DNA of 64,000 nt from a virus, in the IMG/VR virus record IMGVR_UViG_3300025849_000016, positions 32,001 to 96,000 of that record. One strand, written 5' to 3'. Shown piece after piece: positions 1-64,000 of this stretch. The notes under the pieces were generated by a model, which was given only the letters and a program-made list of their open reading frames with translations, was not told the DNA's origin and made no database searches. How positions within the stretch are numbered: the first letter of the stretch is position 1; the number at the start of each line of letters is the position of its first letter. The position numbers and the translations under genes are program-made.

Positions 1-525
1 TTCCCATGGACTTTTAATTGCATCCGGAATATCTTCTCTAACTCTTGCATCAGACCATACTAATAATCCATCTCTCGATGCTCTAATATCATCCCATGTT
101 TTTAAATCACGTTCCCAAACATAAGACCAAGTTTTAGTAGCAGCATCATACGATACCCCTTCATTACGATACACTTCATGTGGCGGTAATGGATCGTAAT
201 CTCTAAGAGAAGTACCATCTGGTAATTCCCAAGATCTCGTCGGTGCGTTGCCGTCAAAGTCTGTAGCTATTAATGTTGCTACTAAAGGATCAACAGTTGG
301 GTCAACTTCTACTTTTATTTCAGTAGGTACAGGATTAAATGTTTCACCATCTGTTTCTACTGTTAAATAATTTCTTGGTTCTAAAGTACCGTCTAGACTA
401 TCAACAAATACCCATAATCTATCTGGACCTGTATAAGTCCACGATGCATTAGTATAATTTTCTAAATTAGGCTCACCGCGTTTGTTAGGTGTTTTATAGC
501 TAAAATTTACACTTATTGTTGTCAT
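1..525 (-). CDS. Tail-fibre assembly chaperone-like protein, 3'-truncated by window edge (paralog of 2054..2704)
   Basis: Not in the ORF track. Hand translation from ATG at 525 (AGGA upstream) is open to base 1: MTTISVNFSYKTP...TYTGPDRLWVFVD...DPLVATLI...TWDDIRASRDGLLVWSD...PWE. Collinear with 2054..2704 (TYTGPDKWYVFVD, DPVIASLL, TWDLLRAARNSALEGSD). Confidence 0.8.
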   Translation of the reverse strand, partial: MTTISVNFSYKTPNKRGEPNLENYTNASWTYTGPDRLWVFVDSLDGTLEPRNYLTVETDGETFNPVPTEIKVEVDPTVDPLVATLIATDFDGNAPTRSWELPDGTSLRDYDPLPPHEVYRNEGVSYDAATKTWSYVWERDLKTWDDIRASRDGLLVWSDARVREDIPDAIKSPWE

Positions 526-533
526 TACTAATC

Positions 534-1277
534 CTATCTAAATATTAAATATACTTGGCCGCCGGCGCCCGGTGTTCCACATTGGCTAGTACAACCGCCT
601 TGTGTATGCGATGTCATACCACCTCCGCCTGGAAATGTTCCGAAGTAACATCCTGCGCCATATCTATTCATACAGCAACCATTTTCAAACATACGTGTAT
701 GTCCTGTCATTGCAGGTCCTGGATTAACTTCATATGTGTGCTGATAACACCAATTGTTACCGAACACATATGATAAATTTCTTGGATGTATGGTACTAGT
801 TACTCCGGTACCGGCAACATTGCCGCCTGTTTCTTGACAAACACGCTGACATGTGTAGCAATTGAACCCATTACATTGCCAGTAGCCATGACATCCGCCA
901 CATGCTATAACACACCATGCACCAGGTTTACAAACATATGAGTTGTTGCCATTTTCGCAACTACTGTAGCTTCTACAACATGTTGAACCAGCTGCGCATA
1001 TAGTAACACTATCACCAGCTGAAACCGGTGCATGAAATTCTACATAACCACCTGGACTGCCACCGCAACCATATGTACAACAATAGCCACCTGCGCCAGC
1101 GCCGCCGCCTGCCCAAACTTCTCCACTTACGCCTTTAACACCAGTCGGAACTGTAAAAAGACAGCAAAAGCCGCCATTATTACCTGTATCAATGTTAGTG
1201 TTAAACACTGTTATTTCTGTAGGAGTCTGTGCGCCACCTGCATCGTATCCGTATAAATATTCTCTTAAATTAGCCAT
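534..1277 (-). CDS. Cys-rich glycine-rich-domain protein, putative tail-fibre tip adhesin
   Basis: 247 aa, about 23 Cys. NGGFCCLFTVP..V..EVWAGGGAG start and PGAGGQVYLIF end match the Gly-rich adhesin framework found in 14005..25612. Paralog of 1287..2036 and 2716..3447. Confidence 0.7.
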   Translation of the reverse strand: MANLREYLYGYDAGGAQTPTEITVFNTNIDTGNNGGFCCLFTVPTGVKGVSGEVWAGGGAGAGGYCCTYGCGGSPGGYVEFHAPVSAGDSVTICAAGSTCCRSYSSCENGNNSYVCKPGAWCVIACGGCHGYWQCNGFNCYTCQRVCQETGGNVAGTGVTSTIHPRNLSYVFGNNWCYQHTYEVNPGPAMTGHTRMFENGCCMNRYGAGCYFGTFPGGGGMTSHTQGGCTSQCGTPGAGGQVYLIFR

Positions 1278-1286
1278 TTTACATCC

Positions 1287-2036
1287 TTACTCTGAAGCAA
1301 CATACAATAATTGTACCATACCTGAACCGCCGGGAGCACCACAGTATGTACCGCTTGAACTATTACCACTCATGCCACCATGTCCTGGATAAGGTACACA
1401 GTTCCCCATAAATGCTAACCCGTGACAGTTTGCACAACCAGTCGTACTCCATATTCCTGTTGTGTGTGCATACGGTGCTCCAGGAGCAAACTGTTTAAAG
1501 TTACACTTACCGCCATATGTCCATTTTCCGTGTCCTTGTACAGGACGTATACATAATGTTGCACCAAGTATACAACCTGTTTGGCAGTTATTTAATGAAT
1601 TGCCGCATTGACAGTTGCCGTAACTGAGTGTACAACCTCCACTGCCGCCGCTTACACACAGACAGCAAGTGCTTGCTTTACACATATAAGATCCAAATCC
1701 GGTACACCCACAACATGAACTTAGACAACATGTAGTACCGCCTGCACATATAGTCCAATTGTCACCTGGAGTTACATCAAATATTTTTCTTCCGTATGCA
1801 CCTGGTCCACCGCTTCTGCCTGCGTGACAATTAGGTGCTCCAGCGCCAGAGCCGCCGCCGCCCCAGGCTTCAACACCTATCCATGTAACGTTGTCAGGCA
1901 CTGTCCATAAACAACATCTGCCGCCGTTATTTACTGCTGATGGACTACTTGCAAGTATTCGTGTAACAGTCATAGTTCCGTTAGTAGGTACATCCCCGCC
2001 GCTGCCAAATTCTAGTAATGTTCTTAAACCTGCCAT
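1287..2036 (-). CDS. Cys-rich glycine-rich-domain protein, putative adhesin
   Basis: 249 aa, about 24 Cys. NGGRCCLWTVPDNVTWIGVEAWGGGG...PGGSGMVQLLY. AAGGA SD upstream. Confidence 0.7.
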   Translation of the reverse strand: MAGLRTLLEFGSGGDVPTNGTMTVTRILASSPSAVNNGGRCCLWTVPDNVTWIGVEAWGGGGSGAGAPNCHAGRSGGPGAYGRKIFDVTPGDNWTICAGGTTCCLSSCCGCTGFGSYMCKASTCCLCVSGGSGGCTLSYGNCQCGNSLNNCQTGCILGATLCIRPVQGHGKWTYGGKCNFKQFAPGAPYAHTTGIWSTTGCANCHGLAFMGNCVPYPGHGGMSGNSSSGTYCGAPGGSGMVQLLYVASE

Positions 2037-2053
2037 TTTAAATCCTTAAATAA

Positions 2054-2704
2054 TTATGCTGAGTTTTCTGGTGATTCAGGAAATACTACTTTATGCGGAT
2101 CAACTCCTGCCCACTGTGTTGGTAATGCTCTTAGTGCTGTTCTATAAGCTACCCACGTTGCTTTTAAAGCAGATGGCATATCTTCAGCCATCATATTATC
2201 TGATCCTTCTAAAGCAGAATTTCTTGCTGCACGTAACAGATCCCAAGTAAATTCTGATTCTTTAAAACTATACGTCCACGCTCCGTCTGCATAACGCACT
2301 GTTTCAGGATCAATTATTTCTTCTGGATTTTGAGGCCAGTCGTAGCTATATGTTGCTGTAGTGTCATCGGCTAATGTAATTGTTTCAGATACTGTTTCTC
2401 TTGCAGTTTGTTGTGTATATCCGCTAATATCTAATAAAGATGCTATTACTGGATCGTCATTAGAGTTTACAATTACCTTTACAGCACCACCTGGTGTGCC
2501 TATATCTGCTCCGTCGTTTTCGTCTGTTAATGTCGGCCACATGCCTTGTGATAGTATTCCTGTTGTTTCGTCTACAAATACATACCATTTATCTGGTCCT
2601 GTATAAGTTGCATTAACTGTTACATTGTTGCTAGTAGATGTGCTATATTGCTCATCTGGAGCAGTAAATGTAAATGCTTTAGTTATGATATTATTGTTTG
2701 GCAT
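2054..2704 (-). CDS. Tail-fibre assembly chaperone-like protein with N-terminal extension
   Basis: C-terminus WDLLRAARNSALEGSD...W..YRTALRALP...VVFPESP matches the phage tail assembly chaperone (Tfa-like) pattern. Lies among adhesin genes. Confidence 0.75.
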   Translation of the reverse strand: MPNNNIITKAFTFTAPDEQYSTSTSNNVTVNATYTGPDKWYVFVDETTGILSQGMWPTLTDENDGADIGTPGGAVKVIVNSNDDPVIASLLDISGYTQQTARETVSETITLADDTTATYSYDWPQNPEEIIDPETVRYADGAWTYSFKESEFTWDLLRAARNSALEGSDNMMAEDMPSALKATWVAYRTALRALPTQWAGVDPHKVVFPESPENSA

Positions 2705-2715
2705 TTTTTCTTTCC

Positions 2716-3447
2716 TTATGCAAATGACACTCTAATTACTCCGCCCATTCCTGGAGTACCACAACGGCAAACTCCTGAACATGTTATAGCGTTTGATCCA
2801 GGACCTGCTGGAAAGTGTCCGTATCCAAAGCAGCAAGCATTACAATATGTTGTATTCAGGCAAGTTGATCTTGTAGCATTAAAAGTACCTAATTGATAAG
2901 CACCTCCCATGATCCATTTTTGTGTGTTCATACAACTTCCTTCTGAATGAGTTGTGCCTCTGATTCCCGGCATACACCAGTCACCAGCTGTCTGTTTACA
3001 CACAACACATCCAGAACAGCAAGTAGGTACAGCTAATGTAAAACACGATGTTCTACCTGGTTCACCAGATGGTGCGCATGTTGTTGCTATTCCTGATCCT
3101 GATACAAATGTAGTTTGTCCAGCTGAGCCGCCGCAGCTACTTTGACAACACCCGCTACCTGCTGCACAAAGCGTATATGTACAGCCTGCTTGTGTTGTTA
3201 CAGTACGCATTGCATACATACCGCCTGATCCTGTATATACCGGAGCTTGACAACATCTTGCTGCTGGGCCATCAGCTCCTGATCCCCATAATTCAAATGT
3301 TACTTGTGTTACTCCGTCTGGCACAGTCCATAAGCAACACCGACCACCATTGGTAACGCCCCTAGTGTCGTTTGATATTACTATACTATTGACCCCGGGG
3401 TTAGTTTGTGGAGCTAGATCTGATTTTAAACTGCTTAAACTTGCCAT
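2716..3447 (-). CDS. Cys-rich glycine-rich-domain protein, putative adhesin
   Basis: 243 aa, about 24 Cys. NGGRCCLWTVPDGVTQVTFELWGSG...CGTPGMGGVIRVSF. Confidence 0.7.
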   Translation of the reverse strand: MASLSSLKSDLAPQTNPGVNSIVISNDTRGVTNGGRCCLWTVPDGVTQVTFELWGSGADGPAARCCQAPVYTGSGGMYAMRTVTTQAGCTYTLCAAGSGCCQSSCGGSAGQTTFVSGSGIATTCAPSGEPGRTSCFTLAVPTCCSGCVVCKQTAGDWCMPGIRGTTHSEGSCMNTQKWIMGGAYQLGTFNATRSTCLNTTYCNACCFGYGHFPAGPGSNAITCSGVCRCGTPGMGGVIRVSFA

Positions 3448-3462
3448 TGTATTTTCCTAAAA

Positions 3463-3795
3463 TTACGATCCTGCTAAGACCCATCCATATGTTGCGCCAC
3501 TATATACTAATGTAGCTGAACTATTTCCGATATCTAATGCTAAATCTTCAGCTAACCCGTGTATGTTATGCCCGTTTCTTGCTAATGTACAATTGTTAGT
3601 ACCAAAGTTTCCAGCAACATCAATAAATTGAATAGTATCATTTATTAGTGTTGTTGCTGTACTCGGTAGTGTAACTGTAACTGCTACTGACGAAGTGTCA
3701 ATAAGTAGACGTTCATTTGCTACTGCGGTTGTGTTTCCGGATATTGCACGTACTGTAGTGCTTGCCGAACCTGTTGTTGTAATGTATCTTGCCAT
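3463..3795 (-). CDS. Stand-alone T4 gp34-N-terminal-type repeat domain protein (fibre adaptor)
   Basis: IDTS..AVTVTLP....NDTIQFID..GNF.TNNCTL.RNG..I.G..EDL.LD......LVY.....GW. The same domain ends 25612..26571. Confidence 0.65.
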   Translation of the reverse strand: MARYITTTGSASTTVRAISGNTTAVANERLLIDTSSVAVTVTLPSTATTLINDTIQFIDVAGNFGTNNCTLARNGHNIHGLAEDLALDIGNSSATLVYSGATYGWVLAGS

Positions 3796-3814
3796 TTCTA
3801 TTCCTTACTACATG

Positions 3815-3822
3815 TATTTATC
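3815..3822 (-). promoter_or_regulatory. T4-like late promoter core GATAAATA
   Basis: Overlaps the TGA of 3821..4147, about 20 nt upstream of the 3795 start. The motif recurs in seven intergenic gaps. Confidence 0.75.
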
Positions 3823-4147
3823 AAGATGAAGGTAATGGTGTTTCAACACCAAATCCCACTGCACTTACGTTAGCTGAGTTTGCACGTACAACTAACTTTT
3901 GGGCAGCACCCAATGCAATGCCCGTTCTCTCCAAAACTCCTTTTGGAGGTATTTCTGTTTCATACTCTATATACTCGCTTGCTGTAGGCACGTCTGCGTC
4001 TGAAACAGATAATCTAATTGTTATAGTTTGGTTTCCTCTGTTACAAAACGATACACTAGCAATAGTAAATGTCTGTGCTGGCACAGTATATAGTGTTGTG
4101 TCTGTTGAAGCGCTTAAATCGTTTGCGCCTAATCTTCCCGATGCCAT
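3821..4147 (-). CDS. Small (~110 aa) beta-rich virion protein of unknown function
   Basis: LYTVPA...IASVSFCN...IRL...EIPP...LE...LGA.QKLVV. Paralog of 27077..27406 and 63568..63906. Confidence 0.7.
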   Translation of the reverse strand: MASGRLGANDLSASTDTTLYTVPAQTFTIASVSFCNRGNQTITIRLSVSDADVPTASEYIEYETEIPPKGVLERTGIALGAAQKLVVRANSANVSAVGFGVETPLPSS

Positions 4148-4162
4148 ATTTCTTTCCTTTAT

Positions 4163-7100
4163 CTATGCGTTTAAAAAGTACTGTAACGCTAATGGTGTTC
4201 CAGATACCCCTTGGGCGAAGTTTGTTGTTGCTCCTACAATAATTGTAGAATTATCAGTTGTGGAAATAGTATTTCCTGTAATTTGTATATTACCTGCAAT
4301 TAAAGTATTAACATTTAGAGTAGCACCACCGCCACCAATTTGTGCATTAATATACGTTCTAATAGCTCGTTGTGTTGGAACAATATTATCACTATCAGCT
4401 GCAAAAGTACCGTCGGTACTAAATTCTCTAATTGTAGCACTTGTTCCGCCTAAGCTAACACTACCAAGTTGTAGTTCTTGTAGTCCGCTAACACTAAAGT
4501 TATCAGCATCTAGTGTAGCAGTACCTGTTGCTTGTTCAACTGTAAATAAGTCACCAACTCTAAAGTTACCATCTTGGTCAGTTGATGTATAGAACACTCG
4601 ACCTCCGCCATTTTCTTTAATTTCGTTTTGTGAGTTAGGACTATTGCTCGGTATTCCTGGATAATTAGTTTCTGTAAAATTTCCTGTACCAATATCTAGG
4701 AAGTCATGACCTGTTAATCGCACCTGTGAGTAGCGTATTCTTAATGTTACTTGCGCAGCGTGTGCTGGTTCTAAATCTACTTCAATATCTGGACTTACTT
4801 GTAATCTAGCAGCATACGGCCCAGATCCTGTAAGTTCAAAAACTTCGACAAGTTTATAAATTGTTGGATCGCCTGCAATTTGTACATTTGATCCTGGAAG
4901 AGGTTCTTCTATTGATCCTTCTACATATAGATACTTACCACTTTGTTTAACATCAGCATAACCGTCGCCGTCGATTGATGTACTACAAGATTCATAACCT
5001 GTTCCTCGATTACTAAATGTCGGAGCAGTCAAAACACCGTCGCCTATTCTAACTTCAAGTGGAGCATCTACAGTATTAATTGGATCAGTAATTGTTACTG
5101 TTGGTGGATTAATTGGATCGTATCCTGATCCAGTTTCAAATAAAGATATTTGAAATATTTTTCCGCTTGCAACTTTTACTCTACCTCTTGCAGTTGTTCC
5201 AGATACTGGATCACCAATAACTATCCTAGGTTCGACTTTGTATTGAGATGTTTGGTCTAATGTAGTTTCGATTGCTGTTCCGGGCACAAGATGATCCCAT
5301 CCGCTTGAATCGTCACTCATTTTCTTAATTGTTGCAAGTTTTGTACCAGCATTGTACGTATCAATATATCCATATTGTCCTACGCCTAAACCGTCTTCTA
5401 TATATACTGCCATGCCAATATAATCTGAACTATTAGCTGTATCTGTTGCTGATAAATTTATTGTAGTACTTGTACCTGCTTGAGCATTATTAATTGATGT
5501 TTGATAATCTTCGCCCCCATATTGTCCAGCAGTGTTTAATAATCTAATTTCAAAAATGCCGCCATCATTTACATTTACAGTACCTACCGCAGCATCAATG
5601 CCCTCACCAATAAATGTATAAGTTGCAGTTGTATATGATACACCAGCATTTGCATATTCTAATGCTAATACTCGATCACCATCTGTGATTGTATTTGCTA
5701 TAATTGCTTCAGCATAATAGTTATTAACTGTACTTGTATTTGGAGTTTCTGTTGAATCAATACCTTCAGCAACTGATCCAAAGTCTCCGTAAGAGTTGTT
5801 ACCATTTGTAGCACGAATCTTACCACCGTCTTCTGCTAGGTAACCAATATGGTTATAGTATGTAAACACACTAACAAGTTCTGATCTACCTAAGTTTGTA
5901 ACCCAGTAACCGATACCGTCACTTAAAATTTGTGTAAAGTCGTTAGCAACAATACTGTCGTTTCCGCCGTCATGTAATGCACCGTCAACTTTTAATCCAA
6001 TGCACCCGTTGCCAAATGTTGATACATTTTGAATATATGGTGATTTACTATGTATCCATGCTAACCTATCTGTTGAGTCTTCGCCTGGGTCTAATGATAC
6101 ATACGCACCAGCAGTCGGACGACTAGTTCCATATGAATTTGCTCCAGTTAGTGTACCATTTAGTCCAGAAAGAGAAACATTTCTTATACCACAGCCGTTA
6201 CGTACATAAAACATGTTTGATGTTTCAAAACCTGTGTCTGGTTTAATTCTAACTGAACGTAGTTCGTCACCTACAAGTGCAGTATGTGCAGGTATTGATA
6301 TAGGTAATGTTTCTAAATATTCACCTGTTTTAATAAACACTGTTGTATTTACAACTTGTTCTGCAGGTAAACTATTTAAATTACCAGCAGTAATTGAAGC
6401 TGTAATAAGTCCTACTAACGTATCATAAGTTGCTTCTGCATCTGCTTCTTCTGTTTTAGTGCCATCAATTGTTTGTGTGACAGGTGTTACAACACTGTTT
6501 TCAGTTTGATAGTTTGTAGCCGGAGCAACATTACTTAACACTGCATCAACAACTTCTAAACTATAATTTATAGATGCTACTGTTTCAGTTTCTTGTCCGG
6601 TGATATAACTTGCACCTGCTTCGGTAAAATATGATTGTGCTGTTTTTCTTGTTTCAACATTTCCGCCATGTGATATATCATATCCTACTGCTTTTACAAT
6701 CTTTTTCATATCACGTAAGCACAGAGCTTTATCATATGTAAATCCGCCTGTAAATGGTGCAATAGCATTTGCAATTTGATAATCAGTCCATTCAACAACT
6801 TCTGCAGCAATAAAATCTATGTTTGCATCTAATAATGCCTTTGCATTATGACGCTGTGTTGACTGTAAAATATAGTCCATGCAATATTTTACAGTTAAAA
6901 ACGGTCTATCTAAAGTAGTTCCGTAACCAGATGCATTAACTCCGCTTGGTGAAACATAAAATACATTATTTACAAAACCAAAGTCAATCCATTCCGGTGC
7001 AGTAGCAGAAGAGTTAACAGCTAAAACTTGCCCTGGAGATCCGATAGGTAATCTAGCTGGACCAGATCCTGCAAAATAAAGTATGTCGCCGTCAGTAGTT

Positions 7101-8425
7101 AATGAATTTTCTTCAGCAGTTGCACTTACAATATTCCAATATGTACCTAATGTGTCTAAATCTGGTCTGTTTGAAGCATCATCTGCTGTATGTGCTAACA
7201 TGCATATATATGCATTGTTACTATAACTAACAACATCACCTAAAGCATAAGTTGATGCATCTGTCCAAGTAGCTTGCCAAGAAAATCCTTCATTAAGTTT
7301 ATCCCAATAACTTACGTTAGGCGGAGTATTTGCTGTGTTATCTGCATTACATACATATGTATATCCGTTTAATCTTACTACATCTCCAACTTTATATGCT
7401 GTAACATTAGACCAATCACCTTGTAAATTAAAACCAGTTATAAAAAGATCCCAGTCAGTAGGGGAAGTTGAAGGAACAGAATTACTATGATCTGTTTTAG
7501 AAATATATGTATAACCACCATATGTTACAATATCACCTGGTTGATAAGTTGTACTGTTACTCCAAGTGTCTTCAAATTCTAAACCAGGTAAATAAACATT
7601 CCAATTAGAAGTATCTGAAGCAAAAGTTGATGTTGAAGTATGTTCGGCAATTGAAATATATAAGCTCGGACCGTTTTTAACGATGTCGTTAACTGTGTAT
7701 CTTGTAGATGGTGCCCAATTTGCCCTATAGTTAGTGCCATCATATAATAGATTCCAATTTAATATGTCTGTTTCTAATCCGTCTGCATCTGTAGCTGTCG
7801 AAGTGTGACCAGTTGCACAAAAATAGATTCTTCCAAAATAGTTTACAATATCATAATTTTTATATCTAGTACTTGTTGACCAATTGCCTTTCCAAGATAG
7901 CCCTTCAGAAAATAGATTCCATGATACTTGATCTAATTCTAATCCATCAACAACAGTTGCCGCACTAGTATGTGCTGTTTGACATATGTAAGTAGCTGTT
8001 CCATATTTTACAATATCATTAACTTTATATTTGGTATTTGTGCTCCAAGCACCTGCATAGTTTAGTCCTTCAGCAAACAAATCCCAATTTGCAATATTAC
8101 CTTCAAGACCCACTAACGCATCGGCATTAGATGTATGTCCTGTGTTACATATATACAAGAAGCCGCCGTTTTTAACAATGTCATTTACTTTATAATATGT
8201 TGCAACAGCCCAAGCGCCGCGCCAAGCTAATCCGTCACCAAATTGTTCCCATTTAGGTTGTACATCATTAAGATCTGTTTCTAAATCAGCTTGTGAAGTA
8301 TGTGCAAGAATTGCAATAAATGTTTTACCGCCGTAAGACACAATGTCGTCGCGGACATATTGAGTACCTGTGGTCCAAGTACCTTTCCAGATAAATCTGA
8401 TTCTACCAAGTTTAAATTCGGCCAT
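4163..8425 (-). CDS. Tail spike/fibre: 8 CBM5/12-like repeats, beta-helix domain, helical CxRD insert
   Basis: Eight W.G.W...T.Y...D.V repeats (~7130-8390). FYVSPSG...PFLTVK and KTGEYLE.LPI..P....LVGDELRSV form a pectin-lyase-like beta-helix cap. C-terminal GRVFYTSTDQDGNFRVG. Paralog of 8480..13603. Confidence 0.8.
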   Translation of the reverse strand: MAEFKLGRIRFIWKGTWTTGTQYVRDDIVSYGGKTFIAILAHTSQADLETDLNDVQPKWEQFGDGLAWRGAWAVATYYKVNDIVKNGGFLYICNTGHTSNADALVGLEGNIANWDLFAEGLNYAGAWSTNTKYKVNDIVKYGTATYICQTAHTSAATVVDGLELDQVSWNLFSEGLSWKGNWSTSTRYKNYDIVNYFGRIYFCATGHTSTATDADGLETDILNWNLLYDGTNYRANWAPSTRYTVNDIVKNGPSLYISIAEHTSTSTFASDTSNWNVYLPGLEFEDTWSNSTTYQPGDIVTYGGYTYISKTDHSNSVPSTSPTDWDLFITGFNLQGDWSNVTAYKVGDVVRLNGYTYVCNADNTANTPPNVSYWDKLNEGFSWQATWTDASTYALGDVVSYSNNAYICMLAHTADDASNRPDLDTLGTYWNIVSATAEENSLTTDGDILYFAGSGPARLPIGSPGQVLAVNSSATAPEWIDFGFVNNVFYVSPSGVNASGYGTTLDRPFLTVKYCMDYILQSTQRHNAKALLDANIDFIAAEVVEWTDYQIANAIAPFTGGFTYDKALCLRDMKKIVKAVGYDISHGGNVETRKTAQSYFTEAGASYITGQETETVASINYSLEVVDAVLSNVAPATNYQTENSVVTPVTQTIDGTKTEEADAEATYDTLVGLITASITAGNLNSLPAEQVVNTTVFIKTGEYLETLPISIPAHTALVGDELRSVRIKPDTGFETSNMFYVRNGCGIRNVSLSGLNGTLTGANSYGTSRPTAGAYVSLDPGEDSTDRLAWIHSKSPYIQNVSTFGNGCIGLKVDGALHDGGNDSIVANDFTQILSDGIGYWVTNLGRSELVSVFTYYNHIGYLAEDGGKIRATNGNNSYGDFGSVAEGIDSTETPNTSTVNNYYAEAIIANTITDGDRVLALEYANAGVSYTTATYTFIGEGIDAAVGTVNVNDGGIFEIRLLNTAGQYGGEDYQTSINNAQAGTSTTINLSATDTANSSDYIGMAVYIEDGLGVGQYGYIDTYNAGTKLATIKKMSDDSSGWDHLVPGTAIETTLDQTSQYKVEPRIVIGDPVSGTTARGRVKVASGKIFQISLFETGSGYDPINPPTVTITDPINTVDAPLEVRIGDGVLTAPTFSNRGTGYESCSTSIDGDGYADVKQSGKYLYVEGSIEEPLPGSNVQIAGDPTIYKLVEVFELTGSGPYAARLQVSPDIEVDLEPAHAAQVTLRIRYSQVRLTGHDFLDIGTGNFTETNYPGIPSNSPNSQNEIKENGGGRVFYTSTDQDGNFRVGDLFTVEQATGTATLDADNFSVSGLQELQLGSVSLGGTSATIREFSTDGTFAADSDNIVPTQRAIRTYINAQIGGGGATLNVNTLIAGNIQITGNTISTTDNSTIIVGATTNFAQGVSGTPLALQYFLNA

Positions 8426-8428
8426 TTC

Positions 8429-8443
8429 GGTTCACTCTCCCCT
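8429..8443 (-). promoter_or_regulatory. Conserved 15-nt leader element AGGGGAGAGTGAACC (copy 1), contains the SD
   Basis: Identical to 33818..33832. Lies 3 nt before the ATG and 17 nt after a late promoter. Confidence 0.7.
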
Positions 8444-8460
8444 TTAGGCGTTGCTAATAT

Positions 8461-8468
8461 TATTTATC
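8461..8468 (-). promoter_or_regulatory. T4-like late promoter core GATAAATA
   Basis: Intergenic, upstream of 4163..8425. Confidence 0.75.
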
Positions 8469-8479
8469 CATATAAAACA

Positions 8480-11400
8480 TTATGGAGCTGTAAAAAGTTG
8501 ACTCATGATGTAAAGTCCTGAATAACTTTGAAGATTAACCGAAGCATCAAAATTTATATTTGTTGCTGTGGCGTTATTATTTAAATTAATTCCAGTAATA
8601 TCAAATTGTAATTGACTCGTAAGTAATGCGTTTGCATTAACTACTGAACCACCGCTTGAAATACGACTTGTAATATATGCACCAATTGCTTTCTGTGTAG
8701 GCACAACATTATCGCTGTTATCACTAAATGTAGGATCTGTACTAAATTCTCTTACTACAGCATTTGTACCGCCTAACACAATACCGCCAATTCTTAATTC
8801 ATCTAAACCTGATAAATCAAATTGCGATGCACTTATTGTAACTGTACCGGTAGCTTGATCAACCTTAAATAACTCACCAACTCTAAAGTTACCATCTTGG
8901 TCAGTACTTGTATAAAATACTCGGCCGCCGCCAGAACCAGCTGTTTCTTGGTTTTGTTTTGGATCATTTTCTGATGTGTATCCTTCAGTATACCTAGATG
9001 GATATGCAGTTTCTATAAAATTACCCGAACCAATGTCGAGAAAATCATGTCCTGTCAATCGTATTTGACTAAAGTTTTGACGTATATTAATAAATGTATC
9101 ATGTATTGGTGCTTCATTGATATCCAATGGCGGAGTAATTTGCAATTGTGCTGAAAGAGAAGGTTCAGTACCTTGTAAATTTTCAATTTTTTGTACATAA
9201 AATTGTTTATTAAGACCTGTAAATGTTATAGAGTCACCTGGTCCAGGGCTTCTTAATAAATTACTAACTTGAATAATTCCGCCTACTGGATATATATCAG
9301 CATACCCGTCACCGTTGATTTCTATAATTGTTTTAAAATATAAGGAACCTGGATCTAATATACTCGGTTGTCCTAAGACACCTGACTGTATTCTAATATC
9401 AAACTGGGCATCAGTTGCAGCTAGGCTATCAATTAACTGTCCTACAGGAGAATTAGTATATCCGCTACCTGGATCGACTATAATAAAAGAGTCAACTCTA
9501 CCAGATATAATGTCAGGTCTTGCAACAGCCCTAGCACCGTATTCTAAAAATTGTACGTTAGACGAACTTGTACTATTAATTAATATCCAAGAACTATATG
9601 AAATGTCATCACTTGTATATTCAATATATTTTAATTTTGACCAAGTTTGTCCGCCAATTGGAGTAATTGCTCTCCAGTTAATGGCATCTTGACTAACGTT
9701 TAAAACACCATTATTAGCTACTGCTAGAAACAATCCATTATTAATATCTATTTTCCAAGAACCAACACTAATAGCATTTGGATCAGCTTGGGCTCCTTTA
9801 AAATGATTACCGATTGTAAATTGTATAGATTCATTATACACATTACGAGCATACAGAGGTAAACTTGCAAGAGTGCCGCCTATATCTCTTGCACATGCAA
9901 CAAATGCTCCTTCGCCGCCAGCAAAATCTGTAATTTCATATCCTGATAAAGTTGATAAAATGCTTCCTCCTGCAATAGGAGTAAATGATGTTCCGTTGTC
10001 GATAGATTCGTAAGCAATCCCAGTAGTATCTATAGCAATCCATCTATTACTATCATAACCGATAAAACTAAATCCTCCTGCTTTACCAGTATTACTTTGA
10101 GTCCAAGATACACCGCTGTCAGTTGATACTGCTATATTTTGTGTTCCTGTAGCTACTGCTATTACAGTAGCTCCATATACTTCTACATCTTGATAATTTA
10201 ATGCTGGAACTTCTGTTGATGATGCCCAATTTATTCCGTCGGATGATTCTGCTACACTGCCTGAGGTTGCAAATGCTATAAATTTAATTCCTGTCCAAAC
10301 TAATGATTGCCAATCTGCACTAGATGGCAATGTTGTATTAACCCATGTTGTTCCATTATTAGAATATGCAACAACATTTGATCCTATAGTAGTAATAACA
10401 TTTATCGAACCATTTGATGCTGCACTACCTAATTCTTTAAAACTTCCTGAAGCTTGAGCAAATGAATTGTAAGCTGGATCATCGATGTTAAATGAAGGTT
10501 CAATTACATATCTAGATGTACCATCTAATGTTGTTGCAAGTGCATTACCGGAAACTAATGTATTCCATCCTGTCTGTCCCCACATATTTTCTATAGTTGC
10601 TATTTTTGTACTAGGGTCATATGCACTTATTTTCCCCCATTGACCTACGCCAAGTCCGGCTTTAATAAAAAGATTCATTCCAACATAACTATTATCTTCT
10701 GCTAAATCAGATGCGGACAATGTTATACTTGTTAAGCTGCCAAACTGTGCATTGTTTTCAATTTTTCTAAAATCTGCGCCGCCTATGTTACTTGAATCGT
10801 CGCTTTCTTTGATTCGTATTTCTGCTATACTTTTATATCTTGTTTTTTGATTTTGTAAAGATCCTGCAATTCCTGATCCTGTAATAGTATAAAGTGCTTC
10901 TGTATATTCTTGTCCTGCATGAGAAAATCCTACACCAACAATTTTTCCATCTGCATCTGTATATGTTTCTTTAACTACTGCTTCACTAGATCTGTTATTT
11001 AAAGTAGCAGTAATAGGCAGTTCTTCTGGATTTACTCCTTCAGCAACTGATCCAAAGTCTCCGTAAGAGTTGTTTCCGTTAGTTGCTCTAAGTTTGCCAC
11101 CATCAGTAGCAAGATATCCTATATGACAATAATATGTAAACACAGACACAAGTTCTGATCTACCTTGTCCATCTGCCCAATACCCAATGCCGTCACTTAA
11201 AATCTGTGTAAAGTCGTTAGCTACCATTGATCGATATCCACCGTTATGTAAATTTCCATCAATTTTCATTCCAACACATCCTGTGCCAAAAGAACTACAA
11301 TTTTGTACATATGGTGATTTATTTTCAATCCAAACTGATGTATCATCTGGTCCTTCACCAGGATCGAGTGATACATATGAACCAGCACTTGGGCGTCTTG

Positions 11401-13603
11401 TTAAATAATCGTTTAAATCACCAAGTGTTCCATTTAGACCTGAAAATGTCATATTACGCATTCCACTTCCGTTATTCATATAAAACATGTTTGCTGTTTC
11501 ATAACTTGCGGCTGGTTTAACATTAACACTTCTTAATTCGTCGCCTATAATTGCAACTTCTCTTGGAACTATAATAGGTAATTCTTCTTCATATGTTCCA
11601 GTTTTAACAAAAATAGTAGCAGGTGCTCGTCCTGGAAGATCAGCTGCAATGTACTCACATGCATACTTGATAGTTCTAAAAGGTGCACCTTCACTACCAT
11701 TTTGTGTTGTATTGTTTCCTAATAAGCTAACATAGTACACTTTTGGCACATTTTGAAATTGTGCCCATTCAATCGGCGATGCTGCTCCAACTTTTAAAGT
11801 ATTACCTGCTGTGCCTATTGCAAAATTACTATCACTGGATAAATTTCTATATTTTAAATCACCGACATTAACTAGTACGTTTGTAGCACTACCTTGAATT
11901 AATATATTCCAATAGCTATTATCAGCATCTAAATCAGGTCTAACTAATGTACTATCGTCGCTTTGATGGCCTTGAATACAGACGTATGCTGTACCTGCAT
12001 ATGTTGCAACATCACCTAATGCATATCTTGTTGCTAAATTCCATGGTCCTTTCCATGCAACACCTGTAATAATTTTATCCCAACTAGCACTATCATTTGT
12101 TACTATTGCTTTACTAAAGTTATACATTCCACTATGATTTGCACAGACAGGATACAGTGTATTCCAGTTAGATTGAGGTTGAAGTTCAATTGTTCTTACA
12201 TTAGCGGAACTAAAACCAGATATATATAATTCTGGAGTTACTTCTATATTATCTAATTTATACACTGGCCCTACTACATAATTATAATTTCCTTCAACAT
12301 GATGTCCATTCTCTTTTGTACTAAAATACATAGGATGTGTATTATTAGTACTGTCTGATTGGTTAATTATATATGTATTTCCGATTACTAAAAATAGATT
12401 AGGTGCTAACACACCATTTAGAAAATATTTATTAGAACCTGAAGATTCTGCTACAGTAACTTCATAAGTTGTTGTTGACGGCTCTTCAATTGGGTACGAA
12501 GAAGTATCTTGGGTTGCAACATATATGTCTCCCCCGTCTCTAACTACATCACCTGTAGCGTATCTTGTATCTTCAGTCCATTGACCTCTAAAATTATAAC
12601 TTGTCGATATTACATCCCAAAATGCACTATCAACTGCTGGGAAATTTCCTATGTTTAAATTAGTAATACTACTATAAGTGTATCCGCCATATAGTACCAT
12701 ATCGCCTATTTGATAAGATGTTGTTTCATTATATAGTGCTTCATAACCTGTGCCTGGTATGTATAATGTCCAGTTTCCAGGAGTAAATGCTACGGTTTGT
12801 TGAACTATAGATGTAATATATAAACTATTGTTCCATTTTACAATATCGTTTGGCAAATACAAAGTACTATTCGACCAAACGCCTGCATAACGTGTACTAT
12901 CTATAACTAATTCCCAATTCGAAGAATCAATAGGTAGACCGAGTAACTCGTTTGCCGTTGATGTATGCCCTGTTATACAACGATATATTCTACCGCCGTA
13001 TGTAACTACATCTCCTTTTGTAAATCTGTTACTTATTCCCCAAGAGGTTCTAAAATTATCTGAAGGATTTATTAGCTCCCATTTTTCTTGATCTGCTTCA
13101 AGACCGTCTGAGGTTGACCTCGACGTGTGTTCTGTTATACAATTATATGTATAACCATTATATGTAACTACATCTCCTACAAAATAACTACGTGTTACAG
13201 CCCAGCTATTACGCCATTGCGATGTTTTTGCAAGAAACTCCCATTTTTCTATATCTGCTGCAACTCCGGATGTACTTAGTGCTGCACTTGTATGACCTGT
13301 TATACACTTATATATAGTAGCTCCGTATTTAATAACTTCACTAGTTTCGTACTTTGTATTTGCTGCCCATGTACCTCTAAATCTTTGGCCTTCTGCCATT
13401 AGTACCCATCTAGGTTCGGGATTGCTGTACAGATCAACTGCATTTAAATCGTCGTCAAAAGAAGATAACGATGAAATATGTCCAATTAAACAAACATAAA
13501 TTTTACCGCCTACAACTGCAATATCGTCTTGACTAAATGACGTTCCGTTGGCCCAGGGACCTTTCCAAATGTATTTAAATCGTGATATATTAAATTCTGC
13601 CAT
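8480..13603 (-). CDS. Tail spike/fibre: 8 CBM5/12-like repeats, cupredoxin-like insert, beta-helix, Asp-box beta-propeller
   Basis: Collinear with 4163..8425 plus two inserts: HPMYF...CANHSGM (~12110-12480) and Asp-box-like repeats SNNGTTW, SSDGINW, STDSGVSW, SIDNGTSF, SQDAINW (~9550-10480). Confidence 0.8.
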   Translation of the reverse strand: MAEFNISRFKYIWKGPWANGTSFSQDDIAVVGGKIYVCLIGHISSLSSFDDDLNAVDLYSNPEPRWVLMAEGQRFRGTWAANTKYETSEVIKYGATIYKCITGHTSAALSTSGVAADIEKWEFLAKTSQWRNSWAVTRSYFVGDVVTYNGYTYNCITEHTSRSTSDGLEADQEKWELINPSDNFRTSWGISNRFTKGDVVTYGGRIYRCITGHTSTANELLGLPIDSSNWELVIDSTRYAGVWSNSTLYLPNDIVKWNNSLYITSIVQQTVAFTPGNWTLYIPGTGYEALYNETTSYQIGDMVLYGGYTYSSITNLNIGNFPAVDSAFWDVISTSYNFRGQWTEDTRYATGDVVRDGGDIYVATQDTSSYPIEEPSTTTYEVTVAESSGSNKYFLNGVLAPNLFLVIGNTYIINQSDSTNNTHPMYFSTKENGHHVEGNYNYVVGPVYKLDNIEVTPELYISGFSSANVRTIELQPQSNWNTLYPVCANHSGMYNFSKAIVTNDSASWDKIITGVAWKGPWNLATRYALGDVATYAGTAYVCIQGHQSDDSTLVRPDLDADNSYWNILIQGSATNVLVNVGDLKYRNLSSDSNFAIGTAGNTLKVGAASPIEWAQFQNVPKVYYVSLLGNNTTQNGSEGAPFRTIKYACEYIAADLPGRAPATIFVKTGTYEEELPIIVPREVAIIGDELRSVNVKPAASYETANMFYMNNGSGMRNMTFSGLNGTLGDLNDYLTRRPSAGSYVSLDPGEGPDDTSVWIENKSPYVQNCSSFGTGCVGMKIDGNLHNGGYRSMVANDFTQILSDGIGYWADGQGRSELVSVFTYYCHIGYLATDGGKLRATNGNNSYGDFGSVAEGVNPEELPITATLNNRSSEAVVKETYTDADGKIVGVGFSHAGQEYTEALYTITGSGIAGSLQNQKTRYKSIAEIRIKESDDSSNIGGADFRKIENNAQFGSLTSITLSASDLAEDNSYVGMNLFIKAGLGVGQWGKISAYDPSTKIATIENMWGQTGWNTLVSGNALATTLDGTSRYVIEPSFNIDDPAYNSFAQASGSFKELGSAASNGSINVITTIGSNVVAYSNNGTTWVNTTLPSSADWQSLVWTGIKFIAFATSGSVAESSDGINWASSTEVPALNYQDVEVYGATVIAVATGTQNIAVSTDSGVSWTQSNTGKAGGFSFIGYDSNRWIAIDTTGIAYESIDNGTSFTPIAGGSILSTLSGYEITDFAGGEGAFVACARDIGGTLASLPLYARNVYNESIQFTIGNHFKGAQADPNAISVGSWKIDINNGLFLAVANNGVLNVSQDAINWRAITPIGGQTWSKLKYIEYTSDDISYSSWILINSTSSSNVQFLEYGARAVARPDIISGRVDSFIIVDPGSGYTNSPVGQLIDSLAATDAQFDIRIQSGVLGQPSILDPGSLYFKTIIEINGDGYADIYPVGGIIQVSNLLRSPGPGDSITFTGLNKQFYVQKIENLQGTEPSLSAQLQITPPLDINEAPIHDTFINIRQNFSQIRLTGHDFLDIGSGNFIETAYPSRYTEGYTSENDPKQNQETAGSGGGRVFYTSTDQDGNFRVGELFKVDQATGTVTISASQFDLSGLDELRIGGIVLGGTNAVVREFSTDPTFSDNSDNVVPTQKAIGAYITSRISSGGSVVNANALLTSQLQFDITGINLNNNATATNINFDASVNLQSYSGLYIMSQLFTAP

Positions 13604-13615
13604 TTTTTTTCCTAA

Positions 13616-13981
13616 TTATACATCGTCTGAGTAAGTATACCCTTGGTTAATTCTAACAACAAATTCACCATCATCATTTATATAATAGTAAACATTCCTA
13701 TCATCCCAACGGAATTGCTCGTAGTTTAAATTTCTATATACAAGATTATGATAGGTATCTCTACCTTCAAAAAAATCTTGCCCAGGCGTAAATCCTGGAT
13801 AATCCTGACTCGGGTCATCGCCTACGTTGTTTATTTGAATGCCGTCAGTAACATTTAACTGATCAACTTTTGCAAAGTGCAGATACCCGTCCGGATCTCG
13901 ACGAAGTCCATAAAAATATCTAGCGCCGCCTAGTGAATCTGCAAGCATTCCGGTATCATTACCTACATAAAAATCAGCCAT
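13616..13981 (-). CDS. Conserved hypothetical virion protein (paralog of 26568..27077)
   Basis: Shares FYG.R.D...KVD...DG...N..GD.P..D.P.F.PG.DFFEG.D..H...Y..L.Y.Q..WDD.N..YY..D.GE...R.NQG with 26568..27077. AGGAG SD. Confidence 0.75.
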   Translation of the reverse strand: MADFYVGNDTGMLADSLGGARYFYGLRRDPDGYLHFAKVDQLNVTDGIQINNVGDDPSQDYPGFTPGQDFFEGRDTYHNLVYRNLNYEQFRWDDRNVYYYINDDGEFVVRINQGYTYSDDV

Positions 13982-13998
13982 GTTAATCTCCTATATTG

Positions 13999-14006
13999 TA
14001 TTTATC
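13999..14006 (-). promoter_or_regulatory. T4-like late promoter core GATAAATA(CAATA)
   Basis: Overlaps the TGA of 14005..18666, directly upstream of the AGGAG SD of 13616..13981. Confidence 0.75.
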
Positions 14007-17000
14007 AGATAGCATTGTTTGGATAAGAATATCCTGCTCCCCAAATTATTCTTATAACTCCTCTTGAACCAGAAGCTCCGAAATCGTCTGGTATACCATT
14101 ACTGTTTCCTCCTGATGAGCCGCCGCCACCGCCTCCAAATTCTCCACCTGTAGCGCCACCGTTAGCGCCGCCAGATCCACCTGTACCGTTTTTGTCTGAC
14201 GTGTAAGAACCCGAAGCACCTTGTGTACCTGCGTTACCGCTAGTACCGACACCATTTACTCCAACACCACCGCCGCCACCGCCGGTAGTTGGATCATAAT
14301 AACCCTGGCCGTATGAAGTATAATAAAAGTTTGTAGACTCGTGGGCGCCACCGCCTCCGCCACCTGACCCATTGCCTGGATTAGACGATACTTTGCCTGC
14401 GCCGGCGCCGCCGTTTCCTTGATAGCCTCCAGCGCCGCCACCTCCGCCACCACGTTGTCCGTCTGTGTCGCCTCCGTTGCCGCCAAAACCTCCGCCATAA
14501 TTATTAGTTTGTGCATCAGATGAGTAAACAAGAGTAGTGCCTCCAAGGCCGCCATTACTACTATTACCACCAGTACTTGTAGTTGGTGGAGTAAAAGTGT
14601 CCCATGTCTGTCTACCACCACCGCCGCCTTCGGCTCCTAGTAAAATAGTACTTCCTCTTTTAATTGAACTATCGCCGCCGTCACCGGCTGCAGGTAAAGA
14701 AGCAGCTCCAGCACTACCTCCTGCACCAACAGTAAGTGATAATGTTTCACCTGGAGTAACTGAAATTGATTCTGCCCAAGCTAGGGCGCCGCCACCTCCT
14801 CCTCCGCCTGAACCTGTGTTATTAATACCGTTTGTGCCTGCTGTAGCATGGCCTGCACCTCCGCCTCCGCCGGCAATGACTACTGCACTAATACTAGTTA
14901 CGCCTCCAGGAACAACCCATTCTTGAGAAGTAGTAAATGTTTGTGTTCCTGTAGACGGAGTTTCACTTGTATCATTTATTGTTATATTAGATGAATTAAA
15001 AACATTACTATCAGGATCTGTTACTGTTATTTTAAAATTTTCAACTCCTTCAGAAACAGCATCATTTGATATCGGAAGCTGAATAGTTGATGTGTATCCG
15101 TATTGACTTGTATTTACTTCTGGTGCAAATATCCCTGACAATGCAACTATAAAATCAGAATTATCTATTCCCGTTCCGGATACAGCCCATGAATGTGTTC
15201 CGTTTGTTGCACAGTCAATATTAGCAAATACAATCGATCCTTCGTCATATACTAACGGAGAAATTCTAAATTCAACTGTTGGTTTTATAGTAAGTTCGTC
15301 AGAAGTAAATACAGTATTTCCTAAATTATTGACTATACTTACTGTAAATGTATCTTCAGAAATTTCTGCATCTGCTACTGTTTCTAATGTAAATGATCCG
15401 CTATTGCCTTGAAGATAAAACGGTTCACTTTGTAAAGATTCTGAAACAATATCTATTTGCCCGGACATACTAGAATGTGTGCCGCATTGATAAAATAATC
15501 TAGAAGGTGCAGTATTAGGTACTGTAAATTCTAATACACCTGATGTTACACCTTGTCCTGTTATACCTGAGGAATACAAATTTCCATTTCCGGTTACCTG
15601 ATCTGTTTTAATATAAAATGGATGTGTAGGAGTATTTACTGAAAATCTATAAGTTCTTCCTCTAATAAGTGTTAAAACTGGATTGTTAAAATTAAGTAAT
15701 CCGTTTCCAGTAAAAGTATAATAATCACTTAATGTATTAACTATGTTAAACGTAATAGGTAAAGTTGTGTCTCTATAAAAATCAAAATTAGAAGTTGAAA
15801 TATGATTAATTAAATAAAAGTATGTACTACCAGATATAACGCTTTCGGTTGTAACTGTTGCAGATATTGACTGGCCTGCTCTAAATATAGTATCTGAAAA
15901 ATTAACACTAATTGTAGGTTCTTCATTGTCTTCAATTAATGTTAAATCAATACTAGTAACGTCATTGAGCTCGTATAATAAGCTGGGATTATAAATTGTA
16001 AATGTTGCTACAGCATTACCAATATATACATCTGTTTGCTCTGTTTCTATAGTAATTACTAATTGATTTTCTCCTGTAACAAATCTAGATATACCGCTTG
16101 TGCCTATAAATCTATTGTCAGTATTAGTTAATGACCAAGCAATTGTCGGAGTATCTGTTAGAGAACTTATACCATCTACAAGATGTTCTCGTTCTAATGT
16201 AATAGTAAATGTTGATCCTTCATTAACAGAAATATTAGGAGTTACAATAGTCATAGTTTTAATTTCAGATATTGTATCATTTATTCTTACATTACAAACA
16301 TTATTATTAATATCAATTATATAATTATTTGTTGCACTTAATATTCTAATAGTATTAAAAGTCGATGTTTGTAAACCTGGTTCTGAACTAATCGGAATAC
16401 TAATTGAATTAGTTAATGACGTTCCTAAAATAGTCACAATTCCACTAGTAACAGAAACTCGATCATCGTTAAGAGCTGTACCGAAGCTCCAAGATATATC
16501 TGTAGAATCAGATGGTGTTGTGTCTAATCCGTTTCTTTTAAATATTCTAGTAAGATCAATATTACCTGTAGTGCCTTCTGTTAAAATTACAGAACTTTCA
16601 ACTCTAATTAATTTATATAAATTATTTATTGTGATAATACTATCTCCTAAAACAGTATATCTTGAATCGTTAATCGATGTAATTTCTATAATATTTGTTA
16701 TACTAGCAGCATCTGTATTTTGTGGATTAACTGAAACTATAAAAGAAGCTTCTGATTGACCTGCTGGAATAACTGTTGAACCAGTAGTACTAGACCACCG
16801 ACTATCAGCTACATCCCCTACATTTTCTCCTCTAATAGCCCAATACACTGTTACAGGTTTTGATAAATCTGTAGTACCGTTTCTAATAGATGTACGCAAT
16901 AAGGTAACAGTTAAACTATTACCTTCATCAACCGAATAGGTAGTAGACAGGAAACCTATTTCTCTTATTGGTTGATTAGGATTACTTTGAACACCTAAAC

Positions 17001-18666
17001 TTAGTTGAGATGTTTGTATTGTATATGAATCTGTTACTGCTGTTAAGTTAAATGCAAACGATCCTATATTTGATCCTGGAACATCAGATAATTCGTCGTC
17101 TAAAACAGGAATAGTAATTACCTGTGTTGAATTTCCAGCAACATACTGAACTTCTCTATCTACATTTTTTGCTGCACTATTTACAGTAGTTGGTATTATT
17201 CCAGTTAATCTATAAGAAATAATCGGAGTGTCTTCATCAAAACTCATAGTAGTATTATTATCAACTTCATACACATCATCATTGTGTGCTGCACGTTGTG
17301 CAGTTTGCCCTTCATAACCTCTGTTACCGCCCCATATAATTCTTACTGCACCGTTGCCACCGCTTGGTCCAGGAAAACATTGATCAGCATCAGTTCCTGG
17401 CCATTCATAACCTGATGCACCATGACCAAACCAACCTGTTGAGCTAGTAATATTTGAACCGTATTTTTGGTATACTAAAGATCCTGTAGATCCATTTGAA
17501 CCTTTAAATCCGTTAACATTGTTGCCGCCTATACTATTTTGACAAACTTGCCATAGTCCTGTGCCTCCGCCACATTGTCTATACCCTCCGGCACCTCCGC
17601 CACCAGATCCGTCAAGTCCGTATGGTTCTGTACCACTTCTTGGCCCGGCTGCACCTCCGGCTCCGTTATATCCTCCTGCGCCGCCTCCGCCGCCAGGTGA
17701 TCCTTGAGTAATAGTTCCGTCGAGTTGAGTTACTCTTTCTGTACCGCCGCCATTACCTCCAACTCCGCCGCCTTTAGGTGACAATGATGCATCAACAACA
17801 TATTGACCGCCGCTGGCTAATGAACTATAACTATTAAACGACGAAGTACCACCGCCGCTGCCGCCACATGCTGCCATAAATTGACAAGTGTTTCCTATAT
17901 GACATATACGTGTAGGTTCTCCATTAGATCCTACATTACCTACTTGTCCAGTTCCTCCTGCTCCAACTTCTATTTTAATTTGATCCCCCGGAGTAACTGA
18001 AGATGTACCCCAAGCAAGGCCGCCGCCTCCGCCACCTTTACCCCAAAATGTTTCAAGTTGCGTTCCGTATGCTCCGCCACCGGCTCCTCCGCCACCGATT
18101 GCTACCATACTTATTTCACACACTCCATTAGGAATTTCCCAATTATAAGTGCCTGGAGAAGTATAAGCAACTTGACCTTGCGGTTGTAATCCAGTAACTT
18201 CAAATGTTTTTAAAATAGGTATAACAAAAGACTGTTCTGCATTATCTAAAACGACAGATGTAGCATTTGCTGCATCTATAGTTACATTTTTGTTGTATGT
18301 AATTGCGCCATTAGGCGCTGATCTAATTTCAAATCTTCGACTATATGCATATACTTCGTTATTTACTGTTGCTTTTAATTTATAAAATTGATTTTGAAAG
18401 CTATCATCTGTTTCAATTGTTAATACAGTATAATTATTGTTTGAATCATTAGTACCGTAATTTTCAAAAGTAAATGCCGGAACATTTACAATAGTACTAG
18501 CAGTATCTTGCTCAATTGAATATGTAACTGATTTTCTATTTGATATAATTCCTACCTTAATTTGAGAGTTAATAGGTATTATTATTTCATTTAATTTTGT
18601 TTCAAATTCAATTGTTCCAGAAGTACCACTTGAAGAAACAATGCCAATTATACCAATATCAGACAT
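14005..18666 (-). CDS. Multidomain adhesin: two polyglycine (gp38-adhesin-like) domains, Calx-beta/Ig-like repeats, cupredoxin-like domain
   Basis: Two W..P.GV..IS.V.I.GGG...G..RIIWG domains. YSVDEG..LTVTL.R Calx-beta-like repeats. HPFYIK...FYQCGTHSSM. Confidence 0.75.
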   Translation of the reverse strand: MSDIGIIGIVSSSGTSGTIEFETKLNEIIIPINSQIKVGIISNRKSVTYSIEQDTASTIVNVPAFTFENYGTNDSNNNYTVLTIETDDSFQNQFYKLKATVNNEVYAYSRRFEIRSAPNGAITYNKNVTIDAANATSVVLDNAEQSFVIPILKTFEVTGLQPQGQVAYTSPGTYNWEIPNGVCEISMVAIGGGGAGGGAYGTQLETFWGKGGGGGGLAWGTSSVTPGDQIKIEVGAGGTGQVGNVGSNGEPTRICHIGNTCQFMAACGGSGGGTSSFNSYSSLASGGQYVVDASLSPKGGGVGGNGGGTERVTQLDGTITQGSPGGGGGAGGYNGAGGAAGPRSGTEPYGLDGSGGGGAGGYRQCGGGTGLWQVCQNSIGGNNVNGFKGSNGSTGSLVYQKYGSNITSSTGWFGHGASGYEWPGTDADQCFPGPSGGNGAVRIIWGGNRGYEGQTAQRAAHNDDVYEVDNNTTMSFDEDTPIISYRLTGIIPTTVNSAAKNVDREVQYVAGNSTQVITIPVLDDELSDVPGSNIGSFAFNLTAVTDSYTIQTSQLSLGVQSNPNQPIREIGFLSTTYSVDEGNSLTVTLLRTSIRNGTTDLSKPVTVYWAIRGENVGDVADSRWSSTTGSTVIPAGQSEASFIVSVNPQNTDAASITNIIEITSINDSRYTVLGDSIITINNLYKLIRVESSVILTEGTTGNIDLTRIFKRNGLDTTPSDSTDISWSFGTALNDDRVSVTSGIVTILGTSLTNSISIPISSEPGLQTSTFNTIRILSATNNYIIDINNNVCNVRINDTISEIKTMTIVTPNISVNEGSTFTITLEREHLVDGISSLTDTPTIAWSLTNTDNRFIGTSGISRFVTGENQLVITIETEQTDVYIGNAVATFTIYNPSLLYELNDVTSIDLTLIEDNEEPTISVNFSDTIFRAGQSISATVTTESVISGSTYFYLINHISTSNFDFYRDTTLPITFNIVNTLSDYYTFTGNGLLNFNNPVLTLIRGRTYRFSVNTPTHPFYIKTDQVTGNGNLYSSGITGQGVTSGVLEFTVPNTAPSRLFYQCGTHSSMSGQIDIVSESLQSEPFYLQGNSGSFTLETVADAEISEDTFTVSIVNNLGNTVFTSDELTIKPTVEFRISPLVYDEGSIVFANIDCATNGTHSWAVSGTGIDNSDFIVALSGIFAPEVNTSQYGYTSTIQLPISNDAVSEGVENFKITVTDPDSNVFNSSNITINDTSETPSTGTQTFTTSQEWVVPGGVTSISAVVIAGGGGGAGHATAGTNGINNTGSGGGGGGGALAWAESISVTPGETLSLTVGAGGSAGAASLPAAGDGGDSSIKRGSTILLGAEGGGGGRQTWDTFTPPTTSTGGNSSNGGLGGTTLVYSSDAQTNNYGGGFGGNGGDTDGQRGGGGGGAGGYQGNGGAGAGKVSSNPGNGSGGGGGGAHESTNFYYTSYGQGYYDPTTGGGGGGVGVNGVGTSGNAGTQGASGSYTSDKNGTGGSGGANGGATGGEFGGGGGGSSGGNSNGIPDDFGASGSRGVIRIIWGAGYSYPNNAI

Positions 18667-18674
18667 TAAAACTC

Positions 18675-19601
18675 CTAACTAAAATTCTGGCCAGCAACAA
18701 ACCCATAAAATCCGACGCCACTATCAACAGATAATAATGTAATAATATCTTTGCCGCTAGATGTTAAAGTAGGTGGCGATCCTTGTGACCAAATAATATT
18801 ATTAGGCCAAGTTATATCATGTGTTGCAGTATTTGTAATAATAAGTGTTATAGTTGATCCTGCGTTAGAAGCATTTAATAAACTAAGATTAGTAATATTA
18901 TTATTTAAATTAATTGCAAATACATTAGATGTTGCTAAATCTAAATCTAATGATCCAGTAGATGACTCTAGTGTAATAGCAGGTTCATTACCTGCACCTT
19001 TTACTTTTATGTATCCGTTCATATCAGATCTAACTTCACTTTGGTATACATATGTTCCAGCTGCATTTACTGGTATTTGCCAGTATAACGATCCAGAGTT
19101 CTTACCTTGAGCTGAAATTCCTTGTAATACAGTTCCGTTATCAGCAACATGATATAATCCATCATTAAAATCGCTACCGGTAATATCTTGTATTCTTACA
19201 GCATCACCTGCTGTATTAAGATCAAATCTTATAGTAGTTCCAGAAAATGCAGTTATATTAGGATTATTAGAATTTTCTGGATCTTCAGCTATTCTATAGT
19301 TTGTACTCGAAGTAGATAAAGTAAAAGCAGCAGCACACGGGAATGCAATTTGTCTATATTTTAGAGAAGTGTTTACAAAAAAAGTACCATTATAAAATAT
19401 CATATCTCCTGATTCAAGATCTGAAAATCCTACATCAGTTAAACTTACCATTGACGTAGAGCCACCGCCACCACCGCCAGTTGCGCCACCTAATGACGTT
19501 GCCTTCCATAAATTTTTAGCTAATACATATGTGTACAAAGTATTAGATGCTATAAATTCCTGTCCATCTGTTGGATTGCTTGGAAAGTTTATTTGAGCCA
19601 T
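18675..19601 (-). CDS. Tail-fibre adaptor-like protein with degenerate cupredoxin-like domain
   Basis: N-terminal FPSNPTDGQ...Y.Y.....W phage tail motif. YVYQSEVRSDMNG replaces YYQC..H..M.G. C-terminal ITWP..I.W..G.PP.L...GKDI domain is common in fibre proteins. Confidence 0.65.
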   Translation of the reverse strand: MAQINFPSNPTDGQEFIASNTLYTYVLAKNLWKATSLGGATGGGGGGSTSMVSLTDVGFSDLESGDMIFYNGTFFVNTSLKYRQIAFPCAAAFTLSTSSTNYRIAEDPENSNNPNITAFSGTTIRFDLNTAGDAVRIQDITGSDFNDGLYHVADNGTVLQGISAQGKNSGSLYWQIPVNAAGTYVYQSEVRSDMNGYIKVKGAGNEPAITLESSTGSLDLDLATSNVFAINLNNNITNLSLLNASNAGSTITLIITNTATHDITWPNNIIWSQGSPPTLTSSGKDIITLLSVDSGVGFYGFVAGQNFS

Positions 19602-19619
19602 TTGTTGTTCTCCTAACTA

Positions 19620-19645
19620 TATTTATTGAATTAGTTGTATTTACT
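19620..19645 (-). promoter_or_regulatory. Late promoter AATAAATA (19620-19627) plus variant AGTAAATA (19638-19645)
   Basis: Both lie in or at the edge of the 42-nt gap upstream of 18675..19601 (AGGAG SD). Confidence 0.65.
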
Positions 19646-22583
19646 ATGAAGCGTTGTCCGGGAAAGATCTTCCTGCGCCCCAGATAATTCTCACTGCTCC
19701 CGGTGCTCCGTTTTCGTGCCCGCCGCCTTTTCTAGCATAACCTCTGCCGCCTCCCCCATAGATATTTGTTCCGGCAGTAGAAGTTCTTGCTGAGCCGCTG
19801 CTTCCGCCTGTACCGTTAAGACTTAATTCAGTGCCTGCAACACCACTGTCTCCTTCTCCAAAAATGCCAACGCCGCCGCCGGCACCAGTTGTCGAGGCGG
19901 TAGCAAATCCGCCACCGCCTCCACCGCCTGCTCCGTTAGAGGGAGTGTTTGACCAGCGTTTTCCTCGGCCGCCATTGCCTGAATATCCGGCAGCTCCGCC
20001 ACCACCACCACCGTTTTGGGCATTAAAGGATCTATCACCAGATGCGCCGCCAATGCCGCCACCATCTCTTTCGGCACCAGAACTTGTTCCTCCTTGGCCA
20101 TTAGTTTGTGCATCTGACCAATAAGTAGTGCCGCCGGATCCCCCGCCGCCTTCTAATAAAGTTGTCAATCCTTGTATAATTGCACTATCTCCGCCAGATA
20201 CGCCAGGTCTGCCAACGCCGCCGCCTCCGCCTACCTGAATGTCTAAAGTTTCGCCAGGCGTTACTGCAAATGTACCATATGCAAGGCCTCCGCCTGCTCC
20301 GCCGCCACCGGCTTGGCCATATACATTAACTGTAGTGCCTTGACCACCGCCACCTCCGCCGCCGATGACTACTGCACTTACCGAAGTCACACCTAACGGA
20401 ACAGTCCAACTAGTAACTAAATTAGTTGTATCTGATGTAGTAGTAAATATTACCTCTCCTGGTGCTGGCATGGATTCTATTGTTCCACTCATACTGATAT
20501 GAATACCGCACTGATAGTAAAAGTTACCCGTATCTTGTATAACCCAATTAATTATTCCGTTAGCAGTTCCGTTACTTAAAATTCCAACTACTTGGTCATT
20601 TGTTCCTATAACTGGTGCCGTTTTTATATAAAACGGATGCCCGGGTGAATTTACAATAAATCTTACCGAATCACCGGATTGAAAGGTTAGGCTTGGATCA
20701 TTGCCACTTACTGCGCCGTTTCGATCAGTACCTGTAAGTATATAATGAGATGCGCCGCTATTTGTTACTGATATAGTAAAGTCGGGTGGCGGTTCATATG
20801 TAGTTTCAAACCCGTTTGAATCTGCTAATGCTACATTAGTTGAGGGGAATTGTCTATTTGACCCCCAAATAATTCTTACTGCACCGCCGCCACCAGATGT
20901 ATTTTCTAAACCAGGATATGAAGTTGTATAATCACTACTAGTACTAGCTCTTCTATATGTAACACCGCCGCCGCCGCCATATTCGCCCCCATTTGCTTGA
21001 GCGCCTGATGCGCCTACGGCGCCTAGATCACCACCAGAGCCGCCACCACCTGCTTCTATAGAAGTAGCCGAATTGGCAAGGCCACCTGCGCCATTTGCAC
21101 CTTGTCCATAAACTCCAACACCACCACCGCCGGCGCTCTGTGCGTCCCCAGTAAAATTAACATTACCTGAGCTATAATGGCCAGCACCACCACCACCACC
21201 GCCAGTGCCTGGTTCACCAGGATCTAAAACTATAGTGGTGGCAGGATTCTGTCCATGTTCGCCTGCATGGCCGCCATCGCCAGAATATCCGCCGGCGCCA
21301 CCACCTGATTTTGATGCCGTTACATATCCGCCGCCTTGACTGCCGTATCCGCCTCTGCCGCCGCCTGATCCAATCCATTCATTGCCAGCATACGTTCTAG
21401 CTTGGCCGGCAGATCTGCCGCCAGAAGCTTTTACTGTTGATGTACTTATAAAATAACTTTGTTCAGATTGCGTTTCAACAGTACCAGTTGAGGTATTTGT
21501 TCCGCCAGCACCTACTACAATATCATACTCTTGACCAGGTATAACAGGTATAGAATTTTTCCAAGCTAGAGAGCCACCCATACCGCCGTAAGTGTTATAA
21601 TCGCCAACACCGCCACCGCCGACAACAACAGTAGATACTAATGTTACATTGTCTGGCGCAGTCCATGTATACGTGCCAGGAGTATCATATAGTATACCTC
21701 CATAGACTGCTGTAGCATTAATTGTACCAGTCATTGATCCGTGGTATTGACAAATGTAATAGAAAGTAGATACTGTATGCACAGTCCATCGAATTGTACC
21801 GCTAGTTGTACCATTATTTGGTATTTCGCTTCCGTCAATAGTAATTGTATCTCCTACATCAGTATTTGCTACTGTTTTAAGAAAAAATGGATGACCTGAA
21901 GCATTAACTACAAAATCTACAACATCACCTAAATAAAATGTTAAGGTTGGATTAGATCCACTTACTGCGCCGTTTCGATCAGTACCAGACATTGTATAAG
22001 CTGAAGCACCAGAGTTAGTTACATTAATTGTATAATCAGCTAGGGAATCATCTACAGGTGTAGTACTAGTATCAGTAATAGTAAACACAGCCGAAGTAGC
22101 ATTAGTAGGGTTTCCTAACGAGTCAGTAGAATCTAAAGAAAGAGTTGCTGTTTCAATATCTTCAGTAGTTAAATCAGATTTTGCTATTAATGTTACAGTT
22201 GCAATACCGTTGTATATAATTGCAGTTCCTTGAAAAGATCCACCTGTAACATCAGAACTACTAATCCCTTCCCATAAATAACCAACTGATGTGCCATCTG
22301 TTACTCCAGTTGTAGATATAGTAACAGTCATAGTATCGCCTTCGTCTACAGCGCCGCCAATTGGATTTTTAATTAAAGTATAAGTAGGAGTGCCTGAATA
22401 ATAACTAGTTTCTGTTAGAGCTTTCCAATCTCCAGTATTTGTTTTTTTTATATAAAATAAATTTTCAGATGAAACATATATAATAGTACCGATATCTCTA
22501 TTGTTAGCAGATAAATCATTTAATGCAGTAATTGTTTCAACACCTTCTCTTGATAACGATTTTTTAGAAGAATACTTTGCCAT
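19644..22583 (-). CDS. Adhesin: Calx-beta-like domain plus 2x (cupredoxin-like + polyglycine domain)
   Basis: GHPFFLK...YYICQYHGSM and GHPFYIK...YYQCGIHISM, each followed by a Gly-rich domain ending GAVRIIWG..R.FP. Confidence 0.75.
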   Translation of the reverse strand: MAKYSSKKSLSREGVETITALNDLSANNRDIGTIIYVSSENLFYIKKTNTGDWKALTETSYYSGTPTYTLIKNPIGGAVDEGDTMTVTISTTGVTDGTSVGYLWEGISSSDVTGGSFQGTAIIYNGIATVTLIAKSDLTTEDIETATLSLDSTDSLGNPTNATSAVFTITDTSTTPVDDSLADYTINVTNSGASAYTMSGTDRNGAVSGSNPTLTFYLGDVVDFVVNASGHPFFLKTVANTDVGDTITIDGSEIPNNGTTSGTIRWTVHTVSTFYYICQYHGSMTGTINATAVYGGILYDTPGTYTWTAPDNVTLVSTVVVGGGGVGDYNTYGGMGGSLAWKNSIPVIPGQEYDIVVGAGGTNTSTGTVETQSEQSYFISTSTVKASGGRSAGQARTYAGNEWIGSGGGRGGYGSQGGGYVTASKSGGGAGGYSGDGGHAGEHGQNPATTIVLDPGEPGTGGGGGGAGHYSSGNVNFTGDAQSAGGGGVGVYGQGANGAGGLANSATSIEAGGGGSGGDLGAVGASGAQANGGEYGGGGGVTYRRASTSSDYTTSYPGLENTSGGGGAVRIIWGSNRQFPSTNVALADSNGFETTYEPPPDFTISVTNSGASHYILTGTDRNGAVSGNDPSLTFQSGDSVRFIVNSPGHPFYIKTAPVIGTNDQVVGILSNGTANGIINWVIQDTGNFYYQCGIHISMSGTIESMPAPGEVIFTTTSDTTNLVTSWTVPLGVTSVSAVVIGGGGGGGQGTTVNVYGQAGGGGAGGGLAYGTFAVTPGETLDIQVGGGGGVGRPGVSGGDSAIIQGLTTLLEGGGGSGGTTYWSDAQTNGQGGTSSGAERDGGGIGGASGDRSFNAQNGGGGGGAAGYSGNGGRGKRWSNTPSNGAGGGGGGGFATASTTGAGGGVGIFGEGDSGVAGTELSLNGTGGSSGSARTSTAGTNIYGGGGRGYARKGGGHENGAPGAVRIIWGAGRSFPDNAS

Positions 22584-23932
22584 TATGAATAATCCTGTTC
22601 TTGCACAACACTATCTGTATTTGCTGCATTAGTTGCAGGGAAATTACGGGCAGCTCCCCATATTATTCTTACTGCGCCGCCTGCTCCGTTTTTTCCAAAA
22701 CCTGCTGCTGTGTTAGTAGTTACGGCTGTCCCACTACCGCCGCCACCTGGAAACCCACCTGCTCCTGTATCACCATTACCGCCACCAGATCCGCCGCCTC
22801 CACCGCTTCGGAGTACCGGAGTTCCGTCTAATCCAAGTCCGTTAAATCCTGTTCCACCGCCGCCAGACAACCCCGGGGATGAAATAGATTCACTACCACC
22901 TGCGCCACCGCCGCCTATACCTGCTGTTCCATTTTGTCCATTTACTGGAAGATTTTGAATAAATGACGAGCTTCCACCTGTGCCGCCAGCACCGCCATAT
23001 CCACCGGCCCCTCCGCCACCGCCACCTGTACTTCCAACACTTGTTGCTCCACTTCCGCCATCGCCTCCAGAATATGCTGAATTTAGTCCAGCAACACCGC
23101 CGCCTGCACCAGCAGTACCAAACGATCCGCCCTGACCACCTGATGCTTCTATCAGTACTTGTCCGTTTCCAGTTTTTGAAACTCTAGTGAATCCACCGTT
23201 AGAACCTGGAAAGTTTCTTACACCTCCGCTGCCTCCAGTACCAACTGTAATTGTTAGTGATGACCCGTCATTTTCAACATTATTAACATAAGATAGTGTA
23301 CCACCGCCTCCGCCTGCACCAGATGTATTAGTTGAAGATTGCATACCAGAACCGCCGCCACCTGCTCCTACACAAACAATATGTATTAATTCAGGAGTTC
23401 CTTGAGGAGGAACCCATGTATACACACCCGGCTTTGTCCAAATTGCTCCGCCATCTGCTGCTGTAGTAACTGTTTGAGAAAGTAATAACAATACATCTTT
23501 TGATACAGTATTAATCCCGTCAGTAACAGTTACTCTAATAAGTTTTTCACAAGTGTCTGTTGTTATAATAGGTGTAATAACTAATACACCTGTATCTATG
23601 TCAAATGTTAATGAATCAACCGGATCTGTACCTGTGTTATCGCTAGTAAATGTTGGATAAGATAATTCATAATTTAATAAGGCACCCTCAGGATCTGTTA
23701 CGCCAAAGTCTAAAGTTGTAGTAGCACCTGCTTGTTCTAAAAATACTGTTGCATCTATTCTATTATTCCATGTAGGAGCAATATTAGATGTTTCAACATA
23801 CCCCCACTCATCTCCGTCCCATAGAAATACTTCTCCGGATATAAAAGATTTACTACCGTCTGGTACTCCGATACTAGGCAAGCTGCCTATGTACTCTCGT
23901 TGATACTGTTTTCGATCGCTGTAGTTTGCCAT
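22583..23932 (-). CDS. Adhesin: cadherin/Ig-like domain plus polyglycine domain
   Basis: NIAPTW...VTDPEG..L.Y...VTVTDG, then a Gly-rich domain ending GAVRIIWGAARNFP. TAATG overlap with the next gene. Confidence 0.75.
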   Translation of the reverse strand: MANYSDRKQYQREYIGSLPSIGVPDGSKSFISGEVFLWDGDEWGYVETSNIAPTWNNRIDATVFLEQAGATTTLDFGVTDPEGALLNYELSYPTFTSDNTGTDPVDSLTFDIDTGVLVITPIITTDTCEKLIRVTVTDGINTVSKDVLLLLSQTVTTAADGGAIWTKPGVYTWVPPQGTPELIHIVCVGAGGGGSGMQSSTNTSGAGGGGGTLSYVNNVENDGSSLTITVGTGGSGGVRNFPGSNGGFTRVSKTGNGQVLIEASGGQGGSFGTAGAGGGVAGLNSAYSGGDGGSGATSVGSTGGGGGGAGGYGGAGGTGGSSSFIQNLPVNGQNGTAGIGGGGAGGSESISSPGLSGGGGTGFNGLGLDGTPVLRSGGGGGSGGGNGDTGAGGFPGGGGSGTAVTTNTAAGFGKNGAGGAVRIIWGAARNFPATNAANTDSVVQEQDYS

Positions 23933-23941
23933 TATTACTCT

Positions 23942-25612
23942 CTATACTATATTATCTGGAAACGATTTATTAGCTCCCCAAACAATTCTAACTGCTCCAT
24001 TACTACCGCCTCCTGCAGATCTTGTACCGGCGGTATAATATGCATACATAGTTCCGCCCGATCCTCCACCTCCATATGTTGCAGATGTTTTTACCGATCC
24101 AGCGCCGCCGTTTTGTGGAGTTCCGTAGTTTAAATTGTAGTCATATACTCCTCGTGTACCACTTGTGCCTTCTCCAAGTGTTCCGGTACTTCCGCCATTG
24201 CCACCAGTTTGAGAAAAACCGCCAGCATACTGATAATCGTCTGAACAAGCACCTCCGCCGCCACCGCCACTTCCGTTACTGCCTTGGTTGGGTCCGCCGG
24301 AGCCACCATTGCCTGAATATCCGCCAGCTCCGCCACCGGCGCCGCCGTCCCAACCATTTGAAATTCCAAAGCCATTTCCGCCGTTGCCGCCGCCACCTGA
24401 CACTGTGCCACTTCCTCCTATATAAGTGCCGCCATTTACTGTTGACGAGTTACCGCCGTTGCCACCATTACCCTGAGCGTAAGTTACACTATTGTATCTA
24501 ATTAGACTATTGCTTCCATTTTGTCCATTTGTACGACCTGACCGTTGTGCATCTCTTGCACCTCCGCTGCCTCCGGCACCTACTACAATTTCGACTGTGT
24601 CTCCTGGAGTTACTGATAACGCATTAAAATAACCTAACCCACCACCTGCGCCGCCAGCCGCAGTTACTTGTGTTCCTGAACTTGTTCCTCTACTACACAT
24701 CCCACCGCCACCGCCACCGATAGCTACTCCGCATATAGATGTAACACCTTCTGGTACAGTCCAACTAAACGTACCGGGACTAGAAAAAGCAGCAGATCCG
24801 CTCGGTACTGTAGCACTACTGTCATTAATAGCAACTTCAGCAGTTGCTAAACCGTTATTTAAACTTATTGTAAATGTTTCATCACCTTCACCAATACTTG
24901 CATCTTCAACAATATTAAATTGTTTAGTGCTAGATCCGACTGCATCGATTGTAAAAGATCCAGTAAGAGATTCTTCTCCTGGTGCTTCTAAATCTTCTGA
25001 TTGTATGCCTGTAATTGTATACGGCAATACAGTTCCTTGAGAAACATTTTGAGTTGCTAGTTGTATTGTAAATGAATTACCTTCATTTACAGTAGTAACA
25101 CTTGGAGTTAATGTGTAAGTTGGAACAGGTGTTGTACTAGTATCTGCAATTGTTATTAAAATACTATCTTGGTCGTTATCTAAACTTAGTATTAATACTT
25201 TATCTCCGTCAGTACTAGAGTCTTCTGTAACATTAAATTGAACCTGTGCTGAATTATTAATTATAGTAAATATTCCAGTTAATGGCACATTTCCAATATC
25301 AGCCGAAGTAACTGAGCCTGTAATGCTCCAGCCAATTGTTGTATTACTTTCAATATTAGTTGTTTGTAAATTAATAACAATTGTATCGCCTTCATCTACT
25401 GTTTTATCATCTGCTGTCAAATTATATGTTTGCACTAATAAAGAATCAGGAGCATCTAATAAATTAGTTTCTACCCAAAAATTACCATTCCAAAGATATA
25501 TATCATCGTTAACAATGTATCGATCGCCGATTAAATTATTTGTTAATGGGAGATTTTCTCTAGATGTTAAAACTGGAAGTTCAAAATATTTTTCAGCACT
25601 ATAACGTGTCAT
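23942..25612 (-). CDS. Adhesin: two Calx-beta-like domains plus polyglycine domain
   Basis: Y.LT....TV.EG....I.L.T.N repeats, EGDETFTISL, and a Gly-rich domain ending GAVRIVWGANKSFP. Confidence 0.75.
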   Translation of the reverse strand: MTRYSAEKYFELPVLTSRENLPLTNNLIGDRYIVNDDIYLWNGNFWVETNLLDAPDSLLVQTYNLTADDKTVDEGDTIVINLQTTNIESNTTIGWSITGSVTSADIGNVPLTGIFTIINNSAQVQFNVTEDSSTDGDKVLILSLDNDQDSILITIADTSTTPVPTYTLTPSVTTVNEGNSFTIQLATQNVSQGTVLPYTITGIQSEDLEAPGEESLTGSFTIDAVGSSTKQFNIVEDASIGEGDETFTISLNNGLATAEVAINDSSATVPSGSAAFSSPGTFSWTVPEGVTSICGVAIGGGGGGMCSRGTSSGTQVTAAGGAGGGLGYFNALSVTPGDTVEIVVGAGGSGGARDAQRSGRTNGQNGSNSLIRYNSVTYAQGNGGNGGNSSTVNGGTYIGGSGTVSGGGGNGGNGFGISNGWDGGAGGGAGGYSGNGGSGGPNQGSNGSGGGGGGACSDDYQYAGGFSQTGGNGGSTGTLGEGTSGTRGVYDYNLNYGTPQNGGAGSVKTSATYGGGGSGGTMYAYYTAGTRSAGGGSNGAVRIVWGANKSFPDNIV

Positions 25613-26571
25613 TATCTATCTTTCAATACCCATCCGTTTAAAGAACTATGATAAAGTAACCCCAAACTAGCACGGGTAATATCAATAATTAAATTTTCAC
25701 TGTCGCCTTGAATAGGTGAAGACGACGATACAGTACATGGATTTGATGCAAAAGTTCCTTTGATATCAACTATTCTTACTTCGTCACCTTTAGACGGTCC
25801 AGAAGGTAGTGTAATAGTTATCGGACCATCTGTTGAATCTACAAATATTAAATCATAAGCTGATGCTGAATATGGTGATGTTGCCGAATCAACATCTACC
25901 GGGTTTAATGCATCAGCTGCCTGACTGCTTGCTGATATAAATTCTAATGCTGTCCCAGTTGAATTTACTCTTACTATATTATTTTCTTGACCAGTAAAGC
26001 TATTAGGAGTATCAGACATACCTAAAAACGTAGTAATACCTGCTTGGACATCGCCATTAAAGTTTTCAATTACGTTACCACCGTTAGATTGTACCCAAAC
26101 TGCTTCTTCAGAAAACCATACTGCTAGTATACCTAATTCACTATCGTACCATAAATCTCCTGCTGTAGGATTTGATGGAGCAGATGTACTAACTGTTACA
26201 CTAGCTCCGCCGCCACCTGCACCGCCACTACTAGAAATTGTAAGTATATTTCCTGTAATAGAAGTTGATACTCCGCCAGCGCCTTGAATACCTAATGTAG
26301 TATTGCCTGCTGAAGCTGTCCCCGTACCTGTATCAGCTTGTATTGCATTAAATGCAATTGTACTTGATGAACTTGGAACAAAATTTGCTCCGTTGTATGC
26401 TAAAATTTGTCCTGCTTGTGCGCCTGACAGATTAAGTTGTAGAGAATTTCCATTTCCTAATGCATTATACAGTTCTGTAAAATTATTATTTACTTTTCCG
26501 GCGCCGTCTCTTAAACTATCACCAGTACCGTCATTTGCGCCTGCACCTGTGTTAATTATTTGCTTTGTCAT
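25612..26571 (-). CDS. Baseplate/tail-fibre connector with T4 gp9/gp10-type N-terminus and gp34-type C-terminal repeat
   Basis: MTKQIINTG..ANDGTGDSLR....KVN.NF.ELY is the gp9/gp10-family N-terminal motif. C-terminal VDST.GPITITLP..P..GDEV.IVD..G.F..NPCTV...GW. Confidence 0.75.
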   Translation of the reverse strand: MTKQIINTGAGANDGTGDSLRDGAGKVNNNFTELYNALGNGNSLQLNLSGAQAGQILAYNGANFVPSSSSTIAFNAIQADTGTGTASAGNTTLGIQGAGGVSTSITGNILTISSSGGAGGGGASVTVSTSAPSNPTAGDLWYDSELGILAVWFSEEAVWVQSNGGNVIENFNGDVQAGITTFLGMSDTPNSFTGQENNIVRVNSTGTALEFISASSQAADALNPVDVDSATSPYSASAYDLIFVDSTDGPITITLPSGPSKGDEVRIVDIKGTFASNPCTVSSSSPIQGDSENLIIDITRASLGLLYHSSLNGWVLKDR

Positions 26572-27077
26572 TCTGTCGGTTCCTTATTATCAAAATTGAT
26601 ATCATTATTGTCAAATGTTACTGTATTATTATCAAATGTTGGGAATACTCCAAAACGTCTATAATCTTTTTGTATTGGATTAATTGGCACATTTGGTACT
26701 AAGACATCACCTTCGTCAATTCCTTGATTGACTCTTAAAGTTAATTCTCCATTATCATCTACATAGTAAGAATAATTCCCATCATCCCATTTATACTGTT
26801 GATATATTAAACTAGGATATCTTTCAGCATGATTTTCGTCGTTACCTTCAAAAAAATCAATACCTGGTATAAAATAAGGAAAGTCATCTAAAGGATTATC
26901 TCCTATTTCATTAACTAAAACACCGTCATTGCTATCAAATGCATCTACCTTGCATAATACAAGCTCTTCGCCGTCTGATCTCATGCCGTAAAAAAATCTT
27001 TGGCTTCGTGTTTGCTTTGCTACCGTCCTAGGTGTATTGCCTATGTAATATACCGAGTCTAACTTTTTTACTGTCAT
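26568..27077 (-). CDS. Conserved hypothetical virion protein with C-terminal FD repeats
   Basis: Paralog of 13616..13981, with an added tail TFDNNTVTFDNNDINFD. ATGA overlap with the next gene. Confidence 0.75.
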   Translation of the reverse strand: MTVKKLDSVYYIGNTPRTVAKQTRSQRFFYGMRSDGEELVLCKVDAFDSNDGVLVNEIGDNPLDDFPYFIPGIDFFEGNDENHAERYPSLIYQQYKWDDGNYSYYVDDNGELTLRVNQGIDEGDVLVPNVPINPIQKDYRRFGVFPTFDNNTVTFDNNDINFDNKEPTE

Positions 27078-27406
27078 TAGAGGATTTCCACATAACTCAC
27101 TATTGCATCAACACTTGCTGCTAGATTACTTTTAATCTTTAACTGATTGTCGTTACCTAATATAAGTTTTTCACCACCTGCAATTAGTCTTAAACTACTA
27201 TTTGGTGGTAACATTACTTCTTTTACATAATAACCTTCGATATCTAGTTCATTAGTAACAGTAACATCAATAAACAAGTTGCTTTCTGACACATTTGCTA
27301 AACTGATACCTACAATTGTCATTTTACTATTATTTGTATTATCCACTAGTGTTACTGGTGTTGGACCAATATCTTTTGCTATACTATTTCTAAAATAATT
27401 TGCCAT
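27077..27406 (-). CDS. Small (~110 aa) beta-rich virion protein
   Basis: MANYFRN...TIVGISLAN...LPPNSSL.L...EKLIL...QLKI.S....VDAIVSYVE. Paralog of 3821..4147 and 63568..63906. Confidence 0.75.
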   Translation of the reverse strand: MANYFRNSIAKDIGPTPVTLVDNTNNSKMTIVGISLANVSESNLFIDVTVTNELDIEGYYVKEVMLPPNSSLRLIAGGEKLILGNDNQLKIKSNLAASVDAIVSYVEIL

Positions 27407-27410
27407 TTCT

Positions 27411-30400
27411 TTATCCCATTATAAGTGCTGCTGTAAAACTTAGATCTTCAGCTTCTGAAGTTGAAATACCAGAACTTTCTCCTGGTGATACTGGTAGCCA
27501 TTTTCCTTGAATTGAATCCCAACGCAGATAATCTCCATTTGATACTCCGGTAGTATCTATGTCTCCAATTTGATCTAATATAATATCAATACTAGCACCA
27601 TCAACTGTGCCAGGCTCCCAAGCAAGTGTAAAATTGTTCCAAACTAACGCTTGGCCGCTTGTTGCACCTGCTTGATCTAATTTTGATGTATTTAGAACAC
27701 TATTTACACCATCAACTAGTAATGTCGAGTCATCACCAAATATACTACCTGTAACATCACCGTCAAACCCGCCGCCAGTTGCACTAATATAACCTGCATC
27801 ATTTGTAAAATGACTTACATTTGTAGGAGCACCGTTTAGATCTGCATAGTTACCTGTTAACCCAACTTGTGCAATACTCGGAGTACCTGATATATTACTA
27901 TATGTTATTTGCTTAAATGTAACATCACCGCTACCATCAGTGCCTAAAAACTCTCCGTTATTACCGTCTGCTGTAGGCAATGTGTATGCATTATTAATAC
28001 GTATTGCCCCATTATTTCCTTGAATTTTAAAACGCTCTTGTAATATATTAGTTACATTGTTATTTGCTGACCCTTGTGATCCTGTTTTAAATACAATACT
28101 ACCAGATGCTGCTGTACCAGTTGAAGATCCAGCAACTATTTCTATAGTACTACCTGATATATTTGTTCCTACACCGTTAGATGATGCTATAGTTTTTGTA
28201 GATCCGCCTATACTATCTGTTGCGGCTCTACCAAGTGTAATATCACTTTCTACAAAGAAATCATTGTTGTTTTCTAATCTAAAAAAGTCTGACCCTATTT
28301 CTAATTGAGGAACGTTTGCACTATTACTATATTTTAAAGCAACGCCTTGAGTATAAATTTCATTTTGTACAGTTATACTATTATTAACAACTAATGCACT
28401 TGATGTAGTATTACCTCTACCAGTTACTGTTCCAAGAGTATCTGCTTCAGATGTAAGGTAATTACTAGTATTATTAAAACTAATAACTCCTGTACCTTGA
28501 TCAAAACTAATATCTCCAGTGCCACTAATATCAGTAAGTGCTAAAAATGATAAATCATTATTTAGATCACTTAGATTAACAGGGAAACTTGAATAAGTTG
28601 ATCCATCATTTGTGTACTGCCATCTATCTAAACTTTCATTCCAACGCAACGAAACAGTACTATTACTTCCTCTTAATACTTCGATACCTGCATTTTCTGT
28701 AGGTGTGCCTGAATTAAAATCACTATTTAGTGTTATAATGTTGTCAGCAAGATTGATTGTAGTACTATTAATAGTAGTTGTAGTTCCAGCAACGGTTAAA
28801 TTTCCGTTTACTTGCATATCGTTTACAGCAATACTATTAGTAGTAGTAGATCCTCTACTTGTTACACTTTGTAATGTATCTGTTTCTGTAATACTAGCAC
28901 TTGTAATATATCCGCTAGTATTATTAAAACTAAACTCGCCTGTAGTACTATTATAACTAATATCTCCAGTACCACTAACTAATCCACGTATAGTTGCATC
29001 AGTACGTTCAGTAAATGATATGGTACCTGTAGCAGCATCGTAACTTAAATCACCGCTTGCACTTAATAATCCACGTACTTGTGAGTCTGTTCTTTGAGTA
29101 AATGACATAATACCAGTAGCATTGTCATAACTTAGATCGCCACTTGCACTGATTAATCCACGTATAGTTGCATCAGTACGTTCAGTAAATGACATAATAC
29201 CAGTAGCATTGTCATAACTTAGATCGCCATCTGCACTAATACCTGTTCGTGTAATAAATCCGGCAGTGTTTGTTAAATCACCTGTATCAACAGCAATAAC
29301 TTGATAATTAGTACCATCGTTAGTAAATTCCCACTCGTCGTTAGTTTCATTCCAACGAATATCAACAGCTGATGACACTCCTCTGTTTATAGATATGCCT
29401 GCATTTTCTGTTGGAGTACCCGTTACGTCACTATTTAATGTTATAATGTTATCTGCAACATCAAGTGTAGCAGTATTAATAGTTGTTGTAGTTCCGCTTA
29501 CTGTTAAATCACCGCTAACTATTAATCCACCTACAGTAAGATTATTAGTTGTAGTTGCACCTCTATCTGTTACGCTATCAAGGGTGTCAGTTTCAGTATA
29601 AGTAGTTATAAATCCGCTATTATTACTAAAGCTAATAACACCTGTCGAATTATCATATCCAATATCACCAGTTCCACTGATTAATCCACGTATAGTTGCA
29701 TCAGTACGTTCAGTAAATGACATAATACCAGTAGCATTGTCATAACTTAGATCGCCACTTGCACTGATTAATCCACGTACTTCTGTATTTGTTCTTTGAG
29801 TAAATGATATAACACCAGTAGCACTGTTATAACTTAGATCACCACTAACACTTAGTGCATTTCTTGCACGACTAGCTAAAAAGTATTGATTACTTCCTGA
29901 CTCTGATATATCACCGGTACTTAAAACAACAGCACCAGTTTGTGTGTTTACACTAGTAACAGGTGCTGATGCTTGTGTAAAGCTAATAACACCTGTAGTA
30001 CTATTATAAGTGATATCGCCTGTTGCACTTATAAGCCCACGTATAGTTGCATCTGTTCTTTCTGTATAACTAAATACACCTGTTGAATTATCATAACTTA
30101 GACTTCCAGAAGCACTAAACAATGCTCTAATATCTGAGTCTGAACTCGACGCTGGAGTATCAGTTAGGTCATTATAACTTCCTGAAGTTGCTACTGTAGC
30201 TAAAGTCGGAGTTCCGGATATAGCTGAATATGCAATTTGTCCAAAAGAGGTACTGCCCGACCCGTCTGTAACAAGTGCTTGGCCAGTTGTACCGTCACTT
30301 GTTGGTAATGCATAAGCAGCGTTAATAGTAATTTTTCCATCAGCGCCGCTTATTTTTAACCTTTCGGATAATGCATTAGTAGCAGTTCCTGATACACCGG

Positions 30401-33400
30401 TACTACCTGTTTTAAAAATAACATTGCCGCCAGCGGCAGTACCTGTAGAACTACCTGCTTCAATATTTAAATTGTTACCTGCAATATTTGTACCTAATGC
30501 ATTTGCTGTTGCTATTTTTTTTGTATCACCGCCTGAAGTATTTTGCTGTGAATTTGCTAACCAAAGATCACCGTCTGAGTATAATTGGTTAATGTAATTT
30601 AATTGCACATATCCGTTAACCATTGATAGGTTAGTTTTGTTAGCACCTGATTCAGTTTGTAGCGCAATACCATTAGTAAATATTTCATTAGTAATTGTTA
30701 GCGCACCTGTCATTGCTACAGTATTGTTAAACGCAACATGGTTATCTGTACTATTACCTCTATCAGTTACTGTTTGTAAAGTGTCAGTTTCTGATGTAAG
30801 AAATCCTGTACCATTATTAAAAGAAATAACACCAGTACTACTATCATAATTAATATTACCGGTTGCACTTATTCCAGATCTAGAAATAAATTCCGAGTCG
30901 TTATTAAATATGCTTATGTTAGCACCTGATAACGCAACACTAGTTCCGCCTACTGTTAACCCACCAAATTCTGCACTATTTGAAGTAGACGAACCACGAC
31001 CAGTTACAGTGTCTAATGTATCAACTTCGGTATAACTAGTTAAATACCCGCTACTGTTATTGAAACTAATTACACCGGTACTATTATTATATGTAATGTC
31101 ACCGGTAGCACTAATGCCGGAGCGTGTAATAAACCCAGTGCCGCTGTTATCAATCGAAATTTCACCAGTACCGCTATTATACGAAATACCAGTACCACCA
31201 CTTAAAGAACTTAAAGATATATAATTTGCATCGTTATTAAGTTCTGACACAGAAGATGCTAATACTTGATAGGTGCTACCGTCATTTGTAAATTCCCATT
31301 TACTATTTGTTTCATTCCATCGTAGTACAACATTTGTTGATGTTCCTCTTTCAACTTCGATACCTGCATTTTCTGAAGGAGTGCCAGTTACGTCACTGTT
31401 AAGTGTCATAATATTATCAGCAATGTTAAGTGTAGCAGTATTAATAGTTGTTGTAGTTCCGCTTACTGTTAGATTACCGGTAACAGTCATATCGCCAACT
31501 TGAATATTATTTGAAGTTGTTGCTCCGCGGCTAGTTACAGTATCTAACGTATCAACTTCTGTGTATTCGGTTATGTAACCGCTTGTGTTACTAAAGCTAA
31601 TAACACCAGTAGTATTATTATATGTAATGTCGCCACTTGCACTAATTAATCCGCGTACTTCTGCATCTGTGCGCTCAGTAAATGATATAACACCAGTACT
31701 ATTATTATATGTTAAGTCACCACTTGCACTTATCAATCCACGCACTTCAGCATCAGTACGTTCAGTAAAACTAAATGCACCTGTTGCATTGTTGTAAGAT
31801 AAATCGCCGGTTGCACTTAAATCTGATAATATAATAAAATTAGTGTCATTAGTAAAATCACTTAAATTGCTAGGAGTCGTATAACTGATTACACCCGTTG
31901 CACTATTATAAGCAAGATCGCCTCCTACACTTATAGAGCCTCTTGCTCTTGCCTGTGTAAAATATTGGTTAGTAGATCCTTCAGATAAATCATCTGTATC
32001 TTTTGCTGCAAAGTTTGTATCAAAGTTAGTTGATGTATAAGGATCTGCAGGTTCCCAATACTGATTTGCATTGTCCCAAACAAGTATTTGTCCATTAGTT
32101 GCAGTACTTGTATAATTTACATCTGCTAAATCGTCAAGTGTTGCTAACGCTATTCTTGCATCAGCATCAGCATCTTTATATGTAGTAACACTAATTACAC
32201 CTGTTGCGTTGTTGTATGTTGCATCTCCGGTTGCACTTATCAATCCACGCACTTCAGCATCAGTACGTTCAGTAAAACTAAACTCTCCGCTAGAATTGTT
32301 ATATGATAAATCGCCTCCTGCGCTTAGGTCAGCAAGTTTAATAAATCCTGCATTATTTGTTAAATCACCTAAATCATCAGGAGCAGTATAACTTATAATG
32401 CCAGTAGCATTGTCATAACTTAAATCACCACCTGCACTAATTAATCCGCGTACTTCAGAATCTGTTCTTTCAGTAAATGATATAACACCAGTTGAACTAT
32501 CATAACTTATATCGCCCAATGCACTTATTGCTGAACGTGCTCTAGCATTTGTAAAATATAAGTTTGCACCTTCAGATAAATTAGTAGTTGATTTATTTCC
32601 AAATGCTGTATCAAATCTTGCTTGTGTATAGTAAAGGTTGGTTGTTCCTTCAGCTAAATCGTCTGTAGTGACTCCACTTAAATCTAAGTTAGCACCTGCT
32701 TGTAAATTAATACGTGCATCTACCCTAGCATCTGTATAATATAAATTTGTTAAACCTTCACTAAGAGCATCAGTATCATGATTTGAAATATCGCTAACTG
32801 TACCTGTTACATTACCTGTTAGCGCACCTGCAAAGTTTGTACTTGCTGTAATTACAGTACCGTTAATTGTTGTACCTGTAATTGCCGCGGCAGAAGTAGC
32901 ACCAATAATAGTACCATCAATATTGCCGCCGTTTATGTCAACTGTAGTAAATGTACTAGTACCAGTAGATGTTACATCACCTGCTAAATCACCCGTTACG
33001 TTACCAGTTACGTTACCAGTTACATTACCTGTTAAATCACCTGTTACATCGCCAATTAGACTTGTATCAAGTGATTTGTTCATTACAAACTTATCACCTG
33101 TTGCAGCGTATGTTAATGTAGCATCAGCTCCGTCAATTGTTAACCCTGCGCCATTAGCTGCTGCTGCATCAGCTGCTCCGCTTGCAACTACAATATTAAG
33201 ATCTTCAACTGTTAAAGTTGCCGTGTTTAATGTAGTAGTTGTACCGTTAACAGTTAAATTACCTGATACAATTAAATTATCGTCAACTGTAACATCTGTT
33301 CCAGATCCTACTGCTGTAATAGTATCTGTAAGAATTTTATCAGTTAAGGTAATGGTATTAAATGTTACATCTTGATCAGTTGCAATGTTTTGTGCAATGC

Positions 33401-33815
33401 TAAATTCACCAGTAGCATTATTATATGTAATACCTGTGCCACCACTTAAATCTGTAAGAGTAATGTATCCAGTTGTATTGTTAAAACTTATTTGGCCATT
33501 TGTACTTTCGTAAGTAATATCACCTGTGCCGCTAAATAAATTTCGCACTTGTTGGTCAGTACGTTGTGTAAAGCTAATAACACCTGTACTATTATTATAC
33601 GTAATATCACCACCTGCTGATAAATCAGTAAGTGTTATATAATTTGCATCGTTAGTTAATTCACTTACATTATCAGCATCTGTTAATACAGTATCGCTTC
33701 CTATTGTAATTGTGTATCCGTTAGCGAATGCAGCGGTATTACTATCAATGTCAACATTGAAGTCGCCCGACCCTACCTGCAGGCCTTTTTTGACCTTAAA
33801 ATCACTAGTTGCCAT
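27411..33815 (-). CDS. Long repetitive tail-fibre shaft protein (~2134 aa; start moved from GTG 33824 to ATG 33815)
   Basis: About 24 S..GD.SY.N.TGVISF repeats, DTL.TVT.RG repeats and NL.V.GTTTT.N modules. The GTG at 33824 lies inside the conserved leader 15-mer, only 1 nt after GGAG, so MATSDFKVKKGL is the likelier start. Confidence 0.8.
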   Translation of the reverse strand: MATSDFKVKKGLQVGSGDFNVDIDSNTAAFANGYTITIGSDTVLTDADNVSELTNDANYITLTDLSAGGDITYNNSTGVISFTQRTDQQVRNLFSGTGDITYESTNGQISFNNTTGYITLTDLSGGTGITYNNATGEFSIAQNIATDQDVTFNTITLTDKILTDTITAVGSGTDVTVDDNLIVSGNLTVNGTTTTLNTATLTVEDLNIVVASGAADAAAANGAGLTIDGADATLTYAATGDKFVMNKSLDTSLIGDVTGDLTGNVTGNVTGNVTGDLAGDVTSTGTSTFTTVDINGGNIDGTIIGATSAAAITGTTINGTVITASTNFAGALTGNVTGTVSDISNHDTDALSEGLTNLYYTDARVDARINLQAGANLDLSGVTTDDLAEGTTNLYYTQARFDTAFGNKSTTNLSEGANLYFTNARARSAISALGDISYDSSTGVISFTERTDSEVRGLISAGGDLSYDNATGIISYTAPDDLGDLTNNAGFIKLADLSAGGDLSYNNSSGEFSFTERTDAEVRGLISATGDATYNNATGVISVTTYKDADADARIALATLDDLADVNYTSTATNGQILVWDNANQYWEPADPYTSTNFDTNFAAKDTDDLSEGSTNQYFTQARARGSISVGGDLAYNSATGVISYTTPSNLSDFTNDTNFIILSDLSATGDLSYNNATGAFSFTERTDAEVRGLISASGDLTYNNSTGVISFTERTDAEVRGLISASGDITYNNTTGVISFSNTSGYITEYTEVDTLDTVTSRGATTSNNIQVGDMTVTGNLTVSGTTTTINTATLNIADNIMTLNSDVTGTPSENAGIEVERGTSTNVVLRWNETNSKWEFTNDGSTYQVLASSVSELNNDANYISLSSLSGGTGISYNSGTGEISIDNSGTGFITRSGISATGDITYNNSTGVISFNNSSGYLTSYTEVDTLDTVTGRGSSTSNSAEFGGLTVGGTSVALSGANISIFNNDSEFISRSGISATGNINYDSSTGVISFNNGTGFLTSETDTLQTVTDRGNSTDNHVAFNNTVAMTGALTITNEIFTNGIALQTESGANKTNLSMVNGYVQLNYINQLYSDGDLWLANSQQNTSGGDTKKIATANALGTNIAGNNLNIEAGSSTGTAAGGNVIFKTGSTGVSGTATNALSERLKISGADGKITINAAYALPTSDGTTGQALVTDGSGSTSFGQIAYSAISGTPTLATVATSGSYNDLTDTPASSSDSDIRALFSASGSLSYDNSTGVFSYTERTDATIRGLISATGDITYNSTTGVISFTQASAPVTSVNTQTGAVVLSTGDISESGSNQYFLASRARNALSVSGDLSYNSATGVISFTQRTNTEVRGLISASGDLSYDNATGIMSFTERTDATIRGLISGTGDIGYDNSTGVISFSNNSGFITTYTETDTLDSVTDRGATTTNNLTVGGLIVSGDLTVSGTTTTINTATLDVADNIITLNSDVTGTPTENAGISINRGVSSAVDIRWNETNDEWEFTNDGTNYQVIAVDTGDLTNTAGFITRTGISADGDLSYDNATGIMSFTERTDATIRGLISASGDLSYDNATGIMSFTQRTDSQVRGLLSASGDLSYDAATGTISFTERTDATIRGLVSGTGDISYNSTTGEFSFNNTSGYITSASITETDTLQSVTSRGSTTTNSIAVNDMQVNGNLTVAGTTTTINSTTINLADNIITLNSDFNSGTPTENAGIEVLRGSNSTVSLRWNESLDRWQYTNDGSTYSSFPVNLSDLNNDLSFLALTDISGTGDISFDQGTGVISFNNTSNYLTSEADTLGTVTGRGNTTSSALVVNNSITVQNEIYTQGVALKYSNSANVPQLEIGSDFFRLENNNDFFVESDITLGRAATDSIGGSTKTIASSNGVGTNISGSTIEIVAGSSTGTAASGSIVFKTGSQGSANNNVTNILQERFKIQGNNGAIRINNAYTLPTADGNNGEFLGTDGSGDVTFKQITYSNISGTPSIAQVGLTGNYADLNGAPTNVSHFTNDAGYISATGGGFDGDVTGSIFGDDSTLLVDGVNSVLNTSKLDQAGATSGQALVWNNFTLAWEPGTVDGASIDIILDQIGDIDTTGVSNGDYLRWDSIQGKWLPVSPGESSGISTSEAEDLSFTAALIMG
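28920..33620. repeat. Coding repeat array, 87-nt (29-aa) unit, partly homogenised
   Basis: Unit ISASGDLSYDNATGIMSFTERTDATIRGL. Exact 83-nt duplicate at 29147-29229 and 29675-29757. Confidence 0.85.
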
Positions 33816-33817
33816 CT

Positions 33818-33832
33818 GGTTCACTCTCCCCT
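33818..33832 (-). promoter_or_regulatory. Conserved 15-nt leader element AGGGGAGAGTGAACC (copy 2)
   Basis: Identical to 8429..8443. Lies 2 nt before ATG 33815. Confidence 0.7.
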
Positions 33833-33847
33833 AATTGGCTTATATTG

Positions 33848-33855
33848 TATTTATC
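33848..33855 (-). promoter_or_regulatory. T4-like late promoter core GATAAATA(CAATA)
   Basis: Intergenic, 15 nt upstream of the leader element. Confidence 0.75.
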
Positions 33856-33857
33856 GG

Positions 33858-36800
33858 TTACAATGTAATCATAGTTTTAGCTACTTTGTAAACCAATGTA
33901 TTTGCTGTTGACGGTGTAGCCAACAACTCAATATTGCCCCCTGAAACTTGTGTGCTGAAGGTTGCAAGTGCTGAACTGCCAGTAAATAAAACTGCATATT
34001 CTGTTGATTTTACGCCTGCATTATTTGTGCTATCATGTAATATTAACATTTCTTGTGCTTGATATTCGCCATCTGATGCATTATTAATTTGTATTAAAAC
34101 TTTTGCAGTTCTAAAGTCTGCCACTGCCCATTCTGCAATTTTAACAGCATTTGTACCGCTTGCTGTTGTTGTTTCAGTGTCTAATGCAACATCTTGAACT
34201 TGCAACGGTGCTTTAGGTGTTGATGTTTGCACGCCAACAAAATCAGAACTCCCGTCAACAAATAATGCATGAGTTTGTTGATTTGTTTCAACTCTAAAAT
34301 CTACACTTGCTCCGGCATCATTAATAGTTACAGCACCTTCAATCGACGCACCTTGGTCTACTGTTAATGGATTTTGTATATCAATAGTGCCAGTACCTGC
34401 TGCACGTAATTCTAAATTACTATTAGAAACTGTTGTTCCTATATAGCTACTATTAATTTCAATATCGCCAACATCAAGTCTGCCAAATCCTGTTTCAGTT
34501 AATTCGGCTGCCATTACGCCATTTGCAAAAAACTTAATAGTATCATTATCTGCGCCAGGAGTTGTTTCTGTGCTAATATATGTATCTCCATCTACATCGC
34601 CGGTGTTTTGCAAACTAATCCAATTAGCTCCATCATATCCTTCATAATAATTGTTAGTTGTATTAAATCTAATTTGTCCTTGAACAGGAGTTGGTCGCTG
34701 TACAGTTGTACCTACTGGTACTTTTATTGCATCAGTGCCATTGATATCAACACTAACGCCCGGAGTTAAAGTATTAACTCCTATTCTGTGCTCAACACCA
34801 TCTACAAATAATGTGTCTGTATCAACTGTTAATTCGTCAAGTGTTAATGCATCAAGTGTAATACTATTTGACCATACTGGAACTGATCCGTTACTTTTTA
34901 ATACATACCCGTCAGGTCCAATTCCTAACTTAGTTAAAGAATCACTATTTAAACTTAAATTACTAGCAGCGTATAATATATCACCTGTTGAGTAACTATT
35001 TAAGTTTGTACCACCTTTTGTAATAGGCATTGAACGTGTATTGTTTTCCGGATTTAGATAGTACGAACCTGACTGTCCATTAAGTGTACTTGCATCTAAT
35101 TGGCCGCCGTCTGCTGTGCTAAGAACACTAACTTCACCGTCAGCTGTAATATCAAACTGAGATTTATTAAATGCTGCAACTCCAAAATTAGTATAGGTAA
35201 CATCTCCAGCAGTAGGATCAATAGGATCAACTTGTATTTCAAGTTCTCCAAAATATTTTAATTCGCCGCCTTCGGTAACACTATCACCTACAATTGATAT
35301 TGGATTATTTGTTGCAATAGTCATACTACGTACAGTTCTTTTATACGTTCCGTCGCCGTACAATGCAGTATTTTGGTTAGCTGTACCTGTACCTAATCGT
35401 GTAGTTGAAATAGTTCCACTAACAATATTAGTTGCATCAATATTTAAGCTATTTAAACTAGAATAATTATCTACATTTTGACTAGATGTGTTTATAGTAC
35501 CAATAATTTTTACATTTTGTTCACGGAAGTTTGTTGTACCAGAATTTTCTGCGGTAATGTCAACTACTGATTGTATTGTTCCGTTTACGCTTTCAATTGC
35601 ATCATTTCTTAGAGTATGAAGTGTAAATGAATTAGTTGTAATACTACCTATAAAATAAAAGTTACCGTCAGTTAATCCTGTAGGCGGTGTTGATGAAATT
35701 AGTCTAATTCCTGTACCAGTAGCATATCCGTGATTGGGAAGAAATATTCTATTACCGCTTGTGCTAACATTACGTACTCTAAATAAATGAGTTCCATTAC
35801 TACTTGTTCCAAAGTCTACTTGACTTGCAACAGATAAAGTATATGATGTATATACTTCAAACGTATCAGCATCTATTTTCTTTACAAAATATACTACACC
35901 ATTTTCTAATCCGCCAATTTCAGTATTGCCATTTGCGTTATATTCTATAGGATCTCCGTTTATAAGACCGTGTGCTGTTTTAATAATTTGATTACTAGTG
36001 TAATTAATTTCATTGTCTACAGCATTTGCGCTAAACGTTGTTGTTGTAAATCCTGCTTGGTTAATATTTTGTATAACTGCATTATTGTCTTCAATGTATT
36101 CGTTAGTTGTAACACTTGCAACAAATTTTACATTGTTTCCAGTAAGATTAACATATAATCTATTTTCAACTGTTTGCACATCGACAGTAAATGCACTACC
36201 GCCTGATCTTCCACCTAAGTTAGCATCACTTGCGCTAAGAGTATCGCCTGTTGTATACCCAGTGCCGCCTCTAGTTAGATCGACTACAGTAACAACACCT
36301 GTTCCGTCAACTGTAATGTCAGCTTTTGCTCCACTACCGGTGCCGCCTGTTAATGGTACATTTATATATGTACCTGCTGAGCCGTATCCACTACCGCTAG
36401 GCAACGTATTTGTATTTGTAAATGTAGCAACGCCTTCTCTATATTCTACAATTGTACCTTCTGCAAGTGTATTTGCTCCTGTTACATCTGTACCATTTAC
36501 AAAATTATGTATTGTACTATCATCAGGATCATCGATTATTAAGAATTGACTTTCACTGTCATTTGATAAGAAATAATTGTCCTGTGCATCAACACTACCA
36601 GTTGTAGCTGTTGGATAAACATTCAACGCACCTGTTGTACTTCCGCTAAGTGTATCTGCTACGTTTGTTGTAAACGTACCGCTAACATTTACAAGAGTAA
36701 TGCTTGTATCTGAGCTTACCGCAGCTTTAACTTCACCTGTTGCTCCGCTATTTGCTTGCGTTATTGTTTCACCTTTTACAACAGATGTAGCTGTATCAAC

Positions 36801-39800
36801 TGTTAAAACTTCTTGAGTATATGCTTCAATAACATTGTCGCCTGATAATACTTCGTCAGCAGGAATATTTTCAAATAAAGTTAATCTTTCTTCAAATTTA
36901 TCTAAAGTAAAACTACTGTTTGTTCTAATAGGCGGTATTAAGTCGCTGTTAATTTTACCAGAACTATTTAATTGTACAACAGCACCCGGCACACTTGAAG
37001 ACGTAACTTGTTTATCTAAGAAATCTCCTAGTCTGTTGTTCATAAAGGTTCGTTGAGCTAACTGGGTAGTTAATCTACCATGACTTGCTCCGCCTGGGTC
37101 ATTATCACCTAGTGTAACATCTGTAGATATAGCTTCAATAGTTACATCTGATAAACTTAATTGTAAACTATCTAACTGAGCAATAGAAACTTTGTTTGTA
37201 AATGTAACATTACCTGTTCTATTTTGAGCTGTAATGAATTTACCAACTTTAAAATCACCTAGTTCTGTTGTACCTGAAGTATATACTCTTCCAGGCAAAT
37301 CTTCGTATTGTTCATAATCAGGAATACTCTGGCCGCCATTGATTGGCATAGCGTTATAATCTGTACCGGACCCTGCATATTCCCAAGTATGTGCAGAACT
37401 ATTAACAATAGACGGGCGATGTAAAAAACACTGGAAGCCTGGTAACAACGCAATATTGTTAACTGATCCGCCTGATAATGTTGAACGAATAAGTATTTTA
37501 GCACTATGTAAATTTGTTTTATCAGCAACACTAGATATAGAAATATTAGTATTACCATTAGCATCAACATTAATAGTACTGCTTGCTGTAAATTTAACAT
37601 AGCTAGTAACACCTGAAACAACAACTTGGTTAATACTAACAACAAGAGTGTTAGTGCCGCTATCCCAACTATACACATACGCATTATTTGTGTTGCCACT
37701 AACTGTACCTGTAATTTCTTGACCTACTGTAAAGTTATATGAGCCTGCTCCTAATACTATAGTTTGATATATTGTATGAGCATTTTTAATTTCATTAATA
37801 AAAAATTCTTCGTCGCCTGATATAAATTTATGCGTGCCAGAAGATGTAGTGCCTAGTTCTGCTAAATTACTTAATTCTTCATCTTCATATAACTGAAATT
37901 CGTTAGTATTAATTAAACTTACATAATAATAGGTTTCGTCGTAAATGCCAAATATATCTGCATTACCATTAGAATCATATCTTACTCTATCTCCGTTAGA
38001 AAACCCATGTGTTGTAATAACAAATTTATTATTGGCTATATCTACTGTACTGCTATTTGCACTAAATGTTTTTGTTGTAGTGCTTGTTTTGTAATCATCA
38101 GTAACATCATCTCCGTTACTGTTTACAAATCTTGTAATGTAGTGTTCTGTTACTGCCCTGTCAAACCCTATTAAATCGAATGTTTGGAATACTCCGTCAA
38201 CGCCATTTGTTGCTATTATTCCTCTATCAAATTCAAATGCTTCGCTCCTAAAGCCACTTGCTCTTAGTGCGTAAGTACCAAAGTTTGTTGCAGAGTTTGT
38301 AATTGATAAGTAGCCGCCGCTTTGAGCATAAGAACCATTTTTACAAAAAATCTGGAAACAACTAACAATTTGTGAATATGCATTATTTGATACTCTATAA
38401 CCAGTTCCTCCAAAAGATAAGATAGTAAATGCGTTACCAACAATACTTGGATTTTGTACTGGCGCTGCGCCTGCAACAGGATTTTCAGCTTCTAATTGAT
38501 TAACAGGAGTATTTGGTTGGAATACTTTTGACCCATCTACATTACACCCGTTTCCTCCTAAAAAACTAATGATAGAACAGTTTTGTACATAAGGTGAAGC
38601 TGTAATTATTGTTTTTTGTATAGGTAACCCTGGATACGAATGTCTACTCACACCATGGTCGTCTGGATCATCAAATGCTACAGCAAAATTATATGTTCCT
38701 GTAGGTATTCCGTTTGCATCTAGTTTATCTCTAAATGTAAATCCGCTCATATACGCTGCATTACGAATACGGAAAATATCTTTTTGAACATTTTGAGGAC
38801 GTATAACTACAGAGCGCAACGCATCGCCCATTATAGAAACGTTGTCTGGTACGACAATAGGATTGTCTTCTAAATATTCTCCAGTGCCTATTTTAATAGA
38901 TACAAGATTAACAGTAAAAGTTCCATAAACTATTGCACTGGCCTGTCCTATACCTAGATCAAGAATAGTAATTGTTTCGTCCCATAAATCGTCGTGAGCA
39001 GTTTTCGAACTTGCGCCGTCGTCATATGTATTATTTGTTACTTGTGTAACAGTTGTTTGGAAAGGAGCATTAGCATTGCCGTCTTGATCATCAGTTAATG
39101 CAATATTTCTAATAATATCACCTGCGATATGTTTTGCATACTCTAACGCCGCAACAGTTTGTGGTTTTTGATTATCAATTACTTCTTGCGTAGATGTTGT
39201 TCCTAAATAATACTTTTTACCAGCTTCAATAGATTTACTATTACCACCAAATTTTAAATCGTATATTACTGCGTCAACAATATATCCTACATCTCTTTCA
39301 CAAGTTGTACTGTTATAAGTAAAGCCACTCCATATTCCGCCTGCATTTGCAACTTGATATGTAATGTATGCTATAACTTCTTTTTGTATAAACGTTTTGT
39401 TTAATGTTAAAAGTTGAATCGCATCATTTTTTGTGTCAGTAACTGTAACTTTTGGCACATAAACATTTTCACTAGCAATTTCACATGCTTTCTTAATGCT
39501 TGCTACGGGCTTTATAAATCCATCATTACTGTCACTACCTGCAACACTATCAACATAGATCATGTTTGAAGTGATGCCAGGATTCTCAAAACTTAGTGTT
39601 CCAGATCCGTCTGTAGTGATAACTTGCCCGGGCGCACCTGCTGTAGGTGGAAGTTTAAAATCATAGGTGCTAGTAATACTTTCAGGTACTTTAATTACAA
39701 CACCGTTAGTTCCGTTTGCACTAGCTTCTCTAATTGTAATAGAATCATTATCTTCAATGACAACAGGAACTTTAATATTCATTGCTGCGTTTGCAACTTC

Positions 39801-40040
39801 AACAACATTAGATCCGTCTGCTTCTAATACAATTTTACCGTTTGCACCGCTTTCGTCAATGCTTACACTAGTGTCACCGTCGTGTATTTGTTTTGTAATT
39901 TCTCTAACTGAACTGTCAGATTTTTTCATAAACAGTTTACCATCAGCAGTATTAAGAGCTAATTGCCCTTCATCCATTTGTCCTGCTGTTGGTGCTCTAC
40001 CTGCAACACTAGAGCGGAGATGCTTAATCTTACTTGCCAT
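33858..40040 (-). CDS. Tail fibre/spike with T4 gp37-type N-terminus, beta-helix domain and helical CxRD insert
   Basis: LRSSVAGRAP.A....EGQLALN..DGKLF.K resembles the T4 gp37 start. IYVDSVAGSDSNDG...SIKKA / GTGEYLEDNPI form a beta-helix cap. Three HG...G....Y barrel repeats. C-terminal FRTAKVLIQI...EMLILHD...EYA domain. Confidence 0.8.
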   Translation of the reverse strand: MASKIKHLRSSVAGRAPTAGQMDEGQLALNTADGKLFMKKSDSSVREITKQIHDGDTSVSIDESGANGKIVLEADGSNVVEVANAAMNIKVPVVIEDNDSITIREASANGTNGVVIKVPESITSTYDFKLPPTAGAPGQVITTDGSGTLSFENPGITSNMIYVDSVAGSDSNDGFIKPVASIKKACEIASENVYVPKVTVTDTKNDAIQLLTLNKTFIQKEVIAYITYQVANAGGIWSGFTYNSTTCERDVGYIVDAVIYDLKFGGNSKSIEAGKKYYLGTTSTQEVIDNQKPQTVAALEYAKHIAGDIIRNIALTDDQDGNANAPFQTTVTQVTNNTYDDGASSKTAHDDLWDETITILDLGIGQASAIVYGTFTVNLVSIKIGTGEYLEDNPIVVPDNVSIMGDALRSVVIRPQNVQKDIFRIRNAAYMSGFTFRDKLDANGIPTGTYNFAVAFDDPDDHGVSRHSYPGLPIQKTIITASPYVQNCSIISFLGGNGCNVDGSKVFQPNTPVNQLEAENPVAGAAPVQNPSIVGNAFTILSFGGTGYRVSNNAYSQIVSCFQIFCKNGSYAQSGGYLSITNSATNFGTYALRASGFRSEAFEFDRGIIATNGVDGVFQTFDLIGFDRAVTEHYITRFVNSNGDDVTDDYKTSTTTKTFSANSSTVDIANNKFVITTHGFSNGDRVRYDSNGNADIFGIYDETYYYVSLINTNEFQLYEDEELSNLAELGTTSSGTHKFISGDEEFFINEIKNAHTIYQTIVLGAGSYNFTVGQEITGTVSGNTNNAYVYSWDSGTNTLVVSINQVVVSGVTSYVKFTASSTINVDANGNTNISISSVADKTNLHSAKILIRSTLSGGSVNNIALLPGFQCFLHRPSIVNSSAHTWEYAGSGTDYNAMPINGGQSIPDYEQYEDLPGRVYTSGTTELGDFKVGKFITAQNRTGNVTFTNKVSIAQLDSLQLSLSDVTIEAISTDVTLGDNDPGGASHGRLTTQLAQRTFMNNRLGDFLDKQVTSSSVPGAVVQLNSSGKINSDLIPPIRTNSSFTLDKFEERLTLFENIPADEVLSGDNVIEAYTQEVLTVDTATSVVKGETITQANSGATGEVKAAVSSDTSITLVNVSGTFTTNVADTLSGSTTGALNVYPTATTGSVDAQDNYFLSNDSESQFLIIDDPDDSTIHNFVNGTDVTGANTLAEGTIVEYREGVATFTNTNTLPSGSGYGSAGTYINVPLTGGTGSGAKADITVDGTGVVTVVDLTRGGTGYTTGDTLSASDANLGGRSGGSAFTVDVQTVENRLYVNLTGNNVKFVASVTTNEYIEDNNAVIQNINQAGFTTTTFSANAVDNEINYTSNQIIKTAHGLINGDPIEYNANGNTEIGGLENGVVYFVKKIDADTFEVYTSYTLSVASQVDFGTSSNGTHLFRVRNVSTSGNRIFLPNHGYATGTGIRLISSTPPTGLTDGNFYFIGSITTNSFTLHTLRNDAIESVNGTIQSVVDITAENSGTTNFREQNVKIIGTINTSSQNVDNYSSLNSLNIDATNIVSGTISTTRLGTGTANQNTALYGDGTYKRTVRSMTIATNNPISIVGDSVTEGGELKYFGELEIQVDPIDPTAGDVTYTNFGVAAFNKSQFDITADGEVSVLSTADGGQLDASTLNGQSGSYYLNPENNTRSMPITKGGTNLNSYSTGDILYAASNLSLNSDSLTKLGIGPDGYVLKSNGSVPVWSNSITLDALTLDELTVDTDTLFVDGVEHRIGVNTLTPGVSVDINGTDAIKVPVGTTVQRPTPVQGQIRFNTTNNYYEGYDGANWISLQNTGDVDGDTYISTETTPGADNDTIKFFANGVMAAELTETGFGRLDVGDIEINSSYIGTTVSNSNLELRAAGTGTIDIQNPLTVDQGASIEGAVTINDAGASVDFRVETNQQTHALFVDGSSDFVGVQTSTPKAPLQVQDVALDTETTTASGTNAVKIAEWAVADFRTAKVLIQINNASDGEYQAQEMLILHDSTNNAGVKSTEYAVLFTGSSALATFSTQVSGGNIELLATPSTANTLVYKVAKTMITL

Positions 40041-40060
40041 TTTTCAATCCTATATAGTAT

Positions 40061-40090
40061 GGGTCAGGTCCTAAGACGCCCGGTGGTCAA
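40061..40090 (-). promoter_or_regulatory. GC-rich element in the late 5' leader (candidate RNA structure)
   Basis: UUGACCACC-GGGC-GUC-UUAG-GAC-CUGA-CCC followed by the palindrome CUAUAUAG, between promoter and SD. Confidence 0.45.
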
Positions 40091-40102
40091 AAGTTGTTAT
40101 TG

Positions 40103-40110
40103 TATTTATT
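40103..40110 (-). promoter_or_regulatory. T4-like late promoter core AATAAATA(CAATA)
   Basis: Intergenic, just after the stop of 40115..50875. Confidence 0.7.
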
Positions 40111-40114
40111 GCAT

Positions 40115-43100
40115 TTAGAAAGTGCCTTCGTCAATTGTGTCTGTCCAAACTGGAACTCCGCTACCGTCAGTTGTAAGTATTTGATTACTTGTTGATGCGT
40201 CTGCATCTCCTGATGCTGCTGTAACTTGAACATCCCCTGTGCCGTTACCATATAAAATGCCTTTTGATGTTAGTGTGCTTACACCTGTACCACCATGTTC
40301 AACTGCTAGATCACCGCTTGTAACAATGCTGTTAACAGTTAAGTCTTGTACATATAAATCGTTAAACTCTGCATCGCCAGCATTACCACTGAATATTTCG
40401 TTTGAGTTAGTTGAGTCTGGCTTAAATGTAAATCGTCCTGTTGATTCATCATATCCAAAGAATCCAACCTTTGCATCTGTTCCATTGTGCCAAAGGAATT
40501 CTATACCTCTGTCTTTCGAATCGTTAATGCTCGGAGCTGTATCACCACCTAAAGTAAACACCGGATCATCAATAGTAACTGTTGTACTATCTACTGTGGT
40601 AGTTGTACCTTGAACAGTTAAGTTACCAGCAATAGTCACTGTACCGCCAACTCCTGCTGTGTCAGGATCAATTATTAATCCGCCTGTAGTAGTACCAATT
40701 GTAGTTCCATTAATAGTAATATCATCAATGTCTGCTTGACCGGTAACATTTAATGTTCCATTTAGTCCTAGTGTGTTGCTTGAGAATGTAAAGTTTGCAC
40801 TGTCAATTAATCTACCACCTGTGCCAGCTACTGGCACTCTATGCTGTGTTAGATCTTCTACTACTGATCCTGCTACGGTTGCAACTCCGTCAACATTAAT
40901 AGTACCACTAACTGTAGCATCACCTGTTATAGCAAGTGTATCAGAAGTAAATGTTAAGTTTCCGCTATCTTCTACTTCTCCATTAGTGCCAGCTAGTAAA
41001 ACCCTACCATCTGTTAAGTCACTTATTTTAGCTGTTGCTAAAGTAGTTGCGCCTTGCACATTTAGTGTTGTGCTTACATCTAAAGCACCAGTAATATTTG
41101 TCGAATCTTGTAATTCAATTGTGCCTGATCCATTAGTTCTTAATTCTAAATCAGTTGCACTTACTGTAGTTTGAATTACATTTGTATCAATTAATATATC
41201 ACCAACATCAACTCTGTTTGAATAAGTTGTATCGTTATATAGATCCATCAATGTAGATGAACTTGGCATATGAACCCTTAGTCCGTTATTATACGAACTC
41301 ATAGTAGTATCACCTAAGTAAATTGAATTACCATTTAAGTATAGATCATTCCAACGTAAATCTTCAGTACCTAGGTCATATGTATTTGATACACTTGGAA
41401 CAATATGGCTATCAACTCTACCACCAAATGTAATAGTTTGAGCAGTAGTTGCACCTAAATCAACATTACCATTAACTTGTATATTACCTGTAATTGTTGC
41501 TGCGGCGTCAACAGTTAGCAACGAGCTACTAAATGTAAGCTGTGCAGTATCTTCTACTTCGCCATTACCGCCTGCAATTAAAATACGATCCTCAGTTAAA
41601 TCAGTGACAGCTAGAGTTGGAAAACTAGATCCTGATGATGATTCTAATTGTGGTACAGTAAGTGTTGTACCATCAAAAGTAAATCCAGAATCGTCAACTA
41701 ATGCACCGTCTGTTCCGACAAATATAACACGACCTGCTGTTAAATCTGAAACAATTGCACTTGCTAAAGTAGTTTCTCCTGTTACGCCTAATGTACCTGC
41801 AATTGCTGTATCGCCACTTGCAGACGCTACTGTTAGCTTGTTAGCACCAACTACAAAGGTTGTGCCGTCATATGTTAAGTTACTACTACCACTTAGTCTG
41901 CCGCCTGTACTAGGAACAACAATTTGATTGATTGTTAAATCTTCAACAGTTGCTTCGGCTAGTGTTGCCAGTCCGTCTATATCAACAGTGCCGCTTACTG
42001 TAGCATCACCTGTAATATTTGTGCTATCAAGTAATTCAATTGCACCTGTACCTGCAACACTTAATTCTAAATTAGCATTTGATGCAGTTGTTCTAATTTG
42101 GTTACCACTAATTGTAATATCATCTAATTCAATAGTATTAGAACCAAATATTGTACCGTTTATAGTAAGTGTTCCATCAACTAGTAAATCGTTTGTTACA
42201 CTTGCTATTGCAAGGGCAGTACTAGGTTTAAATGTATCTGCTGCTGCATCATAAATTAGTGCTTGTCCGTCTATTATTCCTGATGTATCAACATCAATTA
42301 AGTCATTTATGTTCGGAGTTACATTTTCAAATTCTGTACCAAGTGTACCAGCATATGTATATGCAGCTCTTTCAGGGGTTATATAGTTACTTGAATCATA
42401 ACGTGCTGATGTTGTAACTCTAAAGTCGTCAATGTTACCATTTATATAACCTTCTAAACCATTTGCTGCTGCTGGGTTACCACCAATGTTCCAATCTGTG
42501 GCTGTTAATTCTCTAGTGTAAGCTGAACTTGCACTTATTGTACCGTTAATGTGTCTATATAGTGTGCCGCCTGTTCTTGTAAAACTTACATAATACCATG
42601 TATTTGGAGTTAAAGATGTTGCTGTTAAAATATTTCCATTACTGTCGGTTACACCAAGTGACCCACTAATTTGAAACGATGTAGTGTCATCTGCAGAGTA
42701 AATATAACCTGATACACTACTATCATGGTACACCCAAAAATCAATTGTAAAATCACTAGTACCAATTGCTGTTCGTGTTACATTTAGATAAGAATTAGTA
42801 CCGTTACCTAAATAACTACCAGTTCCGAATTTTTTAACTGTTTGTGTAATTTTTGCATCACCATTGGCAGTAATTGTGCCAGCAATATTACTTTCATCTA
42901 AGAATGTTGTAGCATCTTCACTACCATTACTAGGAATTAACAATAATGTGTTTCCGTATGCAGTATCACCAAACGATCCGCCATAGCGTAAATATTGTCC
43001 TGGTTTAATATTTGATATTGAAACATCACCGATACCATCAACACTTGCTGCTGCTAAGTCAGTTGTAAAATCAGCTGTTTTATATGTTGTAACACTAAAC

Positions 43101-46100
43101 ACACCTGTGCCACTATCAAACGATAGATCACCGCCTGCACTTACTGCTGCACGTACTCTAGTGTCAGTATAATATTTGTTTGTACCTTCGCTTAAATCAG
43201 ATGTGCTATGATTGCTTATATCACTTACAGTGCCAGTAACATCACCAGTTAAGTCACCTATAAATGTCGCAGCAACAAACGTTTCTGTTCCTATAGTCCA
43301 TCTATTATTTGTTTCGTCCCATAGCAATGTAACATTAGTGTCGTCACCACGTTCAATTTCAAGTCCTGCATCTTCAGTTGCACTACCTGTTGCATTTGAA
43401 TTTAATTTAATTGTATTGTCAGCTAAATTAATTTCTTCTGTGTTTACAGTTGTTGTAGATCCACTTACAGTTAAGTTGCCACTAATAACAACATTGCCAC
43501 TTGCTGTAACTGTAGCTGCTGTAATATCGTCTGTTGTTAATGTACCAGCTACAGTAACATCATTAAATTCAACATCATCAGATGTTCCTACTGCTTGACC
43601 AATACTAATTACACCTGTTGCATTATTATATGTTACACCTGTACCGCCACTTAAATCAGCAGAAGTAATATAAGCAGAGCCAGAATTGTCAAATCCTATT
43701 TCACCTGTTGCACTATTATATGTTATCGGAGATGCTGCTGCACTAATTAATCCACGCACTTCTGCATCTGTACGCTCAGTAAATGATATAACACCAGTTG
43801 TGTTATTATAATTAATATCACCGCTTGCACTAATTTTTGCTCTTACTTCTGCGGCACTTGGACCTGTATAAGTAAACGCACCAGTAGCAGTATTATATGT
43901 CATACTTCCGTCGCCGCCGGCATCAGTTAAAGTAATTGCTTGTCTTGCTCTAGCTTGTGTAAAGTATTCGTTAGTAGAACCTTCTGATAAATCGTCAGTT
44001 GATTTATTACCAAAATCAGTATTAAAATCAGATGTTTTATATGTAGTTACACTAAACAAGCCTGTTGCACTATTATATGTTAAGTCGCCACCTGCACTAA
44101 AGTTTCCTCTAATATCTGCTGCACTTGGACCTGTATACGTAAGTGCACCAGTTGAATTATTATATGCAAAAGATCCAAACCCTCCTGCATCAGTAGCACT
44201 TATACTAGTTCTTGCTCTAGCTTGTGTAAAGTATTGATTAGTAGAACCTTCTGATAAATCGTCGGTGTCAAAATTGCTAATATCACTTACTTGTCCAGTA
44301 ATGTTACCAGTAACAGCAGCATAAACTCTGTTAAACTGTGCATCACCTAGTGTTCCAGTAAACACTTCTGAAGTGTTAGTAGCATTTGGTATAAAGCTAA
44401 AGCGCCCTGTACCTTCGTCTAATCCAAAAAATCCTACTTTTGCAGATGTATCCCAGTGTAGGAATTCAATACCTCTGTCTTTACCATCACTTGCACTTAG
44501 ACCACTTATGCCAACTCTTAGTACTGGATCTTCAGTTGTTGTTACAGTTGATTCTACAGTTGTAGTTGTACCTTGGACAGTTAAGTTTCCTGTAACAGTT
44601 AGATTATTGTCAACACTTACATTTTGATTTGCTGCATCAATTACAATCCCGCCACCTGTTTCACCGTTTGCACGTAGGTAAAGTGTGTTTGATGCGAAAA
44701 TTCTAAAGTTATCACTACCGTCATTGTCAAACGCACCAACGTTTGTCATACGTAATCCGCTACCGGTTTGTGCAATACGTAATGTATCTGCTACTGTAAG
44801 AGAATTGCCTGTGGCATTTGCTGCTATTACACCACTTGCTGTTATAGCTGCGGTAGTTGTTTCACCTGTTACTCCAAGTGTTCCGCCAACTGTAGTATTA
44901 TTAGTAACTTCTAATGTGTTGCTCGGTATTAAAACGCTACCTGTACCAGCTGCTTTAAGTTCTAGATCGGTATTTGTATTGTATGTTTCAATAAAATTAT
45001 CATCTATACGAATTTGATCTGTTTCAAAAATTGCAGAACTAATTGTACCACTTGCATTAATATCTACACCACTTAGTGTTGCATATGTTAAAGTTCCGCC
45101 TGCTGTAATGTCACCTGTAACAACTAAGTTACGCCCAACTGTTGCATCTCTTGTTAGAATTAAATCATTACTAATTGTTACATCATTTCCTATTGTAACA
45201 TCATCTGGTAAACTAACAGCAATTTTATTATTACTTACTGTTACAGTTATTTCATTAGTAGTTCCTTCAACAGTTAATTGTTCAGTTAATAAGTCAATAG
45301 TAGTTGAATTTGATCCGTCTGTAATATCTAATGTTTCTACTAATGTTGATGTTGAAACACCTGTAACTCTACCGTATTCATCTACAGTTAACACAGGTAT
45401 AGAAGTTGCACCTCCATAAGTGCCTGACGGATCAACACTTAATGCATCTAATGCATATGTAACTTCATTGTTTGAAATTGCGCTTGAAAGACCAGTGCCA
45501 CCTGTAAATGTTATAGTTTCGCCACCTGCTACTACATCAGTGTTAGACCCGTCACTTAACCCTATACTTGTAGTTATTGACTGTGTTGTTACTGTTGTAA
45601 TACGCCCTTGCGCATCAACAGTAATAACTGGAATTGAAGTTGTAGAACCGTATGTTGCTGCTGTTACACCCGAGTTAGGCAATGACAATACAGGAGTACT
45701 ACTTTCGCCACTACCGCCTGTTATAGTTATATGTCCAGATGTAGCACTAATTGATTCGATATAATCACCAGTTGTATCTGTACCTAATGCTACACTGTTT
45801 GCACCTATTGTAAGTGCAACGTTTGATACGTCTGCGCTTCCATCAATACTAAACGATCCAGTTACGTCACCTGTAGCAAAAGTTACTGTTCTAGAATTTT
45901 CCCAAGCACTTGCAGTATCAGCATTACCTGTTACATCTCCTGTTACGTCACCTGTTACATCTCCTGTTACGTCACCTGTAAATGTTGCATTAGTTCCATC
46001 AGTGCCATTTTCTAATATTTTACTAGTACCATTACTTGCAAATATATCACCAATTATACTGCCTGAAAGTTTATTAACACCTAAACTTACTGGTTTATTA

Positions 46101-49100
46101 AACGCAATATGTTGACCTACATGATTCCATACTAAAGTAGCTTCACCGTCAGTACCTAAGTCAATAGTTAGACCTGCACCGTTTGCTGTTGAACTATCAG
46201 TTGTTCCTTTTGCAACAGTTATGTTAATATCATCTACATCAAGTGTTGTACTATTAATAGTAGTTGTGTTGCCATTTACTGTTAGATTGCCTGTAATAAC
46301 AACATTACCACTTGCTGTAACTGTAGATGCAGTAATGTCATCAGTATTTAAAGTACCATTTGCTGTTATGTTATTAAATATAACATTGTCAGTAGTTCCA
46401 ACAGCCTGTCCGATTGCAAGTGTAGGTGTAGTACCTTCACCTGTATTGTTTGTTATAGTTACGCCAGTACCAGCAACTAATGATTCTACGTAATCACCGG
46501 TTGTATCTGTTCCTAATACTAAGTTACCTGGGTTAAATGTAGTTGTAAGACTAACATTTCCTGACCCGTCAAAAGTAACAGTATCTGAAGTTACATCACC
46601 TGTTAAATTAAACGATCTTGCTGTAGCAAGAATTGTTGCAGTGTCGGCGTTACCAGTAACATCGCCAGTTACGTCACCAGTAAATGTTGCATCAGATCCA
46701 TCAGTTCCGTTTTCAAGCACTTTACTAGTGCCATTACTTGCAAATACATCACCAGTTAAATTGCCAACAACGTTACCAACTACTGCACCAGTGTGTACGC
46801 CAACAGTGTCACCTGTAATATCTCCAGTTGCATCTATTGTTGTAAAATTACCTGCTGCTGCTGTTGTTGCACCTATTACACTATTATTAATTGCAACGCC
46901 ATCAATAGTGCCGCCGTTAACGTCAATTGTAGTAAATGTACTTGTGCCTGTAGATGTTACATCACCAGTTACATCACCAGTTAAATCACCAGTTACATCA
47001 CCAGTTACATCACCAGTTAAGTCACCAGTAACATCACCTGTAAACGTTGCATCAGTGCCATCTGTACCATTTTCTAATATCTTGCTTGTGCCGTTGTTTG
47101 CATAAACATCACCAACTAAGTCACCAGTAATATCGCCCGTAACTGCACCTTCAAATGTTGCTGCTTTTACAGTTTGATATACAGGAGTTCCTGCTGCATC
47201 TTTAAATTCAAACTTGTCTGTAGTTTCATTCCAAAGTATTTGTACGTCAACAACAGAACCTCTGTTAATAAGTAAACCTGCATCTTGTGTAGGAGCAGTA
47301 CCTGCACCTAAATTACTGTTAAGTTCAATTTGATTATCAGCAAGTTTAATTTCTTCTGTGTTGACTGTTGTAGTTGTACCACTTACTGTTAAGTTACCAC
47401 TAATAACAACGTTGCCGCTTGCTGTAACTGTTGCTGCTGTAATGTCGTCTGTTGTTAATGTACCAGCTACAGTAACATCATTAAATTCAACATCATCAGT
47501 TGTACCTACTGCTTGACCTATTGCAATTGTAGGAGTTGCGCCTTCGCCTGTGTTATTTGTTAGAGTTACGCCAGTACCTGCAACTAGTGATTCAACATAG
47601 TCACCAACTGTGTCTGTTCCTAGGTCAACACTATTAGCTTGTATTACACTATTAAGAACAACATTTCCAGTGCCGTCAAAACTTATTGGGCTTGCAACAA
47701 CATCACCAGTTATACTAAAGTTTCTTGCAGTTTCTAATGCAGTTGCAGTATCAGCATTACCTGTTACGTCACCTGTAACATCACCTGTAAATGTTGCATC
47801 AGTTCCATCGGTTCCGTTTTCTAGAATTTTTGTTCCGTCATTACTATAAATGTCACCTGTAATATCACCGCTGATTGTAGCAGTAACAATATTATTAATA
47901 GCATCTACAAGTAATGTACTATCGTCACCAAACACACTACCTTTTACATCACCTAAATGGTAACCTGTAGTATCACCTGTTAAATCACCAGTTACATCAC
48001 CAGTTACATTACCTGTTAAATCACCAGTCACATCACCTGTGAACGTTGCATCGGTACCATCAGTGCCACTATCTAAAACAGTAGTACCTCCAGTGGCCTT
48101 AACGTCGCCTTTAAAGAATGCATTTGTACCGTCAGTGCCACTATCTAAAACTGTCTGTCCACCAGTAGATTTAACATCACCTGTTAATGAACCAGCAAAT
48201 GATGTAGATGTAATTATGCCACCTGCAGGATTATATGATAATCCGTTATCAACTTCTAATCCGTTTACACCTGTTGAAGAACTATCAGCAAAAACAAGAT
48301 ATACATTTTCGTTTGCAGTTGCATTTGCTGTTATAGTAACTTCAGTTGCACTGTCAGCGTTACCAACTAAGTCAGCTGTAATAGTGCCTGCTGCAAAATC
48401 TCCACTTGCATCTCTAGATACAATTGTACTAGCAGTATTAGATGCAGTTGCATTTGAAACTATTTCATATTGAACTGCTTCGCCTGCTACTTGTGCAACA
48501 CTTAAACCAACACCACTTACAGTAATATCTTCAGCATAATTACCTGTTGTGTCAGTACCTAAAAGAACTGCATTTTCTCCAACTGTAGCTGTCAATGTAA
48601 CATTTTGTGAGCCGTTTATTGATACACTACCTACTAAATCTCCACCTAATGTAATGGTTCTAGCAGTAGCCCAAGACCCTGAAGTACCAGTTACATTACC
48701 AGTTACGTCACCTGTAACATCGCCAACTAAGTCAGCATGTACTGTTCCAAATTGAGCATCTCCAGCATTTCCACTAAAAACTTCTGAATTGTTAACTGCT
48801 TCAGGGATGTAAGTAAACCTTCCCGTGCTGTTATCAAATCCAAAAAATCCTCTTTTTGATGCTGATCCATTATGCCAAAGGAATTCACTACCTCTATCTT
48901 TACTATCATTTGCTAGTAAACTACTTACACCTAACCGTATAACTGGATCTTCTATTGTCATTACAGTTGTATCAACTGTTGTTGTAGATCCGCTTACTGT
49001 TAAATTTCCGTCTACAAATAAATCATTACCAACAGTAAGATTTGTTGTAATTTCTACTGTACTAGGAAGTCCTACGGTTACTTTGTTATTTGATACAACA

Positions 49101-50875
49101 ACTTCTGTTTCAAGTGCTGTGCCTTCAAATGTAAGTGTATCAGTAAGCAAACTAACAGTATCATTGTTTGTTCCGTCAGTTATACTTAATTGTGTAGCAA
49201 CATTAATTTCTTCTGCAAATGTAAGTCTGCCATAATTATCTACAGTAAAGCTAGGTATAGCAGTAGCACTACCATATGTACCAGTGCTAACACTTGTAGT
49301 GTTTAATCCTATTGTAACTGATGCACTTTCTAATCCACTTCCTGATAATACAAGTGTTGCATTTCCGTCATCTGTTATTGTTTCTACGTAGTTACCAGTT
49401 GTGTCATCTCCTAATACTATTGAATCTAATTCAATAGTTGTAGTCAAAATTGCATTTGCAGATCCGTCAAATGATGCTGTACCAGTAACATCGCCTTGTA
49501 GTGTGATATTTCTTGCTGTTGCTAATGCTGTAGCAGTATCTGCGTTACCAACTAAGTCACCTGTAAATGTAGTAAATGTTGCATCAGTTCCAAATAGTGT
49601 AGTAATGTATCCTTCACTCCAGTATGCACTCGAAGAACCTATGTTTAGTGTGTTGCTACCTGATGGTATTACATCAGATGCTAATACAGCATTTAACGTA
49701 ATAGTATCTGAACTTCCATCACCTAATTCTGTATTTCCGCTTACTGTTAATATAGGCGTTGTTATTCCGCCTTGTGATATTTCTAAACCTGTTGAAACAA
49801 ATCTAGCAACTTCTGTGCTGTTTATTTCTGCAAGTATAGCATTACCTGCATCAAGTACAATGTTTGTTGCACTTTCTAAAGTCGGAGTACCTGTACCGTC
49901 ACTTATAAAACTTTCAGCTGTAACAGCACCATTTACTTCAAATGTTGTACCGTCCCAAGTTACATCACTACTAGTTGTTAACTCGCCGTTAGCTGATGCA
50001 ATTACAATCCCTTCGTCTGTTAAATCACTAACTTCTAATGATGTAACTTTAACTGCATTTAATATATCTATAATACCAGAGCCACTCGCTGCTAATTCTA
50101 AATTAGCATTAGTATTAAATGTTTCGATTCTATTTCCGTTAATTGCAATTTGATCTAAAGTTAAATTACCATTAGGATCAATACTTACATTATCACCAAT
50201 ATTAGTAGTACCACCGCCACCAATATTAGTAGTGCCGCCATCGCCTGCACCTATATCTAAATCATCGCCTGGAGGAGTTGTAATTTCAGTGCCGCCATCG
50301 CCTCCGCCAATAGTAATACCACCTATTTGTGTACCACCAGAAGATGATGGACCAAATGTTCCTGTGTATACTGCACCTACAACATATATAACTTTTGATG
50401 CAGTTAGGACACTTGGTAGATTATCTCCTATAAAATGTACTGTACCTGCTTGATAGTCAAAAAACCATTCGTCGCTATTACCAGCACCAACAGCAAATAA
50501 TTGTGTACCTGTGCTAGTTGGATCAGCTGCGCTAGGACTATCAACATATACTTTAACATTATATGTAGCACCAAATTCTGTAGGTATCCAATCAGTACTT
50601 CCAGTTAACCATGTACGCCTAGTACTTGCTGTTCCGTCTTCAGTACATTCTACAGCATTAGCACCTGTGTATATTGTTACCGGATTTGAAGTTGTAGTAG
50701 GTATCGTTGCAGGTATATTAGCACTGTCTCCCCATATCTTATCGCTTCTTATAAGTAAAGGACTTGCTATGGCTTCGTTTGTAGCACCTTTGTTAGATTC
50801 AACATCTGACTTGCTAACTCCGTATCCTATCTTTTTCCAAAGGTAGTCAATTTTTTGTATATCGCTTATAGCCAT
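40115..50875 (-). CDS. Giant tail-fibre protein (3586 aa) with LamG/ConA-like domain
   Basis: GDVT tetrapeptide runs, ENGTDGTDATF modules and DRG.EF.W...GFFG.D modules. KFGTGS...DFTIDFWVY...W..V...R....IDDFRVT..ARY LamG-like domain (~42370-42960). N-terminus shared with 50880..59447. Confidence 0.8.
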   Translation of the reverse strand: MAISDIQKIDYLWKKIGYGVSKSDVESNKGATNEAIASPLLIRSDKIWGDSANIPATIPTTTSNPVTIYTGANAVECTEDGTASTRRTWLTGSTDWIPTEFGATYNVKVYVDSPSAADPTSTGTQLFAVGAGNSDEWFFDYQAGTVHFIGDNLPSVLTASKVIYVVGAVYTGTFGPSSSGGTQIGGITIGGGDGGTEITTPPGDDLDIGAGDGGTTNIGGGGTTNIGDNVSIDPNGNLTLDQIAINGNRIETFNTNANLELAASGSGIIDILNAVKVTSLEVSDLTDEGIVIASANGELTTSSDVTWDGTTFEVNGAVTAESFISDGTGTPTLESATNIVLDAGNAILAEINSTEVARFVSTGLEISQGGITTPILTVSGNTELGDGSSDTITLNAVLASDVIPSGSNTLNIGSSSAYWSEGYITTLFGTDATFTTFTGDLVGNADTATALATARNITLQGDVTGTASFDGSANAILTTTIELDSIVLGDDTTGNYVETITDDGNATLVLSGSGLESASVTIGLNTTSVSTGTYGSATAIPSFTVDNYGRLTFAEEINVATQLSITDGTNNDTVSLLTDTLTFEGTALETEVVVSNNKVTVGLPSTVEITTNLTVGNDLFVDGNLTVSGSTTTVDTTVMTIEDPVIRLGVSSLLANDSKDRGSEFLWHNGSASKRGFFGFDNSTGRFTYIPEAVNNSEVFSGNAGDAQFGTVHADLVGDVTGDVTGNVTGTSGSWATARTITLGGDLVGSVSINGSQNVTLTATVGENAVLLGTDTTGNYAEDITVSGVGLSVAQVAGEAVQYEIVSNATASNTASTIVSRDASGDFAAGTITADLVGNADSATEVTITANATANENVYLVFADSSSTGVNGLEVDNGLSYNPAGGIITSTSFAGSLTGDVKSTGGQTVLDSGTDGTNAFFKGDVKATGGTTVLDSGTDGTDATFTGDVTGDLTGNVTGDVTGDLTGDTTGYHLGDVKGSVFGDDSTLLVDAINNIVTATISGDITGDIYSNDGTKILENGTDGTDATFTGDVTGDVTGNADTATALETARNFSITGDVVASPISFDGTGNVVLNSVIQANSVDLGTDTVGDYVESLVAGTGVTLTNNTGEGATPTIAIGQAVGTTDDVEFNDVTVAGTLTTDDITAATVTASGNVVISGNLTVSGTTTTVNTEEIKLADNQIELNSNLGAGTAPTQDAGLLINRGSVVDVQILWNETTDKFEFKDAAGTPVYQTVKAATFEGAVTGDITGDLVGDVYANNGTSKILENGTDGTDATFTGDVTGDLTGDVTGDVTGDLTGDVTGDVTSTGTSTFTTIDVNGGTIDGVAINNSVIGATTAAAGNFTTIDATGDITGDTVGVHTGAVVGNVVGNLTGDVFASNGTSKVLENGTDGSDATFTGDVTGDVTGNADTATILATARSFNLTGDVTSDTVTFDGSGNVSLTTTFNPGNLVLGTDTTGDYVESLVAGTGVTITNNTGEGTTPTLAIGQAVGTTDNVIFNNITANGTLNTDDITASTVTASGNVVITGNLTVNGNTTTINSTTLDVDDINITVAKGTTDSSTANGAGLTIDLGTDGEATLVWNHVGQHIAFNKPVSLGVNKLSGSIIGDIFASNGTSKILENGTDGTNATFTGDVTGDVTGDVTGDVTGNADTASAWENSRTVTFATGDVTGSFSIDGSADVSNVALTIGANSVALGTDTTGDYIESISATSGHITITGGSGESSTPVLSLPNSGVTAATYGSTTSIPVITVDAQGRITTVTTQSITTSIGLSDGSNTDVVAGGETITFTGGTGLSSAISNNEVTYALDALSVDPSGTYGGATSIPVLTVDEYGRVTGVSTSTLVETLDITDGSNSTTIDLLTEQLTVEGTTNEITVTVSNNKIAVSLPDDVTIGNDVTISNDLILTRDATVGRNLVVTGDITAGGTLTYATLSGVDINASGTISSAIFETDQIRIDDNFIETYNTNTDLELKAAGTGSVLIPSNTLEVTNNTTVGGTLGVTGETTTAAITASGVIAANATGNSLTVADTLRIAQTGSGLRMTNVGAFDNDGSDNFRIFASNTLYLRANGETGGGIVIDAANQNVSVDNNLTVTGNLTVQGTTTTVESTVTTTEDPVLRVGISGLSASDGKDRGIEFLHWDTSAKVGFFGLDEGTGRFSFIPNATNTSEVFTGTLGDAQFNRVYAAVTGNITGQVSDISNFDTDDLSEGSTNQYFTQARARTSISATDAGGFGSFAYNNSTGALTYTGPSAADIRGNFSAGGDLTYNSATGLFSVTTYKTSDFNTDFGNKSTDDLSEGSTNEYFTQARARQAITLTDAGGDGSMTYNTATGAFTYTGPSAAEVRAKISASGDINYNNTTGVISFTERTDAEVRGLISAAASPITYNSATGEIGFDNSGSAYITSADLSGGTGVTYNNATGVISIGQAVGTSDDVEFNDVTVAGTLTTDDITAATVTASGNVVISGNLTVSGSTTTVNTEEINLADNTIKLNSNATGSATEDAGLEIERGDDTNVTLLWDETNNRWTIGTETFVAATFIGDLTGDVTGTVSDISNHSTSDLSEGTNKYYTDTRVRAAVSAGGDLSFDSGTGVFSVTTYKTADFTTDLAAASVDGIGDVSISNIKPGQYLRYGGSFGDTAYGNTLLLIPSNGSEDATTFLDESNIAGTITANGDAKITQTVKKFGTGSYLGNGTNSYLNVTRTAIGTSDFTIDFWVYHDSSVSGYIYSADDTTSFQISGSLGVTDSNGNILTATSLTPNTWYYVSFTRTGGTLYRHINGTISASSAYTRELTATDWNIGGNPAAANGLEGYINGNIDDFRVTTSARYDSSNYITPERAAYTYAGTLGTEFENVTPNINDLIDVDTSGIIDGQALIYDAAADTFKPSTALAIASVTNDLLVDGTLTINGTIFGSNTIELDDITISGNQIRTTASNANLELSVAGTGAIELLDSTNITGDATVSGTVDIDGLATLAEATVEDLTINQIVVPSTGGRLSGSSNLTYDGTTFVVGANKLTVASASGDTAIAGTLGVTGETTLASAIVSDLTAGRVIFVGTDGALVDDSGFTFDGTTLTVPQLESSSGSSFPTLAVTDLTEDRILIAGGNGEVEDTAQLTFSSSLLTVDAAATITGNIQVNGNVDLGATTAQTITFGGRVDSHIVPSVSNTYDLGTEDLRWNDLYLNGNSIYLGDTTMSSYNNGLRVHMPSSSTLMDLYNDTTYSNRVDVGDILIDTNVIQTTVSATDLELRTNGSGTIELQDSTNITGALDVSTTLNVQGATTLATAKISDLTDGRVLLAGTNGEVEDSGNLTFTSDTLAITGDATVSGTINVDGVATVAGSVVEDLTQHRVPVAGTGGRLIDSANFTFSSNTLGLNGTLNVTGQADIDDITINGTTIGTTTGGLIIDPDTAGVGGTVTIAGNLTVQGTTTTVDSTTVTIDDPVFTLGGDTAPSINDSKDRGIEFLWHNGTDAKVGFFGYDESTGRFTFKPDSTNSNEIFSGNAGDAEFNDLYVQDLTVNSIVTSGDLAVEHGGTGVSTLTSKGILYGNGTGDVQVTAASGDADASTSNQILTTDGSGVPVWTDTIDEGTF
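46956..47039. repeat. 12-nt tandem repeat x7 encoding (G-D-V/L-T)n
   Basis: gttacatcacca units. Shorter runs near 33000, 45930, 47970 and 48700. Confidence 0.85.
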
Positions 50876-50879
50876 TTAA

Positions 50880-53800
50880 TTATACGCCTTCTAATATTGA
50901 CAAACTGCTAACACTTTGCCCTGCTGTTAATGCTATTCTAATTAACACAACGTTACCAGTTGTGCTTGTAGTACTTACTGTTCCTAAAGTCATTTGATAG
51001 TTTCCACTTAAACTAGTACCTGTTCCGATTATATTTGCTGGACCGTCTGCAACTCCATCACTAGTGTTGCCTCCAGTGCCTGAACCAGGTTTACCATTTC
51101 CGCCATATGGAGTGCTACAATCTAACCAACCATTTAGACCGCTGGTTGTATCTGTATCACTGCCTGGTAATGCTAACCACATACCTGCAATTCCGCTTGA
51201 TGAAATATTAATTCTAAACTTACTTACTGCACTTCTTCTAAATGCCATTGTAAAATATTGTGTGCCAGTGTCACCACTTCTATCAGGACCTACTGGTAAA
51301 TATGAGCTATAATTTTCTACATTATGCTCTAACACACCTAAACGTATAGTTGCTTCTTGAGTACCTTCTACGCCAGGATCAGTTGATTCTGTGTACGGAT
51401 TATTTGTATAGAAATTTGTACTATTAACATATGCTGGATTATCAGTTGTTGCTGCATTAAAATCAAATATTCTTACAGCATCATCAGTGTGTGTAGAACC
51501 TAAGCTGTTTGAAACACTAATTGCAATTTCACTTATTCCAGTTTGTGCAGCAGTGTGTACAGCAATTTTTTCACTTTGTGCTTGGTAATCGCCGTAGCCG
51601 TTAACATTTAATCCTCTTGTGCGTAATTGTTCAACTGTACGAACTGAGCTAGATGTAATATTAATATCAACTGGTCCTATTGAATAAGGTGTACCATTAC
51701 CTGTATTTGCATTTGGTATTCCGCCTGTTAAAAATGTTGTTGCTCCGTCAATTAATGCATATGAATATGACTGAGGTGATGTAATAGCACTTTGACTTGT
51801 TCCTTCAAGATTTGTTCCGCTTTCTACAGTAAACGGACTTGGTGTATCCATATATGTTTGGCCAATCCAATCATCTATTGTAACACCCGATAATGTTATT
51901 ACTGGAGATCCAGTATTATAATATGGAACTCCACTAATATATCTATAAGTACCTGCTGTTTTTTCTGCTATTGTTCCTTCAGTTACAATAGGTGTATCAG
52001 TCATTGTATCTTTAACAAATTCTACCAAGTTTGTATCTCCTGTAGCAGTATGGCTTAATTGAAATGTGTTTATTCCTACGCTTGTACTATTTGTTGCTTT
52101 TTTAACTCTAGCTTTAAATCCTGAATATAATGCAGGATGGTATATACTACTACCAAAACTTGTACTACTTCCGCTTGCATTTAATAAATTATAATCTGAT
52201 TCTTCTGTTAAGTCAAGAGCGCCAATATGCGCTGTATCGTCTCCTGATGATAAAGTTATAGTACCATCGTTAGCACCATTTACTTTTGCGTGTAGTGTAC
52301 CTGCACTAGCATTGTATGCAAATGTTGGTATAATACTACTTTCGATAAATCCAGTTGTTGCAGTATTTCTTTGGACATCATCACCAGCAGTTAATGTACT
52401 AGATCCATTTGAATTATCAGTAGCGCCTGCTGCTAGTTTCGGACTTGAACCGCTTGGTATTGCTAAGGAAATTGTTTTTGTACTTAACCCTTGCGGTGCT
52501 GCAATGTTTGGGTCATATACTTTTAAAGTTGTAGTTGTTGACATTGGAAATAATGCAGGTGTTGCTGTTGTATGTGTTAACAATTGCAATGTTAAAGTAT
52601 CTGATCCTGTTCCAGTAGCAGTGCCGCCTGCCCATGTATGTTGTAATCTACTTCCTGCTACACCGCCAGCGGCTGCATCACTTGCAATGCTATCATTTGA
52701 ACTTCCGTCACCCCAATTCATAGAATAAGTTACATCTGCCATTGAAGTATTTGTAGTTAGATTTTCTAAATATAAACTATCGCCTTCAATAACATACTTT
52801 TCATTGCCAGTTAATGCACTTCCTCCAGTTGATGCATTATAAAGACTAAATGCCATTACAGGATCTGCTGTGTAAATTACGATGTAATCGGTATTAGTTG
52901 CACTTGCTTCACTACCGTATCCACTACCAGAATTATTAAAAGCACGTACTACAACTGTATAAGGTGATCCTGCATTACTTGTATAAGTGTGGCTCGGTGT
53001 GTTATCTGAAGTAGCTGACGTTGTATTACCGTCGCCCCAGTCAATATCATATCTATTTGAATTGCCATCAACTGTTAAACTAAGAGTAACAGTTGTTCCT
53101 TCGCCTCCAGCTTGTGGTGATGCACTAAATGTTACACCTCTAACAAATGTATCGTTTGCTACATTAAACATTGTTTCGTTAAGTTGATCTAATGCTTCTG
53201 CAATGTTGCCGCTTGCTGATAACTCTTTGTAAGCACCATCTGCAAATCCGCCATCTGATGGTGCACCTAAAGTAATTTGATTACCAATTTGTGAACCACT
53301 TACTAACGATACTTCGCTATCAACATATGCTTTAACACTTTGTTGTGTAGGTATAGCTGTTGCACTATCACTTACTAGATCATCTTCATCTAAAATTGCA
53401 TCAACTTCTGTAGTATTTTCAATGTTAAATCTACCAATAACTTCTACTGCACCTGTTCCTGCTGCTTTTAGTTCTAAAGCCGAATTTGTATTGCTAGTTG
53501 CAATTGTGTTATCAGTAATTGTAATAGACGGAGTAATAATATCTCCATCTACATTAATATTTGATCCGACTGTGACAGTTTGTGTTGTTTCAATTGTTGT
53601 AGCTGTAATTGCTGCTGTATCAACATCTGATAAGATTGTAGTACCTGTAACATTAAATGTGCCTTCAATAGTTGTATTAGCTTTTAGTTCTATTTCGCCT
53701 GTTCCCGAAACACCTAATTGCAAGTTACTATTTGATTCAGTAGTTTGAATCAAATTTCCATCAATTCTAATATCGTCAAGTATCAAAGAACCTGCATTTA

Positions 53801-56800
53801 TTTCGGCTGCATAAAGATCCATCATAACATCAGAATCTGGCATGTGTACCATCATACCATCAATGTGTTGACTCATTGTTACGTTGCCCAAATAAATTGA
53901 ATTTCCGCTTAGGTACAAATCTTTCCATCTTTTTAAATCAGTACCTAAGTCGTATGTTACATCATCATTAGGTATTAAATCTGAGTCAAACTCGCCGGCA
54001 ATTGTTATTCCGTCTGAATCGCTATCGCCTATTGTAATGTTGCCACCGATAACAACATTACCTGTTGCATTAATATCTACTGCATCAATATTGCCAAATT
54101 TTACATTACCTAGTGTGCCTGCAAATACTTCTGACGAGTTTGTAGCATCCGAAATAAAGGTAAATTTTTCATCTGTTCTATCAAATCCAAAAAATCCAAC
54201 TTTTGCATCAGTACCAGTATGCCAACGGAATTCAACACCTTTATCCTTAGTATCATCAGTTGCAGGAGCAGTGTCGCCTCCTAATGTAAGTATAGGATCG
54301 TCTAATGTTGTTACTGTACTATTAATTGTAGTTGTAGTACCCATAACTTGCAAGTCGCCTTGTATAGTTAGTGTACCTGCAGAACCAGCTGGTGTTGGAT
54401 CAATTACAAGTGTTCCTGATGATGTACTAATAGTATTTCCATCAATTGTAATATTATCTACTACTACTGCTGTAGCTGTAAGTGTGGTTCCGTCAAATGT
54501 TAAGTTTGCATTATCTTCAATTTCAGATGCACCCATTAGCAATACACGACCGTTTGTTAAACTTTCTAAGTTTAGTCCTGCTAGTGTTGTTGTGCCGTCT
54601 ACGTGTAAGTCGCCTGACACAAGTGTATCACCTGATGCTTGTTGTACTGTAAAGTTTCCTGCACCAATGCTAAACTCAGTTCCATCAAACGTTAAATTTG
54701 CATCATCTTCAATTGCGCCGCCGCTTCCAGCAATAACAATACGATTGTCTGTTAAGTCTTCTACAATAGCACTTGCTAATGTAGCTTCATTGTCAACATC
54801 TAATGTTCCTTGTAGTGTAGCATTGCCTGTAACGTCAATTAACCCAGCAACAGTTAGTGTACCGCCTGCTCCGCTTGGATTAGGATCAATAGTAATATCT
54901 GTACTTGCTGAAATAGTGCTTCCGTCAATATCAATATTGTCAATTGATGCATTACCAGTTATTGATAATGTACCAGTAATATCAACATTAGTTAATGTAG
55001 ATGTTCCTGTAACACCTAATGTACCGCCGATAGCAGTGTCACCAGTTGCTTGAGCAATTGTAAATTCAGTTAAGTTTGGACCAAATCCTAAATCACCAGT
55101 AGCGCCAATTTGCATACGCACTGACCCGGCAGTATAAAAATCTAATTCGTCGTTGTCAGTACCCGGTGACGATTCGGCAATAATCTTTGTGTCTTGATCA
55201 ACATCTTTTACACCACCTAATGACGCCCACGCAGTACCGTCATATCCTTCAAATGCAGTGTCAGTAGAGTTGAAACGCATTTGTCCAGTTACTGGCGTAG
55301 GACGTTCTAATGTTGTACCTACTGGAATTTGTAATGAACTTGTAGTGCCGATAATCATATCGGTGCCGTCGAATGTTAATGCTGCACTATCTTCAATTGC
55401 GCCTGATGTGCCAGCAAGAACAATTCTGTTTGCAGTTAGATCTGATATTGTTGCACTACTTAAAGTTGTTTCTTGTGCGTCTAATACTTGTAATGTAGTA
55501 TCACCTGTTACATCTAATGTGTCAGATACTGTTACTGCGCCTGTTATATTTGTATCTGATAATAATTCAACAGTTCCTGTTCCTGCTGCAATTATTTCAA
55601 CAGGTGAGTTTGTAGAAGTAGTTGCAATTCTATTTCCAGTTATTAATATATCTTCGCCAACTAATCTATCAGCATATACTTCGCCTGCTGTAATGTTTAC
55701 TTCGTTTCCTGCTGCATCAACAACTTTAAATCCGCCACTTTCTTCTTTAAGTTGAATACCGCCTAGATGAATTTGTCCAGCGACATATAACTTACGCCAA
55801 TTTTTTGTAGCACTACCTAAGTCATATGTTTCGTTTGCATTTGGAATTAAATGACTCTCAAAATCAGCAGCAACAGTGATGCCATCTGTGTCTGCATCGC
55901 CTATTGTAATGTTACCACCGATTGTAACGTCACCGCTTACATCAAGGTTACCTGTAACATCTAATGTAGTGCCGTCAAATGTTAAGTTGCCGCTATCTTC
56001 AATTGCACCCGATGTACCTGCAAGCACTATTCTGCCTGCTGTTAAGTCTGATACTGTTACACTGCTTAGTGTTGTTTCTTGTGCATTTAAAACTTGTAGG
56101 GTAGTATCGCCTGTTACATCTAATGTTCCTGTTGTGTTTATATTACCTGTTGTGTCTGCAACAGTGAATGCACCGTCAACATCAATACCTCCATCTAAGG
56201 AAGCTAGACCTACAACGTCTAGTGCATCATTAATTGTAGTAACACCTGTTATTTCTAACGTTCCGCTGACAGTTGCATCGCCTGTTATGTTTGTATCAGT
56301 CTGTAATTCAATTGTACCTGTGCCAGCTGCATCTAATTCTAGTGGACTGTTTGTATTAACAGTTTCAATTCTGTTACCGTTAATTTGTACATCTTCGACG
56401 TTTAACTGCCCAATGTTAACTAATGATGCATATAATTTATTCCAAGGTTTTGTTGTACTACCTAGATCGTATTTGTCAGCTTCGTCAGGAATAAGATTAG
56501 ATTCAAAGTCAGCTGCTACTGTAATTGCATCTGTATCTGCATCACCGATTGTAATGTTACCGCCAATATTAACATTACCTGTTACATCTAAATTTCCTGC
56601 AAGATTTGTGTCGCCTGTTACAGTCAAAGTTTGTCCAACAGTTACAGTTCCGCTTACTTCAGTGTCTGCACTTAAATTAATATTTGATGTTCCAGAAGGA
56701 GTAAGATTTATATCTCCTGTAATAGTAGAAATACTATTGCCTGCTAATCTAAGATTTCCTGTTTCAATTTTAAATGGATCAACTGTACTTGTGTTAACAC

Positions 56801-59447
56801 CGCTTACAAAATTAATACCTGTAAGAGTAGTTACATCAAATGTGCCGCCTTGGAATGTAGTGTTTCCAGTTTGTTGGTCAACTGTAAAGTGTGCGCCAAT
56901 TCTAAAATCACCTCGTTGGTCAACTGTTGAATAATATACTCTACCGCCGTTTGTTTCAGTAATTTCGTTTGCTTGTACAACAGCAGTATCGTCATTATCT
57001 AATCTCTTGCCAACACCGATATAACCAAAATTGTGAGATACCATTCTCAAACTTGTATCTGGGCCGTCTGCAACTATACCAAAGTTACCATAGACGTTTG
57101 CCGATGCAATTGAGCGCATTTCAGCAGCAAACTCTTTTCTGTCATAACGTAAGATACTTGTAGCAGTAGCACCGCCGTTAAAAACAATTGAATCTGGTGT
57201 AAAATCAAATCCTTCTAGATCATCGTTACGCCCGTTTTGTAAAAGAGTAGTTCCGTTTTCAACTGCATCAACTGTCATTGTTACAACAGTTGATCCGTCA
57301 GTAGATGTAAATGTTGCAACGTCACCTGCTGCTATTGTTCCTACTACTCCGCCTAGTGTAATATGTGTCTTGCCAACGCCGCCGCGACCTGTAGTTCCTG
57401 TAATACCTTTAATTGCCTCGTGTGCAAAATATGTAAAACAATTTAACCATTCAACTCTTGCACCATTAGTCATAATTAAACCAACTGAGTTAGGAACAAT
57501 AAATGTTACACTGTCAAATAGCATTGCAGGTTCTATTGAGCCAGGTGAAATACTTGCACCGTCAACTAATGCTCCGCGGCCTGCATCGCCTGCATCAAAA
57601 CCGTATGGATCATCACTAGCATTAGTACTAAGTCTTACACTTGAGCCAAAGTTAGCAACAGTAATATCTTTAATGTATGCTGACCGTATTGAAACACTTG
57701 CTGTTGGCTTGTAACGTATAGCATACCCAGTATCATTAGTACTGTTGTATTCCATTTCACGAATTGTCATACTTTCAATAACAACACCGCCATCAACACG
57801 GAAACAGTCTAAATCTCTAGTAGCCGCACTAGGTTTAATTTGTGTTGCACGTAATCCTTCACCAACAACAGAAACATTTTCTGGTACATCTAACGGAAAT
57901 GTTTCTGTAAATGTACCTGCACTAATTCGAATTGTATCTCCTGAATTTGCTTGTGATAGTGCATGTTTAATAGTTGCATATGCATCGTTAGGAAGACTGC
58001 CACTGTTAGTATCATTACCGTTTACTGTTACATAAATGATATTACCTTCTGGCATGTTTAAATCTATACCTTTAGCAAGTATTCTGCCAGTGCCGGCTGC
58101 ATCGAGTTCTAAATCTGCATTTGTATTTAAAGTTCTAATTCTGTTGCCGTCAAGTTCTATTTCGTCTACAACAATACTGTGTGCATCAATTACACTTGCT
58201 TCAAAATCTGTTCTTGATCCATCTTCGCTTATAATTACAAGACCGCCGCTGCCGTTGTCCTGCATTTTTAATCCACCTAAGTAGATTGTACTTCCGCTTA
58301 CATACAGCGAGCGCCATCTTTTTGCATCTGAACCTAGATCGTAAGTGCCATCGTCGTTTGGTATAAGATGTGATTCAAAATCAGCAGCAACAGTAATCGA
58401 ATCCGTGTCTGCATCGCCTATTGTAATGTTACCACCTAATGTAAGATTACCTGTAATTTCTGTGTCACCTGTAACAACAAGTGTAGTGCCGTCAAATGTT
58501 AAGTTAGCACTATCTTCTAGTTCTCCGTCTGTGCCTGCTAGTAATACTCTACCTGATGTTAAATCACTTACAGTCAAGCTAGGAGCTACAACATCACTTA
58601 GTATATCTATAATGCCAGTGCCAGCAGCAAGTAATTCTAAATTTGCGTTAGAATCATAAGTTTCAATTCTATTGCCATTAATTGCAATTGCAGAGAGTTT
58701 TAAATTTCCGTTTGGGTCAACTTCAACATTTTCACCAATAGTAGTTGTGCCACCACCACCACCAATTTGTGTATTACCACTATCGTCAATTACAATATCG
58801 TCGTCACCAATAGTAGTTGTACCACCGGTACCTGCACCAATTTTTAAATTTTCATACGGTAAACTAACAATTTCAGTTCCGCCTGTTCCAGCTCCAACAA
58901 TAACAGATCCAAATTGTGTACCGCCTGATGCTGATAGACCTAATCCACCTTCATAAACTGCACCTTCTATATAAACAACATTACCAGTTAATCCAGAAGG
59001 TAAGTTATCTCCAATGAAGTTTAGTACACCTGATTGATAATCAAAGAACCATTCGTCGTTGTTTCCAGAACCAGCAGCAAATATTTTTGTTCCTGTTGAA
59101 GCTGGACTAGCTGCACCTGCACTATCAATGTACACGTTTACTTGATATGTAGCACCAAACTGTGGAGGGATCCAGTTTTCGTATCCTGTTTTCCAAGTTC
59201 TATTTGGAGTAGCAGTTGCGTCTTGTGTACACTCGGCTGTATAAAGTGCTACAGGTGCAGCAGCAGTTAACGGTTTTATGTTAGGTACGCTGCCACTATC
59301 AGCCCATAATTGATCTGAACGCAATAGCAATCCACTTGATATACTTTCATTAACAGCACTTTTAATGCTATTGACGTCAGTTTTAGCTACACCATAACCT
59401 ACTTTTTTCCAAAGCCAGTCAATTTTTTGTATGTCACTTATTGCCAT
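50880..59447 (-). CDS. Giant tail-fibre protein (2855 aa): beta-helix domain, shaft repeats, PKD-like domains
   Basis: IYVTVNGNDTNSG....AYATIKHAL...AGTFTETFPL beta-helix cap. YDLGS..K.W..LY repeats. IDWGDG...PSHTY PKD-like motif. N-terminus like 40115..50875, C-terminal ~800 aa like 59459..62857. Confidence 0.8.
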   Translation of the reverse strand: MAISDIQKIDWLWKKVGYGVAKTDVNSIKSAVNESISSGLLLRSDQLWADSGSVPNIKPLTAAAPVALYTAECTQDATATPNRTWKTGYENWIPPQFGATYQVNVYIDSAGAASPASTGTKIFAAGSGNNDEWFFDYQSGVLNFIGDNLPSGLTGNVVYIEGAVYEGGLGLSASGGTQFGSVIVGAGTGGTEIVSLPYENLKIGAGTGGTTTIGDDDIVIDDSGNTQIGGGGGTTTIGENVEVDPNGNLKLSAIAINGNRIETYDSNANLELLAAGTGIIDILSDVVAPSLTVSDLTSGRVLLAGTDGELEDSANLTFDGTTLVVTGDTEITGNLTLGGNITIGDADTDSITVAADFESHLIPNDDGTYDLGSDAKRWRSLYVSGSTIYLGGLKMQDNGSGGLVIISEDGSRTDFEASVIDAHSIVVDEIELDGNRIRTLNTNADLELDAAGTGRILAKGIDLNMPEGNIIYVTVNGNDTNSGSLPNDAYATIKHALSQANSGDTIRISAGTFTETFPLDVPENVSVVGEGLRATQIKPSAATRDLDCFRVDGGVVIESMTIREMEYNSTNDTGYAIRYKPTASVSIRSAYIKDITVANFGSSVRLSTNASDDPYGFDAGDAGRGALVDGASISPGSIEPAMLFDSVTFIVPNSVGLIMTNGARVEWLNCFTYFAHEAIKGITGTTGRGGVGKTHITLGGVVGTIAAGDVATFTSTDGSTVVTMTVDAVENGTTLLQNGRNDDLEGFDFTPDSIVFNGGATATSILRYDRKEFAAEMRSIASANVYGNFGIVADGPDTSLRMVSHNFGYIGVGKRLDNDDTAVVQANEITETNGGRVYYSTVDQRGDFRIGAHFTVDQQTGNTTFQGGTFDVTTLTGINFVSGVNTSTVDPFKIETGNLRLAGNSISTITGDINLTPSGTSNINLSADTEVSGTVTVGQTLTVTGDTNLAGNLDVTGNVNIGGNITIGDADTDAITVAADFESNLIPDEADKYDLGSTTKPWNKLYASLVNIGQLNVEDVQINGNRIETVNTNSPLELDAAGTGTIELQTDTNITGDATVSGTLEITGVTTINDALDVVGLASLDGGIDVDGAFTVADTTGNINTTGTLDVTGDTTLQVLNAQETTLSSVTVSDLTAGRIVLAGTSGAIEDSGNLTFDGTTLDVTGNLDVSGDVTIGGNITIGDADTDGITVAADFESHLIPNANETYDLGSATKNWRKLYVAGQIHLGGIQLKEESGGFKVVDAAGNEVNITAGEVYADRLVGEDILITGNRIATTSTNSPVEIIAAGTGTVELLSDTNITGAVTVSDTLDVTGDTTLQVLDAQETTLSSATISDLTANRIVLAGTSGAIEDSAALTFDGTDMIIGTTSSLQIPVGTTLERPTPVTGQMRFNSTDTAFEGYDGTAWASLGGVKDVDQDTKIIAESSPGTDNDELDFYTAGSVRMQIGATGDLGFGPNLTEFTIAQATGDTAIGGTLGVTGTSTLTNVDITGTLSITGNASIDNIDIDGSTISASTDITIDPNPSGAGGTLTVAGLIDVTGNATLQGTLDVDNEATLASAIVEDLTDNRIVIAGSGGAIEDDANLTFDGTEFSIGAGNFTVQQASGDTLVSGDLHVDGTTTLAGLNLESLTNGRVLLMGASEIEDNANLTFDGTTLTATAVVVDNITIDGNTISTSSGTLVIDPTPAGSAGTLTIQGDLQVMGTTTTINSTVTTLDDPILTLGGDTAPATDDTKDKGVEFRWHTGTDAKVGFFGFDRTDEKFTFISDATNSSEVFAGTLGNVKFGNIDAVDINATGNVVIGGNITIGDSDSDGITIAGEFDSDLIPNDDVTYDLGTDLKRWKDLYLSGNSIYLGNVTMSQHIDGMMVHMPDSDVMMDLYAAEINAGSLILDDIRIDGNLIQTTESNSNLQLGVSGTGEIELKANTTIEGTFNVTGTTILSDVDTAAITATTIETTQTVTVGSNINVDGDIITPSITITDNTIATSNTNSALELKAAGTGAVEVIGRFNIENTTEVDAILDEDDLVSDSATAIPTQQSVKAYVDSEVSLVSGSQIGNQITLGAPSDGGFADGAYKELSASGNIAEALDQLNETMFNVANDTFVRGVTFSASPQAGGEGTTVTLSLTVDGNSNRYDIDWGDGNTTSATSDNTPSHTYTSNAGSPYTVVVRAFNNSGSGYGSEASATNTDYIVIYTADPVMAFSLYNASTGGSALTGNEKYVIEGDSLYLENLTTNTSMADVTYSMNWGDGSSNDSIASDAAAGGVAGSRLQHTWAGGTATGTGSDTLTLQLLTHTTATPALFPMSTTTTLKVYDPNIAAPQGLSTKTISLAIPSGSSPKLAAGATDNSNGSSTLTAGDDVQRNTATTGFIESSIIPTFAYNASAGTLHAKVNGANDGTITLSSGDDTAHIGALDLTEESDYNLLNASGSSTSFGSSIYHPALYSGFKARVKKATNSTSVGINTFQLSHTATGDTNLVEFVKDTMTDTPIVTEGTIAEKTAGTYRYISGVPYYNTGSPVITLSGVTIDDWIGQTYMDTPSPFTVESGTNLEGTSQSAITSPQSYSYALIDGATTFLTGGIPNANTGNGTPYSIGPVDINITSSSVRTVEQLRTRGLNVNGYGDYQAQSEKIAVHTAAQTGISEIAISVSNSLGSTHTDDAVRIFDFNAATTDNPAYVNSTNFYTNNPYTESTDPGVEGTQEATIRLGVLEHNVENYSSYLPVGPDRSGDTGTQYFTMAFRRSAVSKFRINISSSGIAGMWLALPGSDTDTTSGLNGWLDCSTPYGGNGKPGSGTGGNTSDGVADGPANIIGTGTSLSGNYQMTLGTVSTTSTTGNVVLIRIALTAGQSVSSLSILEGV

Positions 59448-59458
59448 TTATTTCAACC

Positions 59459-62400
59459 TTACGATATCGAAAGTGCTGTAACACTTTCGCCTGCTGCTAA
59501 TGCTATTCTTACTAACACAACGTTACCTGTTGCATCTGTCATGTTTGCTGTACCTAGTGTCATCGAAAACGATCCACTAAGTGATTGCCCTGGAATTATT
59601 CTTTCACCTGGGTTTACTGCACACCCATTTGTGTTTGTAGGTGATCCTGATGCACCCGGAAGTCCTACACCATTATAAACTCCTGCACACTCTAACCAGC
59701 CGTTGATTGTACTACTACCATCAATTCCTGATCCAGGAGCAGCAATGAAAACACCTGTTACACCTGTTGAACTTGTAATATTAATATCAAAGTTTGCAAC
59801 AACTTGACGTCTAAATGCCATTGTAAAATATTGTGTACCTGTATCGCTACTTCTGTCTGGTCCTACTGGTAATAAGACACTAAAATCATCAATGTTATGT
59901 TCTAGCACACCGTACCTTATTGTTGCTTCTTGTGTTCCAGCTACGCCAGGATCTGCTGATTCAGTATATATGCTATTTGTATAAAAGTTTGTTGAACTAT
60001 TGTATGCAGGAGTGTTTGTTGTATCTGCGTTAAAGTCAAATATTCTTACAGCATCATCACTAAAGCCTGTACCTAAACTTGCACTTACGTCGATTGCAGT
60101 TTCATTTATTCCTGATTGTGATGCACTATGGACTTGAATTACTTCTGGTAAGCTAACATATGAACTATATCCATTAACATTACGGACTCTATATCTTAGT
60201 TGCTCTGAAACTCTTGTATTGCTTGCATTAATATTAACAACTAAATCTCCAAAGGCATATGCTCCACCTACACCTGTATCTGCATTAGGTATGCCTCCTG
60301 TTAACATTGAGGGTGTTCCGTCTACATCGCTATAATCAAAGTTTTGTTCTACGATACCGCTACCACTTCCTTCAGTATCTGTTCCGCTTGTAACTTCTAC
60401 AACATCAGATATGTTTGCATATGTTTGACCAACTAAGTTAGTTGCTGTTGTTCCACTAAGTGTTAAACTTGCACCTGTGTTGTAATGAGGTACTCCGCTA
60501 ACATAACGAAGAGTTCCGGCTACATTTTCTGTTAGGGTGCCGCCTGTTGCAGTAGGATTAGTAGTGATATCGTCTTTAACAAATACTACTGTGTTTGTAT
60601 CACCAGTAGCATCATGGCTAAGTTGAAAACTATTAATGCCTTTCGGAGTAGATGCATTAGATTTACTTACACGAGCTTTGAACCCGCTGTATAGTCCTGG
60701 ATGGTATATACTAGAAGAAAAACTTGTAGAGCTGCCACCTGCATTTAGCAAGTTGTAGTCTTGTTCATCTGTAATTGTTACACTGTCTGTTGTACCTGTG
60801 TTATCAGCTGCACTTAATCCTATTGCTCCGTCGGCTGTACCGTTGACTATAGCACTTAATGTTCCTGCTGCTGCATTATATGCAAATGTACTTGTAGCAC
60901 TAGTCTGAATATTACCAGCTGCACTTTCTATTCTAGATATATTGTCACCTGCATTTAATCCAGATGTACCGCTTGTGTTGTCAGTTGCACTAGCTGCAAG
61001 TTTAGGACTTGTACCTTGTGTGCCTGTGATACTAATAGTTTTTGTGCTTAGTCCTTGCGGAGCAGCAATATTTGGATCATAGACTTTTAAGCTAGTAGTT
61101 GTTGACAATGGAAATATACCAGGTGTAGCAGTTGTATGCGTTAACAAAGTAAGTGTTAATGTATCATTGCCGGTACCTGTGTTTGTAGCAGCGCCCCAAG
61201 TATGTTGCAATCTGCTTCCTGATACTCCGCCTGGATCGCTATCACTAGCAATGCTGTCTAGTGACGAACCATCACCCCAGTTCATTGAATAGGTAACAGC
61301 AGCCATTGTTGTGTTTGTTGTTATGTTTTGTAAGTATAAGCTATCACCTTCAATAACGTATTTGTCATTACCGGTAATAGCACTGCCACCCGATGCTGCT
61401 CTGTAAAGGCCAAATGCCATAACAGGATCTGCTGTGTAAATTATTACATAATCTTCCTGAGTAGCACTAGCTTCGCTACCATAACCAGTACCATTATTAT
61501 TAAACGCACGTACAATTACAGTATATGGTGATCCTGTATTACTTGTATATGTATGACTAGGTGTACTGTCAGTAGTGTTTAATGTTACATCACCGTCGCC
61601 CCATGTAATATCGTATCTATTTGAATTACCGTCTACTGTTAAGTTTAATGTAACTGTTAACCCTTCACCGCCTGCTAATGGTGATCCAGTAAATGATACA
61701 CTTCTTACAAAAGTGTTGTTAGCAACATTACGCATTGTTTCGTTAAGTTGATCAAATGCTTCGGCTATATCTTCTGCAGGATCCAATCCAACATACGCTC
61801 CGTCGGTATATGTTCCGTCTGATGGTGTTCCGACAACAATTTGATCACCTATCAAAGATGAAACAGTGTTACCTATGTTTGTATCTACATATGCTTTTAC
61901 ACTTTGTTGTGTTGCTAATGCTGATGCACTATCACTTACAAGATCGTCTTCGTCTAATATATTATCAATTGATACACCTGCATTAACTCTAAAGTTGCCT
62001 TGTACTTGTATTTGTCCTGTACCAGCTGCGGAAAATGTTAAATCACTGTTACTTGCTGTAGTTTGAATAGTGTTACCGTCAATAAGAATGTCATCATCTA
62101 TAGTAACTGCTCCTATAGATAAGTCAGCTTGTACAATAACCTTTCCAGTGCCAGCAGTTTTAATAAAAATATCGCTGTTTGACTGTGTTGTTTGTAAGGT
62201 GTCGCCTGTAATTAATAAGTTTGCATCAATTAATGCACTTTCAGCTTCTGTTAATCCGCCAAGTTCACCTACAAGCTCGCCTTCGGGCAATTGAAATACT
62301 TGTAAACTACCATTACCAGAATCTTTCAATTCTATATTACCTAGTGTAATAGTTTGACCAGATAGATAAATGTCACGCCATCTTTTGTCTATAGAACCTA

Positions 62401-62857
62401 AGTCATATGTTTCTGTAGTATCTGGAAGTATATGACTTGCTATATCTGCATTAATTGTAATACTATCTGTATCTGCATCACCTAATGTTAAATTACCGTC
62501 AGCAGTAATGCTTCCAGTAGCATGTATGTCACCTGTTACTTCTACGTTACCATTTAAATTAATAAAATCTGTAGCTGTAGCAGGTGCAACATTAACATCA
62601 CCTACTGTTGTTGTAATTAAACTATTATTTAGAGAAAGATCGTCTACAAGTAAAGAACCTGAACGAATGTCGGTTGCATTAATTGTTCCTGTAACGTCTA
62701 GTTCATATCCAGGTGAACCGTTTATAATACCAATTTTAGGATTCGCTGGGTCTGATGTTACATCAAAGTAAATTAAATTACTATTAATAGCTAGGTCCTC
62801 ATCACGTAAGAGATTACTCTTAAGTAACGGACCTGAAATTCTTCCTACGTTGGCCAC
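59459..62857 (-). CDS. Tail-fibre/structural protein (1132 aa) with PKD-like domains
   Basis: GTG start 5 nt after a GAGGAG SD. ITWGDG...PSHTY. C-terminal region collinear with 50880..59447. Confidence 0.8.
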   Translation of the reverse strand: MANVGRISGPLLKSNLLRDEDLAINSNLIYFDVTSDPANPKIGIINGSPGYELDVTGTINATDIRSGSLLVDDLSLNNSLITTTVGDVNVAPATATDFINLNGNVEVTGDIHATGSITADGNLTLGDADTDSITINADIASHILPDTTETYDLGSIDKRWRDIYLSGQTITLGNIELKDSGNGSLQVFQLPEGELVGELGGLTEAESALIDANLLITGDTLQTTQSNSDIFIKTAGTGKVIVQADLSIGAVTIDDDILIDGNTIQTTASNSDLTFSAAGTGQIQVQGNFRVNAGVSIDNILDEDDLVSDSASALATQQSVKAYVDTNIGNTVSSLIGDQIVVGTPSDGTYTDGAYVGLDPAEDIAEAFDQLNETMRNVANNTFVRSVSFTGSPLAGGEGLTVTLNLTVDGNSNRYDITWGDGDVTLNTTDSTPSHTYTSNTGSPYTVIVRAFNNNGTGYGSEASATQEDYVIIYTADPVMAFGLYRAASGGSAITGNDKYVIEGDSLYLQNITTNTTMAAVTYSMNWGDGSSLDSIASDSDPGGVSGSRLQHTWGAATNTGTGNDTLTLTLLTHTTATPGIFPLSTTTSLKVYDPNIAAPQGLSTKTISITGTQGTSPKLAASATDNTSGTSGLNAGDNISRIESAAGNIQTSATSTFAYNAAAGTLSAIVNGTADGAIGLSAADNTGTTDSVTITDEQDYNLLNAGGSSTSFSSSIYHPGLYSGFKARVSKSNASTPKGINSFQLSHDATGDTNTVVFVKDDITTNPTATGGTLTENVAGTLRYVSGVPHYNTGASLTLSGTTATNLVGQTYANISDVVEVTSGTDTEGSGSGIVEQNFDYSDVDGTPSMLTGGIPNADTGVGGAYAFGDLVVNINASNTRVSEQLRYRVRNVNGYSSYVSLPEVIQVHSASQSGINETAIDVSASLGTGFSDDAVRIFDFNADTTNTPAYNSSTNFYTNSIYTESADPGVAGTQEATIRYGVLEHNIDDFSVLLPVGPDRSSDTGTQYFTMAFRRQVVANFDINITSSTGVTGVFIAAPGSGIDGSSTINGWLECAGVYNGVGLPGASGSPTNTNGCAVNPGERIIPGQSLSGSFSMTLGTANMTDATGNVVLVRIALAAGESVTALSIS

Positions 62858-62869
62858 ATCAGCTCCTCA

Positions 62870-62954
62870 ATAAACGGCGATCCTGTCGCTCCAACCACCT
62901 TACCTTGCGGGTTGACCACAGTTTGACCTGCAACTTAGACCAACTACGTTGCAT
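62870..62954 (-). ncRNA. Candidate structured cis-regulatory 5' leader RNA
   Basis: Non-coding and GC-rich, between late promoter and SD. Stems UGCAAC/GUUGCA, UGUGG/CCGCA or UCAACC/GGUUGG, and GCGA/UCGC. Confidence 0.5.
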
Positions 62955-62960
62955 TAATAG

Positions 62961-62968
62961 TATTTATC
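62961..62968 (-). promoter_or_regulatory. T4-like late promoter core GATAAATA
   Basis: Immediately downstream of a terminator, heading the three-gene giant-fibre unit. Confidence 0.75.
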
Positions 62969-62973
62969 CAATC

Positions 62974-63003
62974 AAAAAAATAAGAGCTAATAAGCCCTTA
63001 TTT
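62974..63003 (-). terminator. Rho-independent terminator
   Basis: AATAAGGGCT-TATT-AGCTCTTATT stem-loop (one G.U pair) running into a T7 tract, 3' of 63036..63566. Confidence 0.7.
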
Positions 63004-63035
63004 CAAAATCATTACTTTAAAGTAGTTTAAATGCA

Positions 63036-63566
63036 CTATTTGTCAAAATTATGTAGTACTGTTATATCTTTTCCGGTAGGAGGAGCAGTTCCAAAATCTA
63101 AATACCAGCCAGCTACTTTGCCTGCCGGATTTTGTACTAATGTGTAGTTTGTTGTAGGAATTTGGAATACATTTTCAATATAAACAAAAATACTTCTTGG
63201 ATTATTAGCAAAACTTAATGGATTTTCTACGTCTTGATTATCTAATGGTCCGAATAATGTTTCAATATCGTCTGCTCCAGTAAACGTTTGTTGATTAATA
63301 GCTGTTGCTGTACCCATGCGTATCTTTTTCCAACTGCCACCTTGATAAAATTCTAATTTTCCGTCAATAGGATCACCCGGTGATGATTGTATAAGATAGC
63401 GCATCATACCTTCTTCTGGTACAAGAGGTCTAGTTGTAGCATCTCCTCTTGGTACTCTAACACTTTTAGGAGTATCTAATACAATTTCATCATTAATGCC
63501 TTTAACAATTATGCCTCTGCCATTTATGTTCTTTATATTAGTAACTTGCTTCTTATAAAATTTCAT
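63036..63566 (-). CDS. Hypothetical virion structural protein
   Basis: VP.G....RP..P..G.MRY...LEFY....W motif also in 33858..40040 and 50880..59447. IFVYIENVFQ.P...YT...F..APP.G..I is a small beta domain. Confidence 0.7.
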   Translation of the reverse strand: MKFYKKQVTNIKNINGRGIIVKGINDEIVLDTPKSVRVPRGDATTRPLVPEEGMMRYLIQSSPGDPIDGKLEFYQGGSWKKIRMGTATAINQQTFTGADDIETLFGPLDNQDVENPLSFANNPRSIFVYIENVFQIPTTNYTLVQNPAGKVAGWYLDFGTAPPTGKDITVLHNFDK

Positions 63567-63567
63567 T

Positions 63568-63906
63568 TTAGATATCCACGTAGCTTAGTGTTGCAACTAA
63601 ATTATTAGGTGATCCGCTTAAAACTTGCATACTGTCACCTGCTTCTAACACAAGTTTTTCTGTATCCATTACAAATGTTTCTCCGGCTGATATAGGTAAT
63701 GCATTGATTATCATATTAGACGAACCAAGTGAGCCACCACTTTCAACTAAATGAGCAGTAAGTGTTGTTTCGCCTGCTGTATCATCTGCTGGATCTGCGT
63801 TTGCTGTATTTGTAAAAATTACTGTTGTAATAACGTATGTCTTATCAGCAGGAACTAGAAGCAATGTTGATGCGCTGCTTGTTAAACTTAGATTTGCTAA
63901 TGCCAT
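63568..63906 (-). CDS. Small (~110 aa) beta-rich virion protein
   Basis: LLLVPA...VITTVIFTN...I.AGETF....EKLVLEAGD....S....LVATLSYVD. Paralog of 27077..27406 and 3821..4147. Confidence 0.75.
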   Translation of the reverse strand: MALANLSLTSSASTLLLVPADKTYVITTVIFTNTANADPADDTAGETTLTAHLVESGGSLGSSNMIINALPISAGETFVMDTEKLVLEAGDSMQVLSGSPNNLVATLSYVDI

Positions 63907-63918
63907 TTCTTATTTTCC

Positions 63919-64000
63919 TTAAAATATTAGTGCAAACAATGCAGCAGTTTTTCTACTTACAAGGTCGCCTTGTCTAGTTGGTGTTATAAATTTTAGTCCT
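63919..64000 (-). CDS. 3' end of an upstream structural gene (5'-truncated)
   Basis: Reads ...GLKFITPTRQGDLVSRKTAALFALIF-TAA, ending at 63919, followed by the AGGA SD of the next gene. Confidence 0.6.
   Translation of the reverse strand, partial: GLKFITPTRQGDLVSRKTAALFALIF

Follow-up and report, generated by a model that had tools for sequence, protein, structure and literature searches.

The 64,000-nt stretch analysed here (the window) covers positions 32,001 to 96,000 of IMG/VR record IMGVR_UViG_3300025849_000016, a 106.7-kb fragment that is 31% complete, and it contains two minus-strand genes for fibre-type proteins, each carrying an insert with a C-x-R-D motif. The region has no megablast match among the GenBank phages. 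The features with which we are concerned are these:

33858..40040, minus strand: gene for P0001, a 2060-aa tail-fibre-type virion protein (PHROG 5342 'tail fiber protein', E 8e-188)
39465..39563, minus strand: putative beta-helix N-terminal cap, P0001 residues 160-192 (MIYVD...KKACEIASEN), upstream of the insertion point, placed by the PF07602 match of the homologue L042
38946..39440, minus strand: the unit, a phycobiliprotein/BBAG-type globin domain of 165 aa with six helices, P0001 residues 201-365 (AF2, Foldseek, VIA, hhalign)
39291..39302, minus strand: C-E-R-D motif (Cys247, Arg249, Asp250) at the start of helix E, aligned with phycocyanin alpha Cys84, Arg86 and Asp87
38796..38903, minus strand: P0001 residues 380-415 (VSIKIGTGEY...RSVVIRP), where the putative beta-helix resumes, collinear with L042 right after its cap helix
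4163..8425, minus strand: gene for P0002, a 1420-aa protein with eight CBM5/12 repeats (PF02839, E 2.5e-44, eight stretches) followed by a cap, a unit and a beta-rich part
6365..6859, minus strand: paralogous unit, P0002 residues 523-687 (phmmer against the first unit, E 7e-18)
6710-6721, minus strand: C-L-R-D motif of the P0002 unit, within 6365..6859

P0001 residues 196-358 are matched by PHROG 4527 ('short tail fiber'), and P0002 is assigned to PHROG 9851 ('tail fiber'). Cys247 is the sole cysteine of the P0001 unit. A third unit is present in the same record beyond the window, in a 2456-aa ORF (G000:C1:26271-27560), and is interrupted by about 278 residues holding a degenerate unit in which LWNT replaces C-x-R-D.

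The first-pass annotation had pointed to positions 38950-39430 as an insert with a helix resembling that of the phycocyanin alpha chain. The peptide concerned, CERDVGYIVDAVIYDLKFGG, is present at 39243-39302 on the minus strand as residues 247-266 of the 2060-aa ORF, and a plus-strand reading of the interval is ruled out by stops throughout the frame. The interval itself (residues 204-364) matches the bounds of one domain unit almost to the residue, and the phycocyanin helix is genuine; it corresponds to residues 84-103 of R-phycocyanin alpha (1f99_A), with 10 of 20 ungapped identities to CERDVGYIVDAVIYDLKFGG. A six-frame scan of the window with the 1f99_A helix gives CERDVGYIVDAVIYDLKFGG as the sole top match, with runners-up at 7/20, and among 100 codon-shuffled windows the best score per window was 7-8, reaching 9 twice and 10 never. 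The paralogous peptide CLRDMKKIVKAVGYDISHGG (6662-6721, in ORF 4163-8425) scores 7/20, which taken singly is at chance level, and the claimed homology of the P0001 and P0002 inserts is established instead by the phmmer match and by 29% identity between them. A 'CARDIGG' sequence at 9836-9895, in a 1711-aa ORF, was considered as a further copy, and with 7/20 identities and no profile match it is attributed to chance.

Relationship to phycobiliproteins

Single-sequence searches with the window's units give weak signals. Against the PDB, the P0001 insert alone has phycoerythrocyanin beta as the third of three matches (E 0.63) and the P0002 insert alone has phycoerythrin alpha 7f86_A as its top match (E 0.38), in both cases over 70-90 residues; P0001 and P0002 have no match to PF00502, and neither do their isolated units, even at E 10. 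Such values (E 0.4-0.6), together with the chance-level score of the second copy, speak for a chance or convergent likeness of one amphipathic helix, with no ancestry shared with phycobiliproteins. The relatives of the units argue otherwise. With P0001 residues 190-380 as query, a database search yielded 322 giant proteins, many of which bear a precomputed PF00502 label, and three of these giant relatives, built of 15-18 tandem units of about 163 aa, score 49-55 bits on PF00502, well beyond the gathering threshold of 22.2. Among 97 single units, ten match PF00502 at E <= 0.01, the best at 7.6e-6. These 97 units, with the window's two placed first, were aligned with C.RD as the anchor (alignment A1), and the resulting profile recovers the P0001 and P0002 units from the genome at E 2.7e-44 and 1.3e-34. 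When run against 177,635 PDB sequences it has 31 matches, which are phycobiliproteins only (best E 4.5e-4), and the best of them pairs profile positions 9-67 with chain residues 36-104, spanning helices A, B and E. For profile-profile comparison eight phycobiliproteins encoded on cyanobacterial plasmids were used, and hhalign aligns unit positions 13-116 with phycobiliprotein positions 35-144 over 102 columns (Prob 88.2, E 2.9e-6); reversal of the phycobiliprotein alignment reduces Prob to 0.2. The ESM Atlas search returned unnamed viral clusters only.

The predicted fold points in the same direction. An AF2 model of residues 201-365 (pLDDT 90.9, pTM 0.88) has six helices that can be assigned as A-B-E-F-G-H, and all of the top 50 Foldseek matches to it in the PDB are phycobiliproteins. 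In an independent search with VIA, seven phycobiliprotein entries lead with Z scores of 14.1-11.9, the best superposition being on phycoerythrin beta (5aqd_M, Z 14.1, 144 residues at 2.8 A, chain 32-184), and below them come globin-coupled sensor domains (Z 10.8-10.5) and photocobilin globins (8j2w_B and 8j2y_B, Z 10.5 and 10.2). The X-Y hairpin is absent from the unit, as every alignment starts at phycobiliprotein residues 32-36 and about 46 residues precede the Cys, and the modelled unit is a phycobiliprotein globin core minus this hairpin.

The likeness is thus not limited to one helix within a different topology, but extends over 100-144 residues by profile, hhalign and AF2 superposition, with phycobiliproteins chosen each time. 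We consider it near certain that the units are homologous to bilin-binding globins, and a chance resemblance highly improbable. Within the bilin-binding globins, the clade of phycobiliproteins and BBAGs, the insert represents one copy of a branch specific to phages, and because it has no X-Y hairpin we file the P0001 unit with bilin-binding globins generally and not with the antenna subunits. The original reading of a phycobiliprotein likeness is supported by fold, profile and hhalign, with the qualification that the window's own units fall below PF00502 and lack the hairpin.

Insertion and copy number

The unit is truly an insertion, situated in the loop that leads from the cap helix to the first rung of the putative beta-helix. 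In a series of homologues gathered with P0001 residues 150-620, the cap helix of the insert-less L042 and L043 passes directly into the first beta strand, and the same slot holds one unit in P0001, two in L040 and L044, and four in L060. L042 matches DUF1565 (PF07602) with 31.4 bits (cut-off 20.3), its best segment being 63% identical to P0001, and because this match is continuous across the insertion point the host domain is most likely a right-handed beta-helix of the DUF1565 or pectin-lyase type; P0001 and P0002 themselves have no PF07602 match. An AF2 model of P0001 residues 150-620 again contains a confident unit, with the beta part at pLDDT 30-60 and unusable for showing a beta-helix. 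Other giant proteins in IMG/VR loci have 5-25 units in tandem, and copy number is modular, from 0 to 25 or more. Those candidate free-standing units of 90-289 aa that were inspected proved to be fragments of giant ORFs with a shared C-terminal domain.

Conservation of the CXRD site

The retention of C, R and D in two divergent copies had been taken in the first-pass annotation as a sign of selection. In A1 the invariance of these residues is circular because the alignment was anchored on C.RD, and we rely here on a census that was not motif-anchored, in which an HMM was run over all fetched long ORFs and giant proteins and 1,801 unique units covered the region. The Cys is kept in 97.9% of these units, the Arg in 98.7% and the Asp in 99.6%, with the complete triad intact in 97.6%, and selection on the three residues is borne out. 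Losses of the Cys are rare, mostly to Y, F, W or S, and R and D are then usually retained. Two further positions, D+14 (99.9%) and Y+30 (99.4%), are equally prominent in the unit family and are not phycobiliprotein residues.

CXRD has been described as the motif by which phycobiliproteins, BBAG-1 and BBAG-3 bind bilins, the two BBAGs doing so without lyases (PMC10151467). Bilin binding by the phage units is plausible, and we regard the chances for and against it as about evenly balanced. The same even weight applies to our reading of the P0001 insert, in which a copy of the bilin-binding globin branch set within a fibre beta-helix would bind a linear tetrapyrrole at Cys247. The tetrapyrrole would be taken up inside the infected cell and held in the cleft that helices B, E and F/G enclose, with a thioether link to Cys247 and with Arg249 and Asp250 keeping it in place in a phycobiliprotein-like manner; attachment could be autocatalytic, as with BBAG-1/3, or could proceed via a T-type lyase. 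We propose that a bilin on the unit would therefore place a chromophore on the assembled fibre, where its most likely use would be as a light-responsive module affecting fibre behaviour or adsorption, with photoprotection and plain stabilisation as alternative uses.

The same residues could have a different role if the unit is an apo structural module, a descendant of a bilin-binding globin that acts as a pigment-free helical spacer or bead to lengthen and decorate fibres, with C, R, D, D+14 and Y+30 forming an internal structural network. The freedom in copy number (0, 1, 2, 4 and up to 25 or more) is spacer-like, and since the family invariants D+14 and Y+30 are foreign to phycobiliproteins, the units may have a different pocket, or else a network with a structural role. 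The existence of degenerate units, such as that with LWNT in the 2456-aa ORF, is compatible with a spacer, but it also indicates that the motif is not needed for folding, which counts against a purely structural role for it. Moreover, packing alone is a poor explanation for a lone unpaired Cys that is conserved to this extent in units about 30% identical overall, where it occupies exactly the site of pigment attachment in phycobiliproteins and is accompanied by R and D.

A further set of models fills the cleft with some other ligand, be it a tetrapyrrole such as haem, a metal or a molecule of the host surface; the unit would then serve in sensing or receptor binding and have nothing to do with bilins. 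The units are housed in receptor-binding-type proteins, and the next-best folds after phycobiliproteins are the haem-binding globin-coupled sensor domains and the photocobilin globins. However, among the 97 units no His is invariant or near-invariant, as the haem-ligating proximal His of haem globins would be; the sequence signal is phycobiliprotein-specific, with no haem globin found by the A1 profile in the PDB; and the conserved triad is the bilin triad. We consider a ligand of this sort improbable.

Phages carrying the units

In its major capsid protein the window's phage shares about 70% identity with GAP32, CBB and similar jumbo myoviruses, and on this basis we conclude that it is not a Kyanoviridae cyanophage. 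A glutamine riboswitch, above the Rfam threshold, adjoins the capsid gene. This riboswitch family is known mainly from cyanobacteria and marine metagenomes, and its presence hints at a cyanobacterial host.

Searches of 50,697 GenBank phage records by tblastn place the units in a restricted set of viruses, with all 289 matches to the window's unit, and likewise all 136 matches to a jumbo-phage unit, falling in Synechococcus or Prochlorococcus phages or in one marine single-cell virus. The matches sit in gp7-type baseplate, 'short tail fiber' and structural proteins; publicly, the unit-bearing proteins are labelled 'structural', 'tail' or 'collagen repeat', and in BFVD the same fold recurs in tail proteins of cyanophages, with no annotation that points to phycobiliproteins. 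We found no earlier description of such phage domains in a literature search. Cultured carriers include S-PM2, P-HM1, P-HM2 and Syn9, which permits bench tests without new isolates. Restriction of the domain to phages of phototrophs, raised as a question in the first-pass annotation, holds for the cultured carriers, all of which are cyanophages, and is less clear for the window's phage, a GAP32/Rak2-like jumbo phage.

Pigment genes in the same genomes

Searches of the window's 106.7-kb record, which is 31% complete, find none of the genes for haem oxygenase, bilin reductase and CpeT, nor psbA. In the jumbo relatives G002 (322 kb, complete) and G003 (328 kb) a haem oxygenase gene adjoins a bilin reductase gene, and the reductase is also present in G008 and G009 and not in G001 (93% complete), so that a reductase is present in four of the five distinct, near-complete jumbo genomes with units, with haem oxygenase beside it in both of the two checked. 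Units and reductase genes of jumbo phages are far apart, and adjacency was never seen; psbA and CpeT were not found in the five jumbo records tested (G000 to G004). The jumbo reductase is nearest to that of Pelagibacter phage Mosig, and only 12 GenBank phage records match it. In the reverse direction, of the 22 contigs of 70 kb or more with a reductase, 10 have units, as do five of the seven that are at least 44% complete. The closest clade of the window's phage is represented by eight fragments (about 2.7 genome equivalents), five of which have units and none a reductase.

Among 17 cultured cyanomyoviruses, 12 have both units and CpeT (PF06206), two have units only, none has CpeT only and three have neither (hypergeometric p = 0.015, uncorrected for phylogeny, the genomes not being phylogenetically independent). 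CpeT lies directly upstream, and on the same strand, of a unit-bearing giant gene in S-PM2, Syn1 and S-RSM4, and S-ShM2 and P-SSM7 have units and no detectable CpeT.

We offer a link between phage bilin-pathway genes and the units as a hypothesis. Strict coupling of the units to phage bilin synthesis is ruled out by Mosig, which has haem oxygenase and PcyX and no unit, by P-SSM2, and by the reductase-free fragments of the window's clade; the first two of these counter-examples indicate that phage bilin synthesis does not require units. The absence of pigment genes from the window's record and its closest clade is what a pigment-free module would predict, whereas the presence of units in genomes that have CpeT, or haem oxygenase plus a reductase, counts against it, and we regard the apo structural module as possible though somewhat doubtful. 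The purpose of phage haem oxygenase with PcyA or PcyX in non-phototroph hosts has been stated to be open (PMC11480375; Chen et al. preprint).

Light-dependent adsorption

P-HM1, P-HM2 and S-PM2 need light for adsorption and P-SSM2 and P-SSP7 adsorb in the dark, and host receptors and/or tail fibres have been put forward as the cause of the light dependence (PMC6628666). Units are present in P-HM1, P-HM2 and S-PM2 and in neither P-SSM2 nor P-SSP7, an association that is anecdotal, as it concerns five phages of about four lineages. It is tempting to extend the bilin-binding reading and to view the units as bilin-loaded photoreceptor modules on fibres and baseplates that make adsorption light-dependent, although this is speculative and we think it unlikely. 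If it were true, it would explain the light-dependent adsorption of S-PM2 and P-HM1/P-HM2, and it would provide a phage-side client for cyanophage CpeT and for the haem oxygenase and PcyX of jumbo phages of hosts that do not need bilins. More generally, if the units carry bilin then the phage particles would be pigmented, and the reasons for light-only adsorption in some cyanophages and for the carriage of CpeT, haem oxygenase and reductase by phages, those of non-phototrophs included, would become directly testable.

Comparison with known systems

The closest parallel to the unit is offered by the phycobiliproteins (CpcA/B, CpeA/B and ApcA/B; PF00502) and the bilin-binding domain of ApcE. The unit shares with them globin-like helices A-H and, in helix E, an initial Cys-x-Arg-Asp in which a K precedes the Cys, as well as a terminal part rich in Gly. 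They differ in that phycobiliproteins have the X-Y hairpin, without which the unit does not have the alpha-beta monomer interface, and in that the phycobiliprotein invariants R93 and Y97 are missing in the unit, which has D+14 and Y+30 of its own. Phycobiliproteins are also free 17-kDa subunits, whereas the phage units are embedded in giant virion proteins, as insertions, in tandem or nested.

The BBAGs of heterotrophic bacteria and cyanobacteria, which we compare here by description, are like the unit in being a single phycobiliprotein-related globin domain, some with CXRD (Rockwell, Martin and Lagarias 2023, PMC10151467). They are defined by gene association with bilin reductase and haem oxygenase (PMC10151467), both of which are encoded by jumbo-phage relatives, but they are free cellular proteins encoded beside the reductase, whereas the units are in structural proteins far from it. 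The globin domains of photoglobins and photocobilins share the bilin-binding globin fold and score lower than phycobiliproteins; they belong to cellular photoreceptors, and photoglobins carry CXQD, not CXRD (PMC10151467). The phage bilin-pathway genes known previously (CpeT and PebS/PcyA/HO1 of cyanophages, and PcyX with HO in phages of heterotrophs) have no known phage-side client; they encode enzymes that are unrelated to the unit and co-occur with it in genomes. The known settings of phycobiliprotein-type globins are those of antenna subunits and, since 2023, of cellular BBAGs, and a branch built into virions would be a new one, to which the window's divergent single-copy unit adds the insertion series and a jumbo-phage context.

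Nested and tandem arrangements of the unit

The C-x-R-D unit of the two window proteins recurs in a third open reading frame of the same record, situated just before the window.

L160:253-7623 (G000:C1:20253-27623), minus strand: 2456-aa ORF with a third unit

About 278 residues interrupt the third unit. They include a beta-rich stretch together with a degenerate unit in which LWNT replaces C-x-R-D, so that one unit is nested within another. The sequence CARDIGG... at window positions 9836-9895 (minus strand), within a 1711-aa ORF, is a chance look-alike of the unit motif, with 7 of 20 identities to the R-phycocyanin alpha helix (1f99_A, 84-103) and no profile match.

In P0002, the 1420-residue window protein, CBM5/12 repeats at the N-terminus are followed by the cap (the N-terminal part of the beta-helix), the unit, and a beta-rich part.

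P0002 residues 1-470 (in window 4163-8425), minus strand: eight CBM5/12 carbohydrate-binding repeats (PF02839, E 2.5e-44)
Window 4163-4700, minus strand: end of P0002, a form related to the C-terminal domain of the tandem-unit giants

That domain (...FYQRSY..SASGY.FEYVGAG...VFFTSTDQNGDFRIG...) is common to the ends of many giant ORFs with tandem units (e.g. P0163 and P0191), and the short database 'proteins' matching the unit, among those inspected, are fragments that bear it. Other giant unit-bearing ORFs are as follows.

L025:5015-19066 and L026 (IMG/VR 3300008262_000105 and 3300008108_000162): giant ORF, 25 short-form units
G038:C1, ~29.9-45.4 kb (behind locus L172): 5616-aa ORF, at least 24 units

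The short-form units have a period of about 113 aa, as against the usual ~163, and the capsid protein of the G038 phage is 84% identical to that of the window's phage.

Pigment genes and phage relatives

Pelagibacter phage Mosig (MT647606) lacks the unit. Immediately upstream of its neck and tail-sheath genes lies a group of genes that includes haem oxygenase and a PcyX-like reductase.

L158 (Mosig), 39650-43977: ferrochelatase, several 2OG-Fe(II) oxygenases, haem oxygenase, PcyX-like reductase

The jumbo phage is GAP32-like, and about 1.8 kb past the window end its gene for the major capsid protein is adjoined by a glutamine riboswitch, which may hint at a cyanobacterial host.

L159:1779-1825 (G000:C1:97779-97825), minus strand: glutamine riboswitch RF01739 (42.3 bits; gathering score 35)
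L159:1887-3053, minus strand: major capsid protein gene (~70% identity to GAP32-type capsid proteins)

The capsid protein matches more than 600 IMG/VR stretches, so this jumbo-phage clade is abundant in the environment. The ~70% identity is to the capsid proteins of Cronobacter GAP32, Pectobacterium CBB, Vibrio 2.275.O and Sinorhizobium Phosso (349-469 kb).

Follow-up and report, generated by a model that had tools for sequence, protein, structure and literature searches.

A conserved leader RNA with an H-type pseudoknot upstream of fibre genes in a lineage of uncultured phages

Introduction

The pseudoknot in the leader of T4 gene 32 has a short loop L1, abutting stems and a loop L3 of about 7 nt, and the operator to which it belongs controls, in cis, how the following gene is translated, with a long unstructured A/U-rich tract for cooperative binding. 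In Escherichia coli the pseudoknots of the rpsO (S15) and alpha-operon (S4) leaders trap or block the 30S subunit when bound by protein; these pseudoknots include the Shine-Dalgarno sequence (SD) or the start codon. Small H-type pseudoknots with conserved loop bases are also characteristic of the preQ1-I, preQ1-II, preQ1-III, SAM-II and guanidine-III riboswitches, and a hairpin embedded in L3 is the arrangement of preQ1-II and preQ1-III. A hairpin at the 5' terminus, such as that of the E. coli ompA leader, protects mRNA from 5'-end-dependent decay. Candidate cis-regulatory RNAs of unproven function, termed manA, wcaG and PhotoRC-II, have been described in T4-like cyanophages (PMC2864571). According to a 2023 catalogue (PMC10690425), which contains more than 10,000 unnamed candidate structured RNAs from IMG/VR, gene 32 pseudoknots have no Rfam model; the element described here may already be among its unnamed candidates.

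Here we describe a leader element in a 64-kb stretch of viral DNA (hereafter the window) taken from record IMGVR_UViG_3300025849_000016, which is 106.7 kb long and has an IMG/VR completeness rating of 31%. The element, which comprises a 5' hairpin (P1), a pseudoknot (stems S1 and S2) and a second hairpin (P3), would by analogy work most like the gene 32 and rpsO/alpha-operon leader pseudoknots, and is a member of none of these families. As in the gene 32 leader, an H-type pseudoknot of similar geometry is found close to the 5' end of the leader in an mRNA of a T4-type phage, and we propose the same kind of cis action on translation of the gene behind. The two have no sequence relation, however, and the present element belongs to a late fibre/baseplate gene rather than to a gene for a ssDNA-binding protein. 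In addition, it has P3 and a spacer of 7-8 nt before the SD in place of the unstructured tract, and in both respects it differs from a gene 32-type operator. The rpsO and alpha-operon pseudoknots are likewise found at the 5' edge of the ribosome-binding site, in a comparable position relative to the start codon, but the present pseudoknot lies wholly upstream of both SD and start codon. The pseudoknot riboswitches resemble it in the small H-type fold and conserved loop bases, whereas our element has no Rfam match, an SD outside the pseudoknot and no visible expression platform. P1 is comparable to ompA-type stabiliser hairpins in that it begins no more than a few bases from where the transcript is predicted to start; this accounts for P1 only, which is dispensable in three variants, and not for the pseudoknot-P3 core. 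The manA, wcaG and PhotoRC-II motifs are also structured leader motifs that come mainly from aquatic metagenomes and T4-like phages, but they have other structures, are associated with metabolic or photosynthesis genes rather than fibres, and none of them matches the leader. A search of the literature found no such element described before fibre genes.

Genomic context of the leader

The genes of the window are carried on the minus strand. A gap of 178 nt separates the 176-aa gene from the 1132-aa fibre-like gene (Table 1) and is the longest among the minus-strand gene junctions listed. This agrees with the initial annotation of the DNA, which had described the longest non-coding leader in the window, insulated by a terminator and heading about 22.7 kb of fibre genes with a GTG start. 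All of its parts are present between 63004 and 62855 on the minus strand (terminator, late promoter box, a leader of about 97 nt, SD and GTG), and the conserved N-terminal homology confirms the choice of GTG. The terminator is a G+C-rich hairpin followed by a U-run, with no other terminator match within 58-64 kb. Its stem is kept, with differing loops, in close relatives (L002-L007), and it is specific to the clade of the window; most other clades lack it and have the late box directly after the upstream stop codon. Because most clades have no terminator, read-through transcripts would carry the element internally.

The sequence ATAAATA is also found 15-25 nt upstream of six other structural-gene starts in the window, and the box therefore behaves as the late promoter of this phage. 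It has the properties of a T4-type late promoter, that is, a TATAAATA-like box that recurs at late genes and precedes the site of initiation by about 6-7 bp; the start site of the leader was placed by T4 late-promoter spacing, which we take to hold for this phage. With other late leaders of the window measuring only 15-25 nt, a leader of about 97 nt is exceptional. Among related leaders, an (A/C)TAAATA box occurs at a constant distance in 125 of 129, and an NTAAATA box is present 36-52 nt upstream of the core in nearly all. One more late leader of unusual length occurs at 40041-40114 (minus strand), in front of a gene of 2060 aa (33858-40040); here the ATAAATA box and the gene are about 62 nt apart, and this interval includes GACCACCGGGCG..GGACCUGACCC.

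The transcription unit behind the element (62857-40115) is 22.7 kb in length and contains three fibre-like genes of 1132, 2855 and 3586 aa. No late box is present inside the unit and the next is located downstream at about 40110, in line with the extent originally claimed. Structural genes of the window match tail, baseplate-wedge and tail-fibre families of PHROG, and the N-terminus that resembles gp9 matches gp9 of T4-like cyanophages. In the gene family that is linked to the element, the N-terminal residues (about 45) are conserved and the total length ranges from 350 to more than 3900 aa, the downstream gene being just 350 aa in many relatives. A paralogous GRISG-type fibre gene, which has a slightly different N-terminus and is not present in the window, adjoins the element-bearing gene upstream in other clades. 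Its late leader is short and has no pseudoknot, so fibre genes in general can be expressed without the element. Four genes of about 216-249 aa arranged in tandem (534-3447, minus strand), at the opposite end of the fibre region, look like a paralogue array; all three of those scanned (534-1277, 1287-2036 and 2716-3447) match phrog_4205, a family of unknown function.

Table 1. Coordinates of the leader, its predicted structural elements and the associated genes. Positions are those of the window, except for the last three rows, which refer to the contigs named.
Feature	Position	Strand	Remarks
Upstream gene, 176 aa	63036-63566	-	Ended by the terminator-like hairpin
Intrinsic-terminator-like hairpin, then T-run	62977-63004	-	12 pairs; sole terminator match within 58-64 kb
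T4-type late promoter box ATAAATA (GATAAATA)	62961-62967	-	Recurs before other late genes
P1 hairpin UGCAAC-G-UAG / CUA-A-GUUGCA, loop UUGGU	62929-62953	-	Begins about 7 nt after the box, at about +1
Pseudoknot S1, 5' strand UGU	62918-62920	-	Pairs with GCA, 62908-62906
Loop L1, GG	62916-62917	-	In alignment A3, G16 invariant and G15 in at least 90%
Pseudoknot S2, 5' strand UCAACC and junction C62909	62909-62915	-	Pairs with 62898 and 62896-62891
Pseudoknot S1, 3' strand GCA	62906-62908	-	Abuts the S2 5' strand; L2 = 0 nt
Loop L3, AGGUAAG	62899-62905	-	A-rich; conserved A, G and AA positions
Pseudoknot S2, 3' strand G, bulged U62897, GGUUGG	62891-62898	-	Covariation
P3 hairpin GCGA-CAGGA-UCGC	62877-62889	-	62889-86 with 62880-77; covariation; directly after S2
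SD, GAGGAG	62868-62863	-	5' of the 1132-aa fibre-like gene
GTG start	62857-62855	-	Confirmed by conserved N-terminal homology
Fibre-like gene, 1132 aa, N-terminus VANVGRISGPLLK	59459-62857	-	First of three fibre genes
GRISG paralogue without element, L022	5895-8360		
GRISG paralogue without element, L013	1034-4237 (motif orientation)	-	
GRISG paralogue without element, L096	4110-8948 (motif orientation)		

Conserved structure of the leader RNA

The fold of the single sequence (-26.8 kcal/mol) is no better than that of shuffled sequences (z -0.43), and the case for its significance therefore rests on comparison with relatives. Leaders retrieved by protein similarity vary inside the core and were used to settle the structure. 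In an alignment of 94 distinct leaders (A3), for which pairing was compared with 500 shuffles, 91.6% of the cells of the pseudoknot and P3 are paired, versus 79.1% in the shuffles, none of which reaches the observed values. Both-side changes are seen in 11 of these 13 pairs, and pairing falls to 35-65% when the partner strands are slid out of register. The strands are arranged in the order S1-5', S2-5', S1-3', S2-3' and both helices covary, as in an H-type pseudoknot. S1, which is 3 bp long across relatives, is paired in all 94 leaders, with replacement of U-A by A-U (4 sequences) and of U-G by C-G (5) or U-A (2). S2 consists of 5-7 bp with one bulged base and shows both-side changes in 7 of 7 pairs; AACC/GGUU is replaced by AGCC/GGCU, AACU/AGUU, UACC/GGUA or GGAC/GUCC, and at the junction 75 sequences have a C-G pair, 12 an A-U pair and 7 a G-C pair, none being unpaired. 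L3 is 7 nt long in 59 leaders; in the other 35 it extends to 19-43 nt through the insertion of one hairpin or two, most of which are capped by GNRA or UUCG loops.

P3 shows C-G to G-C changes in 36 sequences and U-A to A-U changes in 29, and in other clades takes forms such as CGUG-AAA-CACG, GGGA-CAGGA-UCCC and GGGU-GAAAG-ACCC. Its end is found 16-21 nt upstream of the start codon in the 94 leaders (mode 18, in 48), and this spacing is constant although L3 runs from 7 to 43 nt, P1 can be missing and the spacer sequence varies; the pseudoknot-P3 block ends 7-8 nt before the SD. The unpaired bases A10, C11, G15, G16, A27, G29, A67 and A68 of A3 are invariant or nearly so, as in an aptamer-like core. 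The sequence of P1 differs in nearly every clade, yet 7-10 bp are still formed, and in 66 of 100 leaders a distance of 6-8 nt separates its base from the box. Its covariation (172 both-side-changed cells, compared with 78 in shuffles) was equalled by none of 500 shuffles, and it is more stable on the sense than on the antisense strand (p = 2e-8), with 88 G-U pairs. P1 is missing in three variants (L046, L123 and L309) and is therefore optional. The G-U pairs, the greater sense-strand stability and the GNRA/UUCG loops are features specific to RNA of the sense strand. We conclude that the leader is almost certainly a real, conserved structured RNA family with the structure given here.

All of the pairings that had been named from the single sequence are physically present in it, and they differ in how they fare across relatives. 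Hairpin 1 (P1) and the GCGA/UCGC hairpin (P3) are conserved with compensatory changes. UGUGG/CCGCA had been thought either to compete with UCAACC/GGUUGG or to form a pseudoknot with it, and covariation upholds the pseudoknot. Extension of S1 to UGUGG/CCGCA loses its fourth pair, uncompensated, in 19 of the 94 leaders, namely those with a changed junction base; the competing pair with the S2 partner, by contrast, is kept in all 94. As the S1 extension breaks while S2 compensates, a switch between competing pairings is not supported. The suggested CC-GCAA-GG tetraloop is peculiar to the window's own sequence (its C-G pair occurs in 1 of 94), and the AAAC/GUUU helix thought to close before the SD falls away, matched and mismatched linker-tail duplexes having equal energies (p = 0.73).

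In most other clades the P1 loop is GACCAA; the window's clade has its reverse complement (UUGGUC, 62939-62944), and it looks as if the inner part of the hairpin has been inverted. ACC occurs within the P1 loop in 64 of 94 leaders. A further pseudoknot between this loop (GACCA) and UGGU of S2 was rejected, since the loop does not covary with S2 variants (L132, L152, L160 and L201).

Distribution among phages

At least 190 related uncultured phage sequences carry the leader element. Eight viral contigs found via the upstream protein have a near-identical core with indels at the helix tips and P3 changed on both arms. When viral contigs were searched with an exact 17-mer of the core, 118 of 120 among the matches listed represent the element, located between a late box (36-52 nt upstream) and a MAxGRISGPLLK-type start. 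Use of the protein N-terminus alone as query removes the bias of searching with the RNA itself; at least 593 loci share this N-terminus, and the element is present at 74 of 75 protein-retrieved loci that have enough upstream sequence. Comparison of orthologous leaders had been named in the initial annotation as one test of its proposal, and these results reveal conservation of both sequence and structure. In the sole exception (L203, 1350-1503) the late box, P1, S1 and the 5' strand of S2 are gone and the L3 hairpin, the 3' strand of S2 and P3 are kept, which represents either a natural deletion or an assembly artefact. The model R1 gives a single match (73 bits) in the whole 106.7-kb record and, in five contigs of about 200 kb, one strong match per contig (63-90 bits). 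From the completeness ratings of these contigs (55-67%), genome sizes of about 330-350 kb are implied.

Searches of Rfam 15, which had been recommended at the outset, gave no match at gathering thresholds in the 64-kb window, and with permissive filters on 62780-63100 there was no leader-core match with E < 0.35, all being far below gathering; this agrees with the earlier remark that the leader was not recognised as a known riboswitch. The isolate-phage collection gave no match to the leader, P0002 or the fibre N-terminus in blastn and tblastn searches, and a 351-aa relative gave one weak, unrelated match in the same collection and nothing else. In bacterial genomes (596 Gb) the 17-mer occurs at roughly its estimated chance rate. 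Among the bacterial matches listed, 117 of 120 lack the rest of the element and 3 are real, on phage contigs within bins of metagenome-assembled genomes (MAGs; L250, L309 and L327). The title of the L250 record names a Dehalococcoidia bin; placement of these contigs in bacterial MAGs is most likely a binning artefact and not reliable for the host. A host clue from bacterial genomes was rejected on this ground.

Alternative explanations

It could be argued that no RNA structure is involved and that the conservation reflects an upstream ORF, a DNA-level site (for protein binding, or as a recombination arm for fibre cassettes) or chance. A 31-codon ATG ORF does span the window leader (62859-62953, minus strand), ending at a TGA just before the GTG, and the adjacent N-terminal coding sequence is highly conserved, as would be expected of a recombination arm. 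However, an ATG ORF spans the core in just 35 of 102 leaders, L3 lengths differ by numbers not divisible by three and the indels break the frame, while the compensatory changes, the strand asymmetry of the G-U pairs and the GNRA loops are specific to RNA; chance sits badly with the bacterial 17-mer matches, nearly all of which (117 of the 120 listed) come without the rest of the element. This explanation is already largely refuted and we give it next to no credence. A promoter-proximal RNA heading a very long unit in the window might instead be a processive antitermination element, in the manner of HK022 put or EAR, that permits read-through of the 22.7 kb. We consider this extremely doubtful, as 39-59 kb contains only 4 terminator-like sites, compared with 9.1 expected from shuffles, and just two of these, both weak, are on the coding strand; no set of downstream terminators needing read-through, as would accompany a put or EAR element, was found within the unit. 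Moreover, the downstream gene is only 350 aa in many relatives, and a constrained SD spacing is unexpected for such elements. There is a slight chance that the RNA is concerned with processing, by self-cleavage or by directing an RNase so as to define the 5' end of the fibre mRNA, or that the leader is released as a stable small RNA. Most clades have no terminator between the upstream gene and the late box, and the many invariant bases are typical of small ribozymes, but there is no Rfam ribozyme match, and the constant distance to the start codon together with the strict link to one gene fits a role in cis better than a small RNA.

A more conservative proposal is that the element is constitutive and has no trans-acting factor, serving to stabilise the 5' end of the mRNA and to insulate the ribosome-binding site for high, even expression. 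The location of P1 at the predicted +1 is compatible with this, neither an anti-SD nor an alternative fold is conserved, and the conserved loop bases (GG of L1; A, G and AA of L3) could make the pseudoknot's own tertiary contacts. We nevertheless regard it as unlikely: about 8 unpaired bases and most of the stem sequence are nearly invariant, which is rare for a passive insulator, this core spans clades in which P1, L3 and P3 differ freely, and other late genes of the same phage manage on leaders of 15-25 nt. Another possibility is a small-molecule riboswitch, in which the pseudoknot is the aptamer, in the manner of preQ1, SAM-II or guanidine-III, and tunes fibre synthesis to a host metabolite. 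The compact H-type fold, invariant loop bases, optional L3 hairpin and 5' leader position are all appropriate, and candidates for cis-regulatory RNAs, manA and wcaG, have been reported from T4-like cyanophages (PMC2864571). Against it, the pseudoknot does not include the SD, from which it is separated by P3 and a variable spacer of 7-8 nt, and no expression platform is visible, the S1 extension, the linker-tail helix and a hairpin between SD and early codons all being without support. There is also no conserved alternative pairing or anti-SD, nor any Rfam riboswitch match at E up to 10, and one would hardly expect a metabolite signal to act on a structural gene, so that a riboswitch seems very improbable. 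Put more broadly, we think it distinctly unlikely that the core represents a new class of ligand-sensing aptamer, tying fibre output to a host signal, or a new small self-cleaving ribozyme that cuts the fibre mRNA from read-through transcripts.

Proposed function and significance

With moderate confidence, we propose that the element is a new leader RNA that acts in cis to control either the initiation of translation or the stability of the mRNA and is probably an operator for a protein or the ribosome. The fixed distance between P3 and the start codon is the main reason for placing its action at either of these steps in cis; this tight spacing could partly stem from shared ancestry. Inspection of the aligned leaders revealed no conserved anti-SD and no SD sequestration by the leader, and no conserved alternative pairing was found when the S1 extension, linker-tail helix and GCAA tetraloop were compared across relatives. 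Sequestration of the SD by early codons was rejected, as the hairpin is no more stable than those of synonymous recodings (z -0.52; SD accessibility 0.35 versus 0.38). Mimicry of 16S rRNA, considered because of the shared CCCGCAA and AAGGUGG, was also discarded (the score of R1 on E. coli rrsH is 3 bits, and the number of 7-mers in common is at chance level, P = 0.23), as was a CsrA-type site in the CAGGA loop of P3, which is present in one P3 type only, the common type having an AAA loop. Given that there is no conserved anti-SD or alternative fold, no set of terminators to bypass, no rRNA mimicry and no conserved small ORF, an operator that acts as a docking site is the most likely mechanism.

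The first Leu codon of the PLLK motif is CTC in 100 of 129 relatives, and CTC makes up 6% of Leu codons elsewhere in these genes. CUCUU is able to pair with the SD; the recoding test gave no support for a stabilised hairpin. The window's clade is without this bias, its codons at about positions 10-11 (62827-62822) being TTA CTT.

In the mechanism that we envisage, the late promoter would give rise to a leader RNA with three modules, the optional 5' hairpin P1, the compact H-type pseudoknot and P3. P1, at the extreme 5' end, may protect the end of the transcript, and the pseudoknot-P3 block, about 18 nt before the start codon, would sit at the 5' edge of the region covered by the 30S subunit, where it could provide a specific docking surface for a phage protein, a host protein or the ribosome. 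The docked factor would set the initiation frequency of the first fibre gene, and tight gene spacing could pass the effect on to the genes behind. The element would thus act in cis on this one mRNA, as a translational operator. The cis action, its level (translation or stability) and the trans-acting partner are parts of this scheme that we infer. With regard to the initial annotation of an undescribed cis-regulatory RNA gating the costly structural operon, the conserved structure on the sense strand stands, and the gating would be a consequence of the same scheme.

Host range is decided by the tail fibres, on which these genomes spend more than on anything else. We are aware of no T4-type phage in which a late structural gene is under dedicated RNA control. 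The comparisons given above provide good support for a new RNA family, absent from Rfam, in an uncultured lineage with genomes of about 330-350 kb, and the leader alignment is a ready seed for such a family. Should a ligand or catalysis be found, the element would represent a new riboswitch or ribozyme class. It also offers a testable handle on how such phages set the expression of their fibres.
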